Shown: positions 1 to 63,661 of the stretch, one piece after another | Position numbering within the stretch: position 1 is the first letter of the stretch | How the letters are laid out: each line of letters opens with the position of its first letter | NCBI GenBank assembly: GCA_910585935.1 | Contig: CAJUHN010000001.1 | Span: 1 to 63,661, forward strand | Source of the DNA: an uncultured Lachnospiraceae bacterium | Lineage (GTDB): Bacteria; Bacillota; Clostridia; Lachnospirales; Lachnospiraceae | DNA length: 63,661 nucleotides | Direction of reading: 5' to 3' | Position numbers and translations under genes: made by a program | Notes under the pieces: model-generated | What the model saw: only the letters and a program-made list of their open reading frames with translations | What the model was told of the DNA's origin: nothing | Databases searched by the model: none

Positions 1-80
1 CTCCCACGGAAACAAGGAAGTCCCAACCCACCGCTTTCGCCTTGGCGGCTTAGAAACGGGGGACTTCCTTGATGAGGTTA
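1..80 (+). repeat. Short hairpin that looks like an internally deleted relative of the structured repeat family (may be cut by the window edge)
   Basis: AAGGAAGTCCC (14-24) pairs with GGGACTTCCTT (60-70). The inner CCAAC..CCGCTTTCGC resembles the CCAACGAA..CGCTTTCGC block of full-length copies. Confidence 0.3.
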
Positions 81-86
81 AAAAGG

Positions 87-155
87 GACTGTTGCAAAGT
101 GTAAAGTATGGATTTTATCTTATTTTAGATTCACTTTGCAACAGTCTTTTTTTTT
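87..155. terminator. Long-loop hairpin downstream of the sialidase-like gene, probable (bidirectional) terminator
   Basis: GACTGTTGCAAAGTG (87-101) pairs with CACTTTGCAACAGTC (132-146). The loop is 30 nt, with a T-run at 147-155 and an A-run just upstream. Confidence 0.45.
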
Positions 156-160
156 ATGAT

Positions 161-1150
161 TTACTCATTCCATATCTTTATCTGCCAAAATGCAATGGTT
201 CTTCTTTTCCAAGTATAAGTGATATAAACATCTTCTCCTTTTGTTATAATAGCAGGATAAGAAAACTCAGCATTTTCTATATTTTTAGTGCATGGCACGT
301 AATCTAAATTTTGTGGCTCGCACCATGTTTTTCCATTATCTTTTGAGATACAAAATGCAATAGGAGATCGAGCTGCCCAATTTCCAGAAATGGGGTTATA
401 TACTAATATCAGCAGTCCATTCTCCATTCTGACTAAATCTATTCCACAATTATTATTTGGTAGAGATGTTTTTTCTGCTATACTCCATGTTTTTCCATTG
501 TCAGAGGAAGTACTTTGGTAAATGAAGCCTTCACTACTCCTCATGAACATATGTACTTCTCCGCTTTGATCTTGCCATAAAGTTGGCTGTATGATACCTG
601 TTCCTGTTAGAGTGTTTCTTTTGATTGGAATATTTTGGCTTCTTTCCCATGTCAGTCCGCCATCTTTAGAACAGTCTACAAAACAATTCCACTCCTCTTT
701 TTCTGTAGATGCAGGAGCTAAAATACTGTTATCCTTTAATATAATACATTTATTTTTTACTGGTCCTCTACCCCCTTTATCTCCTTTTACTAATTCTTTC
801 TCTTCACTCCATGTCATTCCATTATCCATAGATATTTTAACCATTGTCTTCCATTCTGGTATCTCACTTCCCACTTTATAAAAAAGAAATAACTTCTTTT
901 CTAATGTCAAAAGAACTGGATTCCAACAAGGAATATTTTCACAATCTGCTATCTTTCTTGGAACACTCCATTCTATTCCTTCCTGATAAGAAAACCATAT
1001 CGCTACGTCTGTCGCTTTTTCTTTTGTTCCGGCAAACCAAGCTACTCCTAAGTTTCCATTTGGCAGAAAACAAATCGTAGAAGCATGACATTGTTTAAAA
1101 TACCTTTCTGATTCAAATAAATGCTGATGATTTAATACTTGATATTTCAT
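161..1150 (-). CDS. BNR/Asp-box exo-alpha-sialidase-like protein (GH33-like), no obvious signal peptide
   Basis: Four Asp-box motifs are present (SMDNGMTWS, SKDGGLTWE, SSDNGKTWS, SKDNGKTWC). I moved the start to the ATG at 1150, which is preceded by GGAGAG; the ORF track start is 1162. Confidence 0.8.
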   Translation of the reverse strand: MKYQVLNHQHLFESERYFKQCHASTICFLPNGNLGVAWFAGTKEKATDVAIWFSYQEGIEWSVPRKIADCENIPCWNPVLLTLEKKLFLFYKVGSEIPEWKTMVKISMDNGMTWSEEKELVKGDKGGRGPVKNKCIILKDNSILAPASTEKEEWNCFVDCSKDGGLTWERSQNIPIKRNTLTGTGIIQPTLWQDQSGEVHMFMRSSEGFIYQSTSSDNGKTWSIAEKTSLPNNNCGIDLVRMENGLLILVYNPISGNWAARSPIAFCISKDNGKTWCEPQNLDYVPCTKNIENAEFSYPAIITKGEDVYITYTWKRRTIAFWQIKIWNE

Positions 1151-1240
1151 AATGCTCTCCATTCTTGTATTACTTTTCTTAAAACATAAAAGTTTATTTT
1201 TTTATCATAAATCAGCCAAATATCATTTGTTATTTTTCTT

Positions 1241-1282
1241 TATTTTATATAAACATAATATTATTTTATATAAACATAATAT
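1241..1282. repeat. Perfect tandem duplication, 2 x 21 bp, upstream of the sialidase-like gene
   Basis: TATTTTATATAAACATAATAT occurs at 1241-1261 and again at 1262-1282. Confidence 0.95.
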
Positions 1283-1383
1283 TATAAAAATCCTCATGAA
1301 ATACACTATTGATAAAATTAACTATCTCCTTTTTATCCTTTCTCTCTCCTTTACAATATTCCATACCATTTCTCCATTCTCAC

Positions 1384-1866
1384 TTACTTTCTTCTCTTTC
1401 CAGACATATGCTCTATCTCTATTTTATACACTCCTGTTTTTGAAATAGCATCTTTTATATATTTCTCTCCCTCTTCTTTATACATATAAGAATATTTTTG
1501 TATCATTTCTCTTAATATCTCCTCTTTATCCTCTAATACCTGTTTAACTTTTCCAAATACTATCACACTCTCATATTTCATTGAAAATTTATCTGGCAAC
1601 ACTTCTGTTTCTCCAACTACTGTAAAACTGACTTTATCACAAAATATCATATTTTCACATTTATATCCCTGTTCCTTCGCACAATGAAAATAAATAACAC
1701 CCATTAACTCATTTTCTTCCTCCCTATAAATATAATTCAAAGGCAGTCCATATGGATAACCATCTCTTCCTATTGTAGATAAAATGCCATATTCCCCCTT
1801 CTGCAAAATATCCTTTATTTCTTCTTCACTTATTGCCCTATCCTTTCTTCTCATTTCTCTCCGCAT
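1384..1866 (-). CDS. Pyridoxamine 5'-phosphate oxidase-like FMN-binding split-barrel protein (Nim/flavin-reductase-like family)
   Basis: 160 aa. The N-terminus RKDRAISEEEIKDILQKGEYGILSTIGRDGYPYGLPLNY is typical of this family. Confidence 0.7.
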   Translation of the reverse strand: MRREMRRKDRAISEEEIKDILQKGEYGILSTIGRDGYPYGLPLNYIYREEENELMGVIYFHCAKEQGYKCENMIFCDKVSFTVVGETEVLPDKFSMKYESVIVFGKVKQVLEDKEEILREMIQKYSYMYKEEGEKYIKDAISKTGVYKIEIEHMSGKRRK

Positions 1867-1902
1867 ATTCCTCTATCTCCTATTTCTCACTTTCTTATTT
1901 CA

Positions 1903-2304
1903 TTAATATCTAGTTCTTTGATTTTCTATATATCCTTTTATAATATCCTCACTCACCATTTCAGCAGTTGATACAAAATAATTTCTAGTCCATAAACTGG
2001 GCATTTTTGATAGTATTTCAAATTCCTCCCTTAAAATTTTACTTGTATACCCCTTAATATCTTTCATTATATTAGATGGACTCTGTGTAGGCAAACAATT
2101 TAAAAACATATAAGTATGATCCTTCTCACATCTTATTTCTAAAATTTCTATCTCTAGCTCCTCACATTTTATTGTAACTAATTCTTTAAATCGTTCTTCT
2201 ACACCCTGTATTAAAAATATTTTTCTTCTATATCTAGGGCAAAAAACAAAATGATAATTTATCATAGATATTGTTGTATTTGTATGTTTATATTCTTTTT
2301 TCAT
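1903..2304 (-). CDS. tnpA: IS200/IS605-family Y1 (HUH) transposase TnpA homologue
   Basis: 133 aa with the YHFVFCPRYRRK block, SLWTRNYFVST and the C-terminal catalytic-Tyr block KGYIENQ. The HUH position reads DHTYMFL rather than D-H-[IV]-H. Confidence 0.85.
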   Translation of the reverse strand: MKKEYKHTNTTISMINYHFVFCPRYRRKIFLIQGVEERFKELVTIKCEELEIEILEIRCEKDHTYMFLNCLPTQSPSNIMKDIKGYTSKILREEFEILSKMPSLWTRNYFVSTAEMVSEDIIKGYIENQRTRY

Positions 2305-2310
2305 AATAAT

Positions 2311-2339
2311 ATAATATATCTATATATGTATGTTGTCAA
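2311..2339 (-). promoter_or_regulatory. Putative SigA-type promoter for tnpA (TTGACA-17-TATTAT), implying a near-leaderless mRNA
   Basis: On the minus strand, TTGACA lies at 2339-2334 and TATTAT at 2316-2311, separated by a 17-nt spacer. Only 6 nt separate the -10 from the ATG and there is no SD. Confidence 0.35.
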
Positions 2340-2364
2340 GTATTACATACACCAATTAAAAAAA

Positions 2365-2533
2365 CTTTGACCAGAGGTTCGCATCGAGAAGAAAGTATTC
2401 CAACGAAACCTCGCTTTCGCTCCGTTCCAGACGTAACGGACACTAAATTCGCAGCCCCTAACAGGACTGCTCATTAAGTGCCGACGTCTTCCAAGGGGTT
2501 TCTTTTGGAATACTTTCTTCTCGATGCTAGTTT
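2365..2533 (+). repeat. Structured intergenic repeat, copy F1 (forward sense)
   Basis: CTTTGACCAGAGGTTCGC ... GCTAGTTT. The outer helix GCATCGAGAAGAAAGTATTCC / GGAATACTTTCTTCTCGATGC pairs 21/21, and the conserved core is CCAACGAA..CGCTCCGTTCCAGACGTAA..ACTAAATTCGCAG..CTCATTAAGTGCC.ACGTCTTCCAAGGGG. Confidence 0.9.
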
Positions 2534-2592
2534 ATCACATAGGCAAATTTATAAAATATCATAATCGTTATTAGGTTATAGTAGCTACTTTT

Positions 2593-2653
2593 CAACGAAT
2601 CATGAAAGGTTATCACACCCTATTATGAAAATAAAAATCTATTTTCGTAGCAA
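2593..2653 (-). repeat. 61-bp module shared with 7895-7956 (opposite orientation relative to the flanking doublet)
   Basis: The reverse complement reads TTGCTACGAAAATAGATTTTTATTTTCATAATAGGGTGTGATAACCTTTCATGATTCGTTG. It differs from the 7895-7956 copy at 2 positions. Confidence 0.85.
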
Positions 2654-2687
2654 TGTACAAAAATAAAGAAATCCCAGAATAGCCAAA

Positions 2688-2845
2688 AAACTAGCAAAGG
2701 CAAGGAATAATTCCAAAAGAAGCCCCTTGGAAGACGTCGGCACTTAATGAGCAAACCCATAAGGGTTCGCGAATTTAGTACCGCTACGTCTGGAACGGAG
2801 CGAAAGCGCGGCTTCGTTGGAATATTCCTTGCCGCCGCGAACCTT
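2688..2845 (-). repeat. Structured intergenic repeat, copy R1 (reverse sense); forms doublet 1 with F1
   Basis: AAACTAGC ... GCGAACCTT. The outer helix is GGCAAGGAATAATTCC / GGAATATTCCTTGCC and the apical hairpin variant is GCAAACCCATAAGGGTTCGC. Confidence 0.9.
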
Positions 2846-2926
2846 CCACTAAAATGTTCTCCTAACTAAATTTATTATAATAAAAAATTCTACCTATCGG
2901 AAAATAAAACCGATAGATAGAATCTC

Positions 2927-3946
2927 CTATAAAGATACTGTATTATAACAATATTCCTCTTGAATCACACTCACACACCTTGTATTGCTCATCCACTCAT
3001 AAAATAAAATATTTTTACTTTCTTTCTTAGAAAAAAGCCTCTCTAATAAAATCAATCCAATTAAAACAAATGGCATTGATATTCCATAATACAAAATCCC
3101 ATTTCGGATTACCGCCTGCCATAAAGAAAGCGCATTTCCTCCCTTGTCCACTACTCGAATCCTCAATATCCACATCCCCGGAGTATATCCCTTTGTAAAA
3201 TATAAAACCAAAATAAAATACATTCCTCCTACAGCAAAAGATCCAAACGATATTATCAATACAATCACAACTCCATCTATCATAAAAGCTAATAATCTTC
3301 TTATAACAGAAACTCTCTTCCCTTTTTTATATGCCATCTCGTCTAACGCTTTTTTGCTCGGCAATAGATATCCTAATACTGGTTCTATAAAAAATCCTAC
3401 CATACCACCGCTGGTATTTAAAAATAAATCATCTACATCAAATAAACGATATGGTCTTTTATAAATACCATATAATCCGCTTAACTGCGTCAATTCAAAA
3501 AATAAACTCAATAAAAAACTAAAAAGGAAAACCTTTTTCCAATTACATCTAAAATAATATCTCATATAAATTCCAAATGGAACAAATAACAAAATATTAC
3601 AAACCACTTGTAAAAAACAATTTTGTTTCATTGCCGGCAACCATGTTTCTGGTTGATCTATCACAAATATGGTTTCTTTAAAAAAATCCCTCACAAATTG
3701 AAATGGCAAAAGCTGTGTTATCGGACCTGTAGTATTTAAAACTTCTTCTTTAGAAGGAAGAGGCAAAATAATCAAAAGATACATACAAAGTACATATAAT
3801 ACAAAGGAATATAAAACAGCAGAACGAAACCATGGAATAGAACCATATTTTCTATATTGAAATACCATATATGGAAAAGTGATAAACACTGCAATAAATG
3901 GAAATAAAATAAGTGCTGACTTAATCGCTATAAAATAAGTATTCAT
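2927..3946 (-). CDS. VanZ-like membrane protein fused to a C-terminal RDD domain
   Basis: The protein is multi-pass hydrophobic. The VanZ-type block is ELTQLSG..RLFDVDDLFLNTSGGMVGF and the RDD-type block is RRLLAFMIDGVVIVLI. Confidence 0.7.
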   Translation of the reverse strand: MNTYFIAIKSALILFPFIAVFITFPYMVFQYRKYGSIPWFRSAVLYSFVLYVLCMYLLIILPLPSKEEVLNTTGPITQLLPFQFVRDFFKETIFVIDQPETWLPAMKQNCFLQVVCNILLFVPFGIYMRYYFRCNWKKVFLFSFLLSLFFELTQLSGLYGIYKRPYRLFDVDDLFLNTSGGMVGFFIEPVLGYLLPSKKALDEMAYKKGKRVSVIRRLLAFMIDGVVIVLIISFGSFAVGGMYFILVLYFTKGYTPGMWILRIRVVDKGGNALSLWQAVIRNGILYYGISMPFVLIGLILLERLFSKKESKNILFYEWMSNTRCVSVIQEEYCYNTVSL

Positions 3947-4064
3947 AAAAATTACCTCCTTTATTTGATACCTCTATTATAGCAAATACAGAAAAACTTT
4001 CCATTTATTCGGCTTACATTTTAAATTATATCCTTACAGTTTTGTAAGATACTATATTTCTGTT

Positions 4065-7000
4065 TTATAAAAGATCAAATAAACTCATTTGAACTCCTTG
4101 TGTTTCTTCTTTTTTCTTTTTCTTTTTTCCCTTTTCTTTATGAAAGTTTTCCTCTTTTAAATCCTCTAAAAATACAGATCTTTCTTTTGAAGTCAATAAA
4201 ATAAGTTCTTCTTTCGCTCTTGTAATCCCCACATAAAATAGTCTTCTTTCTTCTTCTATATCCACCCCTCGATTCGCTATTTCTAATGGAAGAGTTCCTT
4301 TCTTGATTCCACATAAAAATACAACTGGAAATTCCAATCCCTTTGCAGCATGTAATGTCATTAAAGATACTGCTGAGGAATGATACATTTTTTCTGTGCT
4401 TCTCTCAAAATCCCCTTCTTGTCCAAATCTCAGATTGTCTAAAAATGCTTTCATCTCTTTATAAAAAACTGCCATTCCCTCTAGTTTTTCAAACGCTTTC
4501 TCCCCTTCTAACCCATTTTTTTCTTTCCACTCTTTCAATAATTCTTGTGGACTTTCTTTCTTCACCCTAGTATAGAAATATCGTATCTTTCCCATCCACT
4601 CATTTCTTATCCCTAATTCCTCTTCCCATTGTTCTAATATATCCTCTGTCCATTCCTCATTTATCTTTTCTTTTATCCACTTTAAACACTGCTCTATCAC
4701 ATCTTCTGTATATCCTTCTATCCCCTGTAGATAAATTCTGAGAGAAATCAAATCTCTTGGTTCTAGCAGAAATCGGAAAAAGGAAATCACTTCTTGTACG
4801 GTTTTATCATCTAAGAAATCATCTCTACCCACTATTTTACAAGGAATACTTTCTTTTCTTAAACACATTTCTAATGTCTTTGCCTGCTGATGTGTGCGAT
4901 ATAAAACAGCGATTTCATCAAAATCTCTGATTCTATCCTGTTTTGCCATGCTATTGTGGATATCTAACATATCCATACCACCTGTCATCGCATTGATCTG
5001 CTTTGCAATATAAATTCCCTCTGATAATTCACTTTCTGTTGTCACTAAAGTAACTTCTTCTCCTCTTTCTTCTTTAAGAAATGGAATCAAAATATTCTGG
5101 TTCTCTTTTTTTATCGCACAAAGAGCACAATCGATAATCTCTTTTGTAGATCTATAATTTTTTACTAATCTAATCTCTCTCACTTCTTTAAAATCTTTCT
5201 TCAACTGCAAAAAATATTTCGCATTAGAGCCTCGGAAACCATAAATAGCTTGATCTGGATCACCGATAACAAATAATCCCTTTCCTTTTTCCTTCCATTT
5301 TTTTACCAATTCATATTGTATTTCATTCATATCCTGAAATTCATCCACAAAAAGATATTTTCCTTCATCTTTTGGCAATTCTTCCTGTTTCATCTCTAAT
5401 GTCAATCTCAATAAATCATCAAAATCTACAAAAGATAATCTGTTTAGCTCCTTTTGATATTCTTCTATAATTTCTTCCCATTCTCCCTCTTTCCAATAAT
5501 GTGTAAAAGGTATTCTATTCTTATATCGAGAAATCTCTTGTAATAAATTCTTTGCAGAAATTTTCAATTTTTTCCGTTGTATAATTTCTTTTATCACCTG
5601 ATTTGCTTGATAATCTTCTATCACTATCCACTCTTTTTCGCTCTTCAAAAGCATCTGATAACAGATTCCATGAAATGTTCCTATTTCTATTCCTTCTATC
5701 GCTTTCTTTCCACTCAATCGCTTTTCTAAACGCTCTCTCATTTCCTGTGCTGCCTTATTTGTAAAAGTGACCGCCCTGATCTGTGCTGGATTCACCTGAC
5801 ACTCTGATATCAAATATACAATTCTTTCGATCAATGTCTTTGTTTTTCCTGTTCCCGGTCCTGCAATTACACTTATCACCTCTTCCTTCGCACAAACCGC
5901 CGCCATCTGTTCTTCATTTAACGCTTCTTTCGTTTCTTCTTTCAGATTCTTCTTTTCCTCTTCTTTTAATATATCCATTTTCTGTTGTTCTTCCTTCTCT
6001 TCTGTCACTGCTGTTTCAGAGGAAAATATCATACTGTCAAATAAACTCACCTGTCCATATATATTATTTGTTTCTTCTTTTTTTAATACTTGTATCACTC
6101 CATATTCCCCATCATACCCTGCTGTTCTCTCCACTTGTCCTGTTCGCAGCCGATGAATTCCTTCTTCTAAAAAATTCCCTACACAATGTCTGATATCTTC
6201 TAAAGGTATTTCCCTTAAAATAGAAAATTCTGCTCCTAACTCTCTTAACATTTTTTCATATTGTACATTCACTTTACTGCTTGTCACCGCACATCCCATC
6301 GCAGAAGCTATTACCTCTGGAAGAGGTACTAAACTTTCAAATCCTTTAGCCGTGGGCAGAACAAACCCTTCTTCTCTATCCGCTAATTCTTCTACTCGAT
6401 GAAGCACTCCTATTGTAATCTTCCTTCCACAAACAGGACAGATACCATTATATTTTTTCGTTTCTGCTGGCGTCAAAGAAAGATTACATTTCCTATGTCC
6501 ATCTAAAAAATACTTTCCTTCTTCTGGAAAAAATTCAATCGTTCCACAAAATCCCTTTCCCCTTTGAATCGCACCTTCCAATCCCTGATAGGATAACTCT
6601 ATATCTAATAAATTAGCTTCTCTTCCCAATTTAGATGGAGAATGAGCGTCTGAATTAGATATTAATTGATAGCGATCTAATGCGGATAATCTCCAATTCA
6701 TCGCTGGATCAGAAGATAATCCTGTTTCTAATGCATGAATATAAGGTGTTAAATCTTCAAAACAGTCCTCTATTCTATCAAATCCAGAAAATGCACCAAA
6801 TAAAGAGAAATGAGGTGTCCAGATATGTGCTGGTACAAAAATAGCATCTTTACAGATCTCTAATGTAATTTCCAAAAGATCTCTGCTATCTAATCCTAAA
6901 ATAGGTCTTCCATCTGAATGTATATTTCCAATCGTTTCTAATTTATGTGATAAATTTTCTGCATCTTCTAAACTAGGTAGCAAAATTACATTATGTATCT

Positions 7001-7319
7001 TTCTCACTCTATCTCCTTTTTTATAAATAGAGCTAATTTCTCCTGATACCACAAATCTGGGTTTCCTATTATCATCTGTAATACCATCTTTTATTCGACA
7101 TTCTTCTTTTAAAACATAAAGACCATTTTCAGCAGGAATCAATTTCTCCTTCAGTTCTTCTCTCCAAGCAGGATGTGTGAAATCTCCTGTTCCCACAATA
7201 TCAATTCCCTTTCTTCTCGCCCATAACTCTAATGTTTCTGGAGAACAATCCTTGCTCGTAGCTCTAGAATATCTAGAATGAACATGTAAATCCGCTATAT
7301 AAGATTTTGTATTTTTCAT
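4065..7319 (-). CDS. EndoQ-like PHP-domain nuclease fused to a UvrD/PcrA-family SF1 helicase (1084 aa)
   Basis: The N-terminus has DLHVHSRYSRATS, GTGDFTHP and the zinc ribbon CPVCGRKITIGVLHRVEEL. The C-terminus has Walker A AGPGTGKT, DEFQD, VKNYRS, TLHAAKGLEF and YVGITRA. Confidence 0.85.
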   Translation of the reverse strand: MKNTKSYIADLHVHSRYSRATSKDCSPETLELWARRKGIDIVGTGDFTHPAWREELKEKLIPAENGLYVLKEECRIKDGITDDNRKPRFVVSGEISSIYKKGDRVRKIHNVILLPSLEDAENLSHKLETIGNIHSDGRPILGLDSRDLLEITLEICKDAIFVPAHIWTPHFSLFGAFSGFDRIEDCFEDLTPYIHALETGLSSDPAMNWRLSALDRYQLISNSDAHSPSKLGREANLLDIELSYQGLEGAIQRGKGFCGTIEFFPEEGKYFLDGHRKCNLSLTPAETKKYNGICPVCGRKITIGVLHRVEELADREEGFVLPTAKGFESLVPLPEVIASAMGCAVTSSKVNVQYEKMLRELGAEFSILREIPLEDIRHCVGNFLEEGIHRLRTGQVERTAGYDGEYGVIQVLKKEETNNIYGQVSLFDSMIFSSETAVTEEKEEQQKMDILKEEEKKNLKEETKEALNEEQMAAVCAKEEVISVIAGPGTGKTKTLIERIVYLISECQVNPAQIRAVTFTNKAAQEMRERLEKRLSGKKAIEGIEIGTFHGICYQMLLKSEKEWIVIEDYQANQVIKEIIQRKKLKISAKNLLQEISRYKNRIPFTHYWKEGEWEEIIEEYQKELNRLSFVDFDDLLRLTLEMKQEELPKDEGKYLFVDEFQDMNEIQYELVKKWKEKGKGLFVIGDPDQAIYGFRGSNAKYFLQLKKDFKEVREIRLVKNYRSTKEIIDCALCAIKKENQNILIPFLKEERGEEVTLVTTESELSEGIYIAKQINAMTGGMDMLDIHNSMAKQDRIRDFDEIAVLYRTHQQAKTLEMCLRKESIPCKIVGRDDFLDDKTVQEVISFFRFLLEPRDLISLRIYLQGIEGYTEDVIEQCLKWIKEKINEEWTEDILEQWEEELGIRNEWMGKIRYFYTRVKKESPQELLKEWKEKNGLEGEKAFEKLEGMAVFYKEMKAFLDNLRFGQEGDFERSTEKMYHSSAVSLMTLHAAKGLEFPVVFLCGIKKGTLPLEIANRGVDIEEERRLFYVGITRAKEELILLTSKERSVFLEDLKEENFHKEKGKKKKKKEETQGVQMSLFDLL

Positions 7320-7487
7320 TTGTTTTTCTCCTATTTTATCTTCAAAATTTTTTCTTTTTTATTCTTTGTTATAACAGAAGAACAAATATTTATATAAATG
7401 TAAAAATAGTAATTACTCCTATTATATACCATCAGTCTAATTTTGCAACCTTTTTTTTAATAATACATCAAAAATGAATTAGTATTT

Positions 7488-7655
7488 AAGGGTTTCCGCA
7501 TAGGGAAGAAAGGATTCCAACGAAGCTGCGCTCTCGCTCCGTTCCAGACGTAATGGTACTAAATTCGCAATTCCCGCTTCTTGCGGGTTTGCTCATTAAG
7601 TGCCGACGTCTTCCAAGGGGCTTCTTTTGGAATCCTTTCTTCCCTATGCTAGTTT
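7488..7655 (+). repeat. Structured intergenic repeat, copy F2
   Basis: AAGGGTTTCCGC ... GCTAGTTT. The outer helix GCATAGGGAAGAAAGGATTCC / GGAATCCTTTCTTCCCTATGC pairs 21/21, and the apical hairpin is CCCGCTTCTTGCGGG. Confidence 0.9.
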
Positions 7656-7894
7656 TTGACCCTTCTACTTTTTATATCTATCATAATTTCCATCTTTAAC
7701 CTTATCGCCGTTCATACTCTACCATTGTAAAATGGGGGGATTTTTTTATTCTACTGGAAGTAAAAAATTCTATGCGTCACATAATTTAAAAGAATATATT
7801 CTTAACCTATTAGTTTTAAAGGATGAGTTAAAACTACAAAACTAACAGTTACCACAACATATATTTTTTGTTATAATCAACAGGTATATGGACG

Positions 7895-7956
7895 TTGCTA
7901 CGAAAATAGATTTTTATTTTCATAATAGGCTGTGATAACCTTTCATGATTTGTTGA
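7895..7956 (+). repeat. 62-bp module shared with 2593-2653
   Basis: TTGCTACGAAAATAGATTTTTATTTTCATAATAGGCTGTGATAACCTTTCATGATTTGTTGA. It contains the hairpin GAAAATA-GATTTT-TATTTTC. Confidence 0.85.
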
Positions 7957-8347
7957 TAATAGTATAATTGTATGTATAGATATATATTTATTTAGGAATA
8001 TAAGCCTTTTTTTATTTTTGATAAGTTCATATTATGAATATGGATGCTGTGAATTACCTATTATCTAAAATCAATGAACTTCGTTCTTTTTAAACTTCAC
8101 AAGCTACTATATCCACAGATGTTAATATGCGTTGTTTATGTTATACAACGGTTATAATATATCATACTTATATAGATATCACCATAAAAATTCAATTACT
8201 TCAAATTTTCACAATTCCTAATTCATATTCATAATCTGACCTTTCCTCCTATTTTTATAGATCATGTTTTCTCATATCCATTCAGAATAGCAAATAAAGT
8301 TATCATCTATCTGTTATTGAAAATATTTCTATAGTAGAATATTCAAC

Positions 8348-8509
8348 AAACTAGCGCAGGGAAGAACCTATTCCAAAAGAAGCCCCTTGGAAGACGTTGG
8401 AACTTAATGAGCAGTTCCGTAAGGGTCTGCGAATTTAGTGTCCACTACGTCTGGAACGGAGTGGGAGCGCGGCTTCGTTGGAATAGGTTCTTCCCTGCGC
8501 GGAAACCCT
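8348..8509 (-). repeat. Structured intergenic repeat, copy R2; forms doublet 2 with F2
   Basis: AAACTAGC ... GCGGAAACCCT. The outer helix GCGCAGGGAAGAACCTATTCC / GGAATAGGTTCTTCCCTGCGC pairs 21/21. Confidence 0.9.
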
Positions 8510-8635
8510 GCCCCAACTGTAAAAAACCATATTCCTAATAAATAACACAAACAATGAATCAAAATAGTCACACAAATAATAAACTTAAAAATACCTGCGC
8601 ATCTAAAGGCTCTCTATGCGCAGGTATTCTATCAT

Positions 8636-9769
8636 TTAACTTTTTCTTTTTCTTCCACAACAATCCTTAAATTTTCTTCCACTGCCACATGGACAAAGAT
8701 CATTTGGATATATTTTCCTCTCCTTTATCTTTTTAAATTCAACAATATTAGCTTCTCTTCTTCTAAGCCCCTTTAATTCCTTCTGTTTATGTCCTCGATT
8801 TATAATTAATCTTGTATCTTCACATAGATTTTTGATTAATTTCGTTACTCTTCTTCTCTGTTTCTCATTTATAATTTCTACTCCATGTTGTTTTAAAATA
8901 TCATACACATCTTCTGTCTGACATCCAAAACCAATCGCCTGTTGAATTAATGCAACAGCCATTTCCGCTATTCCTTCAAATCCCTTCATCTCTGTTTTCA
9001 TATAGAGAGTAAATTCTTTTAATGCCTCACTATCAACGAAATATCCATATTTTACATAAGTTTCTATCTCTTCTACAGATGGAATATAAAATCCTCGATT
9101 CCCTTGATATAACTGCAAATACTTATATACTTCTCCTTCTAATAAAGAGCTATGAATACATAAATTTTTAGAAATAATAAAATCATAGAGGAACTCTGGA
9201 ACTTCTTTCATCTCTTCTATAATCTGCTCCTGTGTTAATTCAATCCCAAACTTTTGATGGAATATTTTGGATATAATAAACAGTGGAGCTACCCCATATA
9301 AAACTCCTGCTATTTGAAAGCAGTCAATTAAAAAACTTCTATATTGTCTTTTTTTATGAAATGCTTTTCTATCTAATTGTTTATAGGCTTCTATCACATC
9401 CTCTGGAATATCAATAAATTCCAATCCATAAAATCCACAATATCCAGCATCTAATATTCTTCCATATAATGCTACATCATCTATTTTATAAATTCCCTTG
9501 GCTTTTATAACATCTTGAAATGCCTCTATTTCATCATCTCGTAAACAAGTAAAAAATCTTTCTATTATTTCTGGCTTTAAAAGATTCTTTACTGCATAAA
9601 TTACTAAATCTGATTTTGTATAACCAGAATATCCCTTTATTCCATGCATTTTCAAAATTTCTATAATATCTTGTTTTGTATAGCATTGATAAATATCTCT
9701 TAAAGAATGGATATTTTGCTCTAAAATATTAGGTGTTTCTTTTTCTGCTAGTAATTGATATGCTTTCAT
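8636..9769 (-). CDS. SEC-C motif (zinc-binding) domain protein of unknown function
   Basis: 377 aa. The C-terminal CPCGSGRKFKDCCG is the SEC-C metal-binding motif, and the N-terminal part is not recognised. Confidence 0.6.
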   Translation of the reverse strand: MKAYQLLAEKETPNILEQNIHSLRDIYQCYTKQDIIEILKMHGIKGYSGYTKSDLVIYAVKNLLKPEIIERFFTCLRDDEIEAFQDVIKAKGIYKIDDVALYGRILDAGYCGFYGLEFIDIPEDVIEAYKQLDRKAFHKKRQYRSFLIDCFQIAGVLYGVAPLFIISKIFHQKFGIELTQEQIIEEMKEVPEFLYDFIISKNLCIHSSLLEGEVYKYLQLYQGNRGFYIPSVEEIETYVKYGYFVDSEALKEFTLYMKTEMKGFEGIAEMAVALIQQAIGFGCQTEDVYDILKQHGVEIINEKQRRRVTKLIKNLCEDTRLIINRGHKQKELKGLRRREANIVEFKKIKERKIYPNDLCPCGSGRKFKDCCGRKRKS

Positions 9770-10293
9770 TCATTTTGCTACTTAAAAATATAGTTAGTCT
9801 AAAAGTTTTTTATCATTAGAAAATTTACTTTTATCGTATCTTATCTTGTAGCCCTTGCCTCCCTTCTTCGTCCTCGTCTGTTACTTTTCTATCATCTTTT
9901 TATTTATCACAAAATATTTTATGATTAGTCTTTTATCGTTAGTACTTTCCCATTGGTATCTTACCATTCTAATTCAAGAAATACAATGCTATTTTGCGAT
10001 TTTCTATTTTTATACATATTTATGTCACATTTATTTCATTTTCTTCTAATTATATCCATATATATCATATAAAATAGTATATATATACCAATTTTATGGA
10101 TTATTTTTGTACTGTAAAATAATAGAAAGTGCTGATATAAAATATTCTTTATATGGTCTATTATTGTTTTTAGGAAAAACAAAATGATTCCGAATTATTT
10201 ATAGTCTCATACATAACTTAATAAAAGTTTCGGAATCATTTTGATAAAATTATTTTAACGAATGAAATTATTTTTGAAATATAAAAAATTTTA

Positions 10294-11715
10294 TTATTTT
10301 ATAAAATTTACAATATCTTGTATTACTTGCTTATCTATACTCTGTTTTATATAATATTCTGCTCCTGCATTTTTTCTCTCTCCTTGCATGAAAATATGTG
10401 TCAATCCTGGATAAGAGTGAAATGTCCAATTTTCTTTTTCTCCAAATTTATCTTTCCAATTTGTAAAATCTTCCATTGTGACCTGATAATCTTCTTCTCC
10501 TTGTAAAACTAGACAAGGAACTTCTATCTTCTCGGCTGCGACTAATGGCTGATAATTATTGATATCTTTCCAATATGCAACATAAGTGTTAAATATCTGA
10601 GTATCTTCTTCCGTTGAATCCAAGTTATCAAATTTTTCCAATTCCTCATATGTTTTTTTCATTTCTTCTTTTTGTTCTTCACTTGGATTTTCTATTAAGC
10701 CGAATAAAAATTCATATTGTTCTTTCATGATATCAGTAAATTTTCTAGTAGGAGCAGCTAGAAAAATATAGCCAGCTACTGTTTCAGTGGTATTTTCTGC
10801 TACTTGAGGAAGCAATTCCCCTCCTAAACTATGTCCTAATACATATACTTTATCTGTATCTATATTTTCTAATGTTTTTATCATCGTAATTGCTGTCACA
10901 GCATCTTCCACTGTTTCTTCGTATACAGTAGCATCTTTATCTCCTATAAAACTTTCTGGATATACTTTTGTTCTCTTATCATAACGATAAGAAGCTATCC
11001 CTTGTTTTGCTAATTCCCATGCGATATCTTGAAATGGTTTATTCGCTCCTACCGTTTCATCTCTATCATTTGGTCCTGAGCCGTGCACGAAAATCACAAC
11101 AGGATATTTTCCTTCCTGTTCTGGTTTTGTAAATGTTCCCGGCAAACTCATTCCATTTCCGATATCTAATGCCATTTCTTCTTCTATAATTCCTTCTGGA
11201 ACAATTTTCTCTTCTTCTCCTGTATAATTTGACACATTAATTCCTGTGATCTTTCCATCTTCTGTAAATACAATATTTATATTCACATTCTGCGCCTCGA
11301 AATTGCAGGGAATACTCACAGTGGTATATGGCTTTTGTTCTATTATTTCTGGTGTCTGCTGATTTTTTAATGCTCCTAATGTTGTGATAATCTGCTCCAT
11401 AGAAGTTATTAGGCTCCCATCGTCAATTACTTCTTGCATCTTAGTATCATAAATAAAATCGCTGCTCAATTTATCAAAAGATTGTTCTGATAATAGTTTT
11501 ACATAATTCTCTGCTATTTTTTGCATTTCTTCTTTAGAAATAGCAGTTGCATCGGAACTATTAGTATCAGAAGTCGGTTCTGTACTATCTTGTGAGGTTG
11601 TGCTAGTTATTTGAGTAGTATCTGTTTCTGGATTTTGTTTTTTTCCGCAGGCAGTTAAAGCTAGTGTTAAACAGCCTGTTATTATTATCACTTTATAGAA
11701 TATTTTTCTTTTCAT
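10294..11715 (-). CDS. Secreted lipoprotein, alpha/beta-hydrolase fold
   Basis: Signal peptide with lipobox LTAC, a Ser/Thr-rich linker, the HGSGPNDRDE block and the nucleophile elbow GHSLGG. Confidence 0.7.
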   Translation of the reverse strand: MKRKIFYKVIIITGCLTLALTACGKKQNPETDTTQITSTTSQDSTEPTSDTNSSDATAISKEEMQKIAENYVKLLSEQSFDKLSSDFIYDTKMQEVIDDGSLITSMEQIITTLGALKNQQTPEIIEQKPYTTVSIPCNFEAQNVNINIVFTEDGKITGINVSNYTGEEEKIVPEGIIEEEMALDIGNGMSLPGTFTKPEQEGKYPVVIFVHGSGPNDRDETVGANKPFQDIAWELAKQGIASYRYDKRTKVYPESFIGDKDATVYEETVEDAVTAITMIKTLENIDTDKVYVLGHSLGGELLPQVAENTTETVAGYIFLAAPTRKFTDIMKEQYEFLFGLIENPSEEQKEEMKKTYEELEKFDNLDSTEEDTQIFNTYVAYWKDINNYQPLVAAEKIEVPCLVLQGEEDYQVTMEDFTNWKDKFGEKENWTFHSYPGLTHIFMQGERKNAGAEYYIKQSIDKQVIQDIVNFIK

Positions 11716-11999
11716 AAGAATCCTCCGTTTTTTATTGTTTTATAAATTTATTTCCTTCCCCCTTCTTTTTAACACATTATAATCCTTTTTTATTTTTTTG
11801 AATAGTCTATTTTTATAAGATATTATATATTTTCAATCCAATATTTCTTAAATACCTATTCAAAAATTCAATTTCATGTTATACTAGCACTATGATATAG
11901 AAGTATATAATATAATAGAATTATCAAAATATTCCCATATTATATAAAATACTAAAAAAACGATACCTTTTACATAAATACTTGCATTTGGGAGGAATT

Positions 12000-12830
12000 A
12001 TGAAATTAGATTTAATATCAAAGGACATGCGGAAATTAATATTTAAAACAGCTTATAGTGGACATACAGGTCATATTGCTTCTGCTATGTCTGTAGTAGA
12101 AATTTTAACATCTTTATATTTTGGAGATATTCTTCAATATAATCCTAAAAATCCTTTATGGATTGAAAGGGATAAATTAATCATGAGCAAAGGACATGCT
12201 AGTCTTGCTTTATATAGCACTTTAGCTATGGCTGGATATTTTCCTATTGAGGAATTAAAAACATTTTGCCATCCTTTTTCCAAATTTGGGGGTGAACCAA
12301 AATATGGTGATATTCCTGGTATTGAAGCCACTACAGGTTCATTAGGGCATGGTTTATCATTTGCAGTTGGAATAGCATTAGCCTCTAAATTAGATTCTAT
12401 TCAAAATAGAATATATGTTATTTTAGGAGATGGAGAATGCCAAGAAGGTTCTGTATGGGAAGCTGCTATGTCTGCTGCACATTATAAATTAGATAATTTA
12501 ACTGTAATTTTAGATTATAACAAACTTCAAGCTATGGGAGAAATAGAAGATATACTCTCTTTAAATCCAATAAATAAAAAGTGGGAATATTTTGGATGGG
12601 AAGTATTAGAAATAGATGGGCATAATCTAAAAGAAATACAAGAAGTTTTATCCATGGATAGACAAAGAGATATCAAAAAGCCTAGAATTATTATCGCTCA
12701 TACTATAAAAGGAAAAGGTATTTCTTTTATGGAAAATGTTCCGATCTGGCATTATAGAATGCCAAATGAAGAAGAATTACAAATAGTACTAAACGATTTA
12801 GAATTATCAAAAGAGGAGTTGCTTAATTAA
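12000..12830 (+). CDS. Transketolase, N-terminal (ThDP-binding) subunit of a split enzyme
   Basis: GSLGHGLS and ILGDGECQEGSVWEA blocks. I placed the start at the ATG at 12000, preceded by GGGAGG; the ORF track start at 11982 is unlikely. Confidence 0.85.
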   Translation: MKLDLISKDMRKLIFKTAYSGHTGHIASAMSVVEILTSLYFGDILQYNPKNPLWIERDKLIMSKGHASLALYSTLAMAGYFPIEELKTFCHPFSKFGGEPKYGDIPGIEATTGSLGHGLSFAVGIALASKLDSIQNRIYVILGDGECQEGSVWEAAMSAAHYKLDNLTVILDYNKLQAMGEIEDILSLNPINKKWEYFGWEVLEIDGHNLKEIQEVLSMDRQRDIKKPRIIIAHTIKGKGISFMENVPIWHYRMPNEEELQIVLNDLELSKEELLN

Positions 12831-12831
12831 A

Positions 12832-13746
12832 ATGAGAAATACATATTTAAATACATTATATGAATTAGCAAAACAGGATAAGAATGTATTATCTTTAGTA
12901 GCAGATAATGGCATGATTGTTTATGATGATTTTAAAAGAGATATGCCAGATCAATTTTTTAACTTTGGTATATCAGAGGGGCATATGATTTCCGCTGCCG
13001 CTGGATTGGCAAGTTGTGGAAAGATTCCTTTTATATATACAATAAGTGCCTTTTTAGCATATAGATCTTATGAATTTTTACGTTTAGATGTATGTCTTCA
13101 AAATTTAAATGTAAAAATTGTAGGAATTGGAACAGGCACATCTTATGGATATCTTGGTCCTACTCATCATACGACTGAAGATATTGCGTTATTACGTTCT
13201 TTGCCAAATTTAACCGTCTTTTCTCCTTCTACAATAGAAGAAACAAAAGAAATTATAAAAGCTTCTTATTTTATAAATGGACCTGTCTATATTCGTTTAG
13301 GTAATAATAGTTTATCTTATCCGATGATTAATAAAGATTTTTGTATTGGTAAAGGAAATATTTTATCAACAGGTGATGATATTGCTATCTTTACTACTGG
13401 TTCTATCTTAGAAGAAGTCTTAAAAGTTGAAAGTAAACTTAAAGCCCTAAATATAAATGCAGAAATAATTAGTATACACACTTTAAAACCTTTTGATTGT
13501 GATTTAGTAGAATATATTGCAAATTCTAACAAAAAAATTTTTTCAGTAGAAGAACATAATTGTATTGGTGGACTCGGCAGTGCTATAGCTGAAATAATTG
13601 CCGATAGAAATCTTAACACAGAATTTTATCGAATAGGTCTTAAAGATATATTTGCAGAAGGGTATGGCACACAACAAGAAGTCAGAATGCAAAATAATTT
13701 AGATGCAAATGGGATCTATAAACAGATGATAGATATACTGTTATAA
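12832..13746 (+). CDS. Transketolase, C-terminal (pyrimidine-binding) subunit
   Basis: FNFGISEGHMISAAAGLA block. It starts 1 nt after the stop of the N-terminal subunit. Confidence 0.85.
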   Translation: MRNTYLNTLYELAKQDKNVLSLVADNGMIVYDDFKRDMPDQFFNFGISEGHMISAAAGLASCGKIPFIYTISAFLAYRSYEFLRLDVCLQNLNVKIVGIGTGTSYGYLGPTHHTTEDIALLRSLPNLTVFSPSTIEETKEIIKASYFINGPVYIRLGNNSLSYPMINKDFCIGKGNILSTGDDIAIFTTGSILEEVLKVESKLKALNINAEIISIHTLKPFDCDLVEYIANSNKKIFSVEEHNCIGGLGSAIAEIIADRNLNTEFYRIGLKDIFAEGYGTQQEVRMQNNLDANGIYKQMIDILL

Positions 13747-13835
13747 TATTTTGAGAAAATATTCAATATTCTATCTCATACAACACTATCTTATTTTTTA
13801 GCTTCATAAGAGAATTAAAATAATGGATTAAGATA

Positions 13836-13928
13836 AATAAGGCTGTAATATAGAAACTTTTATTATATTAAACCTACTTATAAAGTGTAATAGTATTAAT
13901 CATATGCTTTCTATGTAACAGCCTTATT
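13836..13928. repeat. 21-bp imperfect inverted repeat with 51-nt loop at a convergent gene junction
   Basis: AATAAGGCTGTAATATAGAAA (13836-13856) pairs with TTTCTATGTAACAGCCTTATT (13908-13928), with 1 mismatch and 1 G-T. Confidence 0.8.
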
Positions 13929-13944
13929 ATATTCATTATCATTA

Positions 13945-14805
13945 CTAATTAATTATAATATCTTTTATAAATCTCTTTATTATTTCTGTAGTATCTCTAC
14001 AATAAAATCCATTTTTTTGCGCTTCTGTGACATCAATAGCATAACAAGTATTTCTTTTGTTCACTTTTTTTTCTGTTAAAATAGAGGAACTATTTAATTC
14101 ATCTTTTAGTAGTTTTAATATTTCAATTATTGTTACCTCTTGCTTTCCCCCTAATACTATCCTTTTTAATTCTTCATTTTTTCTTCTTAAAATTTTTTCC
14201 ATAAATTCTGAAATATCATCTATATATACTAAATTATTATATATTAAATCTGGATTATAATATATTACTTCTTCATTTTGTATTAATCTTTTTATTACTA
14301 ATGGCAACCATGGAGAGGACATATCTGTCCCTTTTCCCAATACTCTTGGTAATCTTAAAATCCATCTATTTTTAATATTTGTATTCTCTAAAATTCTTTC
14401 TCCAATATATTTTGTTAATCCATAATCATCTAAATTAATCCTATCACTATTTATATTAACTTCCCCTATTGTTTCTCCATATATAGATGTAGAAGATACA
14501 TAAATAAATTGTTTCACTAACATTTTTTGAGCCCAATTACATATATTTCTCATAGGCTGTATAGTATTATCTAAATATTCCTCAATAGAAGCTGGCTGAA
14601 TTTGCGCCGCTAGATGTATAATGGCATCACAATTTGGCAATTCTTTTATTGTTTTAGATAAATCCATATGAATTAATGGAATTTTGGGATTATTAGGTTT
14701 TCTATTTTTATATATACCAATCACATTATATTGTTTTGATATTAAATATTCTGCTATATTATTTCCGATAAATCCACCTATACCTGTCATTAAAACTGTT
14801 TTCAT
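13945..14805 (-). CDS. NAD-dependent sugar epimerase/dehydratase (extended SDR)
   Basis: Rossmann motif TGIGGFIGNN and catalytic YGLTKYIGE (YxxxK). Confidence 0.7.
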   Translation of the reverse strand: MKTVLMTGIGGFIGNNIAEYLISKQYNVIGIYKNRKPNNPKIPLIHMDLSKTIKELPNCDAIIHLAAQIQPASIEEYLDNTIQPMRNICNWAQKMLVKQFIYVSSTSIYGETIGEVNINSDRINLDDYGLTKYIGERILENTNIKNRWILRLPRVLGKGTDMSSPWLPLVIKRLIQNEEVIYYNPDLIYNNLVYIDDISEFMEKILRRKNEELKRIVLGGKQEVTIIEILKLLKDELNSSSILTEKKVNKRNTCYAIDVTEAQKNGFYCRDTTEIIKRFIKDIIIN

Positions 14806-14906
14806 ATATTTTTCTCCTAAAAAAATAAATATTTTTATCTTTACTTTAATTTATAAATAAATCTAAAAATTTTATCTAAAAAACTATTTTTCATATATTC
14901 ATTATA

Positions 14907-15569
14907 TCATTCAAAAAATATAAAGCTATAATCCCCCTGATAGCCCCACTGCTTATATAACCATTCCCATTCTGTAGTAGAAAAAAAAGATTCACATGTT
15001 AATTGCCAGTAAAGTAAATTTATCTTTTCCTCATCATTTCTATAAGAATCTGTCATAATATAGCTATTCCCTTTACTAACTCTCATAATTTCTTGAACGG
15101 CTTTTTTCAACTGAAAGATAGGTAAATTATGAATAGTAGCAAGCGAAATTACTAAATCAAAAGAATTATCAGGAAATTCTAATTTTTCTGCCTGTCCTAT
15201 CTTTATAAAATCTTTTACTTCTTCTTTCGCATGTTCTACTGCATATGTAGAGATATCAATTCCTATTATCTGTAATTCTGGTAATAACTTCTTAAATTCA
15301 TAAAGCAAAAAACCTTTTCCACAACCAATATCTAATATTTTATCTCCAGATTTCAATTTATAATAATTAATCATATTCTCTGCTGTTTGTTGCCATCTTC
15401 CATCATAATGATATCCCCCATATCCATATTTACGTTCTCCATCAAAAAAATCATAATCAAATTTTTTAGCTATCTTTGCACATTCTTTCTTATCATAATT
15501 TATCACTCTTTCTAAATAATTTCTCTTTGTACTTTTATGAACTGTTTCTACAAAATCGATATATGCCAT
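14907..15569 (-). CDS. Class I SAM-dependent methyltransferase
   Basis: Motif I ILDIGCGKGFLL; 220 aa. Confidence 0.75.
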   Translation of the reverse strand: MAYIDFVETVHKSTKRNYLERVINYDKKECAKIAKKFDYDFFDGERKYGYGGYHYDGRWQQTAENMINYYKLKSGDKILDIGCGKGFLLYEFKKLLPELQIIGIDISTYAVEHAKEEVKDFIKIGQAEKLEFPDNSFDLVISLATIHNLPIFQLKKAVQEIMRVSKGNSYIMTDSYRNDEEKINLLYWQLTCESFFSTTEWEWLYKQWGYQGDYSFIFFE

Positions 15570-15588
15570 TTTTAGCCTCTCCTCAGAA

Positions 15589-16659
15589 TTAAATAAAGTT
15601 AATATGATTTATATCCATCTCTAAAAAAGAATTGATTAATTCATTTCTTCTATCATATACACAGTGTTGCTTACAACATTTCATCGCATCAAATTCTCTA
15701 AAAATTTTTTCTGTTTCTTCTGAAAACCAACCTTCTTTAAAAGATTGTTCATTTAAATCAAAAATTCTTCCACTGCTTAAATAAGCTTTATCATGGCAAT
15801 AATAAACTTTAGCATTTGCAGCTATTACACAGCTAAATTCCTTTATCGGACATTTATTATAAACTCTTGTAAATACTTGGTCATGATTAAAATCATTCGT
15901 ATATAAATCAATAATCCGAAACTTTTCTTCTGATAATTCTTTTTCCAATTTTTTCAACTCTTCTATTACTGTTTCTCGAATTGGTTTATGATATTCTTCT
16001 GTATGATTACAAATCAAAGGTGCGAACTTTACATGATTAGCTCCTAACTTTTTCATTAAAAATGCCATTTCTCTAATTTGTGTATAGTTTTCTTTTGTAA
16101 TTACAAAATTTATTCCTAGTTCACATGTTTTATCTTTTATCGCAGAGAATTTTTTAATATTTTCACATAATAGCTCAAAAGAACCTCTTTTTATTCCTCG
16201 TAATTTGCAATATTGTTCATCATTTATAGATTCTATAGATAATCTTACCCATTTTGCATGTGCTAAAATTTCCGCCTTTTTTTCTTTCAATAAACTTCCA
16301 TTCGTAATAATAGACAAATCTATTCCTTTATTTAATATTCTCTCCATCGCTTCTTCTATATATGAATAAAATAATGGTTCTCCTCCGCCACTGAATGTAA
16401 CAGCTTTTACTCCTATATCACTTATATCCTCTATAATTTCCATCATCTTTTTATATGGAATAGTATCATTTCCATCATATTCATCTAAATTTAAATAAGA
16501 ATTTTTATAATGACAATAATAACAATTATGGTTACATTTATTGGTTGGTTTAATTCTAATATATAATGGAATACATCTTTTTTCCTCTTTTAAATTTTGT
16601 AAAATATCTGGATGATGAAAAATCTTCATTAAGCTATAGGGCGTTTGTTTTATGTTCAT
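15589..16659 (-). CDS. Radical SAM enzyme, paralogue 1 (C-terminal Cys-rich auxiliary region)
   Basis: CNHNCYYC (CxxxCxxC) and SGGGEP. C-terminal cysteines CPIKEFSC, YYCHD and CCKQHC. The tail is HINFI. Confidence 0.8.
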   Translation of the reverse strand: MNIKQTPYSLMKIFHHPDILQNLKEEKRCIPLYIRIKPTNKCNHNCYYCHYKNSYLNLDEYDGNDTIPYKKMMEIIEDISDIGVKAVTFSGGGEPLFYSYIEEAMERILNKGIDLSIITNGSLLKEKKAEILAHAKWVRLSIESINDEQYCKLRGIKRGSFELLCENIKKFSAIKDKTCELGINFVITKENYTQIREMAFLMKKLGANHVKFAPLICNHTEEYHKPIRETVIEELKKLEKELSEEKFRIIDLYTNDFNHDQVFTRVYNKCPIKEFSCVIAANAKVYYCHDKAYLSSGRIFDLNEQSFKEGWFSEETEKIFREFDAMKCCKQHCVYDRRNELINSFLEMDINHINFI

Positions 16660-16967
16660 AATTTTTCCTTTCTTTTATTATGTAATTTATGGGAATTTAA
16701 TGTTCTAATTATCCTTTTATCATATTAAATTTTTCTTTTATTTTAAATCTATATCACTTTAATATGTCTTTATTTTCCTACTTTTTTAAACAGAATTTTT
16801 AAGGAGAAAATTTAGTAAAATATTTAAATTTTACTGTACTTTTTTTTATAAAAATAGTATAATATTAAATAAAGTTATTAAAAAATATGTTATGCAAAAA
16901 AGTAGGATTTTTAGCACATTTTTTAATAAATAACTTTTTACTGTATACATGAAATAGGAGATAAATT

Positions 16968-18083
16968 ATGGATAACAATAAACTTATATTAGATGGAAGT
17001 AAAGTTTTATGGCATCAAGAAAGATTGCAACAATGGAACTATGGAAAAGGTAAAGTTGCCCCCATTACTATTGATTGTGCATTAACTACAAAATGCAGTT
17101 ATCGTTGCATTTATTGTTATGGTAAAATGCAATGTATCAATCAATCTGATAATTTAGATAAAGAAACTATCTTTAATTTTTTAGATGATGCTGCTGAAAT
17201 AGGAGTAAAAGCTATTAGTTTTGTCAGTGATGGCGAAAGCACTTGTAACCCCCATTTAAAAGATGCTATTATTCATGGTAAAGAAAAAGGATTGGATATG
17301 GCACTTGGAACAAATGGATATTTACTTAAAGACGAAGAATTAAATGAGATTTTACCTTGCCTCACTTATTTGAGATTCAATATTTCAGCGGGTGAGCCAG
17401 ATAGATATTCTTATATACATGGTTGTAAAGTGGATTGTTATTACAAAGTAGTAAATACTATAAAGGAAGCTATAAGAATAAAGAATGAGAGAAAACTTAA
17501 TACTACTATAGGTTTACAAATGGTTCTAATGCCTGAATTTAAGGATCAAATTATACCATTAACAAAATTAGGAAAAGATTTAGGGGTCGATTATCTTGTT
17601 ATTAAACATTGTAGTGATGATGAAGATGGAACATTAGGAATAGATTATAACAAATATGACGAATTAGTCAATATTTTAAAAGAAGCAGAAAGCTATTCTA
17701 CAGATACATATCAAGTGAGCGCTAAATGGTCTAAGATTTTAAGTCATGGAAAAAAGAGATATTGTAAATGTTTTGGAGCTCCTTTTATCATACAAATGTC
17801 AGGTACTGGATTAGTCGCTCCTTGTGGAATGTTTTTTAATGAAAAGTATAAAAAGTATCATATCGGAAATATTAAAGAAACCAGATTTAAAGACTTATGG
17901 ATGAGTGATCGCTATTGGGAAGTTATGAATTCCCTCACTCAAGATGATTTTGATCCTAATAAAGAATGTGGAACGTTGTGTCTTCAGCATAAAACAAATG
18001 AAGTTTTATGGCAGTTATATCATGATCATTCCATTCCTGAAATACCTGAAGGTTCTATCCCACAACATATAAACTTCATCTAA
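16968..18083 (+). CDS. Radical SAM enzyme, paralogue 2
   Basis: CSYRCIYC, a VSDGEST block and a C-terminal Cys-rich region. The tail is HINFI. RBS is AGGAGA. Confidence 0.8.
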   Translation: MDNNKLILDGSKVLWHQERLQQWNYGKGKVAPITIDCALTTKCSYRCIYCYGKMQCINQSDNLDKETIFNFLDDAAEIGVKAISFVSDGESTCNPHLKDAIIHGKEKGLDMALGTNGYLLKDEELNEILPCLTYLRFNISAGEPDRYSYIHGCKVDCYYKVVNTIKEAIRIKNERKLNTTIGLQMVLMPEFKDQIIPLTKLGKDLGVDYLVIKHCSDDEDGTLGIDYNKYDELVNILKEAESYSTDTYQVSAKWSKILSHGKKRYCKCFGAPFIIQMSGTGLVAPCGMFFNEKYKKYHIGNIKETRFKDLWMSDRYWEVMNSLTQDDFDPNKECGTLCLQHKTNEVLWQLYHDHSIPEIPEGSIPQHINFI

Positions 18084-18091
18084 ATAAATAT

Positions 18092-18133
18092 AAGGACGCT
18101 TAATCATTATAAATAAATTAAGCGTCCTTTATA
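18092..18133. terminator. Bidirectional intrinsic terminator between convergent genes
   Basis: AAGGACGCTTAAT (18092-18104) pairs with ATTAAGCGTCCTT (18117-18129). The stem is 13 bp, flanked by A/T runs. Confidence 0.7.
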
Positions 18134-18150
18134 ATATATCAACACCATAT

Positions 18151-18720
18151 TTATGATAGATTTTTTAATTCATCAACTACATGCTGTAAAATCGCTTGAT
18201 GTATGGTTTCTACAATTCCATATTCTTCTATTGGTACATAGATATTATAATCTCCCAACTGTTTTACATTATTATCACTCTTAAATCCGGTAAATGTGAT
18301 AGTAATTCCTTTCCTCTTTTTCATGGCTTTTATAGCATTTACAATATTAGCAGAATTTCCTGAACTGCTTATCGCCACTAATATATCTTCTTTTTCTGCC
18401 AATAATTCTAATTGTTTAGAAAATATTTCCTCGTATCCATAATCATTTCCAAAGCATGTAAGTACTGTAGAACTAAACATACTTCTAGCATGAATCTCTC
18501 CATTTTTCATGAAATCTGTTGTCATATGCTCTGCAATCCCTGCACTTCCACCATTTCCAATAAAAAATACTTGCTTGTTATCTGCCTTAGCTTTCTGAAA
18601 TATGGAAATCAATGTTCCTATTAAAATTTCGTAATCTTTTGTTATAATAGAATCTTTATGATTCAATAATTCTGTATTAGTCATAACTTCTATTAACTTT
18701 TTCTGATATTCCATATACAT
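18151..18720 (-). CDS. gmhA: SIS-domain sedoheptulose-7-phosphate isomerase (GmhA-like)
   Basis: FFIGNGGSAGIAEHMTTDF and AISSSGNSANI blocks typical of phosphoheptose isomerase. Confidence 0.7.
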   Translation of the reverse strand: MYMEYQKKLIEVMTNTELLNHKDSIITKDYEILIGTLISIFQKAKADNKQVFFIGNGGSAGIAEHMTTDFMKNGEIHARSMFSSTVLTCFGNDYGYEEIFSKQLELLAEKEDILVAISSSGNSANIVNAIKAMKKRKGITITFTGFKSDNNVKQLGDYNIYVPIEEYGIVETIHQAILQHVVDELKNLS

Positions 18721-18740
18721 GTATCTTCTATTCCTTTCTC

Positions 18741-19733
18741 TTATCCTAAATATTTAAACCAGTCTTTTGTTGCCTCTTCTATAGAATCAGGTGTCCAAAC
18801 AGGTGCAGCTCTCCAATAATCAATATTATCCAAAATTTCTTTTACGCCCTGTTCTAAAGATACTTTAGCTTTCCAATTTAATACCTTTTCAATTTTTGTT
18901 GTATCAGCAAATGTACAATCTGGTTCTCCTGGTCTTTTTGGAATATGAATTGTTTCTCCTCCTAATAGCTCGCATAAGCGATTAACAGAATATGTTCCTC
19001 CACTGCCCACATTAAAAATCTCATTTGTTATATTTGATATCGCAGCTGTATAAAAGGCATCTGCTATATCTGTCACATATGTAAAATCTCTCGTCTGTTC
19101 TCCTGTTCCCACCACAGTAAATGGTTCTCCAGCTAATTTTTGAGCCAAAAATACTCCAAATACTGCACCATAAGTCCCTGATGTACGTGACCTTGTCCCA
19201 TATACATTAAATAAACGTAAACTCACTACTGGCACACCATATACTTGTCCCCAATGTAATACTGTTTCTTCTCCTAATCTTTTTGTTAAAGCGTAAGGAT
19301 ACTGTGGCTGTATCTTAGCATCTTCATCAGTTGGAAATTTATCTGGTATTCCATAGCATGATGATGAAGCTGCATAAACAAGTTTTTTTATTCCCTCTTC
19401 TTTTGCACACTCTACCACATTATAAGTTCCTAATACATTTGTAGAATAATATTCCCATGGCTTCTGAATAGATGGCACGATATCTGCCAATGCTGCCATA
19501 TGAAACACATAATCTACACCGCAAAAAATATCCCTAATTTCTGTTTTATTTCTTATATCTAATTGATATATAGTAAGATTATTATTATCTTTATGATGTT
19601 TCAAATTTTCTGGTCTTCCTGTTGTAAAATTGTCAATTACACGGACTGTATGCCCCTCTGCTAATAATCTATCCACAATATGAGAACCTATAAAACCACA
19701 TCCACCTGTCACTAATGAAATCATTCTACTCAT
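18741..19733 (-). CDS. NAD-dependent nucleotide-sugar epimerase/dehydratase (extended SDR, UXS/RmlB-like)
   Basis: VTGGCGFIGSH and YALTKRLGE (YxxxK). Confidence 0.75.
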   Translation of the reverse strand: MSRMISLVTGGCGFIGSHIVDRLLAEGHTVRVIDNFTTGRPENLKHHKDNNNLTIYQLDIRNKTEIRDIFCGVDYVFHMAALADIVPSIQKPWEYYSTNVLGTYNVVECAKEEGIKKLVYAASSSCYGIPDKFPTDEDAKIQPQYPYALTKRLGEETVLHWGQVYGVPVVSLRLFNVYGTRSRTSGTYGAVFGVFLAQKLAGEPFTVVGTGEQTRDFTYVTDIADAFYTAAISNITNEIFNVGSGGTYSVNRLCELLGGETIHIPKRPGEPDCTFADTTKIEKVLNWKAKVSLEQGVKEILDNIDYWRAAPVWTPDSIEEATKDWFKYLG

Positions 19734-19748
19734 TTCCTTTCTAATATA

Positions 19749-21272
19749 TTAAATATTTAATAGTGTACTTGCATACTTTAATACATTTACCTTTTCTACC
19801 GCTTCCTTATTGCCAACAATATTTGTAGCTAATGCACCTGCTATATTTCCCATAAACAGTCCTATTTCTATAGAAGCTCCTGCTGCTACAAATAAACTAG
19901 CTACAGAGAAAAATGCATCTCCTGCTCCAATCGTATCTTTTACTTTTAAAGTAAAAGCTGGACACGAAACGATCTCTTCATTTTCTACAGACATTGCTCC
20001 TTTAGAACCTCTTGTGAGTAGACCCTTTCCAGAAAAATGTTTCGCTAAACGAATAAATGCTTCTTTTTCTGTCTGTTCATAATCAGAAAATGCTAATTTC
20101 AATTCCTTTTGGTCTAAGGTAAAGATATCTGCTCTTTTATATTTTGTAATTAAATTTGTTCCATAATTAGAAGAATTTGTTTGACAGTTTAAAGCGAGAA
20201 ACTTTGCTTTACTTTCTATTAGTTGCATCACTTCTTTATCTATTAGTCCATGTCCAAAATCGCATAATATCACTGCATCATATTCTTCTATTTTCTCTCT
20301 TAATTTGATTTTAAATTTTTCCATAGAAGAATCATCTATTTTCATAGGGGAAGTTAGGTTATTTATTACAAATATTTTATCTATCTCTTCTCTTTTTTCA
20401 TTTTGAGAGATAAATCTCTTTTTTATAATAGTGCTGAATTCTTCACTATATTCCATATCCACTCTCATTTTATTGCTTAATTCATTTAAAATACGGCTGT
20501 GGATATTTTCTTCATTGCCTAAAATAGACATAATCGTAACATTATCAGAAAACGATGCTATATGCCTTGCAATTGCTAAAGAACCTCCTAGATATTCTTC
20601 TGAATTTTGATATCTAGCAGAATATCCCAAATCCTTTGACATAGTTCCCTGTACATTACAAAAAACATATTCATCAATAATCGCATCACCTATTACAAGA
20701 ACCTTCATATTTTTTATTTTTTCTATGTATTCTTTGATATGCTCTAATGTTGCCTTTTTCTTGAAATTAAATATAAAACTCTTTACTTCTTCTGATAAAG
20801 CAGGAAATATATTATTAATTATTTTTGTAGAACTAAATACTAAACCAGATGTATAGTAAACTTCTCCGCCATGTTTACGAACTAACTCTACCTCCTCCTC
20901 TATTTTACCTGTTATATCATTATTTTTATTTTCATATTCTTTTCCTTTTACATAAATATTAGGCTCTACTATTTCTATGATATCATCTGCAGTATAACAT
21001 TCAGATAATATCACATAGTCAATATATTCTATAGAAGATAAAACTTTTAGCCTTAATTCATCATTAAAATATGGTCTTCCCGGTCCTTTACGCACATATT
21101 TAGCTGCTGTCACAGAAACTACAAGAATATCCCCTAATTTTTTTGCCTCTTCAAAATGTATGATATGACCTGGGTGCACTAAATCATAGACTCCATGACA
21201 AAGCACTACCTTTTTATCTGTAAAACTTTCTTTTAATTTTAAATAATCTTCCTTGGTTATAATCGTTCCCAT
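19749..21272 (-). CDS. Bifunctional nucleotidyltransferase (N-terminal, HxGH cytidylyltransferase-like) plus PfkB sugar kinase (C-terminal); HldE-like with reversed domain order
   Basis: The N-terminus has VVLCHGVYDLVHPGHIIHFEEAKKLGD. The C-terminus has the PfkB signature DTIGAGDAFFSV. Confidence 0.75.
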   Translation of the reverse strand: MGTIITKEDYLKLKESFTDKKVVLCHGVYDLVHPGHIIHFEEAKKLGDILVVSVTAAKYVRKGPGRPYFNDELRLKVLSSIEYIDYVILSECYTADDIIEIVEPNIYVKGKEYENKNNDITGKIEEEVELVRKHGGEVYYTSGLVFSSTKIINNIFPALSEEVKSFIFNFKKKATLEHIKEYIEKIKNMKVLVIGDAIIDEYVFCNVQGTMSKDLGYSARYQNSEEYLGGSLAIARHIASFSDNVTIMSILGNEENIHSRILNELSNKMRVDMEYSEEFSTIIKKRFISQNEKREEIDKIFVINNLTSPMKIDDSSMEKFKIKLREKIEEYDAVILCDFGHGLIDKEVMQLIESKAKFLALNCQTNSSNYGTNLITKYKRADIFTLDQKELKLAFSDYEQTEKEAFIRLAKHFSGKGLLTRGSKGAMSVENEEIVSCPAFTLKVKDTIGAGDAFFSVASLFVAAGASIEIGLFMGNIAGALATNIVGNKEAVEKVNVLKYASTLLNI

Positions 21273-21352
21273 TTATTCTCTCCTAAATGCAAAATATAAA
21301 TATTTGAATTTACAATATGGCAGTGCTGCCCTCTCATTTTTTTATTATCATA

Positions 21353-22414
21353 TTAAATAAAATTTACATGATCCCCTGGATGAATCAATTCATCTAAGTA
21401 TTTATTCATTTCATCTAATCTACATAACTCTCTACAATTTTTCTCTAAATCCATATCTGCAAAAATCTTATTAATTTTCTTTCTATGTTCTCCTTCCCAT
21501 ATTTCTACAAAGCTTTCTTTATTTATATTTCCATAACTCAATTCCTCGTTCCCCATAAACACAATACAAGGCCATAAATTTCCCTTTGAATCTATATAGA
21601 CCATAAATGGTAATGCCAAACATTGTTTATATGCTCTTTTACAAGATAATTTTTCCATAGAATGAGTTCTAAAATATATTTTAAAATCTTCTGTTTCTAA
21701 TTCTTTCACTTCTTTTTCTAATCCAATTAACTCATTATAATCAATCTTTAAAATCTGCTGGCTTTGTGGATGTTGAGAAAAAGGTTTAATTGTAAAATAA
21801 TCGATTCCTATTTCTCTCAACCTTTTTGCCATTTCTATTATTTCATCTTTATTATCAGGAAGAAGTAATAATTGTACTCCTATAGTCGTGGATAAAGAAT
21901 TATCTTTTTTTATTCTAACAGCCGCCTGCATATTTGTTAAAACTTTTTGTAAATCTCCCTTTTTTCCTCTTTGAATTTTATTAAAATTCTCTTCTGTTAT
22001 CGCTGCTGTACTGAATCTTATCCATGTTAAGGATTTTAAACATTCTTTTGATACTTCAGGTGTTAATAAAACTCCATTTGTAGACACTGCTACATCTATT
22101 CCCAATTCTTTTGTTTTATTAATAATTTCTGGAGCATCTTTATGTAATAAAGGTTCTCCTTCTCCTGCATAAATAATGCTTTTTACTCCTTTTTTTGATA
22201 TTTCTTCTAAATTTCTAATTAATACTTCTTTATCCATTATAGTTGGTTTATATCCTGTATAATCTACTGCACAAAAGATACAGCGATGATTACAAGCATT
22301 CGTCAGCCCAATTTCTAATTCAATGGGATAAATATTTTCTCCACTTTTCCATCTACTTACTATTTCTGGATGAAATATTAATTTATGAGAATCTATTTTT
22401 ATTTTATCACTCAT
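21353..22414 (-). CDS. Radical SAM enzyme, paralogue 3
   Basis: CNHRCIFC, AGEGEP and a C-terminal Cys-rich region. The tail is HVNFI. It overlaps the upstream gene by 8 nt. Confidence 0.8.
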   Translation of the reverse strand: MSDKIKIDSHKLIFHPEIVSRWKSGENIYPIELEIGLTNACNHRCIFCAVDYTGYKPTIMDKEVLIRNLEEISKKGVKSIIYAGEGEPLLHKDAPEIINKTKELGIDVAVSTNGVLLTPEVSKECLKSLTWIRFSTAAITEENFNKIQRGKKGDLQKVLTNMQAAVRIKKDNSLSTTIGVQLLLLPDNKDEIIEMAKRLREIGIDYFTIKPFSQHPQSQQILKIDYNELIGLEKEVKELETEDFKIYFRTHSMEKLSCKRAYKQCLALPFMVYIDSKGNLWPCIVFMGNEELSYGNINKESFVEIWEGEHRKKINKIFADMDLEKNCRELCRLDEMNKYLDELIHPGDHVNFI

Positions 22415-24476
22415 TTTCTTCTACTCCTTCTGCTAGTTTATCTAAAACTCTCTCCATTAATCCTCTAAATGTCATTTTCTCTAAAGCAATTTTTCTTCCT
22501 CTTTCTATCATTATTTGTCTTTCTTCTTCATGTGATAAATAATAATCTACTTTATCTAGTAAATCTTCTCTATTCCTAAAACAAACAACATCTTCCCCTA
22601 ATGTAAGAATTTTTCTTATATCCGTTACATCTGCATCCGTAGGAATAAAATTACTCATATAAAATCCTCCGCTTAACATACATTCCCAAGCCCGCGCTGC
22701 TGAAGTTGTCATTATATTATTCCCTATATTTATTTTAGAAGCTTGATATATTTTTGATAATGTTTTTCCATTTTCTGCTGGTCCCATCGCATATTTAGAA
22801 TATTTAGGGTCTTTTAGCCAACCATTTCCCCATAATTTAAGATTTGTATAGCCAGCTTCTATCAGCCAATCTACAACTGTGGTGCGGAATAACCTTTGAT
22901 TGAAAACTTCAAACATTTCGTTTGCCACATAGTCTATAATTTTTTCTCTTCCTGTCCCTAAATCATCAAAGCTCTCTTTTACATATTCTGTAAATTCATC
23001 CTGTGTATATAAAAATTTACTTGTTTTTTTTACATATTCTTTATATACTAAAAGTATTTGTTTCACTAAATTCTGTATTTGTCGTTCTTGAAATTTATTA
23101 GGAAATTCGCTAATAAAATCTTCTGTATCGGCTCCATGACATACAAAACAAATGTCTGCACTATATTTATTTTTCTCTTCTTGTGTTAATTCATATGGTT
23201 TATAGATCTTTTCATTTGCTGGTATAGGAGCATCCATCATTTTGCAATATTTTCCATACCCTAATTCTTGGACTTTATCCCATGTAATAAAATGATTTAA
23301 TACTAAATCATTACTATTCAGTTTTTTAGGAGTATTTTCATCAAGAATATTTGGTAAAAGGTCTTGAATCCATGTTACAAAAAAAACTTCATCTGGTGCA
23401 AAACAATGTTCAAATCTAAAATGATCTAGTATAAATATTATATCAGGCTTTAATTCACTTATATTTTGGTAACATAATACACCAGGGATTTCATATATAT
23501 CCTTCTCTTCTAATAAAACTCTAGCTTCTAATCCCATCTCTTTTATAGCCTCAAGACAATTTTTAGTATGATATTGTAAAACGGTAGTAAATCGACTTGT
23601 TAAAAATAAAATTTTAGGCTTTTTATTTTTAATGTTATACTTAATTAATTTATTTCCTGAATAATAAGTATCTATCTCATTCTTATACTTATAAAAATCT
23701 CTTTTTCTTTCGTTATTTATTTTTATAAAAGTATTTTTAAAGGATATATCCTTACTAATTATGTAATCTGGCAAAATAGCCTGATAATTACTGAAAAACT
23801 TTAGATTCATATCATTGCCAATAATAAAAACTACCCTTCCCGATAAAAATAATTGTTCAAACTCCTCAAATTCTATTAAAAATTCCATTAAACTTTGTTG
23901 TTCATAATAAATATATAATGGAGTTTTGCTTGTTAAAAGTATTCTATTGAAAGCTTTTTTTTCTATTTCTATTAAAAGCCTTATATTAATATTATTATGT
24001 ATATATATAACTCCTTCTTCATCAAAACCATTTACTTCTTTTTCTAAATAGTTATAATTGAATTTATTATTACAATAATATACTATAAAATTCTTATCTC
24101 TCCAAATTAATAAAAAGTCTAAATCTGAAAATTCTCGTAGCTCTGAACCAATAAAGTATTCATATTTTAATATAGATTTCCTATTATGCTCATATATTTT
24201 TCTATAATTCTCTTTATTAGGGAGATAATAACACTCCCAAATCAACTGCTCTGCTATTTTATTATTATTTTCATTAACACATTCAATAAAACTAATAATT
24301 GCATCTTGATAATCTTCATTTCTAAATTGCATTTTTCCTATCTCAAAAAGTATTTCATATTTTTCTTCTTTATAAATTACTAAACAATCCTTTAAAATAT
24401 CTAGCCCCTTTTTATATTCTCCTTGTTCTTCTAAATCTATCGCATTATTAATAGAAATATTTAATTTATTCTTCAT
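22407..24476 (-). CDS. Large TPR-like N-terminal / CgeB-type glycosyltransferase-like C-terminal protein
   Basis: 689 aa. The N-terminus has helical repeats. The C-terminal 250 aa resemble the spore-maturation CgeB/DUF3880-type GT fold; this was judged by eye only. Confidence 0.45.
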   Translation of the reverse strand: MKNKLNISINNAIDLEEQGEYKKGLDILKDCLVIYKEEKYEILFEIGKMQFRNEDYQDAIISFIECVNENNNKIAEQLIWECYYLPNKENYRKIYEHNRKSILKYEYFIGSELREFSDLDFLLIWRDKNFIVYYCNNKFNYNYLEKEVNGFDEEGVIYIHNNINIRLLIEIEKKAFNRILLTSKTPLYIYYEQQSLMEFLIEFEEFEQLFLSGRVVFIIGNDMNLKFFSNYQAILPDYIISKDISFKNTFIKINNERKRDFYKYKNEIDTYYSGNKLIKYNIKNKKPKILFLTSRFTTVLQYHTKNCLEAIKEMGLEARVLLEEKDIYEIPGVLCYQNISELKPDIIFILDHFRFEHCFAPDEVFFVTWIQDLLPNILDENTPKKLNSNDLVLNHFITWDKVQELGYGKYCKMMDAPIPANEKIYKPYELTQEEKNKYSADICFVCHGADTEDFISEFPNKFQERQIQNLVKQILLVYKEYVKKTSKFLYTQDEFTEYVKESFDDLGTGREKIIDYVANEMFEVFNQRLFRTTVVDWLIEAGYTNLKLWGNGWLKDPKYSKYAMGPAENGKTLSKIYQASKINIGNNIMTTSAARAWECMLSGGFYMSNFIPTDADVTDIRKILTLGEDVVCFRNREDLLDKVDYYLSHEEERQIMIERGRKIALEKMTFRGLMERVLDKLAEGVEENE

Positions 24477-24583
24477 CCTCTATTTTCCTTATATTCTAAA
24501 AATATTTTATAGTTTAAGTTTAATACTACTTTAAAAACTTTTAAAGCTAAAAATAGCATTTTAGTTTCTCTTTAAAAAGCTTT

Positions 24584-25762
24584 CTAATCATTTTTTATTT
24601 TAAATTCCACATCATAAAACTGCTTTTTTAATTCTATTCCTTCTATGTATAAAAATCTCTTTATTGTTTCGACAATTAATTTTGATGTATCTTTCCCTTT
24701 ATATGGATTCTGATCTATCTTAATATTATTTTTAAATTCTTCTCTTCTCGCCATTTTTATCTGTCTAATAATGGCTTCCTTCTCAGGCTCACAGTTTAAA
24801 ATACTATTAGCCTGTAATCGCCCTTTTTGTCTATCTCCAATATTAATGGTAGGAATCCCAAATGCTGGCACTTCCACAATTCCACTAGAAGAATTTCCTA
24901 TCACAAATTCAGAATATTGAACAGCCGATAAATATCTCAGTAACCCTAAAGAATAATATGATTTACAATTTTTATTTTTTTCTACAAACTCATCTATTCT
25001 GTCATTGATTTCTTTTCCTTCTGTATCTGCATTTGACTTTGTAATAATAAAATTCATATCTTCTGTCGCTTTTAATGCATTTAATAACTCCTCTAATTGT
25101 TTTAAAGCGCTTGCTTTTTCTAAAGTAACAGGATGAAAAGTAACCACTCCATATGGATTATCCAAACAAAATCCTATCTCCTGCTCCAATTCTGATTTAC
25201 CCATCAATTTCATATTGCAGATATTTTCTACTCCCACATCTCCAAAATTAAACACTCTGCTCGGTTCTTCTCCTAATTGAATCACTCGTTTTCGATATGC
25301 TTCACAACTTACAAAATGTAAATAACTCATTTTTGTGACGCAATGTCGAATCGTATCATCAATCACACCTTCTGTAATCTCGCCTCCTGATATATGAGAA
25401 ATAGGTATTTGTTCATTCATAGCACAAGCACAGATCGGCAGCAGTTCATATCTATCTCCTAATACTACTAACATATCCGGTTTACAGTTTTTGAAAAAAT
25501 CAGAGAACTTATAAAAAGCTTTTGCCATAGTCTTAGAAGCAGATATTCCTCCTTCCTCTTCTACTAAAATATCTATCTCTGCAGAAATAGGCAATTTATC
25601 TTCTCTAATTTCTGTCACAGTATATCCGAAGTCTTTGGATAAATGTGTTCCTGTCGCCACTAATACTAATTTTAATTCTTCATCTTTTTCTATTAACTTT
25701 ATTATATTTTTTAATAGTCCATATTCTGCTCTTGTCGCTGTTACTACACATACTGTTTTCAT
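24584..25762 (-). CDS. Hydrolysing UDP/GDP-N-acetylhexosamine 2-epimerase (NeuC/LegG-like)
   Basis: VVTATRAEYGLL, GDRYELL and HISGGEITEG blocks. Confidence 0.8.
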   Translation of the reverse strand: MKTVCVVTATRAEYGLLKNIIKLIEKDEELKLVLVATGTHLSKDFGYTVTEIREDKLPISAEIDILVEEEGGISASKTMAKAFYKFSDFFKNCKPDMLVVLGDRYELLPICACAMNEQIPISHISGGEITEGVIDDTIRHCVTKMSYLHFVSCEAYRKRVIQLGEEPSRVFNFGDVGVENICNMKLMGKSELEQEIGFCLDNPYGVVTFHPVTLEKASALKQLEELLNALKATEDMNFIITKSNADTEGKEINDRIDEFVEKNKNCKSYYSLGLLRYLSAVQYSEFVIGNSSSGIVEVPAFGIPTINIGDRQKGRLQANSILNCEPEKEAIIRQIKMARREEFKNNIKIDQNPYKGKDTSKLIVETIKRFLYIEGIELKKQFYDVEFKIKND

Positions 25763-26763
25763 AATACGATTAACTCATCTTTCTTAAAATCTTTTACCGC
25801 TTCTTTTCCAATCACTTCATACCATTTCATCGGGCTGATGCCATTTCCCGGTCTTTTTATATATAACTTATCTTCTGTTAATATTTCTCCCTTTTTTATA
25901 TCACAATTTGCTACTATACTCTTCCTTGCTATTATAATATTTTTTTGTTCTGATTCGCTAGGGCATTTTTTTCCATTTCCCATCGCTCTCTCTATATTTC
26001 TGATAACTGTTACCATTTCTTTTAATTCTTCTGGCTCTAAACTCGCTTTATGGTCTGGACCTTCCATATTTTTATCTAATGTAAAATGTTTTTCTATCAC
26101 ACATGCTCCCATTGCGACAGCGGCAATAGGGACTTCTATTCCTATAGTATGATCAGAATATCCCACTTCCAAATGACATTCCTCTTTTATCGTTTTCATC
26201 GCATTCAAATTTACATCACAAAAGGGAGTAGGATATTCTGTATTACAATGAAGTAAAGTGACTTTTCCCGCACCATTTTCTTTTAATATTTCTAATGTCT
26301 CTTTTATTTCCTCCATTTGGCACATGCCTGTAGACATTATAACGTCTTTTCCTGTTTTTGCTATCTTTATTAAATATGGCAAATTTGTTATCTCTCCCGA
26401 TGGGATTTTCCAAAATGGGATATCTATACTCTGTAGAAACTCTATGCTATCTAAGTCAAAAGGGGTAGATAAAAAAAGTATCTTTTTTTCATCACAATAT
26501 TCTTTTATTTTTCTAAACTCATCAAAAGATAATTCTAACTTTTTTACCATTTCAAACTGTGTTTCCTCTGCGTTAGTATTTTCTTTTTGATACTCCGCTT
26601 TTTCTGCAAATTTGGAAATCACATTTTCTGTGATAAAGGTTTGAAACTTCACACAATCTGCTCCCGCTTCTACTGCTTTATCCACTAATTTCAATGCATT
26701 TTCATAACTTCCATTGTGATTATCCCCTGCTTCTGCTATAATAAAAACTCTTTTCTGTTCCAC
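25759..26763 (-). CDS. Nonulosonic acid synthase (NeuB/LegI/PseI family)
   Basis: FIIAEAGDNHNGS, a TIM-barrel NeuB core and a C-terminal SAF domain. It shares a 4-nt ATGA overlap with the downstream gene. Confidence 0.85.
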   Translation of the reverse strand: MEQKRVFIIAEAGDNHNGSYENALKLVDKAVEAGADCVKFQTFITENVISKFAEKAEYQKENTNAEETQFEMVKKLELSFDEFRKIKEYCDEKKILFLSTPFDLDSIEFLQSIDIPFWKIPSGEITNLPYLIKIAKTGKDVIMSTGMCQMEEIKETLEILKENGAGKVTLLHCNTEYPTPFCDVNLNAMKTIKEECHLEVGYSDHTIGIEVPIAAVAMGACVIEKHFTLDKNMEGPDHKASLEPEELKEMVTVIRNIERAMGNGKKCPSESEQKNIIIARKSIVANCDIKKGEILTEDKLYIKRPGNGISPMKWYEVIGKEAVKDFKKDELIVL

Positions 26764-26777
26764 TTTTTCGCCTCCAT

Positions 26778-27833
26778 CTATTCATATCTATATTGAATCA
26801 TAAAGGAATTGTCCACTCTAAAGTCACTCTCTCTACTTTTTCTTATTTCTAATAAAGAATTATATTTTTCTATATCAAATATATTTTTTCCGATACAAAA
26901 ATCAATCTTTCCATTTTTATGGAACTGTTTTTTAAAATGAAATAGACTATCTTCACTTCCTACACCTCCGCCAAGATGCAGCTTTTGAATCCCTTGATGA
27001 TTTGCCCATACCGCCGCCTGATATAACAGTAAATTCATAGAAGCGAGTATTTTATATTCCTCTAATGCTCCAGATAAATGATAATGCATATAATTTTTGT
27101 TATAGAAAAAAATAGCCGCACTAATGATTTTTCCTTGATAATAGGCACAAAATAATTTTGTCTGTTCTCTCATAGCAGAAAAAATATACTGAAAATACTC
27201 TTTAGAAAAGTAATAATAATTATCTGCATTATTTTTCTTCATGGTCTTTTCATAGATAGAGATAAATTCTTCTATATGTTGGTCTTCTTCTATCTGAATC
27301 GTAATTTCATTTTTTATTGCCTTCCGAATCATATTTCGATTTTTCGTATCCATATTTTTCATGATAGCTTCTTCATCTGTTGTATCCATAAAAATGGTCT
27401 TCTTTAAATGTCTTATCTCAAAGACCTCTTCCCAATGTTTATAGTTTTCAAGTAAGGGATGAAATCTCAAAAATTGAGAGATGATATGATTTTCTTTTCC
27501 ATATTTTGTGAGTTCTTCTATAAAAATTTCTAAGAACTCTCTATCTATTCTTCCTTCTTCTAAAGGTCCTCCATATCCATAAGGAGTTTCCCAATCAAAC
27601 CATGTATCTGCCTCAATACATTCTGTTAGATACTTAAATTTAGAGATATCTTTTTGTATCACTATATAACATATGCGGTTCTTATCCCTTTCAAAATAAA
27701 TTAAATATGCCTGTCCATCTTCATGAAGTTCTAAAGACTTGCTATATTGGCATAAATAATAGATATCCCAATTAGAAAAGCTCTTCACAATATCATTCCA
27801 TTGTTTTTCTTCCTCCGTTGTAATGATTATCAT
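26778..27833 (-). CDS. FemAB/Acetyltransf_6-like acyl- or aminoacyl-transferase
   Basis: 351 aa. The C-terminal block MNLLLYQAAVWANHQGIQKLHLGGG is typical of FemAB-like GNAT-fold proteins. Confidence 0.55.
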   Translation of the reverse strand: MIIITTEEEKQWNDIVKSFSNWDIYYLCQYSKSLELHEDGQAYLIYFERDKNRICYIVIQKDISKFKYLTECIEADTWFDWETPYGYGGPLEEGRIDREFLEIFIEELTKYGKENHIISQFLRFHPLLENYKHWEEVFEIRHLKKTIFMDTTDEEAIMKNMDTKNRNMIRKAIKNEITIQIEEDQHIEEFISIYEKTMKKNNADNYYYFSKEYFQYIFSAMREQTKLFCAYYQGKIISAAIFFYNKNYMHYHLSGALEEYKILASMNLLLYQAAVWANHQGIQKLHLGGGVGSEDSLFHFKKQFHKNGKIDFCIGKNIFDIEKYNSLLEIRKSRESDFRVDNSFMIQYRYE

Positions 27834-27859
27834 TTTTTCTCTTTTCTCCTATCTCTATT

Positions 27860-28906
27860 TTATATCTCTGTATAATTTTTGATAACTTTTATCATATAAT
27901 CCATTTCCTCTGTTCCATACCTGTGATCAATCGGTAAGGATAAGATATGAGTGCTTATTTCTTCACTATGTTTATCAAAAATTGATGTTTTATTTAAAAT
28001 AGGCCAATGAACAGCACAAAATATATTATGTTCTATCAAATATCTTCTAAAATTATCTCTATCTTTCATATAAATAGGCAGAGTGAAGGGAGTATCTTCT
28101 TCTTTAAATGAAAATGCATAATGTAACTGTTGCAACCTGCTATATAAATATCTAACATTCTTTTTTCTTATTTCCTGTATTTGTGATATAGAGAAAAAAG
28201 AAAGCAACCATCTAGAGAAAGAAGACATTCCCCACAGTTCTGTTTGCATATCCAATCTATGTTCTTCTTCTACAAATATTTTTCTATATAGTTCATTACA
28301 TTCTAATTTTCCCTGCAAATAAAGTGTCTTTAAAAACATCGCATTTACTTTTTCAATATTTTTTCTATCTTTTACCTTTTTTTGTATCAATTTATCCATA
28401 TGATGAGGCTCACCATATAGAACTCCTCCATCTGGAATAGGAAACCATTTTCTCAAACTGCAAATACAATAATCCCCTATCATACAACTTTTAGAAAATA
28501 TACTATGTGTGGTATCTTCAATAATAATGAAATTATATTTTCTTTTCCATTCTAAAATTTTATCTCTTTTGATGCTATCCATTAAACTCCCAAAATATTG
28601 TACAATATATAATATCTTTATCTCACTTGATAGTTTTTCTTCTATATCTTTTATATCTATAGTGAAATCTGTATTTATTTGATAAGATTTTATTTCATAA
28701 TCTTTTTCAAAACAATCTATAACCGAATCACAGATATAATTTGGCATTAATACTTTACCCTTTGGTAAACTTTCTAATAATAATTGTAATGCTCCTCTGC
28801 CACTATCCATAAAAATGGATTCTTTTTCTATTAAATAGGTATATAAATTATCCTGTATATATTCTAACCGATTCAGATCTAAGTTATATTCACTACCAAG
28901 TTCCAT
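27860..28906 (-). CDS. DegT/DnrJ/EryC1-like PLP-dependent enzyme (second copy, divergent)
   Basis: GDYCICSLRKWFPIPDGG matches the GD..S..K....GG PLP-lysine block. Confidence 0.55.
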   Translation of the reverse strand: MELGSEYNLDLNRLEYIQDNLYTYLIEKESIFMDSGRGALQLLLESLPKGKVLMPNYICDSVIDCFEKDYEIKSYQINTDFTIDIKDIEEKLSSEIKILYIVQYFGSLMDSIKRDKILEWKRKYNFIIIEDTTHSIFSKSCMIGDYCICSLRKWFPIPDGGVLYGEPHHMDKLIQKKVKDRKNIEKVNAMFLKTLYLQGKLECNELYRKIFVEEEHRLDMQTELWGMSSFSRWLLSFFSISQIQEIRKKNVRYLYSRLQQLHYAFSFKEEDTPFTLPIYMKDRDNFRRYLIEHNIFCAVHWPILNKTSIFDKHSEEISTHILSLPIDHRYGTEEMDYMIKVIKNYTEI

Positions 28907-28936
28907 TCTCCATTCTCTCCATCTATTAAATATTTA

Positions 28937-29602
28937 TTATTTTTCTGCACTTGCCATCCAATATTCCACAATATTCCCTTTATCTGTTCTTCTTACCATA
29001 TCAATATTAATATTGTGAAATCCTGCTGCATTTAATAACTCTAATACTTCTTCTTTTTCAAAAAAGTGAACTGTTCCTCTTCCAGATAAAGCCCCTTCTG
29101 TTAAATCTTTAAATGTATTTTTTTCTAAAGAAAGCCCTGTTCCATATCCTGTTGTATTTGGTGTAAATAATCCTGTACTAAATAATTTTCCTCCCAAAAC
29201 TAATAGATCATAAATTTTCTTATACATCTCTGTTATATTTTTGATTGTATTCGCATAAACCACAGCAGAATCTATAATACAATCAAAAAATTCATTTTGA
29301 TAGGAAATATCTAATGCATCTGCTACTTCAAAATGTGCTTCCAAATTATCTTTTTCTAAATATGACTTCGCTTTGCTTATAGCAGAATCAGAACCATCAA
29401 AAGCAAAGGTATCAAACCCCTCTCTCGCTAAATACCATGTGTTTGCCCCTGCTCCACATCCAAAATCTAAAATTTTTATATTACTTCTCTCTTCTTTATA
29501 ATAATTTCTAGCTATAAATCGAATAATGTCCTCTGATGGATACTTTCCCCATTCTTGCGTTTTATGTATATCTTCCCATGTAGTATCAAATGATTTATTC
29601 AT
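28937..29602 (-). CDS. Class I SAM-dependent methyltransferase
   Basis: Motif I ILDFGCGAGANT. Confidence 0.75.
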   Translation of the reverse strand: MNKSFDTTWEDIHKTQEWGKYPSEDIIRFIARNYYKEERSNIKILDFGCGAGANTWYLAREGFDTFAFDGSDSAISKAKSYLEKDNLEAHFEVADALDISYQNEFFDCIIDSAVVYANTIKNITEMYKKIYDLLVLGGKLFSTGLFTPNTTGYGTGLSLEKNTFKDLTEGALSGRGTVHFFEKEEVLELLNAAGFHNINIDMVRRTDKGNIVEYWMASAEK

Positions 29603-29768
29603 TTTTTCTCCTTAATTATACTTTTTTATATAATAATATATATTGTTAATAGTTCCTAAAATTTTATGTATCTTCCATACCTAATAACAACAAAATTCAT
29701 AAATATCATTCCTAAAATCCTTCATTATCCTTTATGCAAAAAAAGTATACATTTTGCACAAAGCCTTC

Positions 29769-30452
29769 TTATTTCAAGTAATATTCTGCTCTATCAAAAT
29801 CTTCTTGATTATCAATATCCATGGATGCTTTTCTGCTCATGATATATGCAAAACATCTATTTTGATAAATGTCATAATCCTTTTCCATAATTTTTTTTGC
29901 GTCTACTATATAGATAGCACCATTTTCATGATATGTTTTTGGAAATTCTTGTCTTCTCATATTTCTATAGGGAGATTTAGAAAAATTAATCATGCTATTT
30001 CCATCTTCTAATGTAAAACACCATTGTGCTGGATGCTCCGTTTCACATACACTCACTACGGTTTCCGCATTTTTTTCTTGATATAAAGTGATAGCATTTG
30101 TAATATCATCTTTTGTTCTCAAAGGTGAGGTAGGTTGTAATAAAACACATTTATCAAAAACTATTCCCATTTTTTTATAATCTTCTAAGACTTGTTTCAC
30201 TACATCCCAAGAAGATGTATTATCTCCTGCTAATTCTTCTTTTCTTAAAAATGGAACACTTGCTCCATATCGACGGGATATTTCTGCGTAATGGAAAGAA
30301 TCTGTAGAAACCATTACTTCTTCAAATATTTTTGTTGTTAATGCTGCCTCTATCGTATAAGCGATTAAAGGTTTCTCATTTAATAGTTTTATATTTTTAT
30401 CTTTTAATCCCTTTGATCCACTTCTTGCAGGTATTATCGCTAAGTATTTCAT
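29769..30452 (-). CDS. CMP-nonulosonic acid synthetase (acylneuraminate cytidylyltransferase, NeuA/LegF-like)
   Basis: AIIPARSGSKGLKDKNI N-terminal signature. Confidence 0.85.
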   Translation of the reverse strand: MKYLAIIPARSGSKGLKDKNIKLLNEKPLIAYTIEAALTTKIFEEVMVSTDSFHYAEISRRYGASVPFLRKEELAGDNTSSWDVVKQVLEDYKKMGIVFDKCVLLQPTSPLRTKDDITNAITLYQEKNAETVVSVCETEHPAQWCFTLEDGNSMINFSKSPYRNMRRQEFPKTYHENGAIYIVDAKKIMEKDYDIYQNRCFAYIMSRKASMDIDNQEDFDRAEYYLK

Positions 30453-30464
30453 CTTTATCCCCTT

Positions 30465-31541
30465 TTACTCCGCCTGTAAATTTAATTTCTTTTCCATACG
30501 ACGCATTTCCTCAAATTCTCCCATATCCAAAAAAGAATCTTCACTGATAGGATACATTCCTACTTTTTTATTCTCTTTCAATAATTGTGCGGCTAAATCT
30601 GTCATATGATAAAACGTATTTTCTGGAATTTTATGGATAACTTCTGGATTAATAATATACATTCCAGTATTGACAAAATAAGATAATTTGGGTTTTTCTT
30701 CCATAGAAATTATTGTTCCATTTTCTTTGGACTGAATCACTCCATAGGGCACTATAATATTTTTTAAGGCAGATACTATTGTCATATCATTTTGAGCAAA
30801 AATATGATATTTATAGATATCCGCATAATCACCATCTATTAAAATATCACAATTTGTAACTATCATCGGCTGATCAAATCTTTCTTTTATTAACCGCAGA
30901 CTTCCGCCTGTCCCTAATGGGTGATTTTCTTCTACATAATGAATAGAATATCCTCCATTAATTTCAGAAAAATAAGACTTTATCATACTCTTTCTATAAT
31001 TTAATGTGACATAAAAATTATGTACGCCATATTCATTAAAACGATTTATAATCCGTTCCATAATAGGAATATCACCAATAGGAATCAACGGCTTTGGCAA
31101 TATCTTTGTGTAAGGATAAAGTCTTGTTCCTTTTCCACCTGCCATAATGACTACTGGTACATCTGTAAGAGTCACTTTATCTATCTTATCCTCTTTTGCC
31201 GTTCCAAAACTTTTAAATATGATATCTATTATTTTTTCTTGTGAATCTACAATAGGCAGAGCTGTAATACTATATTTTTCTAAATATTTTTCTGCTTCTT
31301 CTCTATTTTTTTTATATAATATCTTTGGATTCCGATTCATAATTCCCTGTATTATTCCATGTAAATCTGCTGTCTTTATTAACCATCTTCTTATATCGCC
31401 ATCTGTTAGAGTTCCTACTACTTGTTCTTTTTCATTTAATACAAATACAATTCCCTTTGCATTTTTATCTATTTTCTGTAAGGCATCTACGACTGTTTCT
31501 GTTTCCATAATTACATATTGATTTAATTCTTCTTTAGTCAT
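30465..31541 (-). CDS. CBS-pair plus sugar-1-phosphate nucleotidyltransferase (PtmE-like)
   Basis: N-terminal tandem CBS region followed by VIMAGGKGTRLYPYT. Confidence 0.8.
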   Translation of the reverse strand: MTKEELNQYVIMETETVVDALQKIDKNAKGIVFVLNEKEQVVGTLTDGDIRRWLIKTADLHGIIQGIMNRNPKILYKKNREEAEKYLEKYSITALPIVDSQEKIIDIIFKSFGTAKEDKIDKVTLTDVPVVIMAGGKGTRLYPYTKILPKPLIPIGDIPIMERIINRFNEYGVHNFYVTLNYRKSMIKSYFSEINGGYSIHYVEENHPLGTGGSLRLIKERFDQPMIVTNCDILIDGDYADIYKYHIFAQNDMTIVSALKNIIVPYGVIQSKENGTIISMEEKPKLSYFVNTGMYIINPEVIHKIPENTFYHMTDLAAQLLKENKKVGMYPISEDSFLDMGEFEEMRRMEKKLNLQAE

Positions 31542-32719
31542 TTTCTGCCCCCCTCACAAAGATTTTTTATATTTTCTGAAACATATGCGATCTCTTCTTC
31601 TGTAATATTGGTGCTACATGGAATATTTAATATCCTCTGTTTATAGAATAATGCCTGTTCTATCTGATATGTAATGCAATTTTTATATGGTAATTGCTCA
31701 TGGATTAATCCCCAAATAGGACGTGTCATAATTCCTTTTTCTTTTAACTTTGTGATAAAATACTCCAGTGATTTTTGGACAATATCCTTTTCTATCACTA
31801 AAGAATAAAACCATTTATTGGAAAGTATTTCTTTTCTAAATGGTAAAAGATGTACTGTTTTACATTCTTCTAAGTATTTTTTATATAATTCAAAATTTTG
31901 ATTTTTTCTTCTAATAAATTCTGGCAGTTCTTCCATCTGTGCTACTCCTAGAGCTGCCTGTAAATTTGTCATTCTATAATTATAACCGATTTCATTATGC
32001 ACATAGTATAGAGTATCGTCTTTTGCCTGTGTAGATAAATATTTTATATGTTTTAAATCCTTCTCAGAAGAGGCTATGATCATTCCGCCTCCTCCTGTAG
32101 TAATTATTTTATTTCCATTAAAAGAAAATACTCCAAAATCTCCTATTGTTCCTGCATATTTTCCCTTATATTCTCCTGTTGTATAGACTGTTCCTAAAGC
32201 TTCTGTAGCGTCTTCTATTACTTTTAATTTGTATTTTTTTGCAATCTCCATAATCGCTTCCATATCTGCCATATTTCCAAAAACATGTACTACTACAACA
32301 GCTTTTATTATTCTTTCTGTTTTTTTATAAATCAGATTTTCTTCTTTTATATAACATTCTTGCTCACAAAAAATTTTGAGCTTTTTGGCGTCTAAACATA
32401 AGCTATCGTCACAATCCATAAAAATCGGTTCTGCAAACTGATAATGTACAGGATTTACTGCTGCTATAAAAGTCAAAGTAGGCACTATTACATAGTCATT
32501 AGGTTGTACACCTGCCTCTATCATAGCTAAATGTAAACCTGCTGTTCCGCTTTGACATGCCACAGCAGAAGGCACTTTTAAAAATTGAGCTATACTTTCT
32601 TCTAATTGATTAATATAAGCGCCACCTGTAGAAACCCAGCCCTCTTCTAATGCTTTATCTACATATAACTTTTCATTTCCCTCAAAATTAGGGATTGATA
32701 GTGGAATTATTTTATCCAT
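31538..32719 (-). CDS. DegT-family nucleotide-sugar aminotransferase (LegC/PglE-like)
   Basis: FSFNGNKIITTGGGGM PLP-lysine block; 393 aa. Confidence 0.85.
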   Translation of the reverse strand: MDKIIPLSIPNFEGNEKLYVDKALEEGWVSTGGAYINQLEESIAQFLKVPSAVACQSGTAGLHLAMIEAGVQPNDYVIVPTLTFIAAVNPVHYQFAEPIFMDCDDSLCLDAKKLKIFCEQECYIKEENLIYKKTERIIKAVVVVHVFGNMADMEAIMEIAKKYKLKVIEDATEALGTVYTTGEYKGKYAGTIGDFGVFSFNGNKIITTGGGGMIIASSEKDLKHIKYLSTQAKDDTLYYVHNEIGYNYRMTNLQAALGVAQMEELPEFIRRKNQNFELYKKYLEECKTVHLLPFRKEILSNKWFYSLVIEKDIVQKSLEYFITKLKEKGIMTRPIWGLIHEQLPYKNCITYQIEQALFYKQRILNIPCSTNITEEEIAYVSENIKNLCEGGRK

Positions 32720-32758
32720 CGCGTGCCTCCTTATCCTTATGCTTTCGATTTTTTTTAC

Positions 32759-33733
32759 TTATAAATTATAAATATCCGCCTTATATGACTTTAAATTTTC
32801 TTTTATCCATGTGATTGTTTCTTGAATCCCTTGTTTTAAAGAATACTTAGGTGTCCAATCTGTTAGCTCTAATATTTTTTTATTACAGCCTAATAAACGA
32901 TTTACTTCACTCTTTTCTGGTCTCAGGCGCTCTTCTTCGCAGATTATCTTAGCATTAGGATTAATCTGTTCTATGATTTCTTTTGCCAATTCTCCAATAG
33001 AAATTTCTTTTTGCGTTGCAATGTTGATTTCTTCTCCTATGGTTTTGTCTGATTTAAAAATTTCATAAAAACCATTTACCGTATCTTTTACATAATTAAA
33101 ATCTCTTGTTGGAGTGAGAGAACCTAATTTTATTTCTTGATATCCATTTAAAAGTTGTGTGATAATTGTGGGGATAACAGCACGCGCAGATTGTCTTGGT
33201 CCATAGGTATTAAATGGTCGAACAATGGTAACTGGTAATTCAAAACTTCGATAAAAACTCTCTGCTAATCTATCTGCTCCTATTTTGGTAGCAGAATAAG
33301 GAGATTGTCCTTGAAAAGGGTGTTTTTCATCAATAGGAATATATTGTGCTGTACCATACACTTCTGATGTAGATGTCACTAATACTCTAGTTCCTAAATC
33401 TCTAGCCGCTTGTAATACATTTAACGTTCCTTTTATATTAGTATCTACATAGGAATCTGGAGAATGATAACTAAATGGAATAGCGATTAAAGCTGCCAGA
33501 TGAAATACCACATCAATTCCTTTCATCGCTTGTCTTACTCCATTAGGATCTCTGATATCTCCAGAAAAGATTTCTATTTGTTTTTGTTTTTCTTTTGGAA
33601 AAGAATCAATCCAGCCCCAAGTATTAAAAGAATTATAATACGTAAAAGCTTTTACTTCTAATCCCTTATCTATTAAATGCTCTACTAAATGACTTCCAAT
33701 AAATCCATCTGCTCCTGTAACTAATGCTTTCAT
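32759..33733 (-). CDS. NAD-dependent nucleotide-sugar 4,6-dehydratase (LegB/RmlB-like)
   Basis: VTGADGFIGSH and YSATKIGAD. I placed the start at the ATG at 33733, preceded by AGGAGG; the ORF track start is 33763. Confidence 0.8.
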   Translation of the reverse strand: MKALVTGADGFIGSHLVEHLIDKGLEVKAFTYYNSFNTWGWIDSFPKEKQKQIEIFSGDIRDPNGVRQAMKGIDVVFHLAALIAIPFSYHSPDSYVDTNIKGTLNVLQAARDLGTRVLVTSTSEVYGTAQYIPIDEKHPFQGQSPYSATKIGADRLAESFYRSFELPVTIVRPFNTYGPRQSARAVIPTIITQLLNGYQEIKLGSLTPTRDFNYVKDTVNGFYEIFKSDKTIGEEINIATQKEISIGELAKEIIEQINPNAKIICEEERLRPEKSEVNRLLGCNKKILELTDWTPKYSLKQGIQETITWIKENLKSYKADIYNL

Positions 33734-33794
33734 TTTTGTCCTCCTGTGCAAATTTATACACAAAAAATAACCGCTATATTAAATCTTTAATATA

Positions 33795-34232
33795 TCATGC
33801 AGTTTGTTCTATTCTATTATTTTCATATCTGGAATTTATGCAAGATAATATATCATCTCTATAGAGTACACTTTCATTAAGAATTTTAGTAGAATTAAAT
33901 TTCTTATATTTGTTATGCATATTTTTTCCTCCATGAAATATAAATGCTATTTTATATATCGGCTTTTTTCTTATATTCATTAATCTCTTTTTACTTTTTA
34001 TATATATTCCCAGTTCAAAGATAATTTTCCATGATTTTAAAACCAATTCATCTTTTAACTGTATCATTATGAATCTAAATAAATATTTATTTTGATGATT
34101 TTTTTCCTTTAAATAATAAAAAAGTTCCAAACTCATGATTCTGATTCTAAAAACATGATGGAACTTTTCTAACATATTAAAAATATAATAAGTATTATCA
34201 AAAATTTCTTTTTCAATTTCAAATTTTATCAC
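33795..34232 (-). CDS. Hypothetical basic protein (145 aa)
   Basis: An open frame in a very AT-rich stretch, with no recognisable motif. Confidence 0.3.
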   Translation of the reverse strand: MIKFEIEKEIFDNTYYIFNMLEKFHHVFRIRIMSLELFYYLKEKNHQNKYLFRFIMIQLKDELVLKSWKIIFELGIYIKSKKRLMNIRKKPIYKIAFIFHGGKNMHNKYKKFNSTKILNESVLYRDDILSCINSRYENNRIEQTA

Positions 34233-34258
34233 TACTTAAAAAATCTCTTTTTAATAAT

Positions 34259-34645
34259 TTATGCTTCTCCCTTTTGCTCATTCAATACAGTTTGTATTAT
34301 CTCTTCTACCTTTGTAAATTCCGGCAAAATATCCTTTTCAAAACTATCGGCAATCTCTTTATCTTCTCCTGTTTTTAGTGCTTCTCCTAATTTTAATACT
34401 TGCTGATTCACTTCATTTTTATTGATTCTTTCTTCTTTTTGATTTATCAAAGATAATGTTCCATTTAAAATTTGTATTTCCCAATTTAATCCTTCTATAA
34501 TCTTTTTTTGAAATTCATCCGTATCATCTTTTCTTTGTTCACGTAATTCTGATAATAACATGTTGATACTATTCATTAATTTTTTATTATATTCTATATA
34601 TACCTCTAATGCTTCTTTTTGTTCTGCATTTAAATTATTATCCAT
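34259..34645 (-). CDS. Hypothetical helical acidic protein (128 aa) downstream of maf
   Basis: ORF with coiled-coil-like composition and no recognisable motif. Confidence 0.5.
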   Translation of the reverse strand: MDNNLNAEQKEALEVYIEYNKKLMNSINMLLSELREQRKDDTDEFQKKIIEGLNWEIQILNGTLSLINQKEERINKNEVNQQVLKLGEALKTGEDKEIADSFEKDILPEFTKVEEIIQTVLNEQKGEA

Positions 34646-34680
34646 GATAAAACTCCTTTTGTTTATTTTAATTTTATACT

Positions 34681-36540
34681 TTATTGAATATTACATACTG
34701 TTTCTTCTACTAATGGCAAAAGTATATCAACACATTTTATAATATTAAGCATCATAGCTCTACCATTAGTAGCGACTTTACATACTTCCTCTTCAAATAC
34801 ATCTTCATGACAAAACATTTCTCTTCTAATTACATAATTCATAGGAGCTATACAATCATAAACTAATTTCCAAGTTATATTGACTTCTATTTCATACTGT
34901 AATTTACTAATCTTTTTTAGAATTTTAGTATAATTTTCCTTCTCTTTATTTCCTTTCTCACCTAGTTTTTTTAAGCTACTATATAATTTTATTCCTTTTC
35001 CTGCATTTTTCTTAATATCTAATAGATTCTTTTTTGTATTATGTAAATATTCTATCATTTTAGGTCTATCTATTTCTTCAAATATCGGCGGTATTTTTTC
35101 TATTTCTTCCTTTATATTCACCTCCTTTATACAATATTTTTCTATACATTCCTTTAAAGGTATTCTCTCTGTATTTTCTATTTTCGCTCCGCCTTCTGTA
35201 GCGTCTATTACATTTATCTGATACTTATCTTTCGCTCTTTTAATATAGCCATTAAACCACTCTAAATATATTTTAAAATCTCCTCTAGTAGGAACCTTAT
35301 CTCCATAATATCCTTCTACTTTTATCGATTTACTGGTGTCTATTGTTTCCATTACTTCCTTAAATGTTCCATCTGCATGTGTTTTATTATCTGTTAATGC
35401 TAAATCCTGACCTACTAAAATAATAGTAGAATATTCTAAATGAACAAGCAAAGATAGCGCTGTTGTTGCTACAGAACCTCCTATATCCAGTCCATAAAAT
35501 ATTTTCCCTATAGTATCAAATATTCCATTTATGTATGGCTGTTCTTCTCTAAAAAAAAATTTTTTTCCCTTATGATAATCTGCAATCTCACAGGAAGAGC
35601 TTATGGACATCAATAGTGGTATATTTTGAGCTCCTTCTATTTCAAATAACATTTTGGGCTTTTCTCCATCTACCATCACCATTAAATCTGGTTCAATTCC
35701 AGCCTTTAAAAGAGGTTTCACCGCTGTATCAGTAGCTACAATAAATGCTTTATTTTTCGCTTTCTTTAATTCCATTATATTTTTATTTAAAGAAGGACCT
35801 GCTGAAACTAATATAGCTGGAATATCATTTGGTAAAACATCCATTAACTGTCGTGCCTGATAATTATCACAAAGATATTTTATATTATTTAATATATTCT
35901 TTACAGTAATACTAGAAAATAACATAATAGTATTTTCTAATGTCATTACAAATCTAACTCTACGTTCTACTTTAGAAAGAAAATCTACTATTTCCTTAGA
36001 ATATAATTCTTCATAATTTGGCTGAATATACTCTTTCAAAAAAGATATATTATTAAAAACAATATAACTATTAATAATGCCTTCTGCTTCTTCCTCATTT
36101 AATCCATCTATTATAAAACCAATCGGTCTATTTTCAAATAATTCTGTGATATCAATCTCTTGTAAAACTTTTAAAAATAACGATAGTGATGGCTCATAAA
36201 CTGCTATATTTACTGTTTTCTCTGTCTTTCTAAGAAGTTCTTTTATAAATAAACCATTCCCTAATCCGACAATAAATATAGGAGCCATATAATTTATATC
36301 TCCTAATTTTTCTATTTCTTGTTGTACAAATTTTTTGGGAGCATACCTTCCATTTAAATATAATTTTCTTTTATTCTTTTCAATAGATATTATTTTTGTT
36401 CCATCCTTTGCATACTCAAAACTTTCTTCTATCTGATCTTCTCTATCATCTTTATATTTTTTATTTTCTATTATATATGCTAACCCTTCATATCTCTCTT
36501 TCAATGCTTTCATATTTCTTTCATATATAATATTATCCAT
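34681..36540 (-). CDS. Motility-associated factor (Maf/DUF115) flagellin nonulosonic-acid glycosyltransferase
   Basis: AILVSAGPSLNKN ... FIVATDTAVKPLLKAGIEPDLMVMVD core typical of Maf/MptE-like proteins. It lies adjacent to fliC. Confidence 0.75.
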   Translation of the reverse strand: MDNIIYERNMKALKERYEGLAYIIENKKYKDDREDQIEESFEYAKDGTKIISIEKNKRKLYLNGRYAPKKFVQQEIEKLGDINYMAPIFIVGLGNGLFIKELLRKTEKTVNIAVYEPSLSLFLKVLQEIDITELFENRPIGFIIDGLNEEEAEGIINSYIVFNNISFLKEYIQPNYEELYSKEIVDFLSKVERRVRFVMTLENTIMLFSSITVKNILNNIKYLCDNYQARQLMDVLPNDIPAILVSAGPSLNKNIMELKKAKNKAFIVATDTAVKPLLKAGIEPDLMVMVDGEKPKMLFEIEGAQNIPLLMSISSSCEIADYHKGKKFFFREEQPYINGIFDTIGKIFYGLDIGGSVATTALSLLVHLEYSTIILVGQDLALTDNKTHADGTFKEVMETIDTSKSIKVEGYYGDKVPTRGDFKIYLEWFNGYIKRAKDKYQINVIDATEGGAKIENTERIPLKECIEKYCIKEVNIKEEIEKIPPIFEEIDRPKMIEYLHNTKKNLLDIKKNAGKGIKLYSSLKKLGEKGNKEKENYTKILKKISKLQYEIEVNITWKLVYDCIAPMNYVIRREMFCHEDVFEEEVCKVATNGRAMMLNIIKCVDILLPLVEETVCNIQ

Positions 36541-36543
36541 CCT

Positions 36544-36819
36544 CTATTTCTCCATCTCCTGTTTTAACAATTCCATCTTTTCTAAATATGGTATTAAGGC
36601 ATATTCCAAGCAATCTAAAAGTAAAACTTTATCTTCCTGTTCAATACCATTTAGATAATTTGTCATTATTTCAAACCACTCTTTTTTATCATTTTCTTTC
36701 AAGTCACTTTGTATTATAATTTTTGTTACCTCTTGTAATTGATTTAATTCTTGCCGCAAATCCTGAACTAATGTTTTAGATTTTGTTTGATGTGCCTTTT
36801 CACAAATTTCCTTTAACAT
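36544..36819 (-). CDS. Hypothetical helical protein (91 aa) between fliC and maf
   Basis: ORF ending 4 nt before the maf start, with no recognisable motif. Confidence 0.5.
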   Translation of the reverse strand: MLKEICEKAHQTKSKTLVQDLRQELNQLQEVTKIIIQSDLKENDKKEWFEIMTNYLNGIEQEDKVLLLDCLEYALIPYLEKMELLKQEMEK

Positions 36820-36842
36820 TCTATTTTTCTCCCATTCTTATC

Positions 36843-36886
36843 AAATAAAAATATAGAAGGTTGACAAAGATGCCAGCCTTCTATAT
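36843..36886 (-). terminator. Intrinsic terminator of fliC
   Basis: On the minus strand: ATATAGAAGG, a 16-nt loop, CCTTCTATAT, then TTTTATTT. Confidence 0.7.
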
Positions 36887-36898
36887 TTAATTTATTTA

Positions 36899-38158
36899 TT
36901 ATTGTAATAAAGATAATACACCTTGTGTAGATTGATTTGCTTGAGCAAGCATTGACTGTCCTGCCTGAGTTAAAATACTATTTTTACTATATTCAACCAT
37001 CATCTTAGCCATATCTGTATCACGAATACGAGATTCAGCAGCAGATGTATTTTCAGAAACAGTATCCAAGTTAGCAACTGTATGTTCCAATCTATTCTGT
37101 AATGCTCCTAAAGCAGAACGTTGTTCTGAAACACTGTTAATCGCATTCTGGATTTTAGTAATAGTTGTATTAGCTGTATCATAATCATCTACTCTACAAC
37201 CATATGCTTCTTTTTTCTTTCCTGTTGTTTCACTCTTTGTTCCTGTCCATTCTTTAACATTCACATAAGCTGCTGTACTTGTTTTCAAATTTGCACTTGC
37301 TTGAGCATACATTGATGAAAGAGCTACCTCAAATGCTGAGGCTTGAGTGTCACATACAGTCGATACTCCTGGTTGACTAAATACTACCCATACTTGACTA
37401 GCATTAGTAGATCCAGCTGATCCCGTCCATCTTATTTGATAATCTTGACTTTCCTTCAAATCAGCAAAAGTTGTATATTTTCCACTTATATTGCCCCAAG
37501 CTTCCATTTTAGCATTACTTGCATTCTGGGCAAGAGTTGTAGTAGTATCATAGCTTATATTTACATTATACTTATCATAAACAATATTTTGAGCTTGTGA
37601 ATGACTAACTACTGTATTTGACATAACATCTACTTGTACTTTTCCTAAACCAAGTGCATCTGCATTCATTGCCTTAATAGAGATTTCTATATTCTGATTT
37701 GCATTAGCTCCTACCTGTAACTTCTTGTTATTAAATGAACCATCTAATAACTCTTGTTTATTAAATTGTGTAGTCTGTGCAATTCTATCTAATTCATCTG
37801 TTAAAGCTGCTAATTCTTTATTAATAGCATCTCTATCAATTTCTTGGTTAGTATCGTTAGCTCCTTGTACTGCTAATTCATTCATTCTTTGTAAGATAGA
37901 ATGAGCTTCATTTAAAGCACCTTCAGCAGATTGAATTAAAGAAATACCATCTTGAGCATTTGTAGAAGCTTTATCAAGACCTCTGATTTGGCTTCTCATT
38001 TTTTCAGAAATTGTCAAACCTGCTGCATCATCACCAGCACGGTTAATTCTATAACCAGAAGATAATTTTTCTGTAGCTTTTGCCTGAGCACCAGCTGTAA
38101 CACCTAATTGTCTATTAGCATTCATCGCTGTCATATTATGTTGTACTACTAATCCCAT
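36899..38158 (-). CDS. fliC: Flagellin
   Basis: Conserved N-terminus MGLVVQHNMTAMNANRQLG..KLSSGYRINRAGDDAAGLTISEKMRSQIRGL and C-terminus LQNRLEHT..SRIRDTDMAKEMV-like. The variable centre is Ser/Thr-rich. Confidence 0.95.
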   Translation of the reverse strand: MGLVVQHNMTAMNANRQLGVTAGAQAKATEKLSSGYRINRAGDDAAGLTISEKMRSQIRGLDKASTNAQDGISLIQSAEGALNEAHSILQRMNELAVQGANDTNQEIDRDAINKELAALTDELDRIAQTTQFNKQELLDGSFNNKKLQVGANANQNIEISIKAMNADALGLGKVQVDVMSNTVVSHSQAQNIVYDKYNVNISYDTTTTLAQNASNAKMEAWGNISGKYTTFADLKESQDYQIRWTGSAGSTNASQVWVVFSQPGVSTVCDTQASAFEVALSSMYAQASANLKTSTAAYVNVKEWTGTKSETTGKKKEAYGCRVDDYDTANTTITKIQNAINSVSEQRSALGALQNRLEHTVANLDTVSENTSAAESRIRDTDMAKMMVEYSKNSILTQAGQSMLAQANQSTQGVLSLLQ

Positions 38159-38166
38159 ATTAAATT

Positions 38167-38198
38167 CCTCCTTGAAATTTATTACAGCATCCTTGCTG
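38167..38198 (-). promoter_or_regulatory. Two candidate CsrA-binding GGA sites in the fliC leader (hairpin loop plus SD)
   Basis: On the minus strand, CAGCA-AGGA-TGCTG (38198-38185) presents AGGA in a tetraloop. The SD AAGGAGG (38173-38167) lies 8 nt before the ATG. Confidence 0.6.
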
Positions 38199-38279
38199 TT
38201 TTATTTTTCTAAACGAAAGAAAGTAACCATTAGCCGTACGCTCTAACTATGTTATCTTTCTTTTGTTCTAACACCTTAT

Positions 38280-38306
38280 ATATCGGTTATTTTTTTTATT
38301 ACTTTA
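38280..38306 (-). promoter_or_regulatory. SigD (sigma-28)-type promoter of fliC
   Basis: On the minus strand, TAAA-N15-ACCGATAT, against the consensus TAAA-N15-GCCGATAT. Confidence 0.7.
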
Positions 38307-38335
38307 GCATAATTTTAAAATTTTTTAATTTAATT

Positions 38336-38719
38336 TTATGCTGTCTGTGTTTTAGCTCGTTTCATGACTTCTTTCCATGTATCTCTCATCTCTCTGAGAT
38401 ATCCCAACACCTCTTCTAGAATTTCTTTATCCTTTTTCATATTCGCTTCTATCAAACTATCCATTAAATAATTATAAACATTTTCAAAATCTTTTGCTAC
38501 AGGATATTTATGATTTAAAGTAGCGATAAACTCTCCAATAATATTTTCTACTTTTACAATATTATTATGAGCTTTTTCTATATCATTCTCTTCCACTCCT
38601 ATAATGGCTATATTGCAGAACTTAATCGCTCCTTCATATAACATCAGTGTCAATTCCGCTGGTGTAGCTGTCATAATGCGGTTTGTATTATACGCTGAAT
38701 ATCCAGAATTAATTGCCAT
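38336..38719 (-). CDS. fliS: Flagellar export chaperone FliS
   Basis: 127 aa. N-terminus YNTNRIMTATPAELTLMLYEGAIKF. Confidence 0.9.
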   Translation of the reverse strand: MAINSGYSAYNTNRIMTATPAELTLMLYEGAIKFCNIAIIGVEENDIEKAHNNIVKVENIIGEFIATLNHKYPVAKDFENVYNYLMDSLIEANMKKDKEILEEVLGYLREMRDTWKEVMKRAKTQTA

Positions 38720-38741
38720 ATATTCCTCCTAATAAACTGTC

Positions 38742-40217
38742 TTATCCTAATAGCCCTGCTAATGCAGATGTACTAGATTGTAACTCCGACAATGCTTTTT
38801 CCATCGCTGTAAACTTAGAATACCAATATTGTTCCTGCTGACTCACATAATCTTCCCATTTGTCGATCTTTTTTTCATAATCTTTCTGTTCTTCTTGTAA
38901 TTGTTTATCATTATAAACTTTAAAAGCACTGCTTAAAGTAGTAGAACTCATCTTCTTTGTTAAATCATCATAAACATCGGTAACTAATGTACTAAAAAAT
39001 GTAAAAACTGTTTCTGGATCAGAAGCTATCATAGATTTTAATTTATCATCATTACCAGAAGAAACGGCATCCTCACTATCTCCATCAATATGATACATAT
39101 TCTTCTCATTATCTCCTGAAGAAAAATAACTAGCTGTATTGATACCAAAACTAGATAGGGTATAGTTCTTTCCATTAATTTCAATAGAAGATTGCATTGC
39201 TGTTTTCATTCCACTCATCACACTGCTTAAATTACCATCTCTTCTTAATAGAGAATCCTTAATCTTCTTCTCCCACTTCTCTACTTCCTCATCTGACATC
39301 GCTTCTTTTTCCTCACTCGTCAGAGGTTCATAGCCTTTTGCAGTTTTGGCATTATATAAAGTATCCATTTCTTTAATTAAAGCATTATACTCTTTTAAAA
39401 ATCCTTTAATTGTATCATAAACTGCATCTACATCTGTATCCGTTGTCAATGTAATAGTTTCATTTTCTTCTGTTAAAGCGTTTACAGAAATAGTAAGACC
39501 ATTAATTGAGAAATTGTTCGTAGATGAATAGAAATCTGCACCATTTAATATAATATGAGCATCTTCGCCTTCAATCTTTTTCCCATTCTTTAAACCTAAT
39601 TTATCTAATGCAACATCTCCCATTCCTGTTGCAGTTAACGTGAAATTTTCTTTTGTACCAGACTCTTTAGAGCTAACAAAGAAACGTTGATTACCTTCAT
39701 CAAAATTTACATTGACACCTGTTTCTCTTATTTTTCCTATTAAATCACTCACTGTCATATCTGCTGTCAGTTCAATATCAGTTGCCTCTTCTCCCTTGGT
39801 CAAGGTAATCTTACAATCTCCTAATATTCCCAATTCACCTAATTGAGTATCTTTTGTCACTTTCCCGTCTGCTTTTAATTCTTCACCTGTTAAATAACCA
39901 GCCGTAGCAAGTTTCTTTATTTCTAACTTCTGTGTTCCTGTTACTGCTCCTGATTGTGCAACAACACTTGCTTTTGTAGTATCTGAAACAGTTGTCTTCT
40001 TTTTATTATATGCACTAGCCATACGCAGATTGCTTAATGTTGAAGAGTACAATTTATATATTTTTGAGTTAAGATCTTGCCATGCTTCCTGTTTCCACTC
40101 TATTTTAGTTTTTGCTTTTTCATATTTCTGTGTTTTTATACGATAGCTAGAAACTAGCTCTTTTACCATAGCGTCTGTATCCATACCTGAAACCATACCA
40201 GATAATCTGATTGCCAT
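38742..40217 (-). CDS. fliD: Flagellar filament cap protein FliD
   Basis: N-terminus MAIRLSGMVSGMDTDAMVKELV and C-terminus YWYSKFTAMEKALSELQSS. Confidence 0.9.
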   Translation of the reverse strand: MAIRLSGMVSGMDTDAMVKELVSSYRIKTQKYEKAKTKIEWKQEAWQDLNSKIYKLYSSTLSNLRMASAYNKKKTTVSDTTKASVVAQSGAVTGTQKLEIKKLATAGYLTGEELKADGKVTKDTQLGELGILGDCKITLTKGEEATDIELTADMTVSDLIGKIRETGVNVNFDEGNQRFFVSSKESGTKENFTLTATGMGDVALDKLGLKNGKKIEGEDAHIILNGADFYSSTNNFSINGLTISVNALTEENETITLTTDTDVDAVYDTIKGFLKEYNALIKEMDTLYNAKTAKGYEPLTSEEKEAMSDEEVEKWEKKIKDSLLRRDGNLSSVMSGMKTAMQSSIEINGKNYTLSSFGINTASYFSSGDNEKNMYHIDGDSEDAVSSGNDDKLKSMIASDPETVFTFFSTLVTDVYDDLTKKMSSTTLSSAFKVYNDKQLQEEQKDYEKKIDKWEDYVSQQEQYWYSKFTAMEKALSELQSSTSALAGLLG

Positions 40218-40252
40218 ATGACATTCCTCCTTTTAAGATTGCTTTATTTTTT

Positions 40253-40279
40253 ATATCGGTTTCTTCTAAAAATACTTTA
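40253..40279 (-). promoter_or_regulatory. SigD (sigma-28)-type promoter of fliD-fliS
   Basis: On the minus strand, TAAA-N15-ACCGATAT. The TAAAGTA...ACCGATAT architecture is the same as upstream of fliC. Confidence 0.65.
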
Positions 40280-40452
40280 TAAGTTTCTGAGCTTTTATTA
40301 TTTAAAAATAAAACTTTTTGAAATATACATCTCTTCTTTTCATAAAAATTTTTTCTAAAGATGATATACTTTTATGATTAATTGGTCGATATATAATTTA
40401 TTATAAAAAATATTTTGAAAGCTATAGTCAAAACATATTTGGAGGAAAAATA

Positions 40453-40923
40453 ATGAAATTAAACACAAAATTATTTGGAAAAATAGAAATCGATGAAACA
40501 CGAATTATTTATTTTGAAGATGGGATTATAGGTTTTCCTGATATGAAACGCTTTCTTTTAATTCATGATGAAGAATCTGATAATCATTTCATCAGTTGGT
40601 TACAATCTATAGAAGAACCTACTTATGCCCTTCCTATTATCTGTCCATTAGATGTCTTAGAAGATTATAAACCATCTATTCAAAATGAATTACTATCTAG
40701 CATTGAACCTTATAAAATAGAAGACTTGGCTCTCTTCACCAGCATTCGTGTTCCAAGTAATATAGAAGACATGACGAGTAACTTTCGAGCTCCCTTTATT
40801 ATTAATTCAGAAACTCAGAAAGCTTGTCAAATTATTATTGAAGATGACAGATATCCTGTTCGTTTTCCTATCTACGAAATATTAAAAGAGAAAAAAGAAA
40901 ATCATATCAAGGAGGGTGAATAG
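40453..40923 (+). CDS. fliW: Flagellar assembly factor FliW
   Basis: MKLNTKLFGKIEIDETRIIYFEDGIIGFPDMKRFLLI. RBS is GGAGGA. Confidence 0.9.
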   Translation: MKLNTKLFGKIEIDETRIIYFEDGIIGFPDMKRFLLIHDEESDNHFISWLQSIEEPTYALPIICPLDVLEDYKPSIQNELLSSIEPYKIEDLALFTSIRVPSNIEDMTSNFRAPFIINSETQKACQIIIEDDRYPVRFPIYEILKEKKENHIKEGE

Positions 40924-40924
40924 A

Positions 40925-41140
40925 TTGTTAGCATTATCAAGAAAAAAGGGAGAATCTATTATTATTAATAACAACATTGAATTAACAATACTTGAAATCA
41001 AAGGAGATCAAATAAAGCTAGGAATTGATGCTCCAAAATCTATTCCCATCTATCGAAAAGAAATATATGGTCAAATTCAACAAGAAAATCAAATTTCAGC
41101 AGGCACAAATGACCTGAATAAGATATTAAAAGATCTATAA
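40925..41140 (+). CDS. csrA: Carbon storage regulator CsrA
   Basis: (M)LALSRKKGESIIINNNIELTILEIKGDQIKLGIDAPKSIPIYRKEIY. A TTG start at 40925 after AGGAGGGTG is likely; the ORF track GTG at 40916 is the alternative. Confidence 0.9.
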   Translation: MLALSRKKGESIIINNNIELTILEIKGDQIKLGIDAPKSIPIYRKEIYGQIQQENQISAGTNDLNKILKDL

Positions 41141-41149
41141 TTTTATCAT

Positions 41150-41240
41150 TGTTATATTGAATATTTTCTCAATCATTATATATAACATAATTTTTTTAAT
41201 TATATCTAATAGATTAAATATTCAATATAACATTTTATTT
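41150..41240 (+). terminator. Long-loop hairpin plus T-run downstream of csrA
   Basis: TGTTATATTGAATATTT (41150-41166) pairs with AAATATTCAATATAACA (41216-41232) at 17/17. A 49-nt loop separates them, followed by TTTTATTT. Confidence 0.5.
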
Positions 41241-41254
41241 CTATAAATTTTTTA

Positions 41255-42049
41255 CTAATTTATAAATGGTTTTTCAAACATCATAAAATCTCTATTATCT
41301 AATCTTTTATATACTTCTTCTGTTGAATATATATCTTCCATATATTTCTTTGCCACTTCATCTGTAAATTCTTTATTCTTAGTATATCGATATTCTTTTG
41401 TTCTATCTTGTGGTATTCCTTGATATCCAAATATCTCTCCATTTCCAATACGCTCTACTAAAGAATCATGAGCTACTTTTACTGATTTCATTCCTAATGT
41501 AAATACATCTATTTTTTCTGGTTTTGGTAACGCATGATATAAAATATCTCCTGAATCTAATCCTCTACTGAGCATATGAATTGTTGCACCTACTAATTCT
41601 GGATGTCCATCATAAGAAGCCCAGAAATTACAAGAACTCCCTCTATAATAAGGGCTAATTCCCATATGGATATTAATAGATTTCTTTTCTATTAAAAAGT
41701 CAATTAAAGGTGATTTTATAAAGCTAGAACCAAAAACAATATAAATATCAGATTGCAATGCATCTTTTAATGTTTCTAACTTCACTTTGTTTAGATCTCC
41801 ATCTTTCAATACTAATTGTCTGACATTAGATGGTAAAAATCTGATATCCCCAAATACCTCTTGTTCGGCTCTCATCACATTTTTAAAATATCTCTGCATA
41901 ATCTCAGAATTGTCAAAAAAATCTTTTACCTCACCAGGAAAAACAGTATTACATTCTTGAATAGCATATACTTCATCTGCAATAATAGATAAATCTTTAA
42001 TCAAACTCAAATGTCTTGGCTGATTGCTTGTAAATACTGTAATTTTCAT
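41255..42049 (-). CDS. Formyltransferase-family protein (sugar N-formyltransferase-like)
   Basis: NIHMGISPYYRGSS matches the formyltransferase H-x-S-L-L-P-x-x-R-G block. Confidence 0.6.
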   Translation of the reverse strand: MKITVFTSNQPRHLSLIKDLSIIADEVYAIQECNTVFPGEVKDFFDNSEIMQRYFKNVMRAEQEVFGDIRFLPSNVRQLVLKDGDLNKVKLETLKDALQSDIYIVFGSSFIKSPLIDFLIEKKSINIHMGISPYYRGSSCNFWASYDGHPELVGATIHMLSRGLDSGDILYHALPKPEKIDVFTLGMKSVKVAHDSLVERIGNGEIFGYQGIPQDRTKEYRYTKNKEFTDEVAKKYMEDIYSTEEVYKRLDNRDFMMFEKPFIN

Positions 42050-42984
42050 CTTTCTTTCATCCTCCTCATAATATTTGCATGATCCTCTCTTGAAATTTCC
42101 AGTCTACTTTCATTAACTTTTTTCATATTTGCTCTAAACCCTAAATAAATACTCAGTTTTTTCATAATTTCTATCGTATCCTCATTATAACAATTACATG
42201 GATATGAAACAGAATATATTTTTTCTCCAATAATTTCTTCTAATATTTCCTTATTTTTATAATACTCCTGATATTGTTCCTCAAAACTCAAATCTGTCAA
42301 TACCATAGGATGTGTATGTGAATGTAAACCTATTATATGTCCTGTATTATATATCGTCCGAATATTTTCTTTCGATAGCCATAATATTTTTCCATTCTCC
42401 TTAATATCATATGAATACTTTTCTATCATCTTATCCATCAAGTAATTATACTTTTCTTCTTTTAAAATATCATCTCTTAAATATCGAAATCTTTTATCAT
42501 TCGGAGTATAAAATGTAAAATCTCTCATATAATTGTTCGGCTGGAAATTCTTTAACTCTTCTTTTATATCACATTTTAATTCTTTCCCATACTCTGATAC
42601 TAATTGAAAAAAAGCCAAATAAAATTCTTCAATATTCATAAATTTAGAAAAACGGAAATGACGATATATCTCTAATCTCTCATAAACTCCTGTTAAAGGA
42701 GAAGTATAAAGAAACCAAAAAGCTTTTATTCCTCTGCTTTCTAATATAGGATAAGCAATATCAAATTGACATTTTAAAGCATCATCAAAAGTAATACAAA
42801 CTTCAAACGCTTTTAATTGATTTTTTCTTGCTTTTTCGCTATACTCATCAGCAGAAAGAATTTTATAATCTTTTTGATAAAATTCCAGTAATAATTCAAA
42901 TTCTTCTCCTGTTATAGCTCCTTGTTCTTTTATATGTATCTTATTATCATAAAAATGATGAAACATTACTCCATGTGTAAACAT
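42046..42984 (-). CDS. Polysaccharide deacetylase (NodB-like) family protein
   Basis: ITFDDALKCQFD and GLHSHTHP metal-binding type blocks. It shares a 4-nt overlap with the downstream gene. Confidence 0.65.
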   Translation of the reverse strand: MFTHGVMFHHFYDNKIHIKEQGAITGEEFELLLEFYQKDYKILSADEYSEKARKNQLKAFEVCITFDDALKCQFDIAYPILESRGIKAFWFLYTSPLTGVYERLEIYRHFRFSKFMNIEEFYLAFFQLVSEYGKELKCDIKEELKNFQPNNYMRDFTFYTPNDKRFRYLRDDILKEEKYNYLMDKMIEKYSYDIKENGKILWLSKENIRTIYNTGHIIGLHSHTHPMVLTDLSFEEQYQEYYKNKEILEEIIGEKIYSVSYPCNCYNEDTIEIMKKLSIYLGFRANMKKVNESRLEISREDHANIMRRMKER

Positions 42985-43107
42985 TATATTTCAAATTCTC
43001 CTTTCCTAAAAAAGTAAGACTTTTGAGAATCTTAAAAATGTTATTATTATTTATAAAACATCGCTCTTTTAAATTTAAAGTATTATTGTTTTGGGTACAA
43101 ATGAATG

Positions 43108-43269
43108 AAAGGTTCGCAGAGAGAAGGAACGATTCCAACGAAGTCGCGCTCTCGCTCCGTTCCAGACGTAGTGGACACTAAGTTCACAGCCCGTAATCGG
43201 TCTGTTCACTAAGTGCCAACGTCTTCCAAGGGACTTCTTTTGGAATTCGTTCCTTCTCTCTGCTAGTTT
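43108..43269 (+). repeat. Structured intergenic repeat, copy F3
   Basis: AAAGGTTCGC ... GCTAGTTT. The outer helix is GCAGAGAGAAGGAACGATTCC / GGAATTCGTTCCTTCTCTCTGC with one bulge. The middle helix has the compensated variant ACTAAGT / ACTAAGT. Confidence 0.9.
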
Positions 43270-43376
43270 TTTGTTTTGGCTGGTTTATAAAAAATAATTG
43301 ACATAATCAAATAAAACCTCATTTCATAACGAACTTAACGAACCATCGTGTCTTACAGACTCGCCTATGATATAAT

Positions 43377-43533
43377 CTAGCGCAGGAACTCCTCTATTCC
43401 GAAAGAAGACCCTTAGAAGACGTTGGTACTTAATAAGCAGTCCTGTTAGGGGCTGCGAATTTAGTACCGCGTAGTCTTACACGGAGCGGGAGCGCGGCTT
43501 CGTTGGAATAGAGGAGTTCCTGCGCGAACCTTT
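43377..43533 (-). repeat. Structured intergenic repeat, copy R3 (most divergent core); forms doublet 3 with F3
   Basis: CTAGC ... GCGAACCTTT. The outer helix GCGCAGGAACTCCTCTATTCC / GGAATAGAGGAGTTCCTGCGC pairs 21/21. Confidence 0.85.
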
Positions 43534-43939
43534 CGCCAATTTCTTCCCACATCCACAAATGTTTGAATCGTGAAAAAATGTATTTTATGGAAAATTCATG
43601 TAGACTTTTTATCATATAAGAGGTAAAATATAATAGAATTTGTTTGTGCAAAAAGTCTTACCTTTTTGCATATCTAAAAATCTAATATAGTACCTTATAT
43701 ATCATCCAATATCTATAAACAAAGTAATAACTTTCGTAAACTATTATTCAACTTTTCTATTATTATCATGAAATTCTCTTTTCAAAAAGCAGAAAAATCA
43801 ATCAATTATTACATCATTATATTAATTTTTGAGTAAACTATAGCCTTATGAATGATTCTATATCATAAAAATAAAACATATAAATGTTGTTTTATTGATA
43901 ATATAGTTTTACTTGATTATTAATAGTATAATAAAGTAT

Positions 43940-43990
43940 CCCAAAAGAAACTTCTTGAAAGATATTGAGAGCGAAAGCACCTCTTTGCTG
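43940..43990 (-). repeat. Possible degenerate, internally deleted remnant of the repeat family
   Basis: CCCAAAAGAAACTTCTTGAAAGATATTGAGAGCGAAAGCACC resembles CCAAAAGAAGCCCCTTGGAAGACGT...GGAGCGAAAGCGCGG. Confidence 0.25.
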
Positions 43991-44079
43991 TAATATATAG
44001 TACTTTCTTGTTACGATACCCCTTTGATTGTAAGACAATCTAAACTATACCCTCACCAAAAACTATTTTCCTCTTAATC

Positions 44080-44109
44080 TTGACAAACTTCCTTATTATA
44101 AGATAGAAT
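44080..44109 (+). promoter_or_regulatory. Putative SigA promoter of prfC (TTGACA-18-TAGAAT)
   Basis: TTGACA at 44080-44085 and TAGAAT at 44104-44109. Confidence 0.5.
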
Positions 44110-44189
44110 AAGTTGTTTACTAAATCACTATACTAATGTAGTATTTTAAATAAAAAATTTATATCACTATATACGCAAGGAGGTCATTC

Positions 44190-45797
44190 ATGTCAACTTT
44201 AACTGATGAAATAAAAAGACGTCGTACATTTGCTATCATCTCTCACCCTGATGCTGGGAAAACTACACTAACAGAAAAATTTCTTCTCTATGGTGGTGCA
44301 ATCAACCTCGCAGGATCTGTAAAAGGCAAAGCCACCGCACGTCATGCCATATCGGACTGGATGGAAATTGAGAAAGAACGTGGTATTTCTGTCACTTCTT
44401 CTGTTCTGCAATTTAATTATAATAACTATTGTATTAATATATTGGATACTCCCGGACATCAAGATTTCTCAGAAGACACTTATCGTACCTTAATGGCGGC
44501 GGATTCCGCTGTTATGGTCATCGACGGTTCTAAAGGTGTAGAAGCCCAAACCAGAAAGCTCTTTAAGGTATGTGTCATGCGCCATATCCCTATCTTTACT
44601 TTTATCAATAAAATGGATCGTGATGCTAATGACACCTTTGACCTTTTAGATGAAATCGAAAAAGAACTCGGCATCGCTACCTGTCCTATTAACTGGCCTA
44701 TTGGCTCTGGAAAGAATTTTAAAGGCGTCTATGATCGTGAAACAAAAAAAGTCATGCTATTTTCTGATACAGAAAAAGGAACAAAAGAAGGGACAGAATT
44801 AGAAATTTCTATTGATGACCCAGAGCTTTCAAACTATATCCCTTCTTTTTCTATGGATACTTTATTAGAAGAAATAGAACTTTTAGATGGTGCGAGCGCG
44901 GAATTTGATTTAGAAAAAGTGAGCTGTGGCGAACTTTCTCCTGTATTCTTCGGTTCAGCTCTCACAAACTTCGGTGTAGAAACATTTTTACAGCATTTTT
45001 TAAATATGACTTCTTCCCCGCTGCCTAGAACGGCAAATATTCAAAATACCGTCGCTAAAATTGACCCATTTAACCCTGATTTTTCCGCTTTTGTCTTTAA
45101 AATTCAGGCGAATATGAACAAAGCGCATCGAGATAGAATCGCTTTTATGCGCATCTGCTCCGGCAAATTTCTATCTGACATGGAAGTTTATCATGTACAG
45201 GGCAATCGCAAAATGCGCCTTTCTCAGCCTCAGCAGCTCATGGCACAAGAACGCAAAGTAATTGAAGAAGCTTATGCCGGAGATATCATCGGTGTCTTCG
45301 ATCCGGGCATTTTCTCCATTGGTGACACCATTACTGTTCCTTCTAACTCTTCTTGCCCATTTGCATTTGAAGGTATTCCTACTTTTGCTCCAGAACATTT
45401 TGCTCGCGTCCGTCAAATGGATACCATGAAGCGAAAACAATTTGTTAAAGGAATCACTCAAATTGCACAGGAAGGTGCGATTCAAATCTTCCAAGAATAT
45501 CATACTGGTATGGAAGAAATTATTGTAGGAGTGGTCGGTGTACTGCAGTTTGATGTATTAAAATATCGTCTGGAAAATGAATATAAAGTGGATATCCGTT
45601 TAGAAACTCTTCCTTATGAACATATTCGTTGGATAGAAAATAAAGATATAGATTTAGATAAAATCAACGGAACTTCTGATATGAAGAAAATTCAGGATCT
45701 CAAAGGAAATCCTCTACTCCTATTCATTAATAGCTGGAGTGTAGGAATGACTTTAGATCGCAATAAGGGACTCATTCTCTCTGAATTTGGCAGATAA
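44190..45797 (+). CDS. prfC: Peptide chain release factor 3
   Basis: RRTFAIISHPDAGKTTLTEKFLLYGGAI, DTPGHQDF and NKMDR GTPase motifs; 535 aa. Confidence 0.95.
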   Translation: MSTLTDEIKRRRTFAIISHPDAGKTTLTEKFLLYGGAINLAGSVKGKATARHAISDWMEIEKERGISVTSSVLQFNYNNYCINILDTPGHQDFSEDTYRTLMAADSAVMVIDGSKGVEAQTRKLFKVCVMRHIPIFTFINKMDRDANDTFDLLDEIEKELGIATCPINWPIGSGKNFKGVYDRETKKVMLFSDTEKGTKEGTELEISIDDPELSNYIPSFSMDTLLEEIELLDGASAEFDLEKVSCGELSPVFFGSALTNFGVETFLQHFLNMTSSPLPRTANIQNTVAKIDPFNPDFSAFVFKIQANMNKAHRDRIAFMRICSGKFLSDMEVYHVQGNRKMRLSQPQQLMAQERKVIEEAYAGDIIGVFDPGIFSIGDTITVPSNSSCPFAFEGIPTFAPEHFARVRQMDTMKRKQFVKGITQIAQEGAIQIFQEYHTGMEEIIVGVVGVLQFDVLKYRLENEYKVDIRLETLPYEHIRWIENKDIDLDKINGTSDMKKIQDLKGNPLLLFINSWSVGMTLDRNKGLILSEFGR

Positions 45798-45930
45798 AAA
45801 TACTATAACATTTATTTTGTTTTTCTTAAGAGATTTTCCAACTTTCTACCCTTTACACCTCGACTGGATTATAGTACAATAACAACCATATATTACAAAA
45901 AATTCCAACTAGAGGTGATTTACTACGAGT

Positions 45931-46911
45931 ATAACACAAATTGATATTATTATACCCTGTTATAATGAGGAAGATGTCTTACAATTATTTTATACAGAAA
46001 CGCAAAAAATATTAGATACTATTTCTGATTATTCCTTTCGTTATCTCTTTGTAGATGATGGAAGTCATGATAAAACGATACAGATATTAAAAGAACTCTC
46101 ACACGCGCATGAAAATGTCTGTTACCTTTCTTTCTCCCGTAATTTTGGAAAAGAAGCTGCCATGTATGCTGGACTCAAGAATACAGATGCAGATTATGTG
46201 ATTATCATGGATGCAGATTTACAGCACCCCCCTGCTTTAATACCGACTATGATACAGGAAATAGAAAATGGTCATGACTGCTGTGCGGCGATGCGCACTT
46301 CCAGAAAGGGGGAATCTAAAATCCGCAGCGCCTTTTCCCGTACCTTCTATCGCTTGAGTAATCATTTAACCGATATAAAACTGGTACAAGGTGCTGTTGA
46401 TTTCCGTATCATGTCCCGCCAGATGGTGGAAGCTGTTTTAGAACTCTGTGAAGTTCAACGCTTTTCCAAAGGCATTTTTGCATGGGTGGGCTTTGATACA
46501 AAATGGATTCCATATGAGAATGTAGAACGTCCCCTTGGAAAAACCAAATGGAGCTTTTGGGGTCTATTTAAGTATGCGATTGATGGCATCACTGCTTTTT
46601 CTGTCGCTCCCCTTCGTATGGTTTCTGCCATGGGATTTTTTATTTCCTGTTTCGCCTTTTTATATATTATCATCACGATTATACAGACGCTTGCCTTTGG
46701 CATTGATGTGCCGGGCTATGTAACCACCTTATGCGCTGTTTTATTTCTTGGCGGAATTATAGAACTTTCTGTCGGTATTTTGGGTGAATATATCGGACAT
46801 ATTTATATGGAAGCCAAAAATAGACCTATTTTTATTTTAAAAGAAACGAATCTTCCTCTGACAAAATCAGCAAAAGAAAAATATTTAAGTTCTAGAAAGG
46901 AGCAATTATGA
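45931..46911 (+). CDS. GT2 polyprenyl-phosphate glycosyltransferase (GtrB/CsbB-like) with no canonical start codon
   Basis: The frame is open from 45919 and encodes ITQIDIIIPCYNEEDV..FVDDGSHDKT..NFGKEAA..MDADLQHPP. The first ATG, at 46162, would delete these catalytic motifs. My proposed start is ATA at 45931. Confidence 0.65.
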   Translation: MTQIDIIIPCYNEEDVLQLFYTETQKILDTISDYSFRYLFVDDGSHDKTIQILKELSHAHENVCYLSFSRNFGKEAAMYAGLKNTDADYVIIMDADLQHPPALIPTMIQEIENGHDCCAAMRTSRKGESKIRSAFSRTFYRLSNHLTDIKLVQGAVDFRIMSRQMVEAVLELCEVQRFSKGIFAWVGFDTKWIPYENVERPLGKTKWSFWGLFKYAIDGITAFSVAPLRMVSAMGFFISCFAFLYIIITIIQTLAFGIDVPGYVTTLCAVLFLGGIIELSVGILGEYIGHIYMEAKNRPIFILKETNLPLTKSAKEKYLSSRKEQL

Positions 46912-47318
46912 TAGAACTTGTAAAAAAATTTTGCAATCGAGAAACCATTTCTTATTTAATTTTCGGAATACTCACTACGATTGTGAATCAAGTGACTTTT
47001 GAAATCTGTAAATTTATGGGCGTAAATTATGTAGTCAGTACCATCATCGCATGGATTTTAGCTGTTTCCTTTGCCTATATCACCAATAAACTCTTTGTAT
47101 TTGAGAGCAAAAGCTGGGAAACATCTTTAATCCTCAAAGAAATCAGCTCCTTCGTCGCCTGCCGGTTATTTTCCGGAGCATGTGATTTAGGATTTATGGT
47201 TTTTGCAGTAGAATATATTCACATCAATGATTCCTTAGCAAAATTGTGTTCTAATGTTTTTGTTGTTATTATTAATTATGTATTCAGTAAACTTTTTATT
47301 TTTAAGAAAAAAAGTTAA
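46908..47318 (+). CDS. GtrA-family small membrane protein
   Basis: 136 aa with 4 TM segments. It shares a 4-nt overlap with the upstream GT2 gene. Confidence 0.75.
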   Translation: MIELVKKFCNRETISYLIFGILTTIVNQVTFEICKFMGVNYVVSTIIAWILAVSFAYITNKLFVFESKSWETSLILKEISSFVACRLFSGACDLGFMVFAVEYIHINDSLAKLCSNVFVVIINYVFSKLFIFKKKS

Positions 47319-47332
47319 ATTAGGAGATAGCT

Positions 47333-49921
47333 ATGAAGATAAAACATAAATTAAAAGGACAGTATATTCTCTATTTACTTTCCTTTCTCATTCCTGTTTG
47401 TATTCTTATTATCCTTTATATTTTACGAGGTATTTATCCTTTTGGAAAACAATGTTTTCTAAGAAGTGATATGTATCACCAATACGCTCCTTTTCTGGCA
47501 GCTTTTCAGGAAAAATTAAAGACAGGCGGAGATTTGACCTATTCTTGGGATATCGGAATGGGAATTAATTTCACTGCTCTCTATGCTTATTACTTAGCCA
47601 CACCCATTAACTGGATACTGATTTTATTCTCTCAAAAACATTTGATAGAACTTATGAGTATTTTTATTATTTTTAAAATAGGGCTTTCTGGTTTTACTTT
47701 TTCTTATTATCTCTCTCACCATTTAAAAAACAAAAGCCCTTATATTGCAGCTATTTCTATCTTTTATGCTCTATCTTCTTATATCTGTGCTTATAGTTGG
47801 AATCTGATGTGGCTGGATTGTATTTGGCTCTTTCCTCTTATTATGCTCGGATTAGAACGATTGATAAAAGAAGGAAAATGTGTTCTTTATTGTATTACTT
47901 TAGGACTTTGTATTCTCTCTAACTATTATATTTCTATTATGGTTTGTATTTTCTGTGTATTATATTTTATAGTAGAGATGATCGCCCAAAAAGATTTTCA
48001 TGAATGGTGGAAGAAATGTTTGCGTTTTGCACTCTATTCTGCACTCGCAGGAGGGTTTGCCGCATTTTTATTGATACCAGAGTTTTTCGCTCTTCAGTTG
48101 ACAGTTTCTGGAGATATGAATTTTCCTAAGAACTTAACTCGTTACTTCTCTATCTTAGAAATGTTATCCAGACAGTTGATGTTAGTAGACCCTGCTGTAT
48201 TTTCTGCTCATGAACCTAATATTTATTCTGGTATTTTTGTATTTTTACTCGTTCCATTGTATGCTTTAAATCCTAAAGTCAATACAAAAGAAAAAATCGG
48301 AAAATTTGTATTATTATTTATCTTTTATTTGAGTTTCAATTTAAACATTCCTAATTATATTTGGCATGGCTTTCATTTTCCAAATAGCCTTCCCTGCAGA
48401 CAGAGTTTTATTTATACGTTTCTGATTCTGACGATGACATATGAAGGATTTTTGTATGTAAAACGAGCCTCAAATAAAGAGATTTATTCTATTTTCGGAG
48501 TTATTATCATCTTATTCTTAATCATTGAGCAGATATTTTCCGGAGATAAATATTCTTATAGTATTGTTTATGTGAGCATTTTATTCCTCTCTCTTTATGG
48601 TATCGTGTTTGGATTATATCGAAATCGGACAATTCGATCTATTTTTTGTTGTATCCTATTCTTTTCCATCACTATACTAGAAGCATTTGTGAACACCAAT
48701 AAAACCAGTGTAAACACAACAGGAAGAACCTCTTATGTGAGTGATAATGAAACGATTTCCAATATTTTAGAGTATATAGAAGAAAATGATACTTCCTTTT
48801 TCCGTGTAGAAAAGTTAAAACGCAGAACAAAGAATGACAGTGCTTGGCATCATTATCATGGGGTTTCTTTATTTTCTTCTACTGCAAATGCAGGGTTGAG
48901 CAAATTTTTAAGTAATATGGGATGTGAAGAATCCACAAACTCTTATTCCTACTATGGTTCTACTCCTATAACAGAGGGTATGTTATCTGTAAAATATCTA
49001 TTAAGCAATAATATTATAGAAGATACTCCTCTCAGAGAAATGTTTGTCTATGAGGATTCTATTTATTTATATAAAAATAATAATATCCTCCCATTGGGTT
49101 TTTTAGTTCCTAATACATTGGAAGAAGAATGGGTGATGGACAATTCAAACCCATTTTATGTACAAAATAATTATGCAGAACTGACCACTGGTATTTCTCC
49201 TATTTTCTCTGCAATGGACTATAGTACTTCAGAAAACAGTATGGATATTTATGTAGAAAAAGATCAGAATGTTTATGTTTATATCACATCAGAAGGAGAA
49301 GATTTCATCGCTAATTATTATGATGGAAATGGGATAGAGTTAGAGGAAATGGAAGCTTCCACTTTCAATGGAGTAAAGCATAAATATATCATGGACTTAG
49401 GATATTGTAAAGCTGGAACTACAATCACTCTCTCCGCTACTGGACAAAATTCTATCCATGCCTATGTTTATGGTTTAAATTTAGATAATTTCAAACATTA
49501 TCATGAAATTATGGCAAACCAAGTAATGGAAGGAATTAGTTATGATGATACACACGTCAAAGGAAAAGTAACCGCACAAGAAGATATGCTTTTATTTACT
49601 TCTATTATTTATGAAAAAGGCTGGACAGCAAAAGTAGACGGAAAAGAGGTAGAAGTTCTTCCATTTAAAGATGCCTTTGTTTCTATTCCTATATCGGCTG
49701 GAACACACACGATTGAATTATCTTATACTCCTTATGGATATAGTATAGGTATTTTGATTTCCCTTTTGAGTTTGAGTATTTTTGTAATGATTTGCATCTT
49801 TAAAGCTTCTAAAAACCGAAAAAAAGAGAAAAAACAAGTAGAAATATTGGAAGAGGAAGAAGTAGTAGATGAAGATGAAGAAATAGAACAAGAAACAGAC
49901 GAAACAACAGATACTTTATGA
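47333..49921 (+). CDS. YfhO-family polytopic membrane glycosyltransferase
   Basis: 862 aa. Many N-terminal TM helices, an extracytoplasmic C-terminal domain, a final TM and an acidic tail. Gene order is GT2-GtrA-YfhO. Confidence 0.8.
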   Translation: MKIKHKLKGQYILYLLSFLIPVCILIILYILRGIYPFGKQCFLRSDMYHQYAPFLAAFQEKLKTGGDLTYSWDIGMGINFTALYAYYLATPINWILILFSQKHLIELMSIFIIFKIGLSGFTFSYYLSHHLKNKSPYIAAISIFYALSSYICAYSWNLMWLDCIWLFPLIMLGLERLIKEGKCVLYCITLGLCILSNYYISIMVCIFCVLYFIVEMIAQKDFHEWWKKCLRFALYSALAGGFAAFLLIPEFFALQLTVSGDMNFPKNLTRYFSILEMLSRQLMLVDPAVFSAHEPNIYSGIFVFLLVPLYALNPKVNTKEKIGKFVLLFIFYLSFNLNIPNYIWHGFHFPNSLPCRQSFIYTFLILTMTYEGFLYVKRASNKEIYSIFGVIIILFLIIEQIFSGDKYSYSIVYVSILFLSLYGIVFGLYRNRTIRSIFCCILFFSITILEAFVNTNKTSVNTTGRTSYVSDNETISNILEYIEENDTSFFRVEKLKRRTKNDSAWHHYHGVSLFSSTANAGLSKFLSNMGCEESTNSYSYYGSTPITEGMLSVKYLLSNNIIEDTPLREMFVYEDSIYLYKNNNILPLGFLVPNTLEEEWVMDNSNPFYVQNNYAELTTGISPIFSAMDYSTSENSMDIYVEKDQNVYVYITSEGEDFIANYYDGNGIELEEMEASTFNGVKHKYIMDLGYCKAGTTITLSATGQNSIHAYVYGLNLDNFKHYHEIMANQVMEGISYDDTHVKGKVTAQEDMLLFTSIIYEKGWTAKVDGKEVEVLPFKDAFVSIPISAGTHTIELSYTPYGYSIGILISLLSLSIFVMICIFKASKNRKKEKKQVEILEEEEVVDEDEEIEQETDETTDTL

Positions 49922-49942
49922 GATAAGTATGTTTGCAGAACA

Positions 49943-50108
49943 CTTTGACCAAAGGTTCGCACGGCAAGAAATTTTCCAACGAAGCCGCGCTTTCGCTCCG
50001 TTCCAGACGTAACGGTACTAAATTCGCAGCCCCTAACAGGACTGCTCATTAAGTGCCAACGTCTTCCAAGGGGCTTCTTTTGGAATAATTTCTTGCCTTA
50101 GCTAGTTT
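49943..50108 (+). repeat. Structured intergenic repeat, copy F4 (starts 22 nt after the yfhO stop)
   Basis: CTTTGACCAAAGGTTCGC ... GCTAGTTT. The 5' flank matches that of F1, and the apical hairpin is GCAGCCCCTAACAGGACTGC. Confidence 0.9.
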
Positions 50109-50261
50109 ATTCGTTATTCTAGAGAAAAAATATATTATTTCTTGTTGGATTTTTTAATTATTTTATAGACTTATAAAAAAATATAAATATTATTTCAAAT
50201 ACTGTTTCTACTTGAATTTTTTAATTTTTTATCAAAACTGCTTTTTTGTAGAATTATTAAC

Positions 50262-50421
50262 AAACTAGCCCCTGTAAGCACCTATTCCAAAAGAAACCCC
50301 TTGGAAGACGTTGGTACTTAATGAGCGGTGCGGTGACGCGCCGAGAATTTAGTACCACTACGTCTGGAACGGAGCGGGAGCGCGGTTTCGTTGGAATAGG
50401 TGCTTACAGGGGCGAATCTTT
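50262..50421 (-). repeat. Structured intergenic repeat, copy R4; forms doublet 4 with F4
   Basis: AAACTAGC ... GCGAATCTTT. The outer helix GCCCCTGTAAGCACCTATTCC / GGAATAGGTGCTTACAGGGGC pairs 21/21. The apical variant is unique: CGGTGCGGTGACGCGCCG. Confidence 0.9.
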
Positions 50422-50527
50422 TTATCAAAATGATTTGCAAGATATCTTATATACTTAAACTTTGTATTCGTTAGATTTTTATGAAATAAGAATGTATTTT
50501 AATTTACTTATAAAAGGGAGGTTTCAA

Positions 50528-51511
50528 ATGTCTATAAAAGTATCTGTCATTATTCCTGTATATAATTCTGAAAAAACATTAGTTTCCTGTATTGGAAATT
50601 TGGTTCATCAAACATTAACTGACATAGAATTATTATTTGTAAATGATTGTTCCACAGATAATAGTCTTTCTATTTTAAAAAATTGTTCTTCTCAATTCCC
50701 TGATATCGTACATGTTCTTTCTACTCAAGAAAATTTAGGAGCAGGTGGAGCGCGTAATTTAGCTTTAGAAATCGCTAAAGGTGAATATATTGGCTTTGTA
50801 GATAGCGATGATTTAGCAGATACTACCATGTTTGAAAAACTTTATCAAATGGCTGTTTCTGAAAATTATGATATCGTTGATTGTGGTTTTTATTACCAGA
50901 GTAAAGATATAAGTATTCTCTATACTGCAGATGAAGACACACACTTCTTAACAGATACTAAGAGGAATCATTTAATTTGTGGCGGAGGTTATTTATGGAG
51001 CAAATTAATTCGCAGAGAATTGATAGAAAAATATCATTTGCGATTTCGAGAGCATGTTATTTTAGAAGATATGGATTTTCTTATGTATTTATTCGCAGTT
51101 TCTTCTAATATCGGAAATTTGCATGAGGTTCTATATATATATAAAGATTCTCCTTCTTCTGCTTCTAAAGAAAAAGATATGGAAAAGTATTGTAATAATA
51201 TTATGCAGGCTATGAGAGCTATTTATGAAAAGATGCATATACTTCTAAACTATTCCAACATAAAATTATCTGTAGAATATAGTATAATACAATTATATTC
51301 CTATGGTATTAATTGTTGTTTAAAGTATCGTCGTTCCAATAATACTTCTCTTATTTTAAAATATCTTTCTCAATTACGCCATTTAAAAAGAGATTATATT
51401 TCTATAGATTATAAAAATAATCCATATGTGCAAAAAAAGATTCCAGATTTAGATCAAAAATTGATGCAAAAAAATGATATCGATCCTCATATTTTGGTAG
51501 AAAACTCATGA
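50528..51511 (+). CDS. Family 2 glycosyltransferase
   Basis: MSIKVSVIIPVYNSEKTL, VNDCSTDNS and DSDD blocks. I placed the start at 50528 after AGGGAGG; the ORF track start is 50462. Confidence 0.8.
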   Translation: MSIKVSVIIPVYNSEKTLVSCIGNLVHQTLTDIELLFVNDCSTDNSLSILKNCSSQFPDIVHVLSTQENLGAGGARNLALEIAKGEYIGFVDSDDLADTTMFEKLYQMAVSENYDIVDCGFYYQSKDISILYTADEDTHFLTDTKRNHLICGGGYLWSKLIRRELIEKYHLRFREHVILEDMDFLMYLFAVSSNIGNLHEVLYIYKDSPSSASKEKDMEKYCNNIMQAMRAIYEKMHILLNYSNIKLSVEYSIIQLYSYGINCCLKYRRSNNTSLILKYLSQLRHLKRDYISIDYKNNPYVQKKIPDLDQKLMQKNDIDPHILVENS

Positions 51512-51610
51512 AAGATTTCTCTTGATTTTCCTACTTGTACATTTTCTATTTTGTGTTATAATGAATCCAATAACTTTGTTAAAACAATATCAATCTGAAG
51601 GAGATTCACT

Positions 51611-53065
51611 ATGGAGGAAAGAAATTTAACACTATTGACAGATTTATATGAATTGACTATGATGCAGGGCTATTTCAAAAATCAGACAAATGAAACTGTA
51701 ATTTTTGATGCCTTTTATCGTACAAATCCCAGTGGAAGTGGGTATGCGATTGCAGCGGGTTTAGATCAGGTGATAGATTATATTAAAAATTTACATTTTT
51801 CAAAAGAGGATATTTCTTATTTAAAAAGTCTTTCTTTATTTGAAGATGATTTTTTGGAATATCTGTCTGATTTTAAATTCACAGGGAGCATTTATGCTAT
51901 TCCAGAAGGCACTGTAGTTTTTCCTAGAGAACCATTAGTGAAAGTGATCGCCTCTGCGATGGAAGCTCAATTAGTAGAAACTGCTATTTTAAATATTATC
52001 AATCATCAGAGTTTAATCGCTACAAAAGCTTCTCGTGTTGTATATGCAGCGCAGGGAGATGGAGTTATGGAATTTGGTCTGCGCCGTGCTCAAGGACCAG
52101 ATGCGGGCACTTGGGGAGCTAGAGCTGCTATGATCGGAGGTTGTATTGGTACATCTAATGTACTCGCTGGACAGCTTTTTGATGTGCCTGTAAAGGGAAC
52201 ACATGCCCACAGTTGGATCATGAGTTTTCCTGATGAATATACTGCTTTTAAAAAATATGCAGAAATCTATCCAGATGCTTGTTTATTATTAGTGGATACT
52301 TATGATACTCTAAATTCAGGTGTTCCTAATGCTATTCGAGTATTTACGGAAATGAGAGAAGCTGGTATTCCCCTCACTCTTTATGGAATCCGATTGGATA
52401 GTGGAGATCTAGCTTATTTATCAAAAGAAGCTAGAAAGATGTTAGATGAAGCTGGATTTTCAGATGCTGTAATTTCTGCTTCCAGCGATTTAGATGAATA
52501 CCTAATTGACAGTTTAAAAACACAAGGGTCTGCTATTACTTCTTGGGGAGTCGGTACAAATTTAATCACTTCTAAAGATTGTCCTGCTTTTGGCGGTGTG
52601 TATAAATTAGCGGCTATCAAAGATAAACATACAGGAAAGTTTATTCCTAAAATCAAACTTTCTGAAAATACAGAAAAAATAACAAATCCTGGAAATAAGA
52701 CTATTTTTCGATTATATGAAAAAGAAACTGGAAAGATAAAGGCAGATCTGATCGCTCTTGTAGGTGAAAAATTTGATAGTAACTATTCTTTGTTGATTTT
52801 CGATCCAATTGAAACTTGGAAAAAAACATTATTAAAACCTAATACTTATACTATTAGAGAATTGATGATTCCTATTTTTATAGATGGTGAATGTGTTTAT
52901 ACTTCTCCAAAAGTTATGGATATCCGAAAGTATTGTATGCAGGAATTAGATACTCTTTGGGATGAAACTAGACGTTTGGTAAATCCTCATAAAGTTCATG
53001 TGGATTTATCTAACGAACTTTATCAAATAAAGAAACAACTTTTAGATTCTTTTCATCAATCTTAA
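51611..53065 (+). CDS. pncB: Nicotinate phosphoribosyltransferase
   Basis: LLTDLYELTMMQGYF N-terminus and EFGLRRAQG block; 484 aa. Confidence 0.9.
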   Translation: MEERNLTLLTDLYELTMMQGYFKNQTNETVIFDAFYRTNPSGSGYAIAAGLDQVIDYIKNLHFSKEDISYLKSLSLFEDDFLEYLSDFKFTGSIYAIPEGTVVFPREPLVKVIASAMEAQLVETAILNIINHQSLIATKASRVVYAAQGDGVMEFGLRRAQGPDAGTWGARAAMIGGCIGTSNVLAGQLFDVPVKGTHAHSWIMSFPDEYTAFKKYAEIYPDACLLLVDTYDTLNSGVPNAIRVFTEMREAGIPLTLYGIRLDSGDLAYLSKEARKMLDEAGFSDAVISASSDLDEYLIDSLKTQGSAITSWGVGTNLITSKDCPAFGGVYKLAAIKDKHTGKFIPKIKLSENTEKITNPGNKTIFRLYEKETGKIKADLIALVGEKFDSNYSLLIFDPIETWKKTLLKPNTYTIRELMIPIFIDGECVYTSPKVMDIRKYCMQELDTLWDETRRLVNPHKVHVDLSNELYQIKKQLLDSFHQS

Positions 53066-53126
53066 TAATTATTTTTTATAGTTTTATAGCTGTTTTAGCT
53101 TAATATGTATTAAGGTTTTAGGTTTT

Positions 53127-53248
53127 GCTCAGGTTAGAGAACTATTTTAAAAGACGTTTTTAAAAATACATTAGCTTATCATTTTGTATTTATTATATAT
53201 TTTTTAGAACAAAGGCGTGATTTTATTCAAATAATTCCTAACCTGAGC
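53127..53248. repeat. 11-bp inverted repeat with 100-nt loop downstream of pncB
   Basis: GCTCAGGTTAG (53127-53137) pairs with CTAACCTGAGC (53238-53248), followed by TGTTTTT. Confidence 0.6.
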
Positions 53249-53352
53249 TGTTTTTACTATTCTAAGAAAAGGGGCTGCTTTTTAACATTCCTTCTAAATA
53301 AAAAACAGAATGATAATTTATTTTTTTAAATTTATGATGATAGGATGATATT

Positions 53353-54213
53353 ATGCGATTAGAAACGAATCAACTGACAGAACAACAAAAAAAAGAAATA
53401 TATGAACTTGTCACTATCTGTAATAAAACAGATCGTTTACATGGCAATGCTTTTTTAGAGCAAGAACTCAATGTTTATTCTGATGTTCCTTGCTTTTTTC
53501 TCTATTATGATAATAAAAATTTGGTCAGTTTTTTATCTCTTTTCTTTTCTTGTGTAAATGAAGTAGAAATTAGTGCTTATACTCACCCAGACTATCGCAG
53601 ACAAGGGCACTTTTCCAATTTATTGTGTTGTGCACTTTCCTTATTGAAATCTCTTCCTATAAAAAGAATTCTTTTTATGACAGAGCCTCATTGTAATCAT
53701 ACTATAAAAACATTATCTTCTCTTCATGCGAAATATCTATATTCTGATTACTCTATGACATTATTTCGGAATTGTCCTTATATACTTTCTGAACTTGACT
53801 TTTCTTTATCACTTGCTAATGAAGAAGATTTCAAAGTTTTAAGTTCTATTCATTCAGAAGCTTTTGGAGTAGAGAAAAATATCTCGAAAGATTTCGTGCT
53901 TGATATTTTCTCGCAAGATTCTGTTCTTTGTTATAAATTTTTATTAAAAAATAATATAATTGGATTCTGTAATGTCCTACAAAATGCTTCTTCTATTTTT
54001 CTTTTTGGAATTTGTATTAAAAAAAGAGTTCAAAATCAGGGATATGGGGGAATTATGATGAAATTTTTATTAAATGATTTACTATTATTAAAAAAATCTA
54101 TCACTCTTCAGGTGAATAGTCTTAATATACCCGCACTTCATCTATATCAACGGCTCGGTTTCTCTTCTACCATATGTTTTGACTCTTATTCTATAGAAAA
54201 TAAATGTTTCTAA
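53353..54213 (+). CDS. Tandem GNAT-fold N-acetyltransferase
   Basis: Two acetyl-CoA-binding type blocks, YRRQGHFSNLL and QNQGYGGIMM. Confidence 0.6.
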   Translation: MRLETNQLTEQQKKEIYELVTICNKTDRLHGNAFLEQELNVYSDVPCFFLYYDNKNLVSFLSLFFSCVNEVEISAYTHPDYRRQGHFSNLLCCALSLLKSLPIKRILFMTEPHCNHTIKTLSSLHAKYLYSDYSMTLFRNCPYILSELDFSLSLANEEDFKVLSSIHSEAFGVEKNISKDFVLDIFSQDSVLCYKFLLKNNIIGFCNVLQNASSIFLFGICIKKRVQNQGYGGIMMKFLLNDLLLLKKSITLQVNSLNIPALHLYQRLGFSSTICFDSYSIENKCF

Positions 54214-54393
54214 TATGCTTTTATATTATGAAAAATTATTTAAATACGATCTATTCACTAACTTTTTTGAATATTATAACGAAAAGGCTAAATAATAATA
54301 AGTTTAAGTTATCAACATTTTTTTAATAATTGACATTATCTTCTTATTATTATACAATAACAATTAAGGAATTTTATAAAAGGAGGCTATTTT

Positions 54394-55155
54394 ATGGGTA
54401 AATTAGATGGCAAAGTTGCTATTATTACTGGTGGAGGCAGAGGTATTGGATATGGAATCTCTACTGCATTCGCAAAAGAAGGGGCTAATTTAGTTTTGAC
54501 AGGAAGAACTCTTGCAACATTAGAAAAAGCAAAAGAAGAACTAGAAAAGGCATATGGAATTGAAGTTTTAGTTGTTACAGCAGATGGAGGAAATGAAGAA
54601 GCTGTCAATAATGTTATTCAAAAAGCAGTTGAAAAGTTTGGTCGTATTGATACTGTTGTCAATAATGCTCAAGTTTCTAAATCAGGAACTATGTTAGCAG
54701 ACCATACAAAAGAAGATTTTGATGTGGCAATTTATTCTGGTCTATATGCTACCTTCTTTTATATGAAAGCAGCTTTCCCATATTTAAAAGAGTCAAAAGG
54801 TTCTGTGGTTAATTTCGCATCTGGAGCAGGATTATTTGGCAGATTAGGACAATCTTCTTATGCGGCAGCAAAAGAGGGAATTCGTGGAATGTCCAGAGTC
54901 GCTGCTGCAGAATGGGGACCATATGGAATTAATGTTAATGTTGTATGTCCACTCGCTATGACAGAGGGATTGGAACAATGGAAGGAAGAACATCCTGATT
55001 TATTTGAAAAGACAATTCAGGGTATTCCTCTTGGACGTTTTGCAGATCCGGAAAAAGATATCGGACGTGTTTGTGTGTTCTTAGCTTCTGATGAAGCCAG
55101 CTATGTAACAGGAGAAACTATTACACTTCAAGGCGGAAGCGGATTAAGACCATAA
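54394..55155 (+). CDS. Classical SDR oxidoreductase (FabG-like)
   Basis: GKVAIITGGGRGIG, NNAQ and SYAAAKEG (YxxxK). Confidence 0.8.
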   Translation: MGKLDGKVAIITGGGRGIGYGISTAFAKEGANLVLTGRTLATLEKAKEELEKAYGIEVLVVTADGGNEEAVNNVIQKAVEKFGRIDTVVNNAQVSKSGTMLADHTKEDFDVAIYSGLYATFFYMKAAFPYLKESKGSVVNFASGAGLFGRLGQSSYAAAKEGIRGMSRVAAAEWGPYGINVNVVCPLAMTEGLEQWKEEHPDLFEKTIQGIPLGRFADPEKDIGRVCVFLASDEASYVTGETITLQGGSGLRP

Positions 55156-55408
55156 AGTCTTTTTAGAAAAAAAGGGATATTTCTTAATATTATATTATTA
55201 GGAAATATCCTTTTCTATGTTATTGATATCTTTTTTATAAAATAATTTAATATATTATATCAATAGTACTATAAAGATGTTGTAATAATATTATATAGTA
55301 AAATTCTGGACATTTTTAGAAAATTATAGAACATTTAGAAAATAAAGAAAACTCCTGAAAATACTAGACTTTCTGGAGTTTTTAAATCTTTTTGAAATTG
55401 TTATAAAA

Positions 55409-55801
55409 TTATCTCTTAGAAAATTGAGGCGCACGACGAGCTGCCTTTAAGCCATATTTCTTTCTTTCTTTTGCTCTTGGATCTCTTGTTAAGAAACCTG
55501 CTTTTTTCAGAGTTGGACGATAATCTCCATCTGCCTGTAATAGAGCTCTAGAAATACCATGTCTAATAGCTCCTGCTTGTCCTGTAAAACCACCGCCATG
55601 AACATTAACAAGTACATCAAATTTATCTGAAGTTTCTGTCAATACTAAAGGTTGACGAACAATAACTTTTAAAGTTTCAAGACCAAAATATTCATCCATA
55701 CTTCTTTTATTAATTGTAACATTTCCCTTACCAGGTACTAAATATACTCTAGCAATACTTTTCTTTCTTCTGCCTGTTCCATAAAATTTTGCACTAGCCA
55801 C
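55409..55801 (-). CDS. rpsI: 30S ribosomal protein S9
   Basis: [15 protein letters not shown] ... [19 protein letters not shown] ... RRAPQFSKR. Confidence 0.95.
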
Positions 55802-55826
55802 TGTAATTTCCTCCTTCCATTTTCAC

Positions 55827-56255
55827 CTAAAATGTTAATACTTCTGGCTTTTGAGCTTCATGAACATGCTCTGGTCCAGCATACACATGTAACTTTGTAA
55901 GCATCTGTCTGCCTAAAGGTCCTTTTGGAAGCATTCCCTTTACAGCAAGTTCCATTACTTTTTCTGGTTTCTTTACAAGTAATTTTCTTAAAGTGATTTC
56001 TTTCATACCACCTACATATTCAGAGTGACTATAATAGATTTTCTGATCTAATTTCTTACCTGTCACCTTAATTTTATCTGCGTTAATCACAATTACATGA
56101 TCACCTGTATCAATATGAGGAGTAAAAATAGGTTTATTCTTTCCTCTTAATATCTTTGCAATTTCAGAAGACAAACGTCCTAATGTATGTCCTGTAGCAT
56201 CTACTACATACCATTTTCTTTCAACCTTCTCTGTACTGGCCATAAAACTCTTCAT
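55827..56255 (-). CDS. rplM: 50S ribosomal protein L13
   Basis: [35 protein letters not shown]. Confidence 0.95.
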
Positions 56256-56794
56256 CGGTTTCTGCTACTAAAAACATGTACAAATAGATACATGATAGAT
56301 GAAATAAATCTCATGATACTGCTTCCTCGTGTATACTTTCATAATCATTTTTGATTTACTAATCACAAACTCTTATACACTCCACAGTCATAATTTCCCG
56401 ACTGAACATCGGTACTTTACCTATTCATACTATGATAGGCTTCATCTATATTTTAGCTTTTCCTTTCCTAAATTTTATTTTTCTTTACCCTTAGTTTTTA
56501 GGGCTTTACTACGGAATTTTAGGTGCTTTTGAGTATATTCACTCCCTATTTTTCCTATTCTTAATTATATAAAATTTCAACAATAAAATAACATTTATGA
56601 TAAAATACTTCTACCGGGGCTTTGGCTTGAGTATTTCATTTCTTATTATTATATAATACATACAGTATAGTATTATATAATATTTATTCATATATGTCAA
56701 CCATTTTTTCTATAATAAACACAATAAAAGTAACAGTTCAGACTTTTTATTTCTTATTGCAAAATTCGCTTTTCAAAAAGTAGAACCATCAACA

Positions 56795-56964
56795 AACGAG
56801 CGAAGGCAAGGAAGTATTCCATAAGAAGCCCCTTGGAAGACGTCGGCACTTAATAAGCAAACCCGCAAGAAGCAGGATTTGCGAATTTAGTGTCCGTTAC
56901 GTCTGGAACGGAGCGAGAGCGCGGTTTCGCTGGAATACTTCCTTGCCACAGCGAACCTTTGATG
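56795..56964 (-). repeat. Structured intergenic repeat, copy R5 (solo) between truA and rplM
   Basis: AAACGAGC ... GCGAACCTTTGATG. The outer helix is GGCAAGGAAGTATTCC / GGAATACTTCCTTGCC. The apical hairpin CCCGCAAGAAGCAGG is related to that of F2. Confidence 0.9.
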
Positions 56965-57106
56965 TTCAAATAGACTAAACTGTTACTAATAAAGTAACCA
57001 TTCCACCTTTTTATTCTATAAATATTATAATATTCACTTTTCAAAAAGTAGAAAAATCTATAGTTATAAATACCTTCTATTATTTAACATTATTAGTAAA
57101 ATTTCG

Positions 57107-63661: not shown

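Follow-up and report, generated by a model that had tools for sequence, protein, structure and literature searches.

A family of palindromic intergenic repeats arranged in inverted doublets in uncultured Clostridia

The 63.7 kb stretch of DNA analysed here (the window, with a G+C content of about 30%) contains 11 copies of an imperfect palindrome of about 165 nt, ten of them full and one at the window end, and about 100 further copies were gathered from related assemblies. With roughly even confidence, the family can be explained as lineage-specific, non-autonomous, hairpin-forming intergenic DNA repeats, which are of the kind represented by REP/REPIN sequences, Correia-type MITEs and the Bacillus element bcr1. 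As far as could be found the family is undescribed, and it is best placed outside both the REP/REPIN and the MITE definitions because features that define each of them are absent here.

Anatomy and fold of the repeat unit

Two conserved blocks of the repeat are matched 9 and 11 times in the window, against approximately zero matches expected by chance, and a covariance model built on the ten full window copies recovers 11 of 11 (Table 1). Both kinds of match agree with the 11 positions at which an earlier note on this DNA had placed the repeat.

Table 1. Repeat copies and associated features in the window (positions are those of the window)
Feature	Position	Strand	Remarks
tnpA, IS608-like Y1 (HUH) transposase gene	1903..2304	-	Pfam Y1_Tnp; NCBIfam IS200/IS605 equivalog
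c1 (copy first noted)	2368..2540	+	rod helix ~2381-2527; tail T2
c1, strict core 5' block	2397..2435		
c1, apical hairpin	2451..2470		
c1, strict core 3' block	2484..2511		
c2	2681..2851	-	tail-to-tail partner of c1; spacer ~147-166 bp; tail T1
c3	7485..7662	+	covariance-model match
c4	8341..8513	-	partner of c3; spacer ~683 bp
c5	43103..43276	+	covariance-model match
c6	43367..43538	-	partner of c5; spacer ~97 bp; core variant subfamily GTGTAAGACTACGCGG
c7	49946..50115	+	begins ~25 nt past the stop codon of a YfhO-like gene
c8	50255..50426	-	partner of c7; spacer ~144 bp
c9	56787..56965	-	singleton; truA on one side, rplM promoter on the other
c10	61073..61247	+	heads-out pair with c11; ~2.3 kb enclosed
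c11	63588..63661	-	cut at window end; full in L082, 4339-4512
c10-c11 cargo	61248..63587	-	ParE toxin 62804-63103, Phd/YefM antitoxin 63107-63409, small ORFs

The complete unit measures about 190 bp and consists of a short head, the 165-nt imperfect palindrome and a tail of about 22 nt. The length of 160-170 nt given in the earlier note thus describes the rod correctly but not the extent of the unit, as the head extension and the tail lie beyond it. Within the palindrome, a 20-bp outer helix and an apical hairpin vary between copies while their complementarity is kept, and an asymmetric core of about 70 nt is almost invariant (ATTCCAACGAAGCCGCGCTCTCGCTCCGTTCCAGACGTA ... ACGTCTTCCAAGGGGCTTCTTTTGGAAT); in 76 MAG copies the non-consensus share is about 5% in the core and about 25% in the outer helix and apical hairpin. 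Every copy contains TTCCA three times in direct and once in inverted orientation. Two of these boxes oppose each other across an internal loop, beside a GACGT/ACGTC helix in the core, and the core parts, written as RNA (two opposed UUCCA loops, the GACGU/ACGUC helix and a CGCUCUCGC bulge), are identical in Clostridia of 30% and of about 60% GC.

The head extension is semi-conserved and reads GAACAYTTTGAC.AAAGG (GAACAYTTTGAC.AAAGGTTCGC). Of 103 copies, 47 have a tail of type T1 (GCTAGTTTGTTGGCTATTCTAG), and about ten have one of type T2 (..ATCACATAGGCAAATTT..). Head and tail do not appear to pair past the closing GC, matched pairs being no better than mismatched ones and free of covariation, and the extreme ends show only a short (4-5-nt), AGAAC/GTTCT-like inverted motif, AGAAC...(A/G)TTCT. 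Conservation of the flanks is lost within about 25 nt. The copies are thus not pieces from the interior of some larger conserved element, a case that the earlier note had raised.

On the sense strand the rod is followed by TAGTTTGTT, and a local 9-bp hairpin with a T-rich run was flagged within the 3' arm. This terminator-like hairpin makes use of the TTCCA boxes and is not kept in the GC-type copies. No conserved promoter was seen upstream of the head in the aligned flanks, and a TAGAAT sequence on the antisense strand of the tail was dismissed as a promoter since no -35 hexamer supports it. A conserved peptide encoded by the core is unlikely by inspection, because apical indels of variable length shift the frame between copies. 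That the GGA loops of the antisense strand might serve as CsrA-type sites is put forward purely as an idea.

The first-noted copy, c1, folds as a rod (-72.7 kcal/mol, z = -9.6), and its opposite strand folds equally well (-81.8 kcal/mol, z = -9.8). From ten copies RNAalifold predicts 57 pairs, and compensated changes occur in 23 of these. In an alignment of 67 related copies that was fitted to the covariance model and scored without a tree, paired cells reach 94.8% as against 85.1% in shuffles, and double-sided changes affect 35 of the 57 pairs (367 cells), where shuffles have 18 such pairs (101 cells). None of 500 shuffles reaches the observed level, and the margin is very large even so. In slid controls the paired share falls to 40-49%. 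The strength of this covariation shows that hairpin formation matters. The compensated changes by which, according to the earlier note, the helices are kept therefore lie far above both the shuffle and the slide controls, and the layout it described, with a variable outer helix and discrete types of apical hairpin, is found here too, as are the middle-helix changes in the copies at 43108 and 50262.

RNAs that are made from one strand tolerate G:U far better than A:C. In consensus pairs of 108 copies, the mismatches comprise 176 G:T and 142 A:C, and single positions favour opposite strands, with pair position 85/185 showing 40 C:A against 3 U:G. A lean of the G-T pairs towards the GGTTCGC-to-GCTAGTTT sense, which had been noticed in the window copies, is gone when the 108 copies are considered.

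Distribution, doublet organisation and history

A scan of species-representative genomes found at least 54 loci. Most belong to a single uncultured 'Eubacteriaceae' MAG (CANRVK01), whose contigs often end within copies and which shows 96% identity in its overlap with the window (contig L027). At least three of the loci lie in two GC-rich Clostridia MAGs (RGIG4401 and RGIG4436), in which copies are sparse; here CGCTCTCGCTCCGTTCCAGACGTAGCGGCAC and GTGCCGACGTCTTCCAAGGG are identical, the outer helices are others and the fold architecture is the same. A metagenome scan for cores other than the AT type returned one contig, itself of the AT type. Searches of plasmids, phages and viral contigs gave zero matches, and the core sequence had no match in a literature search. 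The comparison with Rfam proposed in the earlier note was run and matched no family: at the gathering threshold no copy gave a match, and in E-value mode the AT-type copies gave chance-level matches only (E >= 0.5) and the GC-type copies none. The view that the repeat corresponds to no catalogued family has thus held up in Rfam, plasmids, phages, viral contigs and the literature. An origin from tRNA or tmRNA was rejected, as the window has no such genes.

All window copies are intergenic, just one copy of the larger collected set lies within an ORF, and the copies sit at operon boundaries. The interval of 34.6 kb between c4 and c5, which holds tightly packed and mostly same-strand genes, has zero copies. 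The arrangement of the copies follows a strict rule, since neighbours up to 1.5 kb apart are '+-' in 37 cases, '--' in three, and '-+' or '++' in none; the same inverted-doublet rule is seen on the covariance-model set. Successive copies on a contig alternate in orientation with hardly an exception, the members of a '+-' pair being near each other and those of a '-+' pair far apart. The tails of a doublet thereby face each other and the heads point outwards, with a median distance of 115 nt to the flanking genes. The orientation of a copy is independent of the direction of the neighbouring gene, as the head-side gene turns a co-oriented 3' end to the copy 61 times and a divergent 5' start 52 times. 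The doublet rule, this independence, and the fixation and inner-block swaps described below are observations that the earlier note had missed.

Doublets enclose 0.1-2.7 kb, and among neighbours up to 1.5 kb apart the spacers measure between 92 bp and more than 1.2 kb. Spacers are mostly unrelated to one another and none encodes a transposase. The long ones contain ordinary genes (a SufB/D-like gene, a methyltransferase and YefM/YoeB in the MAG), and for these reasons they were rejected as autonomous elements. The two copies of a doublet have a similarity of 0.754, compared with 0.736 for random copies; an origin of doublets as inverted duplications was rejected on this ground.

Every window copy that was checked is present in every strain contig retrieved. 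The 96% identical MAG has c7 and c8 in full and c9 at a contig end within the overlap with L027, where the c8 orthologue carries a different apical hairpin, and c1-c4 are also found in a sister species at 92% identity (GCA_021768725.1). No polymorphic or empty site was found among strains in the tnpA, rplM and ParE contexts, where all copies are fixed. Among MAG copies, the pairwise identity averages 80%; for the nearest neighbour the median identity is 91% and the highest value 96%. This bears out the statement that the copies are not recent duplicates. In the nearest sampled relatives (EcfA 79-87% identical), the syntenic ribosomal cluster is without copies. One of them (L088) has rplQ, its terminator, 444 nt and then ecfA, so that rplQ and ecfA are nearly adjacent, and its rplM promoter lies almost directly past truA, with c9 absent. 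In the species of the window, a block made up of c11, the toxin-antitoxin (TA) island and c10 sits at the rplQ-ecfA junction. Judged against this fairly diverged relative, the island has its left junction no more than a few nt from the c11 head terminus and its right junction about 90 nt past the c10 head. As the copies are absent at syntenic sites in relatives, they are insertions, and old ones. A target-site duplication was not found, since in 98 single copies and 21 doublets direct repeats are no commoner than expected, whether the offset is fixed or free; c9 is the only copy with a flanking direct repeat (about 70 nt).

The divergence of orthologous copies between the window and the sister species, from five to seven pairs, is 2.4% in the strict core, 9.4% in the outer helix, 17.7% in the flanking extensions and 28.9% in the inner and apical part. 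The inner part differs by swaps of whole types together with their compensated partners. Such replacement as a block points to gene conversion among copies, by which the core was probably homogenised as well, in which case selection at the level of the host is not required; the slow divergence of the strict core could instead reflect such selection. When the earlier note called the repeat a structure under selection, it was right about the compensated stems but not about selection as the sole route to them, given this block replacement of the inner and apical part.

The IS608-like Y1 transposase gene tnpA has its start codon 60 bp from the c1 head. In the many assemblies that have it, as in the sister species, the gene is found at this locus only, with the doublet on its 5' side, and between the two species it has accumulated ten synonymous and eleven non-synonymous codon changes (dN/dS about 0.35). 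Its protein keeps the catalytic Tyr, while its HUH motif reads H-T-Y. Among solved structures its closest match is IS608 TnpA (E 5e-27); the search also retrieved further transposases of the IS200/IS605 type, but nothing that is annotated as REP-associated. The IS200/IS605 equivalog score and this structure match speak against a RAYT and in favour of an IS608-type relic. The homology to the native upstream region of a related IS is about 52 nt long and ends where the c1 head starts. The left end of the locus is truncated at the c1 head, and there is no space for a right end. A TnpA that is 75% identical belongs, in L068, to an IS with unrelated ends and no repeat copy. Since about a quarter of the window genes have a copy in a flanking spacer, the probability that gene and repeat are adjacent by chance is about 25%. 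The ordinary IS608-type TnpA, the truncated left end and the unrelated ends of the IS in L068 weaken the link between the Y1 gene and the repeat. The gene is a weak candidate for the mobilising enzyme. It may just as well be a bystander, the remnant of an IS that was struck at its left end by the doublet.

Possible origins of the repeats

Under the favoured explanation, the unit would have spread as DNA and a putative trans-acting enzyme would have recognised its folded core. The core being the proposed recognition site would account for a constant centre and variable ends. Insertion would have taken place at operon boundaries without target-site duplication and would have yielded or favoured tail-to-tail doublets able to enclose passenger DNA. 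A single-strand reaction of the HUH/Y1 type, as in IS200/IS605 and REP/RAYT, would fit best because of hairpin recognition, the lack of a duplication and the inverted-only dimers. The copies are now essentially fixed, and their centres would be reshuffled by gene conversion. The repeats may in addition serve the host as boundary hairpins, and an exapted RNA or boundary function on top of a mobile origin would agree with all the results.

A reading at the level of DNA is favoured by the abundance of the copies, their intergenic location, their insertion relative to related genomes and the doublet rule. Further arguments for it are that both strands fold equally with G:T and A:C near balance, that the same core and fold occur with other outer helices in GC-rich Clostridia MAGs, and that a single-locus Y1 gene conserved in the sister species adjoins a doublet. 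The absence of insertion polymorphism and of a clean empty site among close genomes weakens it. The copies also give no sign of current mobility, as none are near-identical (maximum 96%). The conservation pattern is a further argument against this reading, as conservation is highest in the centre and lowest at the ends, the reverse of MITEs with terminal inverted repeats and of REPINs. Furthermore, a doublet is not obviously one transposing unit, since its partners are no more alike than random pairs and the spacers are unrelated.

The very strong covariation and the invariance of unpaired core nucleotides, together with a core that is kept in distant GC-rich Clostridia, would also be expected of a structured RNA with a host function. 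Transcribed within neighbouring messages or by itself, such an RNA could be a terminator or insulator at the ends of operons, a 3'-end stabiliser, an RNase target, or a protein-binding or sponge module acting through UUCCA/UGGAA loops. Consistent with this, the rate of change between orthologues is 4-7 times lower in the strict core than in the outer helix and flanks, the copies lie at operon boundaries, and the 3' arm of the sense strand on its own folds into a terminator-like hairpin with a T-rich run behind it; this hairpin, however, is not kept in the GC-type copies. The head has no conserved upstream promoter, no Rfam family is matched, and the strict inverted-doublet rule has no rationale at the level of RNA. 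As G:U is not favoured over A:C (176:142) and orientation is unrelated to gene direction (61 vs 52), an RNA made from one strand is disfavoured, and a host-function RNA is considered unlikely overall.

The doublet rule itself, with 37 heads-out pairs to none of the opposite kind, is what a cut-and-paste transposon or MITE of the DDE type would produce if the rods were long terminal inverted repeats, a doublet with its spacer the mobile unit and single rods solo ends. Accessory genes are enclosed (ParE/Phd in the window; YefM/YoeB, a methyltransferase and others in the MAG), an indel in a GT2 gene adjoins the head of c8, the extreme ends carry the short inverted motif AGAAC...(A/G)TTCT, and the c11-c10 block was inserted at the conserved rplQ-ecfA junction with one junction at a head terminus. 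The other junction of that island, though, lies about 90 nt past the c10 head, doublet ends are without target-site duplication, the termini are the least conserved part, partners resemble each other no more than random pairs do, and the unrelated spacers hold no transposase. These points make a DDE-type transposon decidedly unlikely. The alternation of orientation along the chromosome, which is near-perfect, would also suit sites for a DNA-binding or site-specific recombination protein, with the alternating orientation delimiting exchangeable modules. On Acinetobacter plasmids, pdif sites delimit dif modules in this way. The modules seen here include toxin-antitoxin pairs, the invariant core contains a dyad-symmetric pair of TTCCA boxes, the c10-c11 cargo differs between strains (an intact kinase gene in place of two short ORFs), and a sub-segment of the c3-c4 spacer is inverted between species. 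No recombinase, however, is linked to the window copies, 165 nt with compensated helices far exceeds what a duplex site needs, and neither the inversion of a whole module nor an exchange between doublets was seen. This possibility is regarded as highly improbable. Integron attC sites, which come as arrays of one orientation with R/L boxes beside an integron integrase, were rejected because orientation alternates and because a Pfam scan of 20 window ORFs revealed no integrase.

Relation to known hairpin repeats and significance

Non-autonomous hairpin DNA repeats, the explanation preferred here, resemble the REP/REPIN-RAYT systems in several respects. Both are high-copy, intergenic imperfect palindromes that form inverted but not direct dimers (PMC3733652, PMC5581495), REP families occurring as head-to-head or tail-to-tail dimers and not as head-to-tail dimers in a paper that does not mention Firmicutes (PMC3733652). 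Both also share a compensated hairpin and the lack of a target-site duplication, and a Y1 gene that is apparently single-copy lies beside copies. As with REPINs, the copies have stayed at the same loci for long, by vertical inheritance, across strains and species. The differences are equally clear. The unit is 165 nt in length instead of 20-40 nt, its centre is conserved and not its ends, the dimer spacing, which may contain genes, ranges from 92 bp to more than 2 kb, the Y1 protein is of the IS608 type and repeat-flanked on one side only, and the host belongs to a Clostridia lineage. The unpaired GTAG/CGTC tag at the foot of the stem is also missing. GTA(A/G) and CGTC do occur within the core, in or beside the GACGT/ACGTC helix, with GTAR half paired.

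Long-hairpin MITEs such as Correia/nemis, RUP, ERIC and Nezha are similar in being about 100-200 bp long, non-coding, intergenic and multicopy with a rod-like fold, and such elements sometimes have promoter or terminator activity (PMC3184786). MITEs are, however, defined by conserved terminal inverted repeats and flanking target-site duplications (PMC3184786), whereas in the present family the terminal helix is variable and a duplication could not be detected. Nor was a parent IS found whose ends match the repeat. The element bcr1 (group A repeats of the Bacillus cereus group) has about 155 bp, shows structure-preserving compensatory changes and was regarded as a special class of mobile sequence (PMC3184786). 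It shares with the repeat its occurrence in Firmicutes, its size and its compensated structure. Compared by description, bcr1 is transcribed and has 5-bp direct repeats, a strain-variable location and two stem-loops, while the element described here has no direct repeats, is fixed and forms a single rod in inverted doublets. With IS200/IS605 and the PATEs derived from them, the likeness lies in single-strand hairpin recognition, which is proposed for the repeat, the lack of target-site duplication and a Y1 gene beside a copy. Those elements are strand-specific and have two distinct subterminal hairpins of about 20 nt in place of one 165-nt palindrome, and the repeat shows no similarity to the ends of the L068 IS with the 75% identical TnpA.

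The repeat family has practical as well as biological consequences. It breaks MAG assemblies, and its copies mark operon boundaries and points of accessory-gene insertion, even within the ribosomal protein cluster. The core of about 70 nt could serve as bait for a protein that recognises it. It is quite unlikely, though worth stating, that the invariant core is a protein-binding or catalytic RNA or ssDNA motif selected at hundreds of loci and that the heads-out doublets delimit, and perhaps move, accessory cassettes. If this were true, the doublets would be a previously unrecognised system for small accessory cassettes, for example toxin-antitoxin pairs, in Clostridia chromosomes. Hairpin repeats of the REP/REPIN and MITE kind have been described mainly in Proteobacteria, Neisseria, cyanobacteria, streptococci and bacilli. 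A dense family of structured repeats in uncultured gut Clostridia would extend this phenomenon to a new lineage, and would do so under unusual rules, namely a conserved centre, strict tail-to-tail doublets that enclose genes, and swaps of the inner block between orthologues.

Location of the copies and neighbouring gene content

Within the window, the copies of the ~165-nt hairpin repeat (c1 to c11) are restricted to operon boundaries. A 34.6-kb stretch in which genes are tightly packed and mostly minus-strand carries zero copies (coordinates of this and the following features are listed in the table). A family-2 glycosyltransferase gene that the window carries is missing from the MAG contig L027, which is 96% identical to the window, and the head end of c8 adjoins the boundary of this indel. 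The block between c10 and c11 holds ParE/Phd together with small ORFs. Here one strain (locus L083) has an intact gene for a 349-aa protein kinase, at a place taken up by two short ORFs in the window strain. In the IS608-like TnpA the HUH motif reads H-T-Y, a substitution also present in the TnpA of the sister species (GCA_021768725.1) and in a 75%-identical TnpA on the phage-like contig L068, which has a TnpB-like gene as well.

Coordinates of the features discussed in this part
Feature	Window position (strand)	Position in other locus
IS608-like TnpA	1903-2304 (-)	
9-bp 3'-arm hairpin	2489-2510, 2711-2732, 50064-50085	
71-75-nt shared sequence	2589-2659 (-), 7886-7960 (+)	
~98-nt inverted piece	8040-8137	L063 1944-2041
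Copy-free stretch	8514-43102	
Glycosyltransferase gene	50462-51511 (+)	
RAGATH-18 match	56316-56388 (-)	
Region around c9 with ~70-nt direct repeat	56570-57060	
ParE/Phd and small ORFs	61743-63409 (-)	
Protein kinase gene		L083 5805-6854

Copy c9, the rplM upstream region and the 3' arm

The sole unpaired copy in the window, c9, is also the only one with a ~70-nt direct repeat (TTCTACTTTTTGAAAAG[T/C]GAAT...) on both sides. A ~300-nt stretch that separates the rplM start codon from the conserved L13-leader region is wholly missing from the relative L088; in the window it contains a match to the Rfam family RAGATH-18 (48.7 bits; gathering score 44.9). From the conserved 3' arm of the repeat alone, a 9-bp hairpin (TTCCAAGGGGCTTCTTTTGGAA) can form as a competitor of the rod fold; it relies on G:U pairs, is followed by a T-rich run, and is not conserved among the copies from GC-rich Clostridia MAGs.

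Spacers of the doublets

A 71-75-nt sequence (TTGCTACGAAAATAGATTTTTATTTTCATAATAGG.TGTGATAACCTTTCATGAT) occurs twice, at 93% identity, in the spacers of different tail-to-tail doublets, with no further occurrence among the retrieved loci except in same-species contigs. Compared with the sister species, the c3-c4 spacer of the window has two extra segments of ~202 and ~166 nt, and a ~98-nt piece is inverted between collinear flanks. The inverted piece is possibly an invertible segment.

Follow-up and report, generated by a model that had tools for sequence, protein, structure and literature searches.

What sugar is made by the gene cassette that lies inside the flagellin glycosylation island of an uncultured Lachnospiraceae bacterium, and what acceptor does it serve? 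The stretch analyzed here (63.7 kb, hereafter the window) had its genes called from open reading frames and Pfam/NCBIfam matches. Every gene listed in an initial annotation made from the sequence was recovered at its listed position, and the gene order is identical in same-species contigs from other samples. The flanks were also correctly described: legionaminic-acid-type nonulosonate genes (24584..33763, minus strand, identified by Pfam; NeuC, NeuB, FemAB-like, DegT-like, methyltransferase, CMP-NulO synthetase, PtmE-like, DegT, and LegB-like) are followed by the presumed acceptor system, namely a 619-aa MptE-like Maf protein (34681-36540, minus; PF01973, E = 9e-41) and a 419-aa flagellin (36899-38158, minus; Flagellin_N and Flagellin_C), and beyond flagellin lie the FliS, FliD, and FliW genes. 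Within this island the cassette forms a second, separate nucleotide-sugar module, and no published description of a pathway with such a composition was found, in agreement with the initial annotation. Our favored reading, held with moderate confidence, is that two blocks of enzymes would make a modified higher-carbon nucleotide sugar which, in this organism, serves cytoplasmic flagellin glycosylation.

The putative activation block, encoded on the minus strand, consists of a GmhA-like SIS sugar-phosphate isomerase (18151..18720), a 330-aa GalE/UXS-like extended SDR that is a putative NDP-sugar enzyme (SDR330; 18741..19733; PF01370, E = 5e-62), and a 507-aa HldE-like fusion of a nucleotidyltransferase to a PfkB kinase (19749..21272). 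Among the PDB sequence matches of the SIS protein, the best 13 were phosphoheptose isomerases (GmhA) and the last two were DiaA; H61, the phosphate-binding serines S119/S121/S124, and H180 are retained. In the fusion, a cytidylyltransferase-like domain (PF01467, residues 25-152, with HPGH at 33-36) precedes the kinase domain (PF00294, residues 190-484), and NCBIfam places rfaE_dom_II at 18-155 and rfaE_dom_I at 183-489, which is indeed the reverse of the order in E. coli HldE. The fusion matched PDB entry 5x9q and, through its kinase half, the heptose-7-P kinase HldA (4e84); it has more than 3000 homologs and is 56-70% identical across Lachnospiraceae. SDR330, whose PDB matches are GalE, UXS, WbpP, and WbgU, adjoins the fusion in 52 of the loci collected in a survey of 85 species-level loci from relatives. 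As annotated, no HAD/GmhB-like phosphatase was found in the whole window (phmmer with the GmhB-like protein of a relative as query, E ≤ 0.01), yet such a gene is present in 46 of the 85 relatives' loci and adjoins the SIS gene in 38.

The enzymes of this block are closest to those of the heptose pathway; by sequence the block resembles the NDP-heptose route, and heptose is a candidate sugar. The family resemblance in the initial proposal of an activated heptose thus stands, but the assignment itself is weakened on several counts. Every activation enzyme falls well under its NCBIfam equivalog cut-off, with 94.5 bits against 209 for the SIS protein (gmhA, TIGR00441) and 160.7 against 521 for the fusion (HldE model). 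In 61 of 61 cassette SIS orthologs, Asp stands in place of the catalytic GmhA residue Glu65, and Glu in place of Q172. Moreover, about 12 loci carry the kinase fusion, radical-SAM genes, and the transketolase-like pair described below without a SIS gene, and the starting sugar may therefore not be a heptose.

All three radical-SAM/SPASM proteins around which the module was said to be built are encoded in the window (PF04055 and SPASM in each): rSAM1 (356 aa; 15589..16659, minus), rSAM2 (371 aa; 16968..18083, plus), and rSAM3 (353 aa; 21353..22414, minus). They belong to paralogous orthogroups, each with a CxxxCxxC motif (CNHNCYYC in rSAM1), and share four extra cysteines and an invariant C-terminal HxNFI (NHINFI in rSAM1); one auxiliary cluster is predicted for each. 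The trio, however, is composite. rSAM1 (an orthogroup of 50 members) and rSAM2 are alternative tailoring types that exclude each other in the 81 other loci (47 vs 16, none with both), and in strain L086, which belongs to the same species, a 16-bp deletion has made rSAM1 a pseudogene. rSAM2 adjoins the C-terminal transketolase-like gene in 15 of 16 loci, and in the window these transketolase-like genes and rSAM2 lie on the strand opposite to the rest of the cassette. Given this orientation and the decay of rSAM1 in one strain, some cassette genes may be nonessential or undergoing decay in this organism. A sub-module accompanies rSAM1: a short, 286-aa extended SDR (13945..14805, minus; a weak match to PF01370, E = 3e-28), found with rSAM1-type genes in 17 of 18 loci, and a 220-aa class-I SAM methyltransferase (14907..15569, minus; Methyltransf_31/11/25), with an rSAM1-type gene also present in 26 of 28 methyltransferase-bearing loci. 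The core orthogroup of the remodeling block is rSAM3, which is found in 68 of the 85 loci and has more than 4000 homologs (71-78% identical). Its AlphaFold model (pLDDT 81.7; the only one of the three to be modeled) gave DesII, SuiB, BlsE, viperin, and MoaA as top Foldseek matches, which at 15-18% identity and TM about 0.65 are generic for the superfamily. The fold resembles DesII, which acts on a TDP-sugar, and BlsE, which acts on a nucleoside sugar, but also the peptide maturase SuiB, ranked alongside DesII.

The remaining component is the split transketolase-like pair, in which the initial annotation saw a source of sedoheptulose-7-P. It consists of a ThDP-binding PP-domain subunit (11982..12830, plus, with a probable ATG start at 12000; PF00456, E = 6e-48) and a Pyr/C-terminal subunit (12832..13746, plus; PF02779 and PF02780). 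The nearest solved structures are the two chains of the Carboxydothermus hydrogenoformans split transketolase (N-chain 6YAK, E = 3e-77, for the former and 6YAJ, E = 7e-55, for the latter), which is a biochemically active enzyme. H26, H66, H261, and the GDG..N motif are kept in the PP subunit, where Glu replaces H100 in the window and, with it counted, in 20 of the 60 sequences compared; the Pyr/C subunit keeps R358, H473, and the cofactor Glu. In the latter, using E. coli numbering, H461 is Gly in 53, D469 is Leu in 52, and R520 is Asn or Thr in 46 of 56 orthologs, and S385 is lost. These four residues bind the phosphate and C2-hydroxyl groups of the substrate in transketolase and DXPS (PMC11387542), and with their replacement across the 56 orthologs we rejected a canonical transketolase identity. 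In nearly all loci the pair is flanked directly by a radical-SAM gene (55 flanks across 54 pairs), and none of the 54 pairs is flanked by a SIS, HAD, or fusion gene. Because the binding residues are replaced and synteny is with the radical-SAM genes rather than the isomerase/kinase block, the pair probably remodels the sugar instead of supplying sedoheptulose-7-P, although R358 is kept and the substrate may still be phosphorylated.

These features bear on two alternative routes. The initial annotation would have the transketolase boost sedoheptulose-7-P, GmhA, HldE, and an unlinked GmhB convert it to an NDP-heptose, and the radical-SAM enzymes, SDRs, and methyltransferase tailor the product for flagellin. 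The kinship with an active split transketolase, the conserved ThDP motifs and active-site residues, and the co-occurrence of SIS and the pair in 44 loci agree with this scheme, but we consider it unlikely: about 50 of 56 orthologs have other residues at the four substrate-binding positions, the subunits score 270 and 175 bits against transketolase equivalog cut-offs of 488 each, the pair occurs without SIS in 12 loci and SIS without the pair in 19, and in two loci (L005 and L009) an ALS/YerE-like ThDP enzyme is present with no transketolase-like pair within the flanks (L091 has both). Lincomycin offers a further precedent, in which LmbR/N/P/K/O lead to a GDP-octose. By analogy, the transketolase-like enzyme would build a ketose phosphate of eight or more carbons, to be activated by the GmhA-like isomerase, kinase, phosphatase, and nucleotidyltransferase. 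The same logic of a C-C-forming enzyme, SIS isomerase, kinase, HAD phosphatase, nucleotidyltransferase, SDRs, and aminotransferase (a DegT-type gene is found in 33 of 85 loci) can be read from the cassettes, and the E65D and Q172E changes in all SIS members could suit a non-heptose substrate. Still, most phosphate-binding residues are gone from the transketolase-like enzyme, its genes keep company with radical-SAM genes and not SIS, SIS loci lacking the pair are common, and no transaldolase is present; we regard this route as very improbable.

The two-block reading instead follows the separation seen across loci, where SIS-HAD-SDR330-fusion and rSAM-rSAM-TK are two separately conserved blocks. 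What was observed is which genes are present, how their domains are arranged, which residues are substituted, the synteny, and the linkage to flagellin in relatives; from these we infer the substrate, the chemistry of each step, and the acceptor. Central metabolism would supply a ketose phosphate, most likely sedoheptulose-7-P, for SIS to isomerize. A phosphate would next be added at C1 and the one on the distal carbon removed (by an unlinked phosphatase in the window, and by the GmhB-like HAD in many relatives), after which the sugar would be nucleotidylated, with C4-keto chemistry by SDR330 to follow. The second block would then act on the nucleotide sugar; it comprises rSAM3, the transketolase-like enzyme, and either or both of rSAM2 and rSAM1, the latter together with the methyltransferase and small SDR. 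DesII/BlsE-like radical-SAM enzymes could oxidize, epimerize, or deoxygenate unactivated carbons, and the ThDP enzyme could add a two-carbon unit to, or remove it from, a keto or aldehyde group; known ThDP enzymes attach two-carbon branches to NDP-ketosugars (PMC4753412; PMC9306805).

The cassette is widely conserved across Lachnospiraceae and is not exclusive to flagella. Co-occurrence with flagellar loci, which the initial annotation proposed as a check, holds in closer relatives: flagellin or Maf accompanies the cassette in 18 of 28 closer loci, and in such relatives, including Butyrivibrio (WCD2001, VCD2006, INlla16) and loci L001-L004, the cassette and a glycosyltransferase of about 690 aa with TPR-like and GT-B parts sit directly beside flagellin and Maf. 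It fails in 53 of the 85 loci (group B, more distant species), which have no flagellin, Maf, or counterpart of this glycosyltransferase (GT689 in the window) within the 10-kb linkage horizon and in which the same operon lies among other soluble glycosyltransferases (c0; TIGR04372, c5), a carbamoyltransferase, and MeOPN-like genes. Group B could mean that the cassette is a general surface-glycan or glycoconjugate module, for wall polysaccharide or an S-layer protein for instance, which merely neighbors the flagellin island and whose product goes elsewhere than to flagellin. A small number of genes for GT2/GT4, WcbI, and UDP-Galp mutase do lie nearby. Nevertheless, such a role seems improbable for the cassette in the window, which, as in group A, is embedded between nonulosonate/Maf genes and flagellin. 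Membrane proteins are few, with flippases and polymerases almost absent, which fits cytoplasmic protein glycosylation, and the 10-kb horizon undercounts linkage, since the window's own kinase gene sits 16 kb from flagellin.

Flagellin glycosylation also provides a candidate transferase. GT689 (22407..24476, minus), a putative flagellin-directed enzyme of 689 aa, could transfer the product directly to flagellin Ser/Thr or to the nonulosonate installed by Maf. Of the 14 loci that carry flagellin, 13 also carry GT689, which is encoded immediately upstream of flagellin in the three cultured Butyrivibrio strains (L089-L091). Its description as TPR/CgeB-like is borne out by sequence for the CgeB-type part (PF13524, residues 543-678), whereas the TPR part has no Pfam match; an AlphaFold model (pLDDT 90.2) nonetheless shows helical repeats at the N-terminus, a middle domain rich in beta structure, and a GT-B domain of the CgeB type, and Foldseek matched it to GT4 enzymes and, over its full length, to OGT/SPINDLY. 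In this predicted combination of helical repeats with GT-B, GT689 resembles FlmG, a characterized flagellin glycosyltransferase with TPR and GT-B parts (PMC7591256).

Every gene listed for the cassette in the initial annotation was borne out by ORF listing and by Pfam/NCBIfam scans. On the plus strand, a split transketolase-like pair (TK_N and TK_C; 11982/12000-12830 and 12832-13746) precedes minus-strand genes for a 286-aa extended SDR (SDR286; 13945-14805), a 220-aa SAM methyltransferase (MT220; 14907-15569) and the first of three radical-SAM proteins (rSAM1; 15589-16659). The second radical-SAM gene (rSAM2; 16968-18083) is on the plus strand and is followed by a minus-strand run encoding a GmhA-like SIS protein (18151-18720), a GalE/UXS-like SDR of 330 aa (SDR330; 18741-19733), a 507-aa fusion of an HxGH nucleotidyltransferase and, after it, a PfkB kinase (19749-21272), the third radical-SAM protein (rSAM3; 21353-22414) and a 689-aa putative glycosyltransferase with a C-terminal CgeB-type domain, PF13524 (GT689; 22407-24476). 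GT689 is followed on its own strand by a nonulosonate set of the legionaminic-acid type and by Maf, flagellin, FliS and FliD, and the gene order is identical on same-species contigs from other samples. The G+C content of the window is ~30%, and the 90%-identity cluster of its flagellin also holds the flagellin of a 'Lachnospiraceae bacterium' MAG.

Between NeuB and the CMP-nonulosonate synthetase (26778-29602) are FemAB/GNAT-like, weakly DegT-like and methyltransferase genes, which suggests an N-acyl or methyl-modified derivative of legionaminic acid. An IS200-type (Y1) transposase (1903-2304) and a BNR-repeat, sialidase-like protein (161-1162) are found near the left end. Past the flagellar genes there are two more glycan-related sets (41255-42984 and 46162-49921), one with a formyltransferase-like protein and a polysaccharide deacetylase, the other a GT2-GtrA-YfhO trio of the kind typical of wall-polymer glycosylation.

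Support for the original interpretation is partial; the module itself and its heptose-like activation logic held up. The SIS protein scores 94.5 bits against the GmhA model TIGR00441, below the equivalog cut-off of 209 bits, and the best 13 of its sequence matches in the PDB are phosphoheptose isomerases, the other two being DiaA. Throughout its family (61/61), the phosphate-binding S119, S121 and S124 are invariant, as are H61 and H180 among the catalytic/metal residues, with E65 replaced by D and Q172 by E. The fusion carries both HldE domains in one chain (PF01467 at residues 25-152 and PF00294 at 190-484) in the reverse of the E. coli HldE order; its best NCBIfam domain matches are rfaE_dom_I and rfaE_dom_II, its score is 160.7 bits against an equivalog cut-off of 521, and its best PDB matches are the cytidylyltransferase-like 5x9q and the heptose-7-phosphate kinase HldA (4e84). 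SDR330 resembles GalE, UXS and WbpP, not HldD, and the NCBIfam scores of the block as a whole fall well under the equivalog cut-offs. A GmhB-like HAD phosphatase could not be found anywhere in the window at E<=0.01; 46 of the 85 related loci have one. Twelve loci with a TK-like pair have no SIS gene at all. On this sequence evidence, a heptose origin for the cassette sugar is our best guess and is somewhat better than an even bet.

The cassette is widespread and is conserved at about 70% identity across genera. The fusion has more than 3000 homologues, with 65-72% identity among the matches listed (Lachnospiraceae, Roseburia and Ruminococcus MAGs), and rSAM3 more than 4000, at 71-78% identity; in the assembly collection, 451 blocks list the fusion protein of one relative. 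When one genome per species was scanned, 80 loci were obtained, of which nearly all are from Lachnospiraceae; Selenomonas ruminantium ATCC 12561, a Butyrivibrio, a Defluviitaleaceae and a Clostridium are also among the hosts. The fusion protein of the window itself occurs on 41 contigs, and no species-representative genome in the scan encodes one that is more than 70% identical; either the species representative has no island or it is absent from the collection.

With five metagenomic loci added, 85 loci entered a phmmer census that used the window proteins as queries. The fusion was present in all 85, SDR330 in 70, an rSAM3-type protein in 68, SIS in 66, the TK-like N subunit in 59, an rSAM1-type protein in 51 and the GmhB-like HAD in 46, followed by a DegT aminotransferase (33), MT220 (31), a GT689-type protein (24), Maf (21), a B12-radical-SAM protein (20), flagellin (17) and an rSAM2-type protein (16). 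Neighbor counts resolve these genes into two blocks, namely an activation block, SIS-HAD-SDR330-fusion, in which SIS and HAD are neighbors in 38 loci and SDR330 and the fusion in 52, and a remodelling block of rSAM3, then rSAM1 or rSAM2, TK_N-TK_C and methyltransferases. In Butyrivibrio INlla16 the flagellin gene itself separates the two blocks. The loci were also divided by the identity of their fusion to that of the window, at least 62% in group A and 56-61% in the 53 loci of group B.

It had been proposed that the split transketolase supplies sedoheptulose-7-phosphate to this pathway, and here the comparison points elsewhere. The solved structure nearest to the TK pair comes from Carboxydothermus hydrogenoformans, whose active split transketolase keeps the canonical residues (PMC7661550). 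In E. coli transketolase the substrate phosphate is bound by R358, S385, H461 and R520, which are common to transketolase and DXP synthase, and the sugar hydroxyls by H26, H100, H261, D469 and H473, D469 being the stereo-determining residue (PMC11387542). The ThDP/metal-binding motif, the cofactor Glu and H26, H66, H261 and H473 are conserved in 54-60 of 56-60 TK-like sequences. Cassette-linked C-subunits (n = 56) retain the cofactor Glu, R358 and H473, and R358 is the only phosphate-binding residue kept; S385 is lost, H461 is replaced by Gly in 53 of the 56, and R520 by Asn or Thr in 46, with D469 changed to Leu in 52. H100 of the N-subunit is Glu in 20 of 60 sequences, that of the window included. 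The NCBIfam scores of the pair lie far under the transketolase cut-offs. Among 54 TK pairs, a radical-SAM gene is the direct neighbor in essentially every locus (rSAM1 in 26, rSAM2 in 15, rSAM3 in 14), and SIS, HAD or the fusion never is.

The replaced residues, the low scores and the synteny together are evidence against the TK pair as a supplier of sedoheptulose-7-phosphate, and this pattern favours a putative role as a specialised C-C-bond enzyme of the remodelling block. Enzymes dependent on ThDP are known to put two-carbon branches on NDP-ketosugars (PMC4753412, PMC9306805), and an ALS/YerE-like ThDP enzyme occurs in two loci (L005 and L009) that show no TK-like pair within the flanks covered, and alongside such a pair in the locus of a cultured Butyrivibrio (L091). 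We also weighed a role of the remodelling block in the nonulosonate pathway and rejected it, since in 52 of the 53 group-B loci the block adjoins the kinase block without NeuB.

The three radical-SAM proteins of the window, which score 86, 51.7 and 85.4 bits against Pfam Radical_SAM (gathering cut-off 29.5), are paralogues at 25-30% identity and match no curated NCBIfam family. About 140 relatives sort into three clean orthogroups, all with an N-terminal K/H motif, the CxxxCxxC motif (invariant in 139 of 143 sequences) and an invariant C-terminal H-[VI]-N-F-I. Further conserved Cys residues are limited to four (C265, C283, C327 and C331), so that the full 7-Cys SPASM motif, with its two auxiliary clusters, is absent even though Pfam SPASM scores above its cut-off; four extra Cys would fit a single, twitch-like auxiliary cluster. 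The AlphaFold model of rSAM3 (pLDDT 81.7) is closest in fold to DesII, SuiB, BlsE, viperin and MoaA, at 15-18% identity. As DesII is a TDP-sugar enzyme and BlsE a nucleoside-sugar enzyme, these matches would fit a nucleotide-linked substrate for rSAM3, a weak signal. The H-[VI]-N-F-I tail is modelled with low confidence. In MoaA and viperin, the extreme C-terminus is conserved and functionally important.

The window is unusual in having both rSAM1 and rSAM2, since the two types never occur together in 81 other non-redundant loci (47 with rSAM1, 16 with rSAM2). MT220 is accompanied by an rSAM1-type gene in 26 of 28 loci, and SDR286 in 17 of 18. In L086, a conspecific strain (14616-15670 of the locus, GCA_948799445.1), rSAM1 is broken into pieces of 195 and 159 aa. 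We considered phase variation as the origin of this broken gene and rejected it, the lesion being a 16-bp deletion and not a homopolymer slip. The mutual exclusion elsewhere and the deletion in L086 argue that the radical-SAM trio of the window combines two alternative tailoring sub-modules, and one of these may be dispensable. A third radical-SAM gene is also fragmented in three other loci (L001-L003), and in a fourth (L004) the copy is shorter, at 262 aa, and unbroken.

Flagellar use of the module, as first suggested, is supported by its neighborhood in group A and in three cultured Butyrivibrio. The module forms one contiguous stretch with flagellin, an MptE-like Maf and the CMP-nonulosonate genes in the window and likewise in relatives, and flagellin and/or Maf lies within 10 kb in 18 of 28 species-level group-A loci. 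In the relative listed in 451 blocks, which is abundant in human-gut metagenomes, the cassette, a B12-radical-SAM gene, HAD, a CgeB-type glycosyltransferase, flagellin and Maf form one run. The order in Butyrivibrio WCD2001 is Maf-rSAM-rSAM-SDR-TK-HAD-SDR-fusion-SIS-GT691-flagellin; Butyrivibrio VCD2006 repeats that arrangement and continues through flagellin into nonulosonate genes, and Butyrivibrio INlla16 has three Maf genes and a cassette split around flagellin.

A GT689-type gene is found in 13 of the 14 flagellin-bearing loci. This family, at ~40% identity, is much less conserved than the biosynthetic enzymes, as one would expect if the protein acceptor that it recognises is variable. 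The AlphaFold model of GT689 (pLDDT 90.2) contains N-terminal helical repeats, with five helices at residues 2-104 and no TPR match in Pfam, a beta-rich domain and a GT-B domain. Sequence comparison of GT689 with the PDB gave no useful match; Foldseek returned GT4 enzymes and full-length OGT and SPINDLY, the latter two at E ~1e-5 with a TM score of only ~0.3. The predicted architecture parallels that of FlmG, the characterised TPR and GT-B flagellin glycosyltransferase (PMC7591256).

The cassette has a second context in group B, where none of the 53 loci has flagellin, Maf or GT689 within 10 kb. That horizon undercounts flagellin linkage, since in the window itself 16 kb lie between the fusion gene and flagellin; the counts therefore decide neither for nor against a module found mainly away from flagella, the refuting pattern named in the initial annotation. 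Group-B loci have a conserved operon, [c0]-SIS-HAD-SDR330-fusion-rSAM3-rSAM1-TK-MT, and recurring partners that are soluble proteins almost entirely missing from group A, among them c0 itself, with a weak match to BFO_1060-like glycosyltransferases, a TIGR04372 glycosyltransferase, FkbM-like methyltransferases, a carbamoyltransferase and an asparagine-synthase-like protein; membrane proteins are rare. Pfam and NCBIfam had no match for most of the recurring group-B proteins. The c0 protein (~460-860 aa, without a Pfam match and absent from group A) is encoded immediately upstream of SIS (834-3416 in L059, and in 22 other group-B loci) and gave no useful sequence match in the PDB; we regard it as a candidate transferase for a second acceptor. 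Four loci (L044, at 768-5844, and L035, L041 and L068) also have APS-kinase-like, PEP-utiliser-domain, NTP-transferase and class-I glutamine amidotransferase genes, a set that we take to resemble the Campylobacter jejuni O-methyl-phosphoramidate genes Cj1415-Cj1418. The cassette is a mobile, dual-use sugar-building unit and not a flagella-specific part.

A further chemical reading can be proposed. In it, a radical-SAM enzyme would act on an NDP-heptose, oxidising an unactivated carbinol to the aldehyde or ketone, the transketolase-derived ThDP enzyme, no longer binding sugar phosphates, would add a two-carbon ketol unit, and further radical-SAM paralogues would epimerise or deoxygenate the product. 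Such a sugar would decorate flagellins of Lachnospiraceae that are abundant in the human gut and the rumen, and another acceptor in the second type of locus. Taken jointly, these steps would make the cassette an anaerobic route, independent of NeuB, to a sugar with nine carbons or a C2 branch, a proposal that we hold to be unlikely in its entirety. We rate flagellin glycosylation islands and NDP-heptose-type activation as known, and the radical-SAM/ThDP remodelling chemistry as new.

Among the antigens of the human gut microbiota the flagellins of Lachnospiraceae are dominant, and to our knowledge there is hardly any work on how they are decorated after translation. The cassette is both very common and highly conserved, yet none of its enzymes reaches the threshold of a curated family. 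Solving it would reveal a flagellin glycan not described before, explain what a large radical-SAM family with an unusual, invariant C-terminus does, do likewise for a transketolase lineage that abandoned phospho-sugars, and settle whether heptose nucleotides are made by Gram-positive commensals of the gut. With a compact cassette directly beside flagellin in three cultured Butyrivibrio, the question is already accessible to experiment.

Among known systems, the cassette resembles the ADP-L-glycero-beta-D-manno-heptose pathway (GmhA, HldE, GmhB, HldD), and the GDP/ADP-heptose variants that serve capsules, S-layers, septacidin and hygromycin B, in its SIS protein with best matches all GmhA, in joining a PfkB kinase and an HxGH nucleotidyltransferase in one polypeptide, in the GmhB-like HAD beside SIS in many relatives and in the extended SDR beside the fusion. 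It differs in the reversed fusion, in members far below equivalog cut-offs, in E65D and Q172E of SIS, in the lack of a phosphatase in the window, in an SDR330 that is GalE/UXS-like and not HldD, and in its coupling to radical-SAM and ThDP enzymes in a Gram-positive, flagellar context. As in the Maf/FlmG-type islands of Campylobacter, Aeromonas, Clostridium botulinum and Caulobacter, flagellin, Maf and a complete nonulosonate pathway adjoin, and the extra soluble glycosyltransferase of the window resembles FlmG in its predicted architecture of N-terminal helical repeats and GT-B; it is of the CgeB type (PF13524), however, a type uncharacterised on flagellin. In Aeromonas, Fgi-type glycosyltransferases are reported to lengthen the nonulosonate into a heteroglycan (PMC7874193). 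In the literature searched we found no system of this composition, nor any described flagellin island with a heptose-type activation block, three radical-SAM enzymes or a transketolase-like enzyme; a 2026 survey of Clostridium pseudaminic acid and a paper on the C. botulinum flagellar island do not mention the cassette genes.

The remodelling block has its own counterparts. Like YerE (yersiniose) and other branching enzymes, it places a ThDP enzyme in a deoxysugar-type cluster beside SDRs capable of forming a keto group, and like the PDH-E1-like Gram-positive systems for avilamycin, paulomycin and aldgamycin its enzyme has two subunits, although that enzyme is transketolase-like and neither ALS-like nor PDH-E1-like. 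Its radical-SAM proteins share with DesII, BlsE, BtrN, HygY and AprD4 a radical-SAM core and, C-terminal to it, a domain in which four Cys are conserved, as well as, for their genes, a place in a sugar-nucleotide cluster, and DesII and BlsE are among the best structural matches of rSAM3, at only 15-18% identity; outside any curated family, they form a distinct family of three orthogroups marked by H-[VI]-N-F-I. Finally, the split 6-deoxy-6-sulfofructose transketolase of Faecalicatena, also a member of the Lachnospiraceae, is reported to have been recruited to a non-phosphorylated sulfosugar, a substrate without a terminal phosphate (PMC11659671); unlike the cassette enzyme it is catabolic and acts on free sulfosugars.

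Follow-up and report, generated by a model that had tools for sequence, protein, structure and literature searches.

Known repeat systems and the copies in the window

Hairpin-forming miniature inverted-repeat elements (MITEs) such as Correia/NEMIS in Neisseria, ERIC/IRU in enterobacteria, RUP/BOX/SPRITE in pneumococcus and bcr1 in the Bacillus cereus group are non-coding, 100–300 bp long, intergenic and present in many copies. They form stable RNA or DNA hairpins, carry terminal inverted repeats and short target duplications and can supply terminators or processing sites. In the REP/BIME/REPIN systems of E. coli and Pseudomonas, extragenic palindromes of 20–40 nt occur as inverted pairs that persist for long at orthologous sites, and a single-copy Y1 transposase gene (RAYT) lies beside a pair. 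The BIMEs of E. coli consist of two unit types in alternating orientation with specific motifs between the copies. Integron attC and pdif sites (alternating Xer sites) are imperfect palindromes with variable apical structure, in which structure is kept above sequence, and they bracket small accessory modules such as toxin-antitoxin pairs; attC arrays are co-oriented beside an integrase gene and pdif sites measure 28 bp.

The family described here shares features with all of these elements and differs from each. Unlike the hairpin MITEs, it is branched, has a core that is deeply conserved across lineages of 30–60% GC and locus-specific, covarying stems, and most copies form strict tail-to-tail pairs with A/B inner ends around a variable spacer or cargo; near-identical copies, insertion polymorphism within the species and a parent IS were not found, and the terminal inverted repeats with short target duplications are located on single-hairpin units. 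Compared with REP/BIME/REPIN, the units (165 nt) are five to six times longer and branched, paired arms are complementary in the core only, spacers reach 100–3600 nt, the neighbouring transposase is of IS200 type with the repeat on one side only, single units carry terminal inverted and 8-bp direct repeats, and there is no master-sequence population. Two unit types, alternating orientation and motifs between copies are found as in BIMEs, by architecture only and with no sequence relation. An integron attC array was rejected, as orientation alternates here and an integrase is absent, and in contrast to pdif no tyrosine recombinase is associated with the element. Judged by the sequence features, further candidates were rejected as well, namely omega, bridge and retron RNAs (no effector gene is adjacent and the variable parts pair with each other), a riboswitch or leader (copies number in the hundreds and lie either way round with respect to the genes) and plasmid single-strand origins (the copies are chromosomal and multicopy).

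The window, i.e. the whole stretch of 63,661 nt analysed here, is part of contig CAJUHN010000001.1 of an uncultured Lachnospiraceae bacterium and was compared with a 96% identical MAG. Sequence and covariance-model searches of the window recovered in place all eleven copies listed by a first-pass annotation, arranged as it had described in five inverted, tail-to-tail doublets plus the solo copy R5 (Table 1), and its spacer lengths (154, 692, 107, 153 and 2354 nt) were correct. The orientation of the copies is unambiguous, because the covariance model scored the sense strand at 160–188 bits vs 20–53 bits for the antisense strand. In the window and 59 fetched genome loci (457 kb), 138 non-overlapping matches were found, 11 of them in the 63.7 kb of the window. 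This density corresponds to one copy of ~165 nt (~220 nt with conserved flanks) per ~6 kb, and the family may make up a few percent of the genome.

Table 1 Repeat copies and associated features of the window
Feature	Coordinates	Strand	Details
tnpA	1903..2304	-	IS200/IS605-family Y1 transposase gene (133 aa); promoter abuts F1 head
Doublet 1	2376..2843		F1 2376-2533 (+), type-B tail; 154-nt spacer; R1 2688-2843 (-), type-A tail; between tnpA and vanZ
Doublet 2	7498..8505		F2 7498-7655 (+); 692-nt spacer (~303 nt in sister species); R2 8348-8505 (-); between uvrD and SEC-C gene
Doublet 3	43111..43530		F3 43111-43269 (+); 107-nt spacer; R3 43374-43530 (-), type-B tail; between divergent genes deacetylase and prfC
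Second solo A1 module	43755..43802	-	between R3 and prfC
Doublet 4			F4 49954-50108 (+); 153-nt spacer; R4 50262-50417 (-)
F4 outer (head) flank	49938..49953	+	GAACACTTTGACCAAAGG; begins 17 nt past yfhO stop codon
F4 branched hairpin	49954..50108	+	GGTTCGC ... GCTAGTTT; 167.9 bits
F4 type-A tail module	50109..50125	+	ATTCGTTATTCTAGAG
Spacer core	50126..50245	.	AT-rich, unrelated to spacers of other doublets
R4 type-A tail module	50246..50261	-	
R4 hairpin	50262..50417	-	sense on - strand; 188.3 bits
R4 head flank	50418..50435	-	
R5 single-hairpin unit	56730..56986	-	both terminal repeats, head, hairpin, type-A tail with A1 module
R5 terminal repeats	56972-56986 (head side) and 56730-56744	-	GTAACAGTTCAGACT at 56730-56744
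Solo hairpin R5	56794-56957	-	inside the single-hairpin unit
Solo A1 module with terminal-repeat-like sequence	57014..57061	-	just upstream of R5; looks like 3' fragment of another single unit
Doublet 5	61082..63661		F5 61082-61240 (+); 2354-nt island with Phd/ParE toxin-antitoxin pair and truncated kinase-like ORF; R6 63595-63661 (-), cut by window end

Hairpin fold and anatomy of the F4/R4 doublet

The body of the element is a branched hairpin of ~165 nt that is GC-rich (~50%) in a genome of 30% GC. Its outer stem and apical helix are variable; its core is nearly invariant and includes a small side hairpin as well as a conserved internal loop. When the 57 predicted pairs were evaluated in 88 copies, 94.5% of the cells were paired, vs 39–48% with the partner slid, and compensatory changes were found in 35 of the 57 pairs; none of 500 shuffles reached the observed values. 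The folding z-score was about -6 for either strand. Mismatches of the G-U type (113) were about as frequent as those of the A-C type (97), which is uninformative on which strand folds, and therefore nothing points to RNA over DNA as the selected form. Two perfectly inverted hexamers, AGACGT and ACGTCT, bracket the central segment and were invariant in the 88 copies.

The hairpin core recurs in distant Clostridia MAGs of 43–60% GC and is nearly identical in genomes of 30% and ~60% GC. All 13 copies found in the 43–60% GC MAGs were solo, so that the doublet may be a derived arrangement, and Pfam scans of the neighbours of copies in these GC-richer MAGs revealed no transposase or recombinase. Because it is conserved across lineages of 30–60% GC, the core lends itself well to covariance modelling and to work on its structure and binding. 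MITEs seldom show such deep conservation over distant lineages, and a MITE reading does not account for it. The window matched no Rfam family at gathering thresholds, and the segment 49900-50460, searched at E values up to 10, gave palindrome noise only. The element had no match in viral contigs, which were scanned for exact patterns, or in phage and plasmid records, which were searched by BLAST, and no description of it was found in the literature on repeats in Clostridia or Lachnospiraceae.

In the F4/R4 doublet, the head flank of F4 belongs to a loose motif, G(T/A)(T/A)ACAyTTTGAC..AAAGG, that is found before most copies. The two arms are 81% complementary over 155 nt. The spacer core lies within a 145-nt stretch (50113-50257) of ~15% GC, and the spacer differs among strains, with a 12-nt deletion in L060, L061 and L065 and an extra segment of 117 nt in L031. 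Similarity to a MAG without the GT2 gene stops at the R4 head flank.

The doublet as a unit and its ancestry

Close pairs were defined as adjacent copies at most 1300 nt apart and were counted in the window and in 47 loci of the 96% identical MAG. Out of 35 such pairs 34 were tail-to-tail, one was tandem and none was head-to-head (binomial p about 1e-19); pairing is indeed too frequent for independent scatter, as the first-pass annotation had argued. Among the copies with a visible tail side in the window and the MAG loci, 68 of 102 belong to tail-to-tail doublets. One third of the copies had no partner within 1300 nt and the copies in other lineages were solo, which could be taken to mean that the repeats are scattered independently and pair in the window by coincidence. 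This explanation is refuted by the strict polarity together with the asymmetry of the inner ends described below, and we assign it next to no probability.

The inner ends of a doublet differ and are of two tail types, A and B. Short doublets were A+B in 10 cases, with 2 more carrying a B-like tail, and A+A in 4 cases; B-type tails occurred in none of the 34 non-doublet copies, and no B+B case was seen (Fisher p=0.003). With this polarity and with asymmetric A/B ends of which B is never solo, the doublet is a genuine architectural unit, as had been proposed. Mean arm identity was 0.800 within and 0.806 between doublets, which agrees with the earlier remarks that the two members do not share their variable helices and that doublets are not recent inverted duplications of one copy. 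Since the spacers of different doublets (100–3600 nt) are mutually unrelated, copying of the doublet as a unit is suggested by the A/B asymmetry rather than observed.

Copying of this kind is assumed when the family is read as a REPIN/RAYT-type system, in which giant REP-like palindromes would replicate as an inverted doublet through the action of the adjacent, immobilised IS200 Y1 transposase on ssDNA. The tnpA gene that abuts the head of F1 is a single locus, syntenic beside the doublet in 8 of 8 strain contigs and in the sister species. The left-end (LE) hairpin, tnpB and the right end (RE), all present in active relatives, are gone from this locus, yet its dN/dS of 0.24 indicates purifying selection. 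Operationally, a RAYT is defined as a single-copy gene flanked by highly abundant repeats. Traits like those of RAYTs were described for one subgroup of IS200 (PMC5581495). Moreover, the doublets lack target duplications, as Y1 enzymes predict, and the structures that Y1 enzymes recognise are imperfect palindromes in which bulges are conserved. However, only one side of tnpA is flanked by the repeat, and with roughly one element per 6 kb the chance of such an adjacency is roughly 10%. In NCBIfam the protein is typed as TnpA of IS200 (126 bits) with no match to the RayT family, its relatives of 70–76% identity belong to ordinary tnpA-tnpB insertion sequences in genomes without the repeat, and its HUH metal-binding active-site motif reads H-T-Y, the second histidine being replaced by tyrosine. 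Neither a population of identical master copies was seen (best paralog 85–96% identical, no pair of at least 98%) nor are the arms of a doublet, whose outer stems differ, each other's closest relatives, and the 8-bp direct and terminal inverted repeats of single units are not made by Y1 transposition. We consider a REPIN/RAYT-type system unlikely, and the tnpA relic is an unproven candidate for a trans-acting partner of the repeat. If TnpA did service the repeat, a new transposase lineage and a new phylum would join those with RAYT-like domestication. From the first-pass label of REPIN/MITE-like units, the doublet unit stands and MITE ancestry is plausible, whereas REPIN fits less well than MITE or BIME, because the arms are not best partners, master copies are lacking and single units carry target duplications.

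Single-hairpin units are bounded by inverted repeats of 13–17 nt starting with GTAA (GTAACAGTTCAGACT ... AGTCTGAACTGTTAC), which are followed by direct repeats of ~8 bp. In three of the four single units with both ends visible the direct repeats matched at 8/8, 7/8 and 6/8 positions; the flanking 8-mers are ATAAAGTA/ATAAAGTA in L025, AAAGAAAC/AAAGAAGC in L035 and, imperfect and on the - strand, CTTTATTA/TTTTATTG at R5. A second subfamily has the repeats AATAGGTAATTGCGAAAG ... CTTTCGCAATTACCTATT, and one of its members shows a flanking direct repeat with 11/12 matches. Wherever the terminal repeats occur, a hairpin copy lies next to them. When nine doublets were scanned for a target duplication at every offset, only the background level was obtained; the single units show probable target-site duplications as in MITEs, and the doublets show none.

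According to a passage of PMC11946415 that cites TnCentral, ends beginning with GTAA and 8-bp duplications are the signature of IS66. The single units share both features with IS66-family elements, a resemblance based on 4–5 units whose ends diverge from the canonical GTAAGCG after GTAA, and no IS66-type transposase was found in the sampled DNA. Likewise, the ~0.6 Mb sampled, which is part of the genome, contained no autonomous element or transposase with matching ends (GTAACAGTT..., GTAATTGCG..., AATAGGTAATTGCG...), and thus no cognate autonomous partner of a MITE. The ORF translations of long spacers revealed ordinary genes, toxin-antitoxin pairs and a McrBC-like pair, and no transposase or recombinase. 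In being small, non-coding and multicopy and in having terminal inverted repeats (the arms of F4/R4 and the 13–17-nt repeats of single units), the family agrees with MITEs.

A transposon ancestry of the family is plausible. Most likely it arose via transposition in trans, as miniature inverted-repeat elements, by a DDE transposase that was possibly IS66-like. The doublet would represent the long-terminal-repeat form (head, hairpin, A tail, spacer, B tail, hairpin, head) and probably the original mobile unit, and the single-hairpin forms would be those with GTAA-initial inverted repeats and ~8-bp target duplications. The reading we prefer, and to which we give an about even chance, is that of an ancient MITE/BIME-like element, amplified in trans long ago, now retained and probably insulating operons. 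As a retained MITE, it would be a clear Firmicutes counterpart of REP/BIME/REPIN with unusually good evidence of purifying selection and inter-copy recombination.

The age of the family was reflected in the comparison of relatives. The sister species (dS 0.17–0.31; 94% nt identity in genes) has doublets 1 and 2 at orthologous positions, and no presence/absence polymorphism was seen in ~30 strain contigs or in the sister species. Every orthologous site examined in these carries the doublet, which is largely the outcome that had been named beforehand as contradicting mobile doublets. As no two copies in one genome are at least 98% identical, recent activity is not indicated, and the ongoing mobility suggested by the first-pass annotation, for which doublets would also have been expected to show target duplications, was not borne out. 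Candidate empty sites were found only in much more distant relatives with TruA proteins 76% and 67% identical, in which the truA-rplM gaps measure 187 and 100 nt; no copy was present anywhere in 58 kb of these relatives. Amplification would thus be ancient, with copies now essentially fixed at orthologous intergenic sites. Altogether, the copies give the impression of an old, transposon-derived family of miniature elements, now conserved by the genome, and not of an active jumper.

Selection at operon boundaries and exchange among copies

In the comparison with the sister species, the core diverged least (0.061), followed by the outer stems (0.087) and the apical helix (0.30). Stems and core change 2–4 times slower than synonymous sites and are under purifying selection. 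Only one of 90 copies falls inside an ORF of at least 100 aa, and Pfam analysis of the neighbours confirmed that doublets sit at operon boundaries. A head is turned towards a gene end in 44 cases and towards a gene start in 41. In 19 of the 44 cases the gene end is at most 31 nt away from the head, a gap with no room for another terminator. The 3' end of the sense strand reads GCUAGUUUnUU, and the 3' half contains a conserved terminator-like sub-hairpin. In a sigma-70 promoter scan of the spacers, matches were no more numerous than in shuffled sequence, and the standout promoters are located outside the doublet.

With this arrangement, transcription from either side would first run into a copy in sense orientation, whose long stable hairpin has a U-rich tail behind it, so that the pair would act as a two-sided terminator or insulator. 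The spacer, which often carries accessory genes, would be sealed off, and transcript 3' ends on sense copies would lie at ...GCUAGUUU. On the other hand, half of the copies face promoters, where a terminator would be idle.

Selection by the host might even account for the element without a transposon past. It would then serve as a two-sided terminator/insulator, or else as a DNA site of the BIME kind at which gyrase or a nucleoid protein acts or a cruciform forms; its copies would spread by recombination, and function would keep the tail-to-tail order. The slow change of stems and core and the near identity of the core between 30% and ~60% GC genomes fit such a role, as do the strictly intergenic position at operon boundaries in any gene orientation, the many genes that stop close to a head, and the terminator-like end of the sense strand. 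The two copy types, alternating orientation and inter-copy motifs resemble E. coli BIMEs, and equal numbers of G-U and A-C mismatches are consistent with a constraint at the DNA level or on both strands. However, function alone explains neither the terminal inverted and direct repeats of single units nor why B-type arms are never alone, and some genes, e.g. vanZ, already have a canonical terminator before the element. We regard a purely host-selected structure as possible but rather unlikely. To our knowledge, no binding protein of the element is known.

Copies recombine with each other. In three strains, F4 and R4 have traded a central segment of 47 nt, an exact reciprocal swap that was accompanied by a simultaneous two-pair compensatory change in the R4 stem. 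R5 contains a conversion tract of ~250 nt, and three alleles of the F3 apical helix occur in the strains. The apical region was the hot spot of allelic variation at F3, F5, R4 and R5. Under the preferred reading of a retained MITE/BIME-like element, the copies would evolve mainly through inter-copy recombination, with the apical helix being shuffled and swappable between the arms of one doublet.

The same data could reflect an invertible or cassette-exchange module, in which a site-specific recombinase acting at AGACGT/ACGTCT would invert the spacer, as in phase variation, and exchange the apical cassettes between the arms. The exact F4/R4 swap between strain groups, the constancy of the inverted hexamers that bracket the swapped segment and the high variability of the apical region point in this direction, and the swap needs two crossovers between inverted arms within homologies of ~40 nt. 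The mosaics, however, are explained by gene conversion or ordinary homologous recombination within a family of hundreds of copies; the elements have no associated recombinase gene, and the spacers are without convincing promoters. Neither an inverted spacer nor mismatched outer stems were seen for four doublets in ~30 strain contigs, all of which showed a single orientation, where an inverton would be expected to show both. A metagenome junction scan of the F4/R4 spacer gave 0 inverted junctions, with 0 also for the normal control and hence no power. A module of this type is very improbable. Also quite improbable in our opinion is the view that the core (~90 nt) is the recognition site of a putative dedicated protein and that doublets are genome-wide operon-boundary modules whose apical cassettes or spacers are exchanged or inverted on purpose. 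Such a core-binding protein could be a recombinase acting at AGACGT/ACGTCT or an ssDNA enzyme such as a domesticated TnpA, and the family would then be a new chromosomal partitioning or recombination device in Clostridia and not a dead transposon.

For genome studies the family matters in two further ways. Short-read assemblies are broken up by it, as many MAG contigs stop within a copy, and it marks the edges of strain-variable DNA, examples being the indel of the GT2 gene, the break of synteny at R3 and the islets with toxin-antitoxin genes. The host itself, an uncultured Clostridia species of the gut, was encountered in hundreds of sample blocks of the metagenome index.

Pairing and ends of the repeat

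The interval 49943-50421 consists of two inverted copies of one ~165-nt hairpin repeat, which are separated by very AT-rich sequence and flanked by the yfhO stop codon (49921) on one side and a family-2 glycosyltransferase gene (GT2) on the other. Altogether 11 copies were recovered in the window, F1-F5 on the + strand and R1-R6 on the - strand; the copies, the five pairs, the spacer lengths and the solo position of R5 had been described accurately in the first-pass annotation.

Repeat copies, inverted pairs and the neighbouring tnpA gene in the window
Feature	Position	Strand	Spacer (nt)	Description
F4	49954-50108	+		repeat copy
R4	50262-50417	-		repeat copy
F1/R1			154	pair
F2/R2			692	pair
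F3/R3			107	pair
F4/R4			153	pair
F5/R6			2354	pair
R5				solo copy
tnpA	1903-2304	-		133-aa ORF; IS200/IS605 TnpA by Pfam Y1_Tnp and NCBIfam NF033573

When the exact core pattern was used as the query, the repeat was found to be abundant in the 'uncultured Eubacteriaceae' MAG CANRVK01, part of which shares 96% identity with window 47953-56846; the MAG therefore represents the same or a sibling species. A diverged form with fewer copies occurs in two roe-deer Clostridia MAGs and one Lachnospiraceae MAG, and also on one contig binned as Succinivibrionaceae. In those GC-richer genomes (43-60% GC) a hardly altered core, GCTCTCGCTCCGTTCCAGACGTAGCGGCAC ... TAAGTGCCGACGTCTTCCAAGGG, is combined with unrelated outer stems, and all 13 copies are solo and placed between ordinary genes. 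No copy was found in viral contigs, phage records or plasmid records. Many CANRVK01 contigs (L001-L059) start or stop within a copy, which makes the repeat a major reason why assemblies of this species break.

The inverted doublets extend well past the window. Across the window and MAG loci, adjacent F-then-R copies (n=40) had gaps of 96-3629 nt, and every gap between adjacent R-then-F copies (n=24) was at least 2477 nt. Pairs at most 1300 nt apart had their inner ends, or tails, facing each other in 34 cases, with one tandem pair and no pair whose outer ends, or heads, faced each other (p ~1e-19). Two thirds of the copies with a visible tail side belong to doublets of ≤1300 nt. Two tail types were distinguished, A (GCTAGTTTgTTGGCTgTTCTA..., often followed by the A1 module TTTTTGAAAAGnGAATnTCACAATAAC) and B (GCTAGTTTgTATCATAGGCAAGTTTAcAAA). 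Short doublets were A+B (10, plus 2 with a B-like tail) or A+A (4); B tails were absent from all 34 non-doublet copies, and B+B never occurred. Thus, the left and right ends of the doublet are distinct, as in a unit, and it is a true unit, as proposed earlier. The arms were no closer within doublets than between them (identity 0.800 and 0.806), as expected from the earlier statement that they are not recent inverted duplications, and spacers are unrelated among doublets except for other small repeat modules.

Spacers 1 and 2 share a 71-nt module in inverted orientation (2589-2659 and 7889-7959, 93% identity), and solo A1 modules, TTCTACTTTTTGAAAAGnGAATnTCACAATAAC, lie beside elements at 43755-43802 and 57014-57061. 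Between F4 and R4 the MAG has an additional spacer segment of 117 nt (L031:5679-5796) that is found neither in the window nor in any strain contig. The F5-R6 'spacer' (61241-63594) is a 2.35-kb islet with a Phd/ParE toxin-antitoxin pair and an ORF of 145 aa, which corresponds to the C-terminal portion of a protein-kinase-like gene of 349 aa in strain L062; some ORFs in MAG spacers resemble, by eye, Phd/YoeB pairs and an McrBC-like pair.

Hairpin structure and position between genes

All copies fold as long, branched hairpins (-59 to -66 kcal/mol, z-score ~-6 on either strand), in which, going inwards, an outer stem that differs in each copy leads to a near-invariant core and then to a variable apical helix; the core includes a conserved internal loop and a side hairpin of 3 bp. 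RNAalifold predicted 57 pairs from ten window copies, with compensatory changes in 23. When 88 full copies of the window and MAG were taken together, paired cells amounted to 94.5%, compared with 39-48% with a slid partner, and double-sided changes were present in 35 of the 57 pairs; none of 500 shuffles attained the observed values. G-U and A-C mismatches were roughly equally frequent (113 and 97) and therefore indicate neither the folding strand nor the nucleic acid, RNA or DNA, on which selection acts. The repeat matched no Rfam family. In window R3 (43374-43530) the 5' core is locally scrambled, with GTGTAAGACTACGC in place of GTTCCAGACGTAGC, which disrupts the invariant AGACGT/ACGTCT helix; this core is normal in 4/4 other strains.

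Just one of 90 copies lies inside an ORF, in line with the siting between operons noted previously. Heads face gene ends 44 times, with a gap of ≤31 nt in 19 of these, and gene starts 41 times, at a median gap of 165 nt; recognisable promoters are located in the latter gaps, i.e. outside the doublet. Since the heads point outward, transcription from either side reaches a sense copy, a long hairpin followed by UAGUUUnUU, before anything else in the doublet. This arrangement suggests that the doublet may serve as a two-sided terminator or insulator.

A match to RAGATH-18 RNA (RF03064) that exceeds the gathering score, at 48.7 bits, was located at 56316-56388 (-). It lies upstream of rplM-rpsI at a distance of ~60 nt, where a ribosomal-protein leader of this operon would sit. 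A 22-nt AT-rich unit, TTTTATATAAACATAATATTAT, is duplicated in tandem (1243-1285) near the 5' end of a BNR-repeat gene (161-1162, - strand).

Origin of the element and the neighbouring tnpA

Single-hairpin units of ~260-290 nt (R5 and its relatives L025, L035, L039 and others) end in 15-nt inverted repeats, GTAACAGTTyAGaCT ... AGTCTGAACTGTTAC, and are flanked by the 8-mers ATAAAGTA/ATAAAGTA, AAAGAAAC/AAAGAAGC and CTTTATTA/TTTTATTG. A second subfamily has the terminal repeats AATAGGTAATTGCGAAAG ... CTTTCGCAATTACCTATT and, in one member, a flanking direct repeat matching at 11/12 positions. GTAA-initial ends and 8-bp duplications are reported as the signature of IS66 (PMC11946415); as no transposase with such ends was present in the sampled DNA, this likeness is a lead rather than a test. 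Doublet heads start with the related motif G(T/A)(T/A)ACAyTTTGAC, and the target-site duplication sought around doublets was not detected (n=9). In relatives with 76% and 67% identical TruA, the truA-rplM gaps are short (187 and 100 nt) and no copy was found in 58 kb, which argues that R5 and its neighbours are insertions in this lineage. A MITE-like origin of the element is likely.

The promoter of tnpA abuts the F1 head, and a RAYT-like link between this gene and the repeat family would agree with the operational definition of RAYTs, a single copy with abundant flanking repeats (PMC5581495). We nevertheless consider such a link unlikely: adjacency by chance is ~10%, the repeat lies on just one side of tnpA and is absent from genomes carrying tnpA relatives, and the single units show apparent target duplications, a product not expected of Y1 enzymes. 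Active relatives (70-76% identical) comprise tnpA and a 485-aa second gene; compared with these, the window copy has no second gene (tnpB), and both the left-end (LE) hairpin and the right end (RE) are missing. Its syntenic position is shared by all strains and the sister species, its dN/dS is 0.24, and its HUH motif, the metal-binding active-site motif, reads H-T-Y. By these features tnpA is an immobilised relic that is still under purifying selection.

Fixation and exchange between arms

Element sites were filled in all strain contigs examined (10 at rplM, 8 at tnpA, 7 at the deacetylase gene and 6 at the SEC-C gene), and likewise wherever covered by the contig of a sister species (genes 94% identical, dS 0.17-0.31), so the empty sites sought in close relatives did not appear. 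Divergence per site between the species was 0.061 in the core, 0.087 in outer stems and 0.30 in the apical helix; stems are conserved among orthologs and variable among paralogs. Within the MAG no copies were ≥98% identical, the best match per copy being 85-96% and the mean pairwise identity 76%. We regard the element as old, essentially fixed and under selection rather than currently mobile. Of the REPIN/MITE-like unit proposed initially, the doublet as a unit and a likely MITE-like origin stand, whereas current mobility is not supported, every site examined being filled.

Strain differences are concentrated within elements, with nearly identical flanks. They include a conversion tract of ~250 nt at R5, three apical alleles at F3, and replacement of the apical part at F5 and in the MAG's R4. 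Relative to the window, strains L060, L061 and L065 show the most striking difference, an exact and reciprocal swap of the 47-nt central segments between F4 and R4; the spacer is not inverted, and at the same time the outer stem of R4 has undergone compensatory change at two base pairs. Such a swap requires the inverted arms to cross over twice, once on either side of the central segment, at whose borders lie the hexamers AGACGT and ACGTCT, inverted and invariant; the single-crossover state, an inverted spacer with mismatched stems, was not seen in any contig, and a metagenome scan matched neither the inverted nor the normal spacer junction. The element fits MITE/BIME better than REPIN. It is unusual in that its hairpin is large and branched with a core common to distant lineages, that its A/B tail-to-tail arrangement is strict, and that cassettes are exchanged between the arms.

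Element positions match the borders of strain-variable DNA. GT2 (50430-51516) is present in the window and 8 strain contigs, in some of which it is frameshifted to 229-aa and 110-aa ORFs, but it is missing from MAG contig L031 (96% identical), with the edge of the deletion ~10 nt beyond the head of R4. In strain L081 (1-2000, compared with window 43531-44190) the DNA past the R3 head is replaced, and a 458-aa ORF and a MazE/SpoVT-like gene stand in the place of prfC; as the replacement starts just past this head, synteny breaks exactly at an element.
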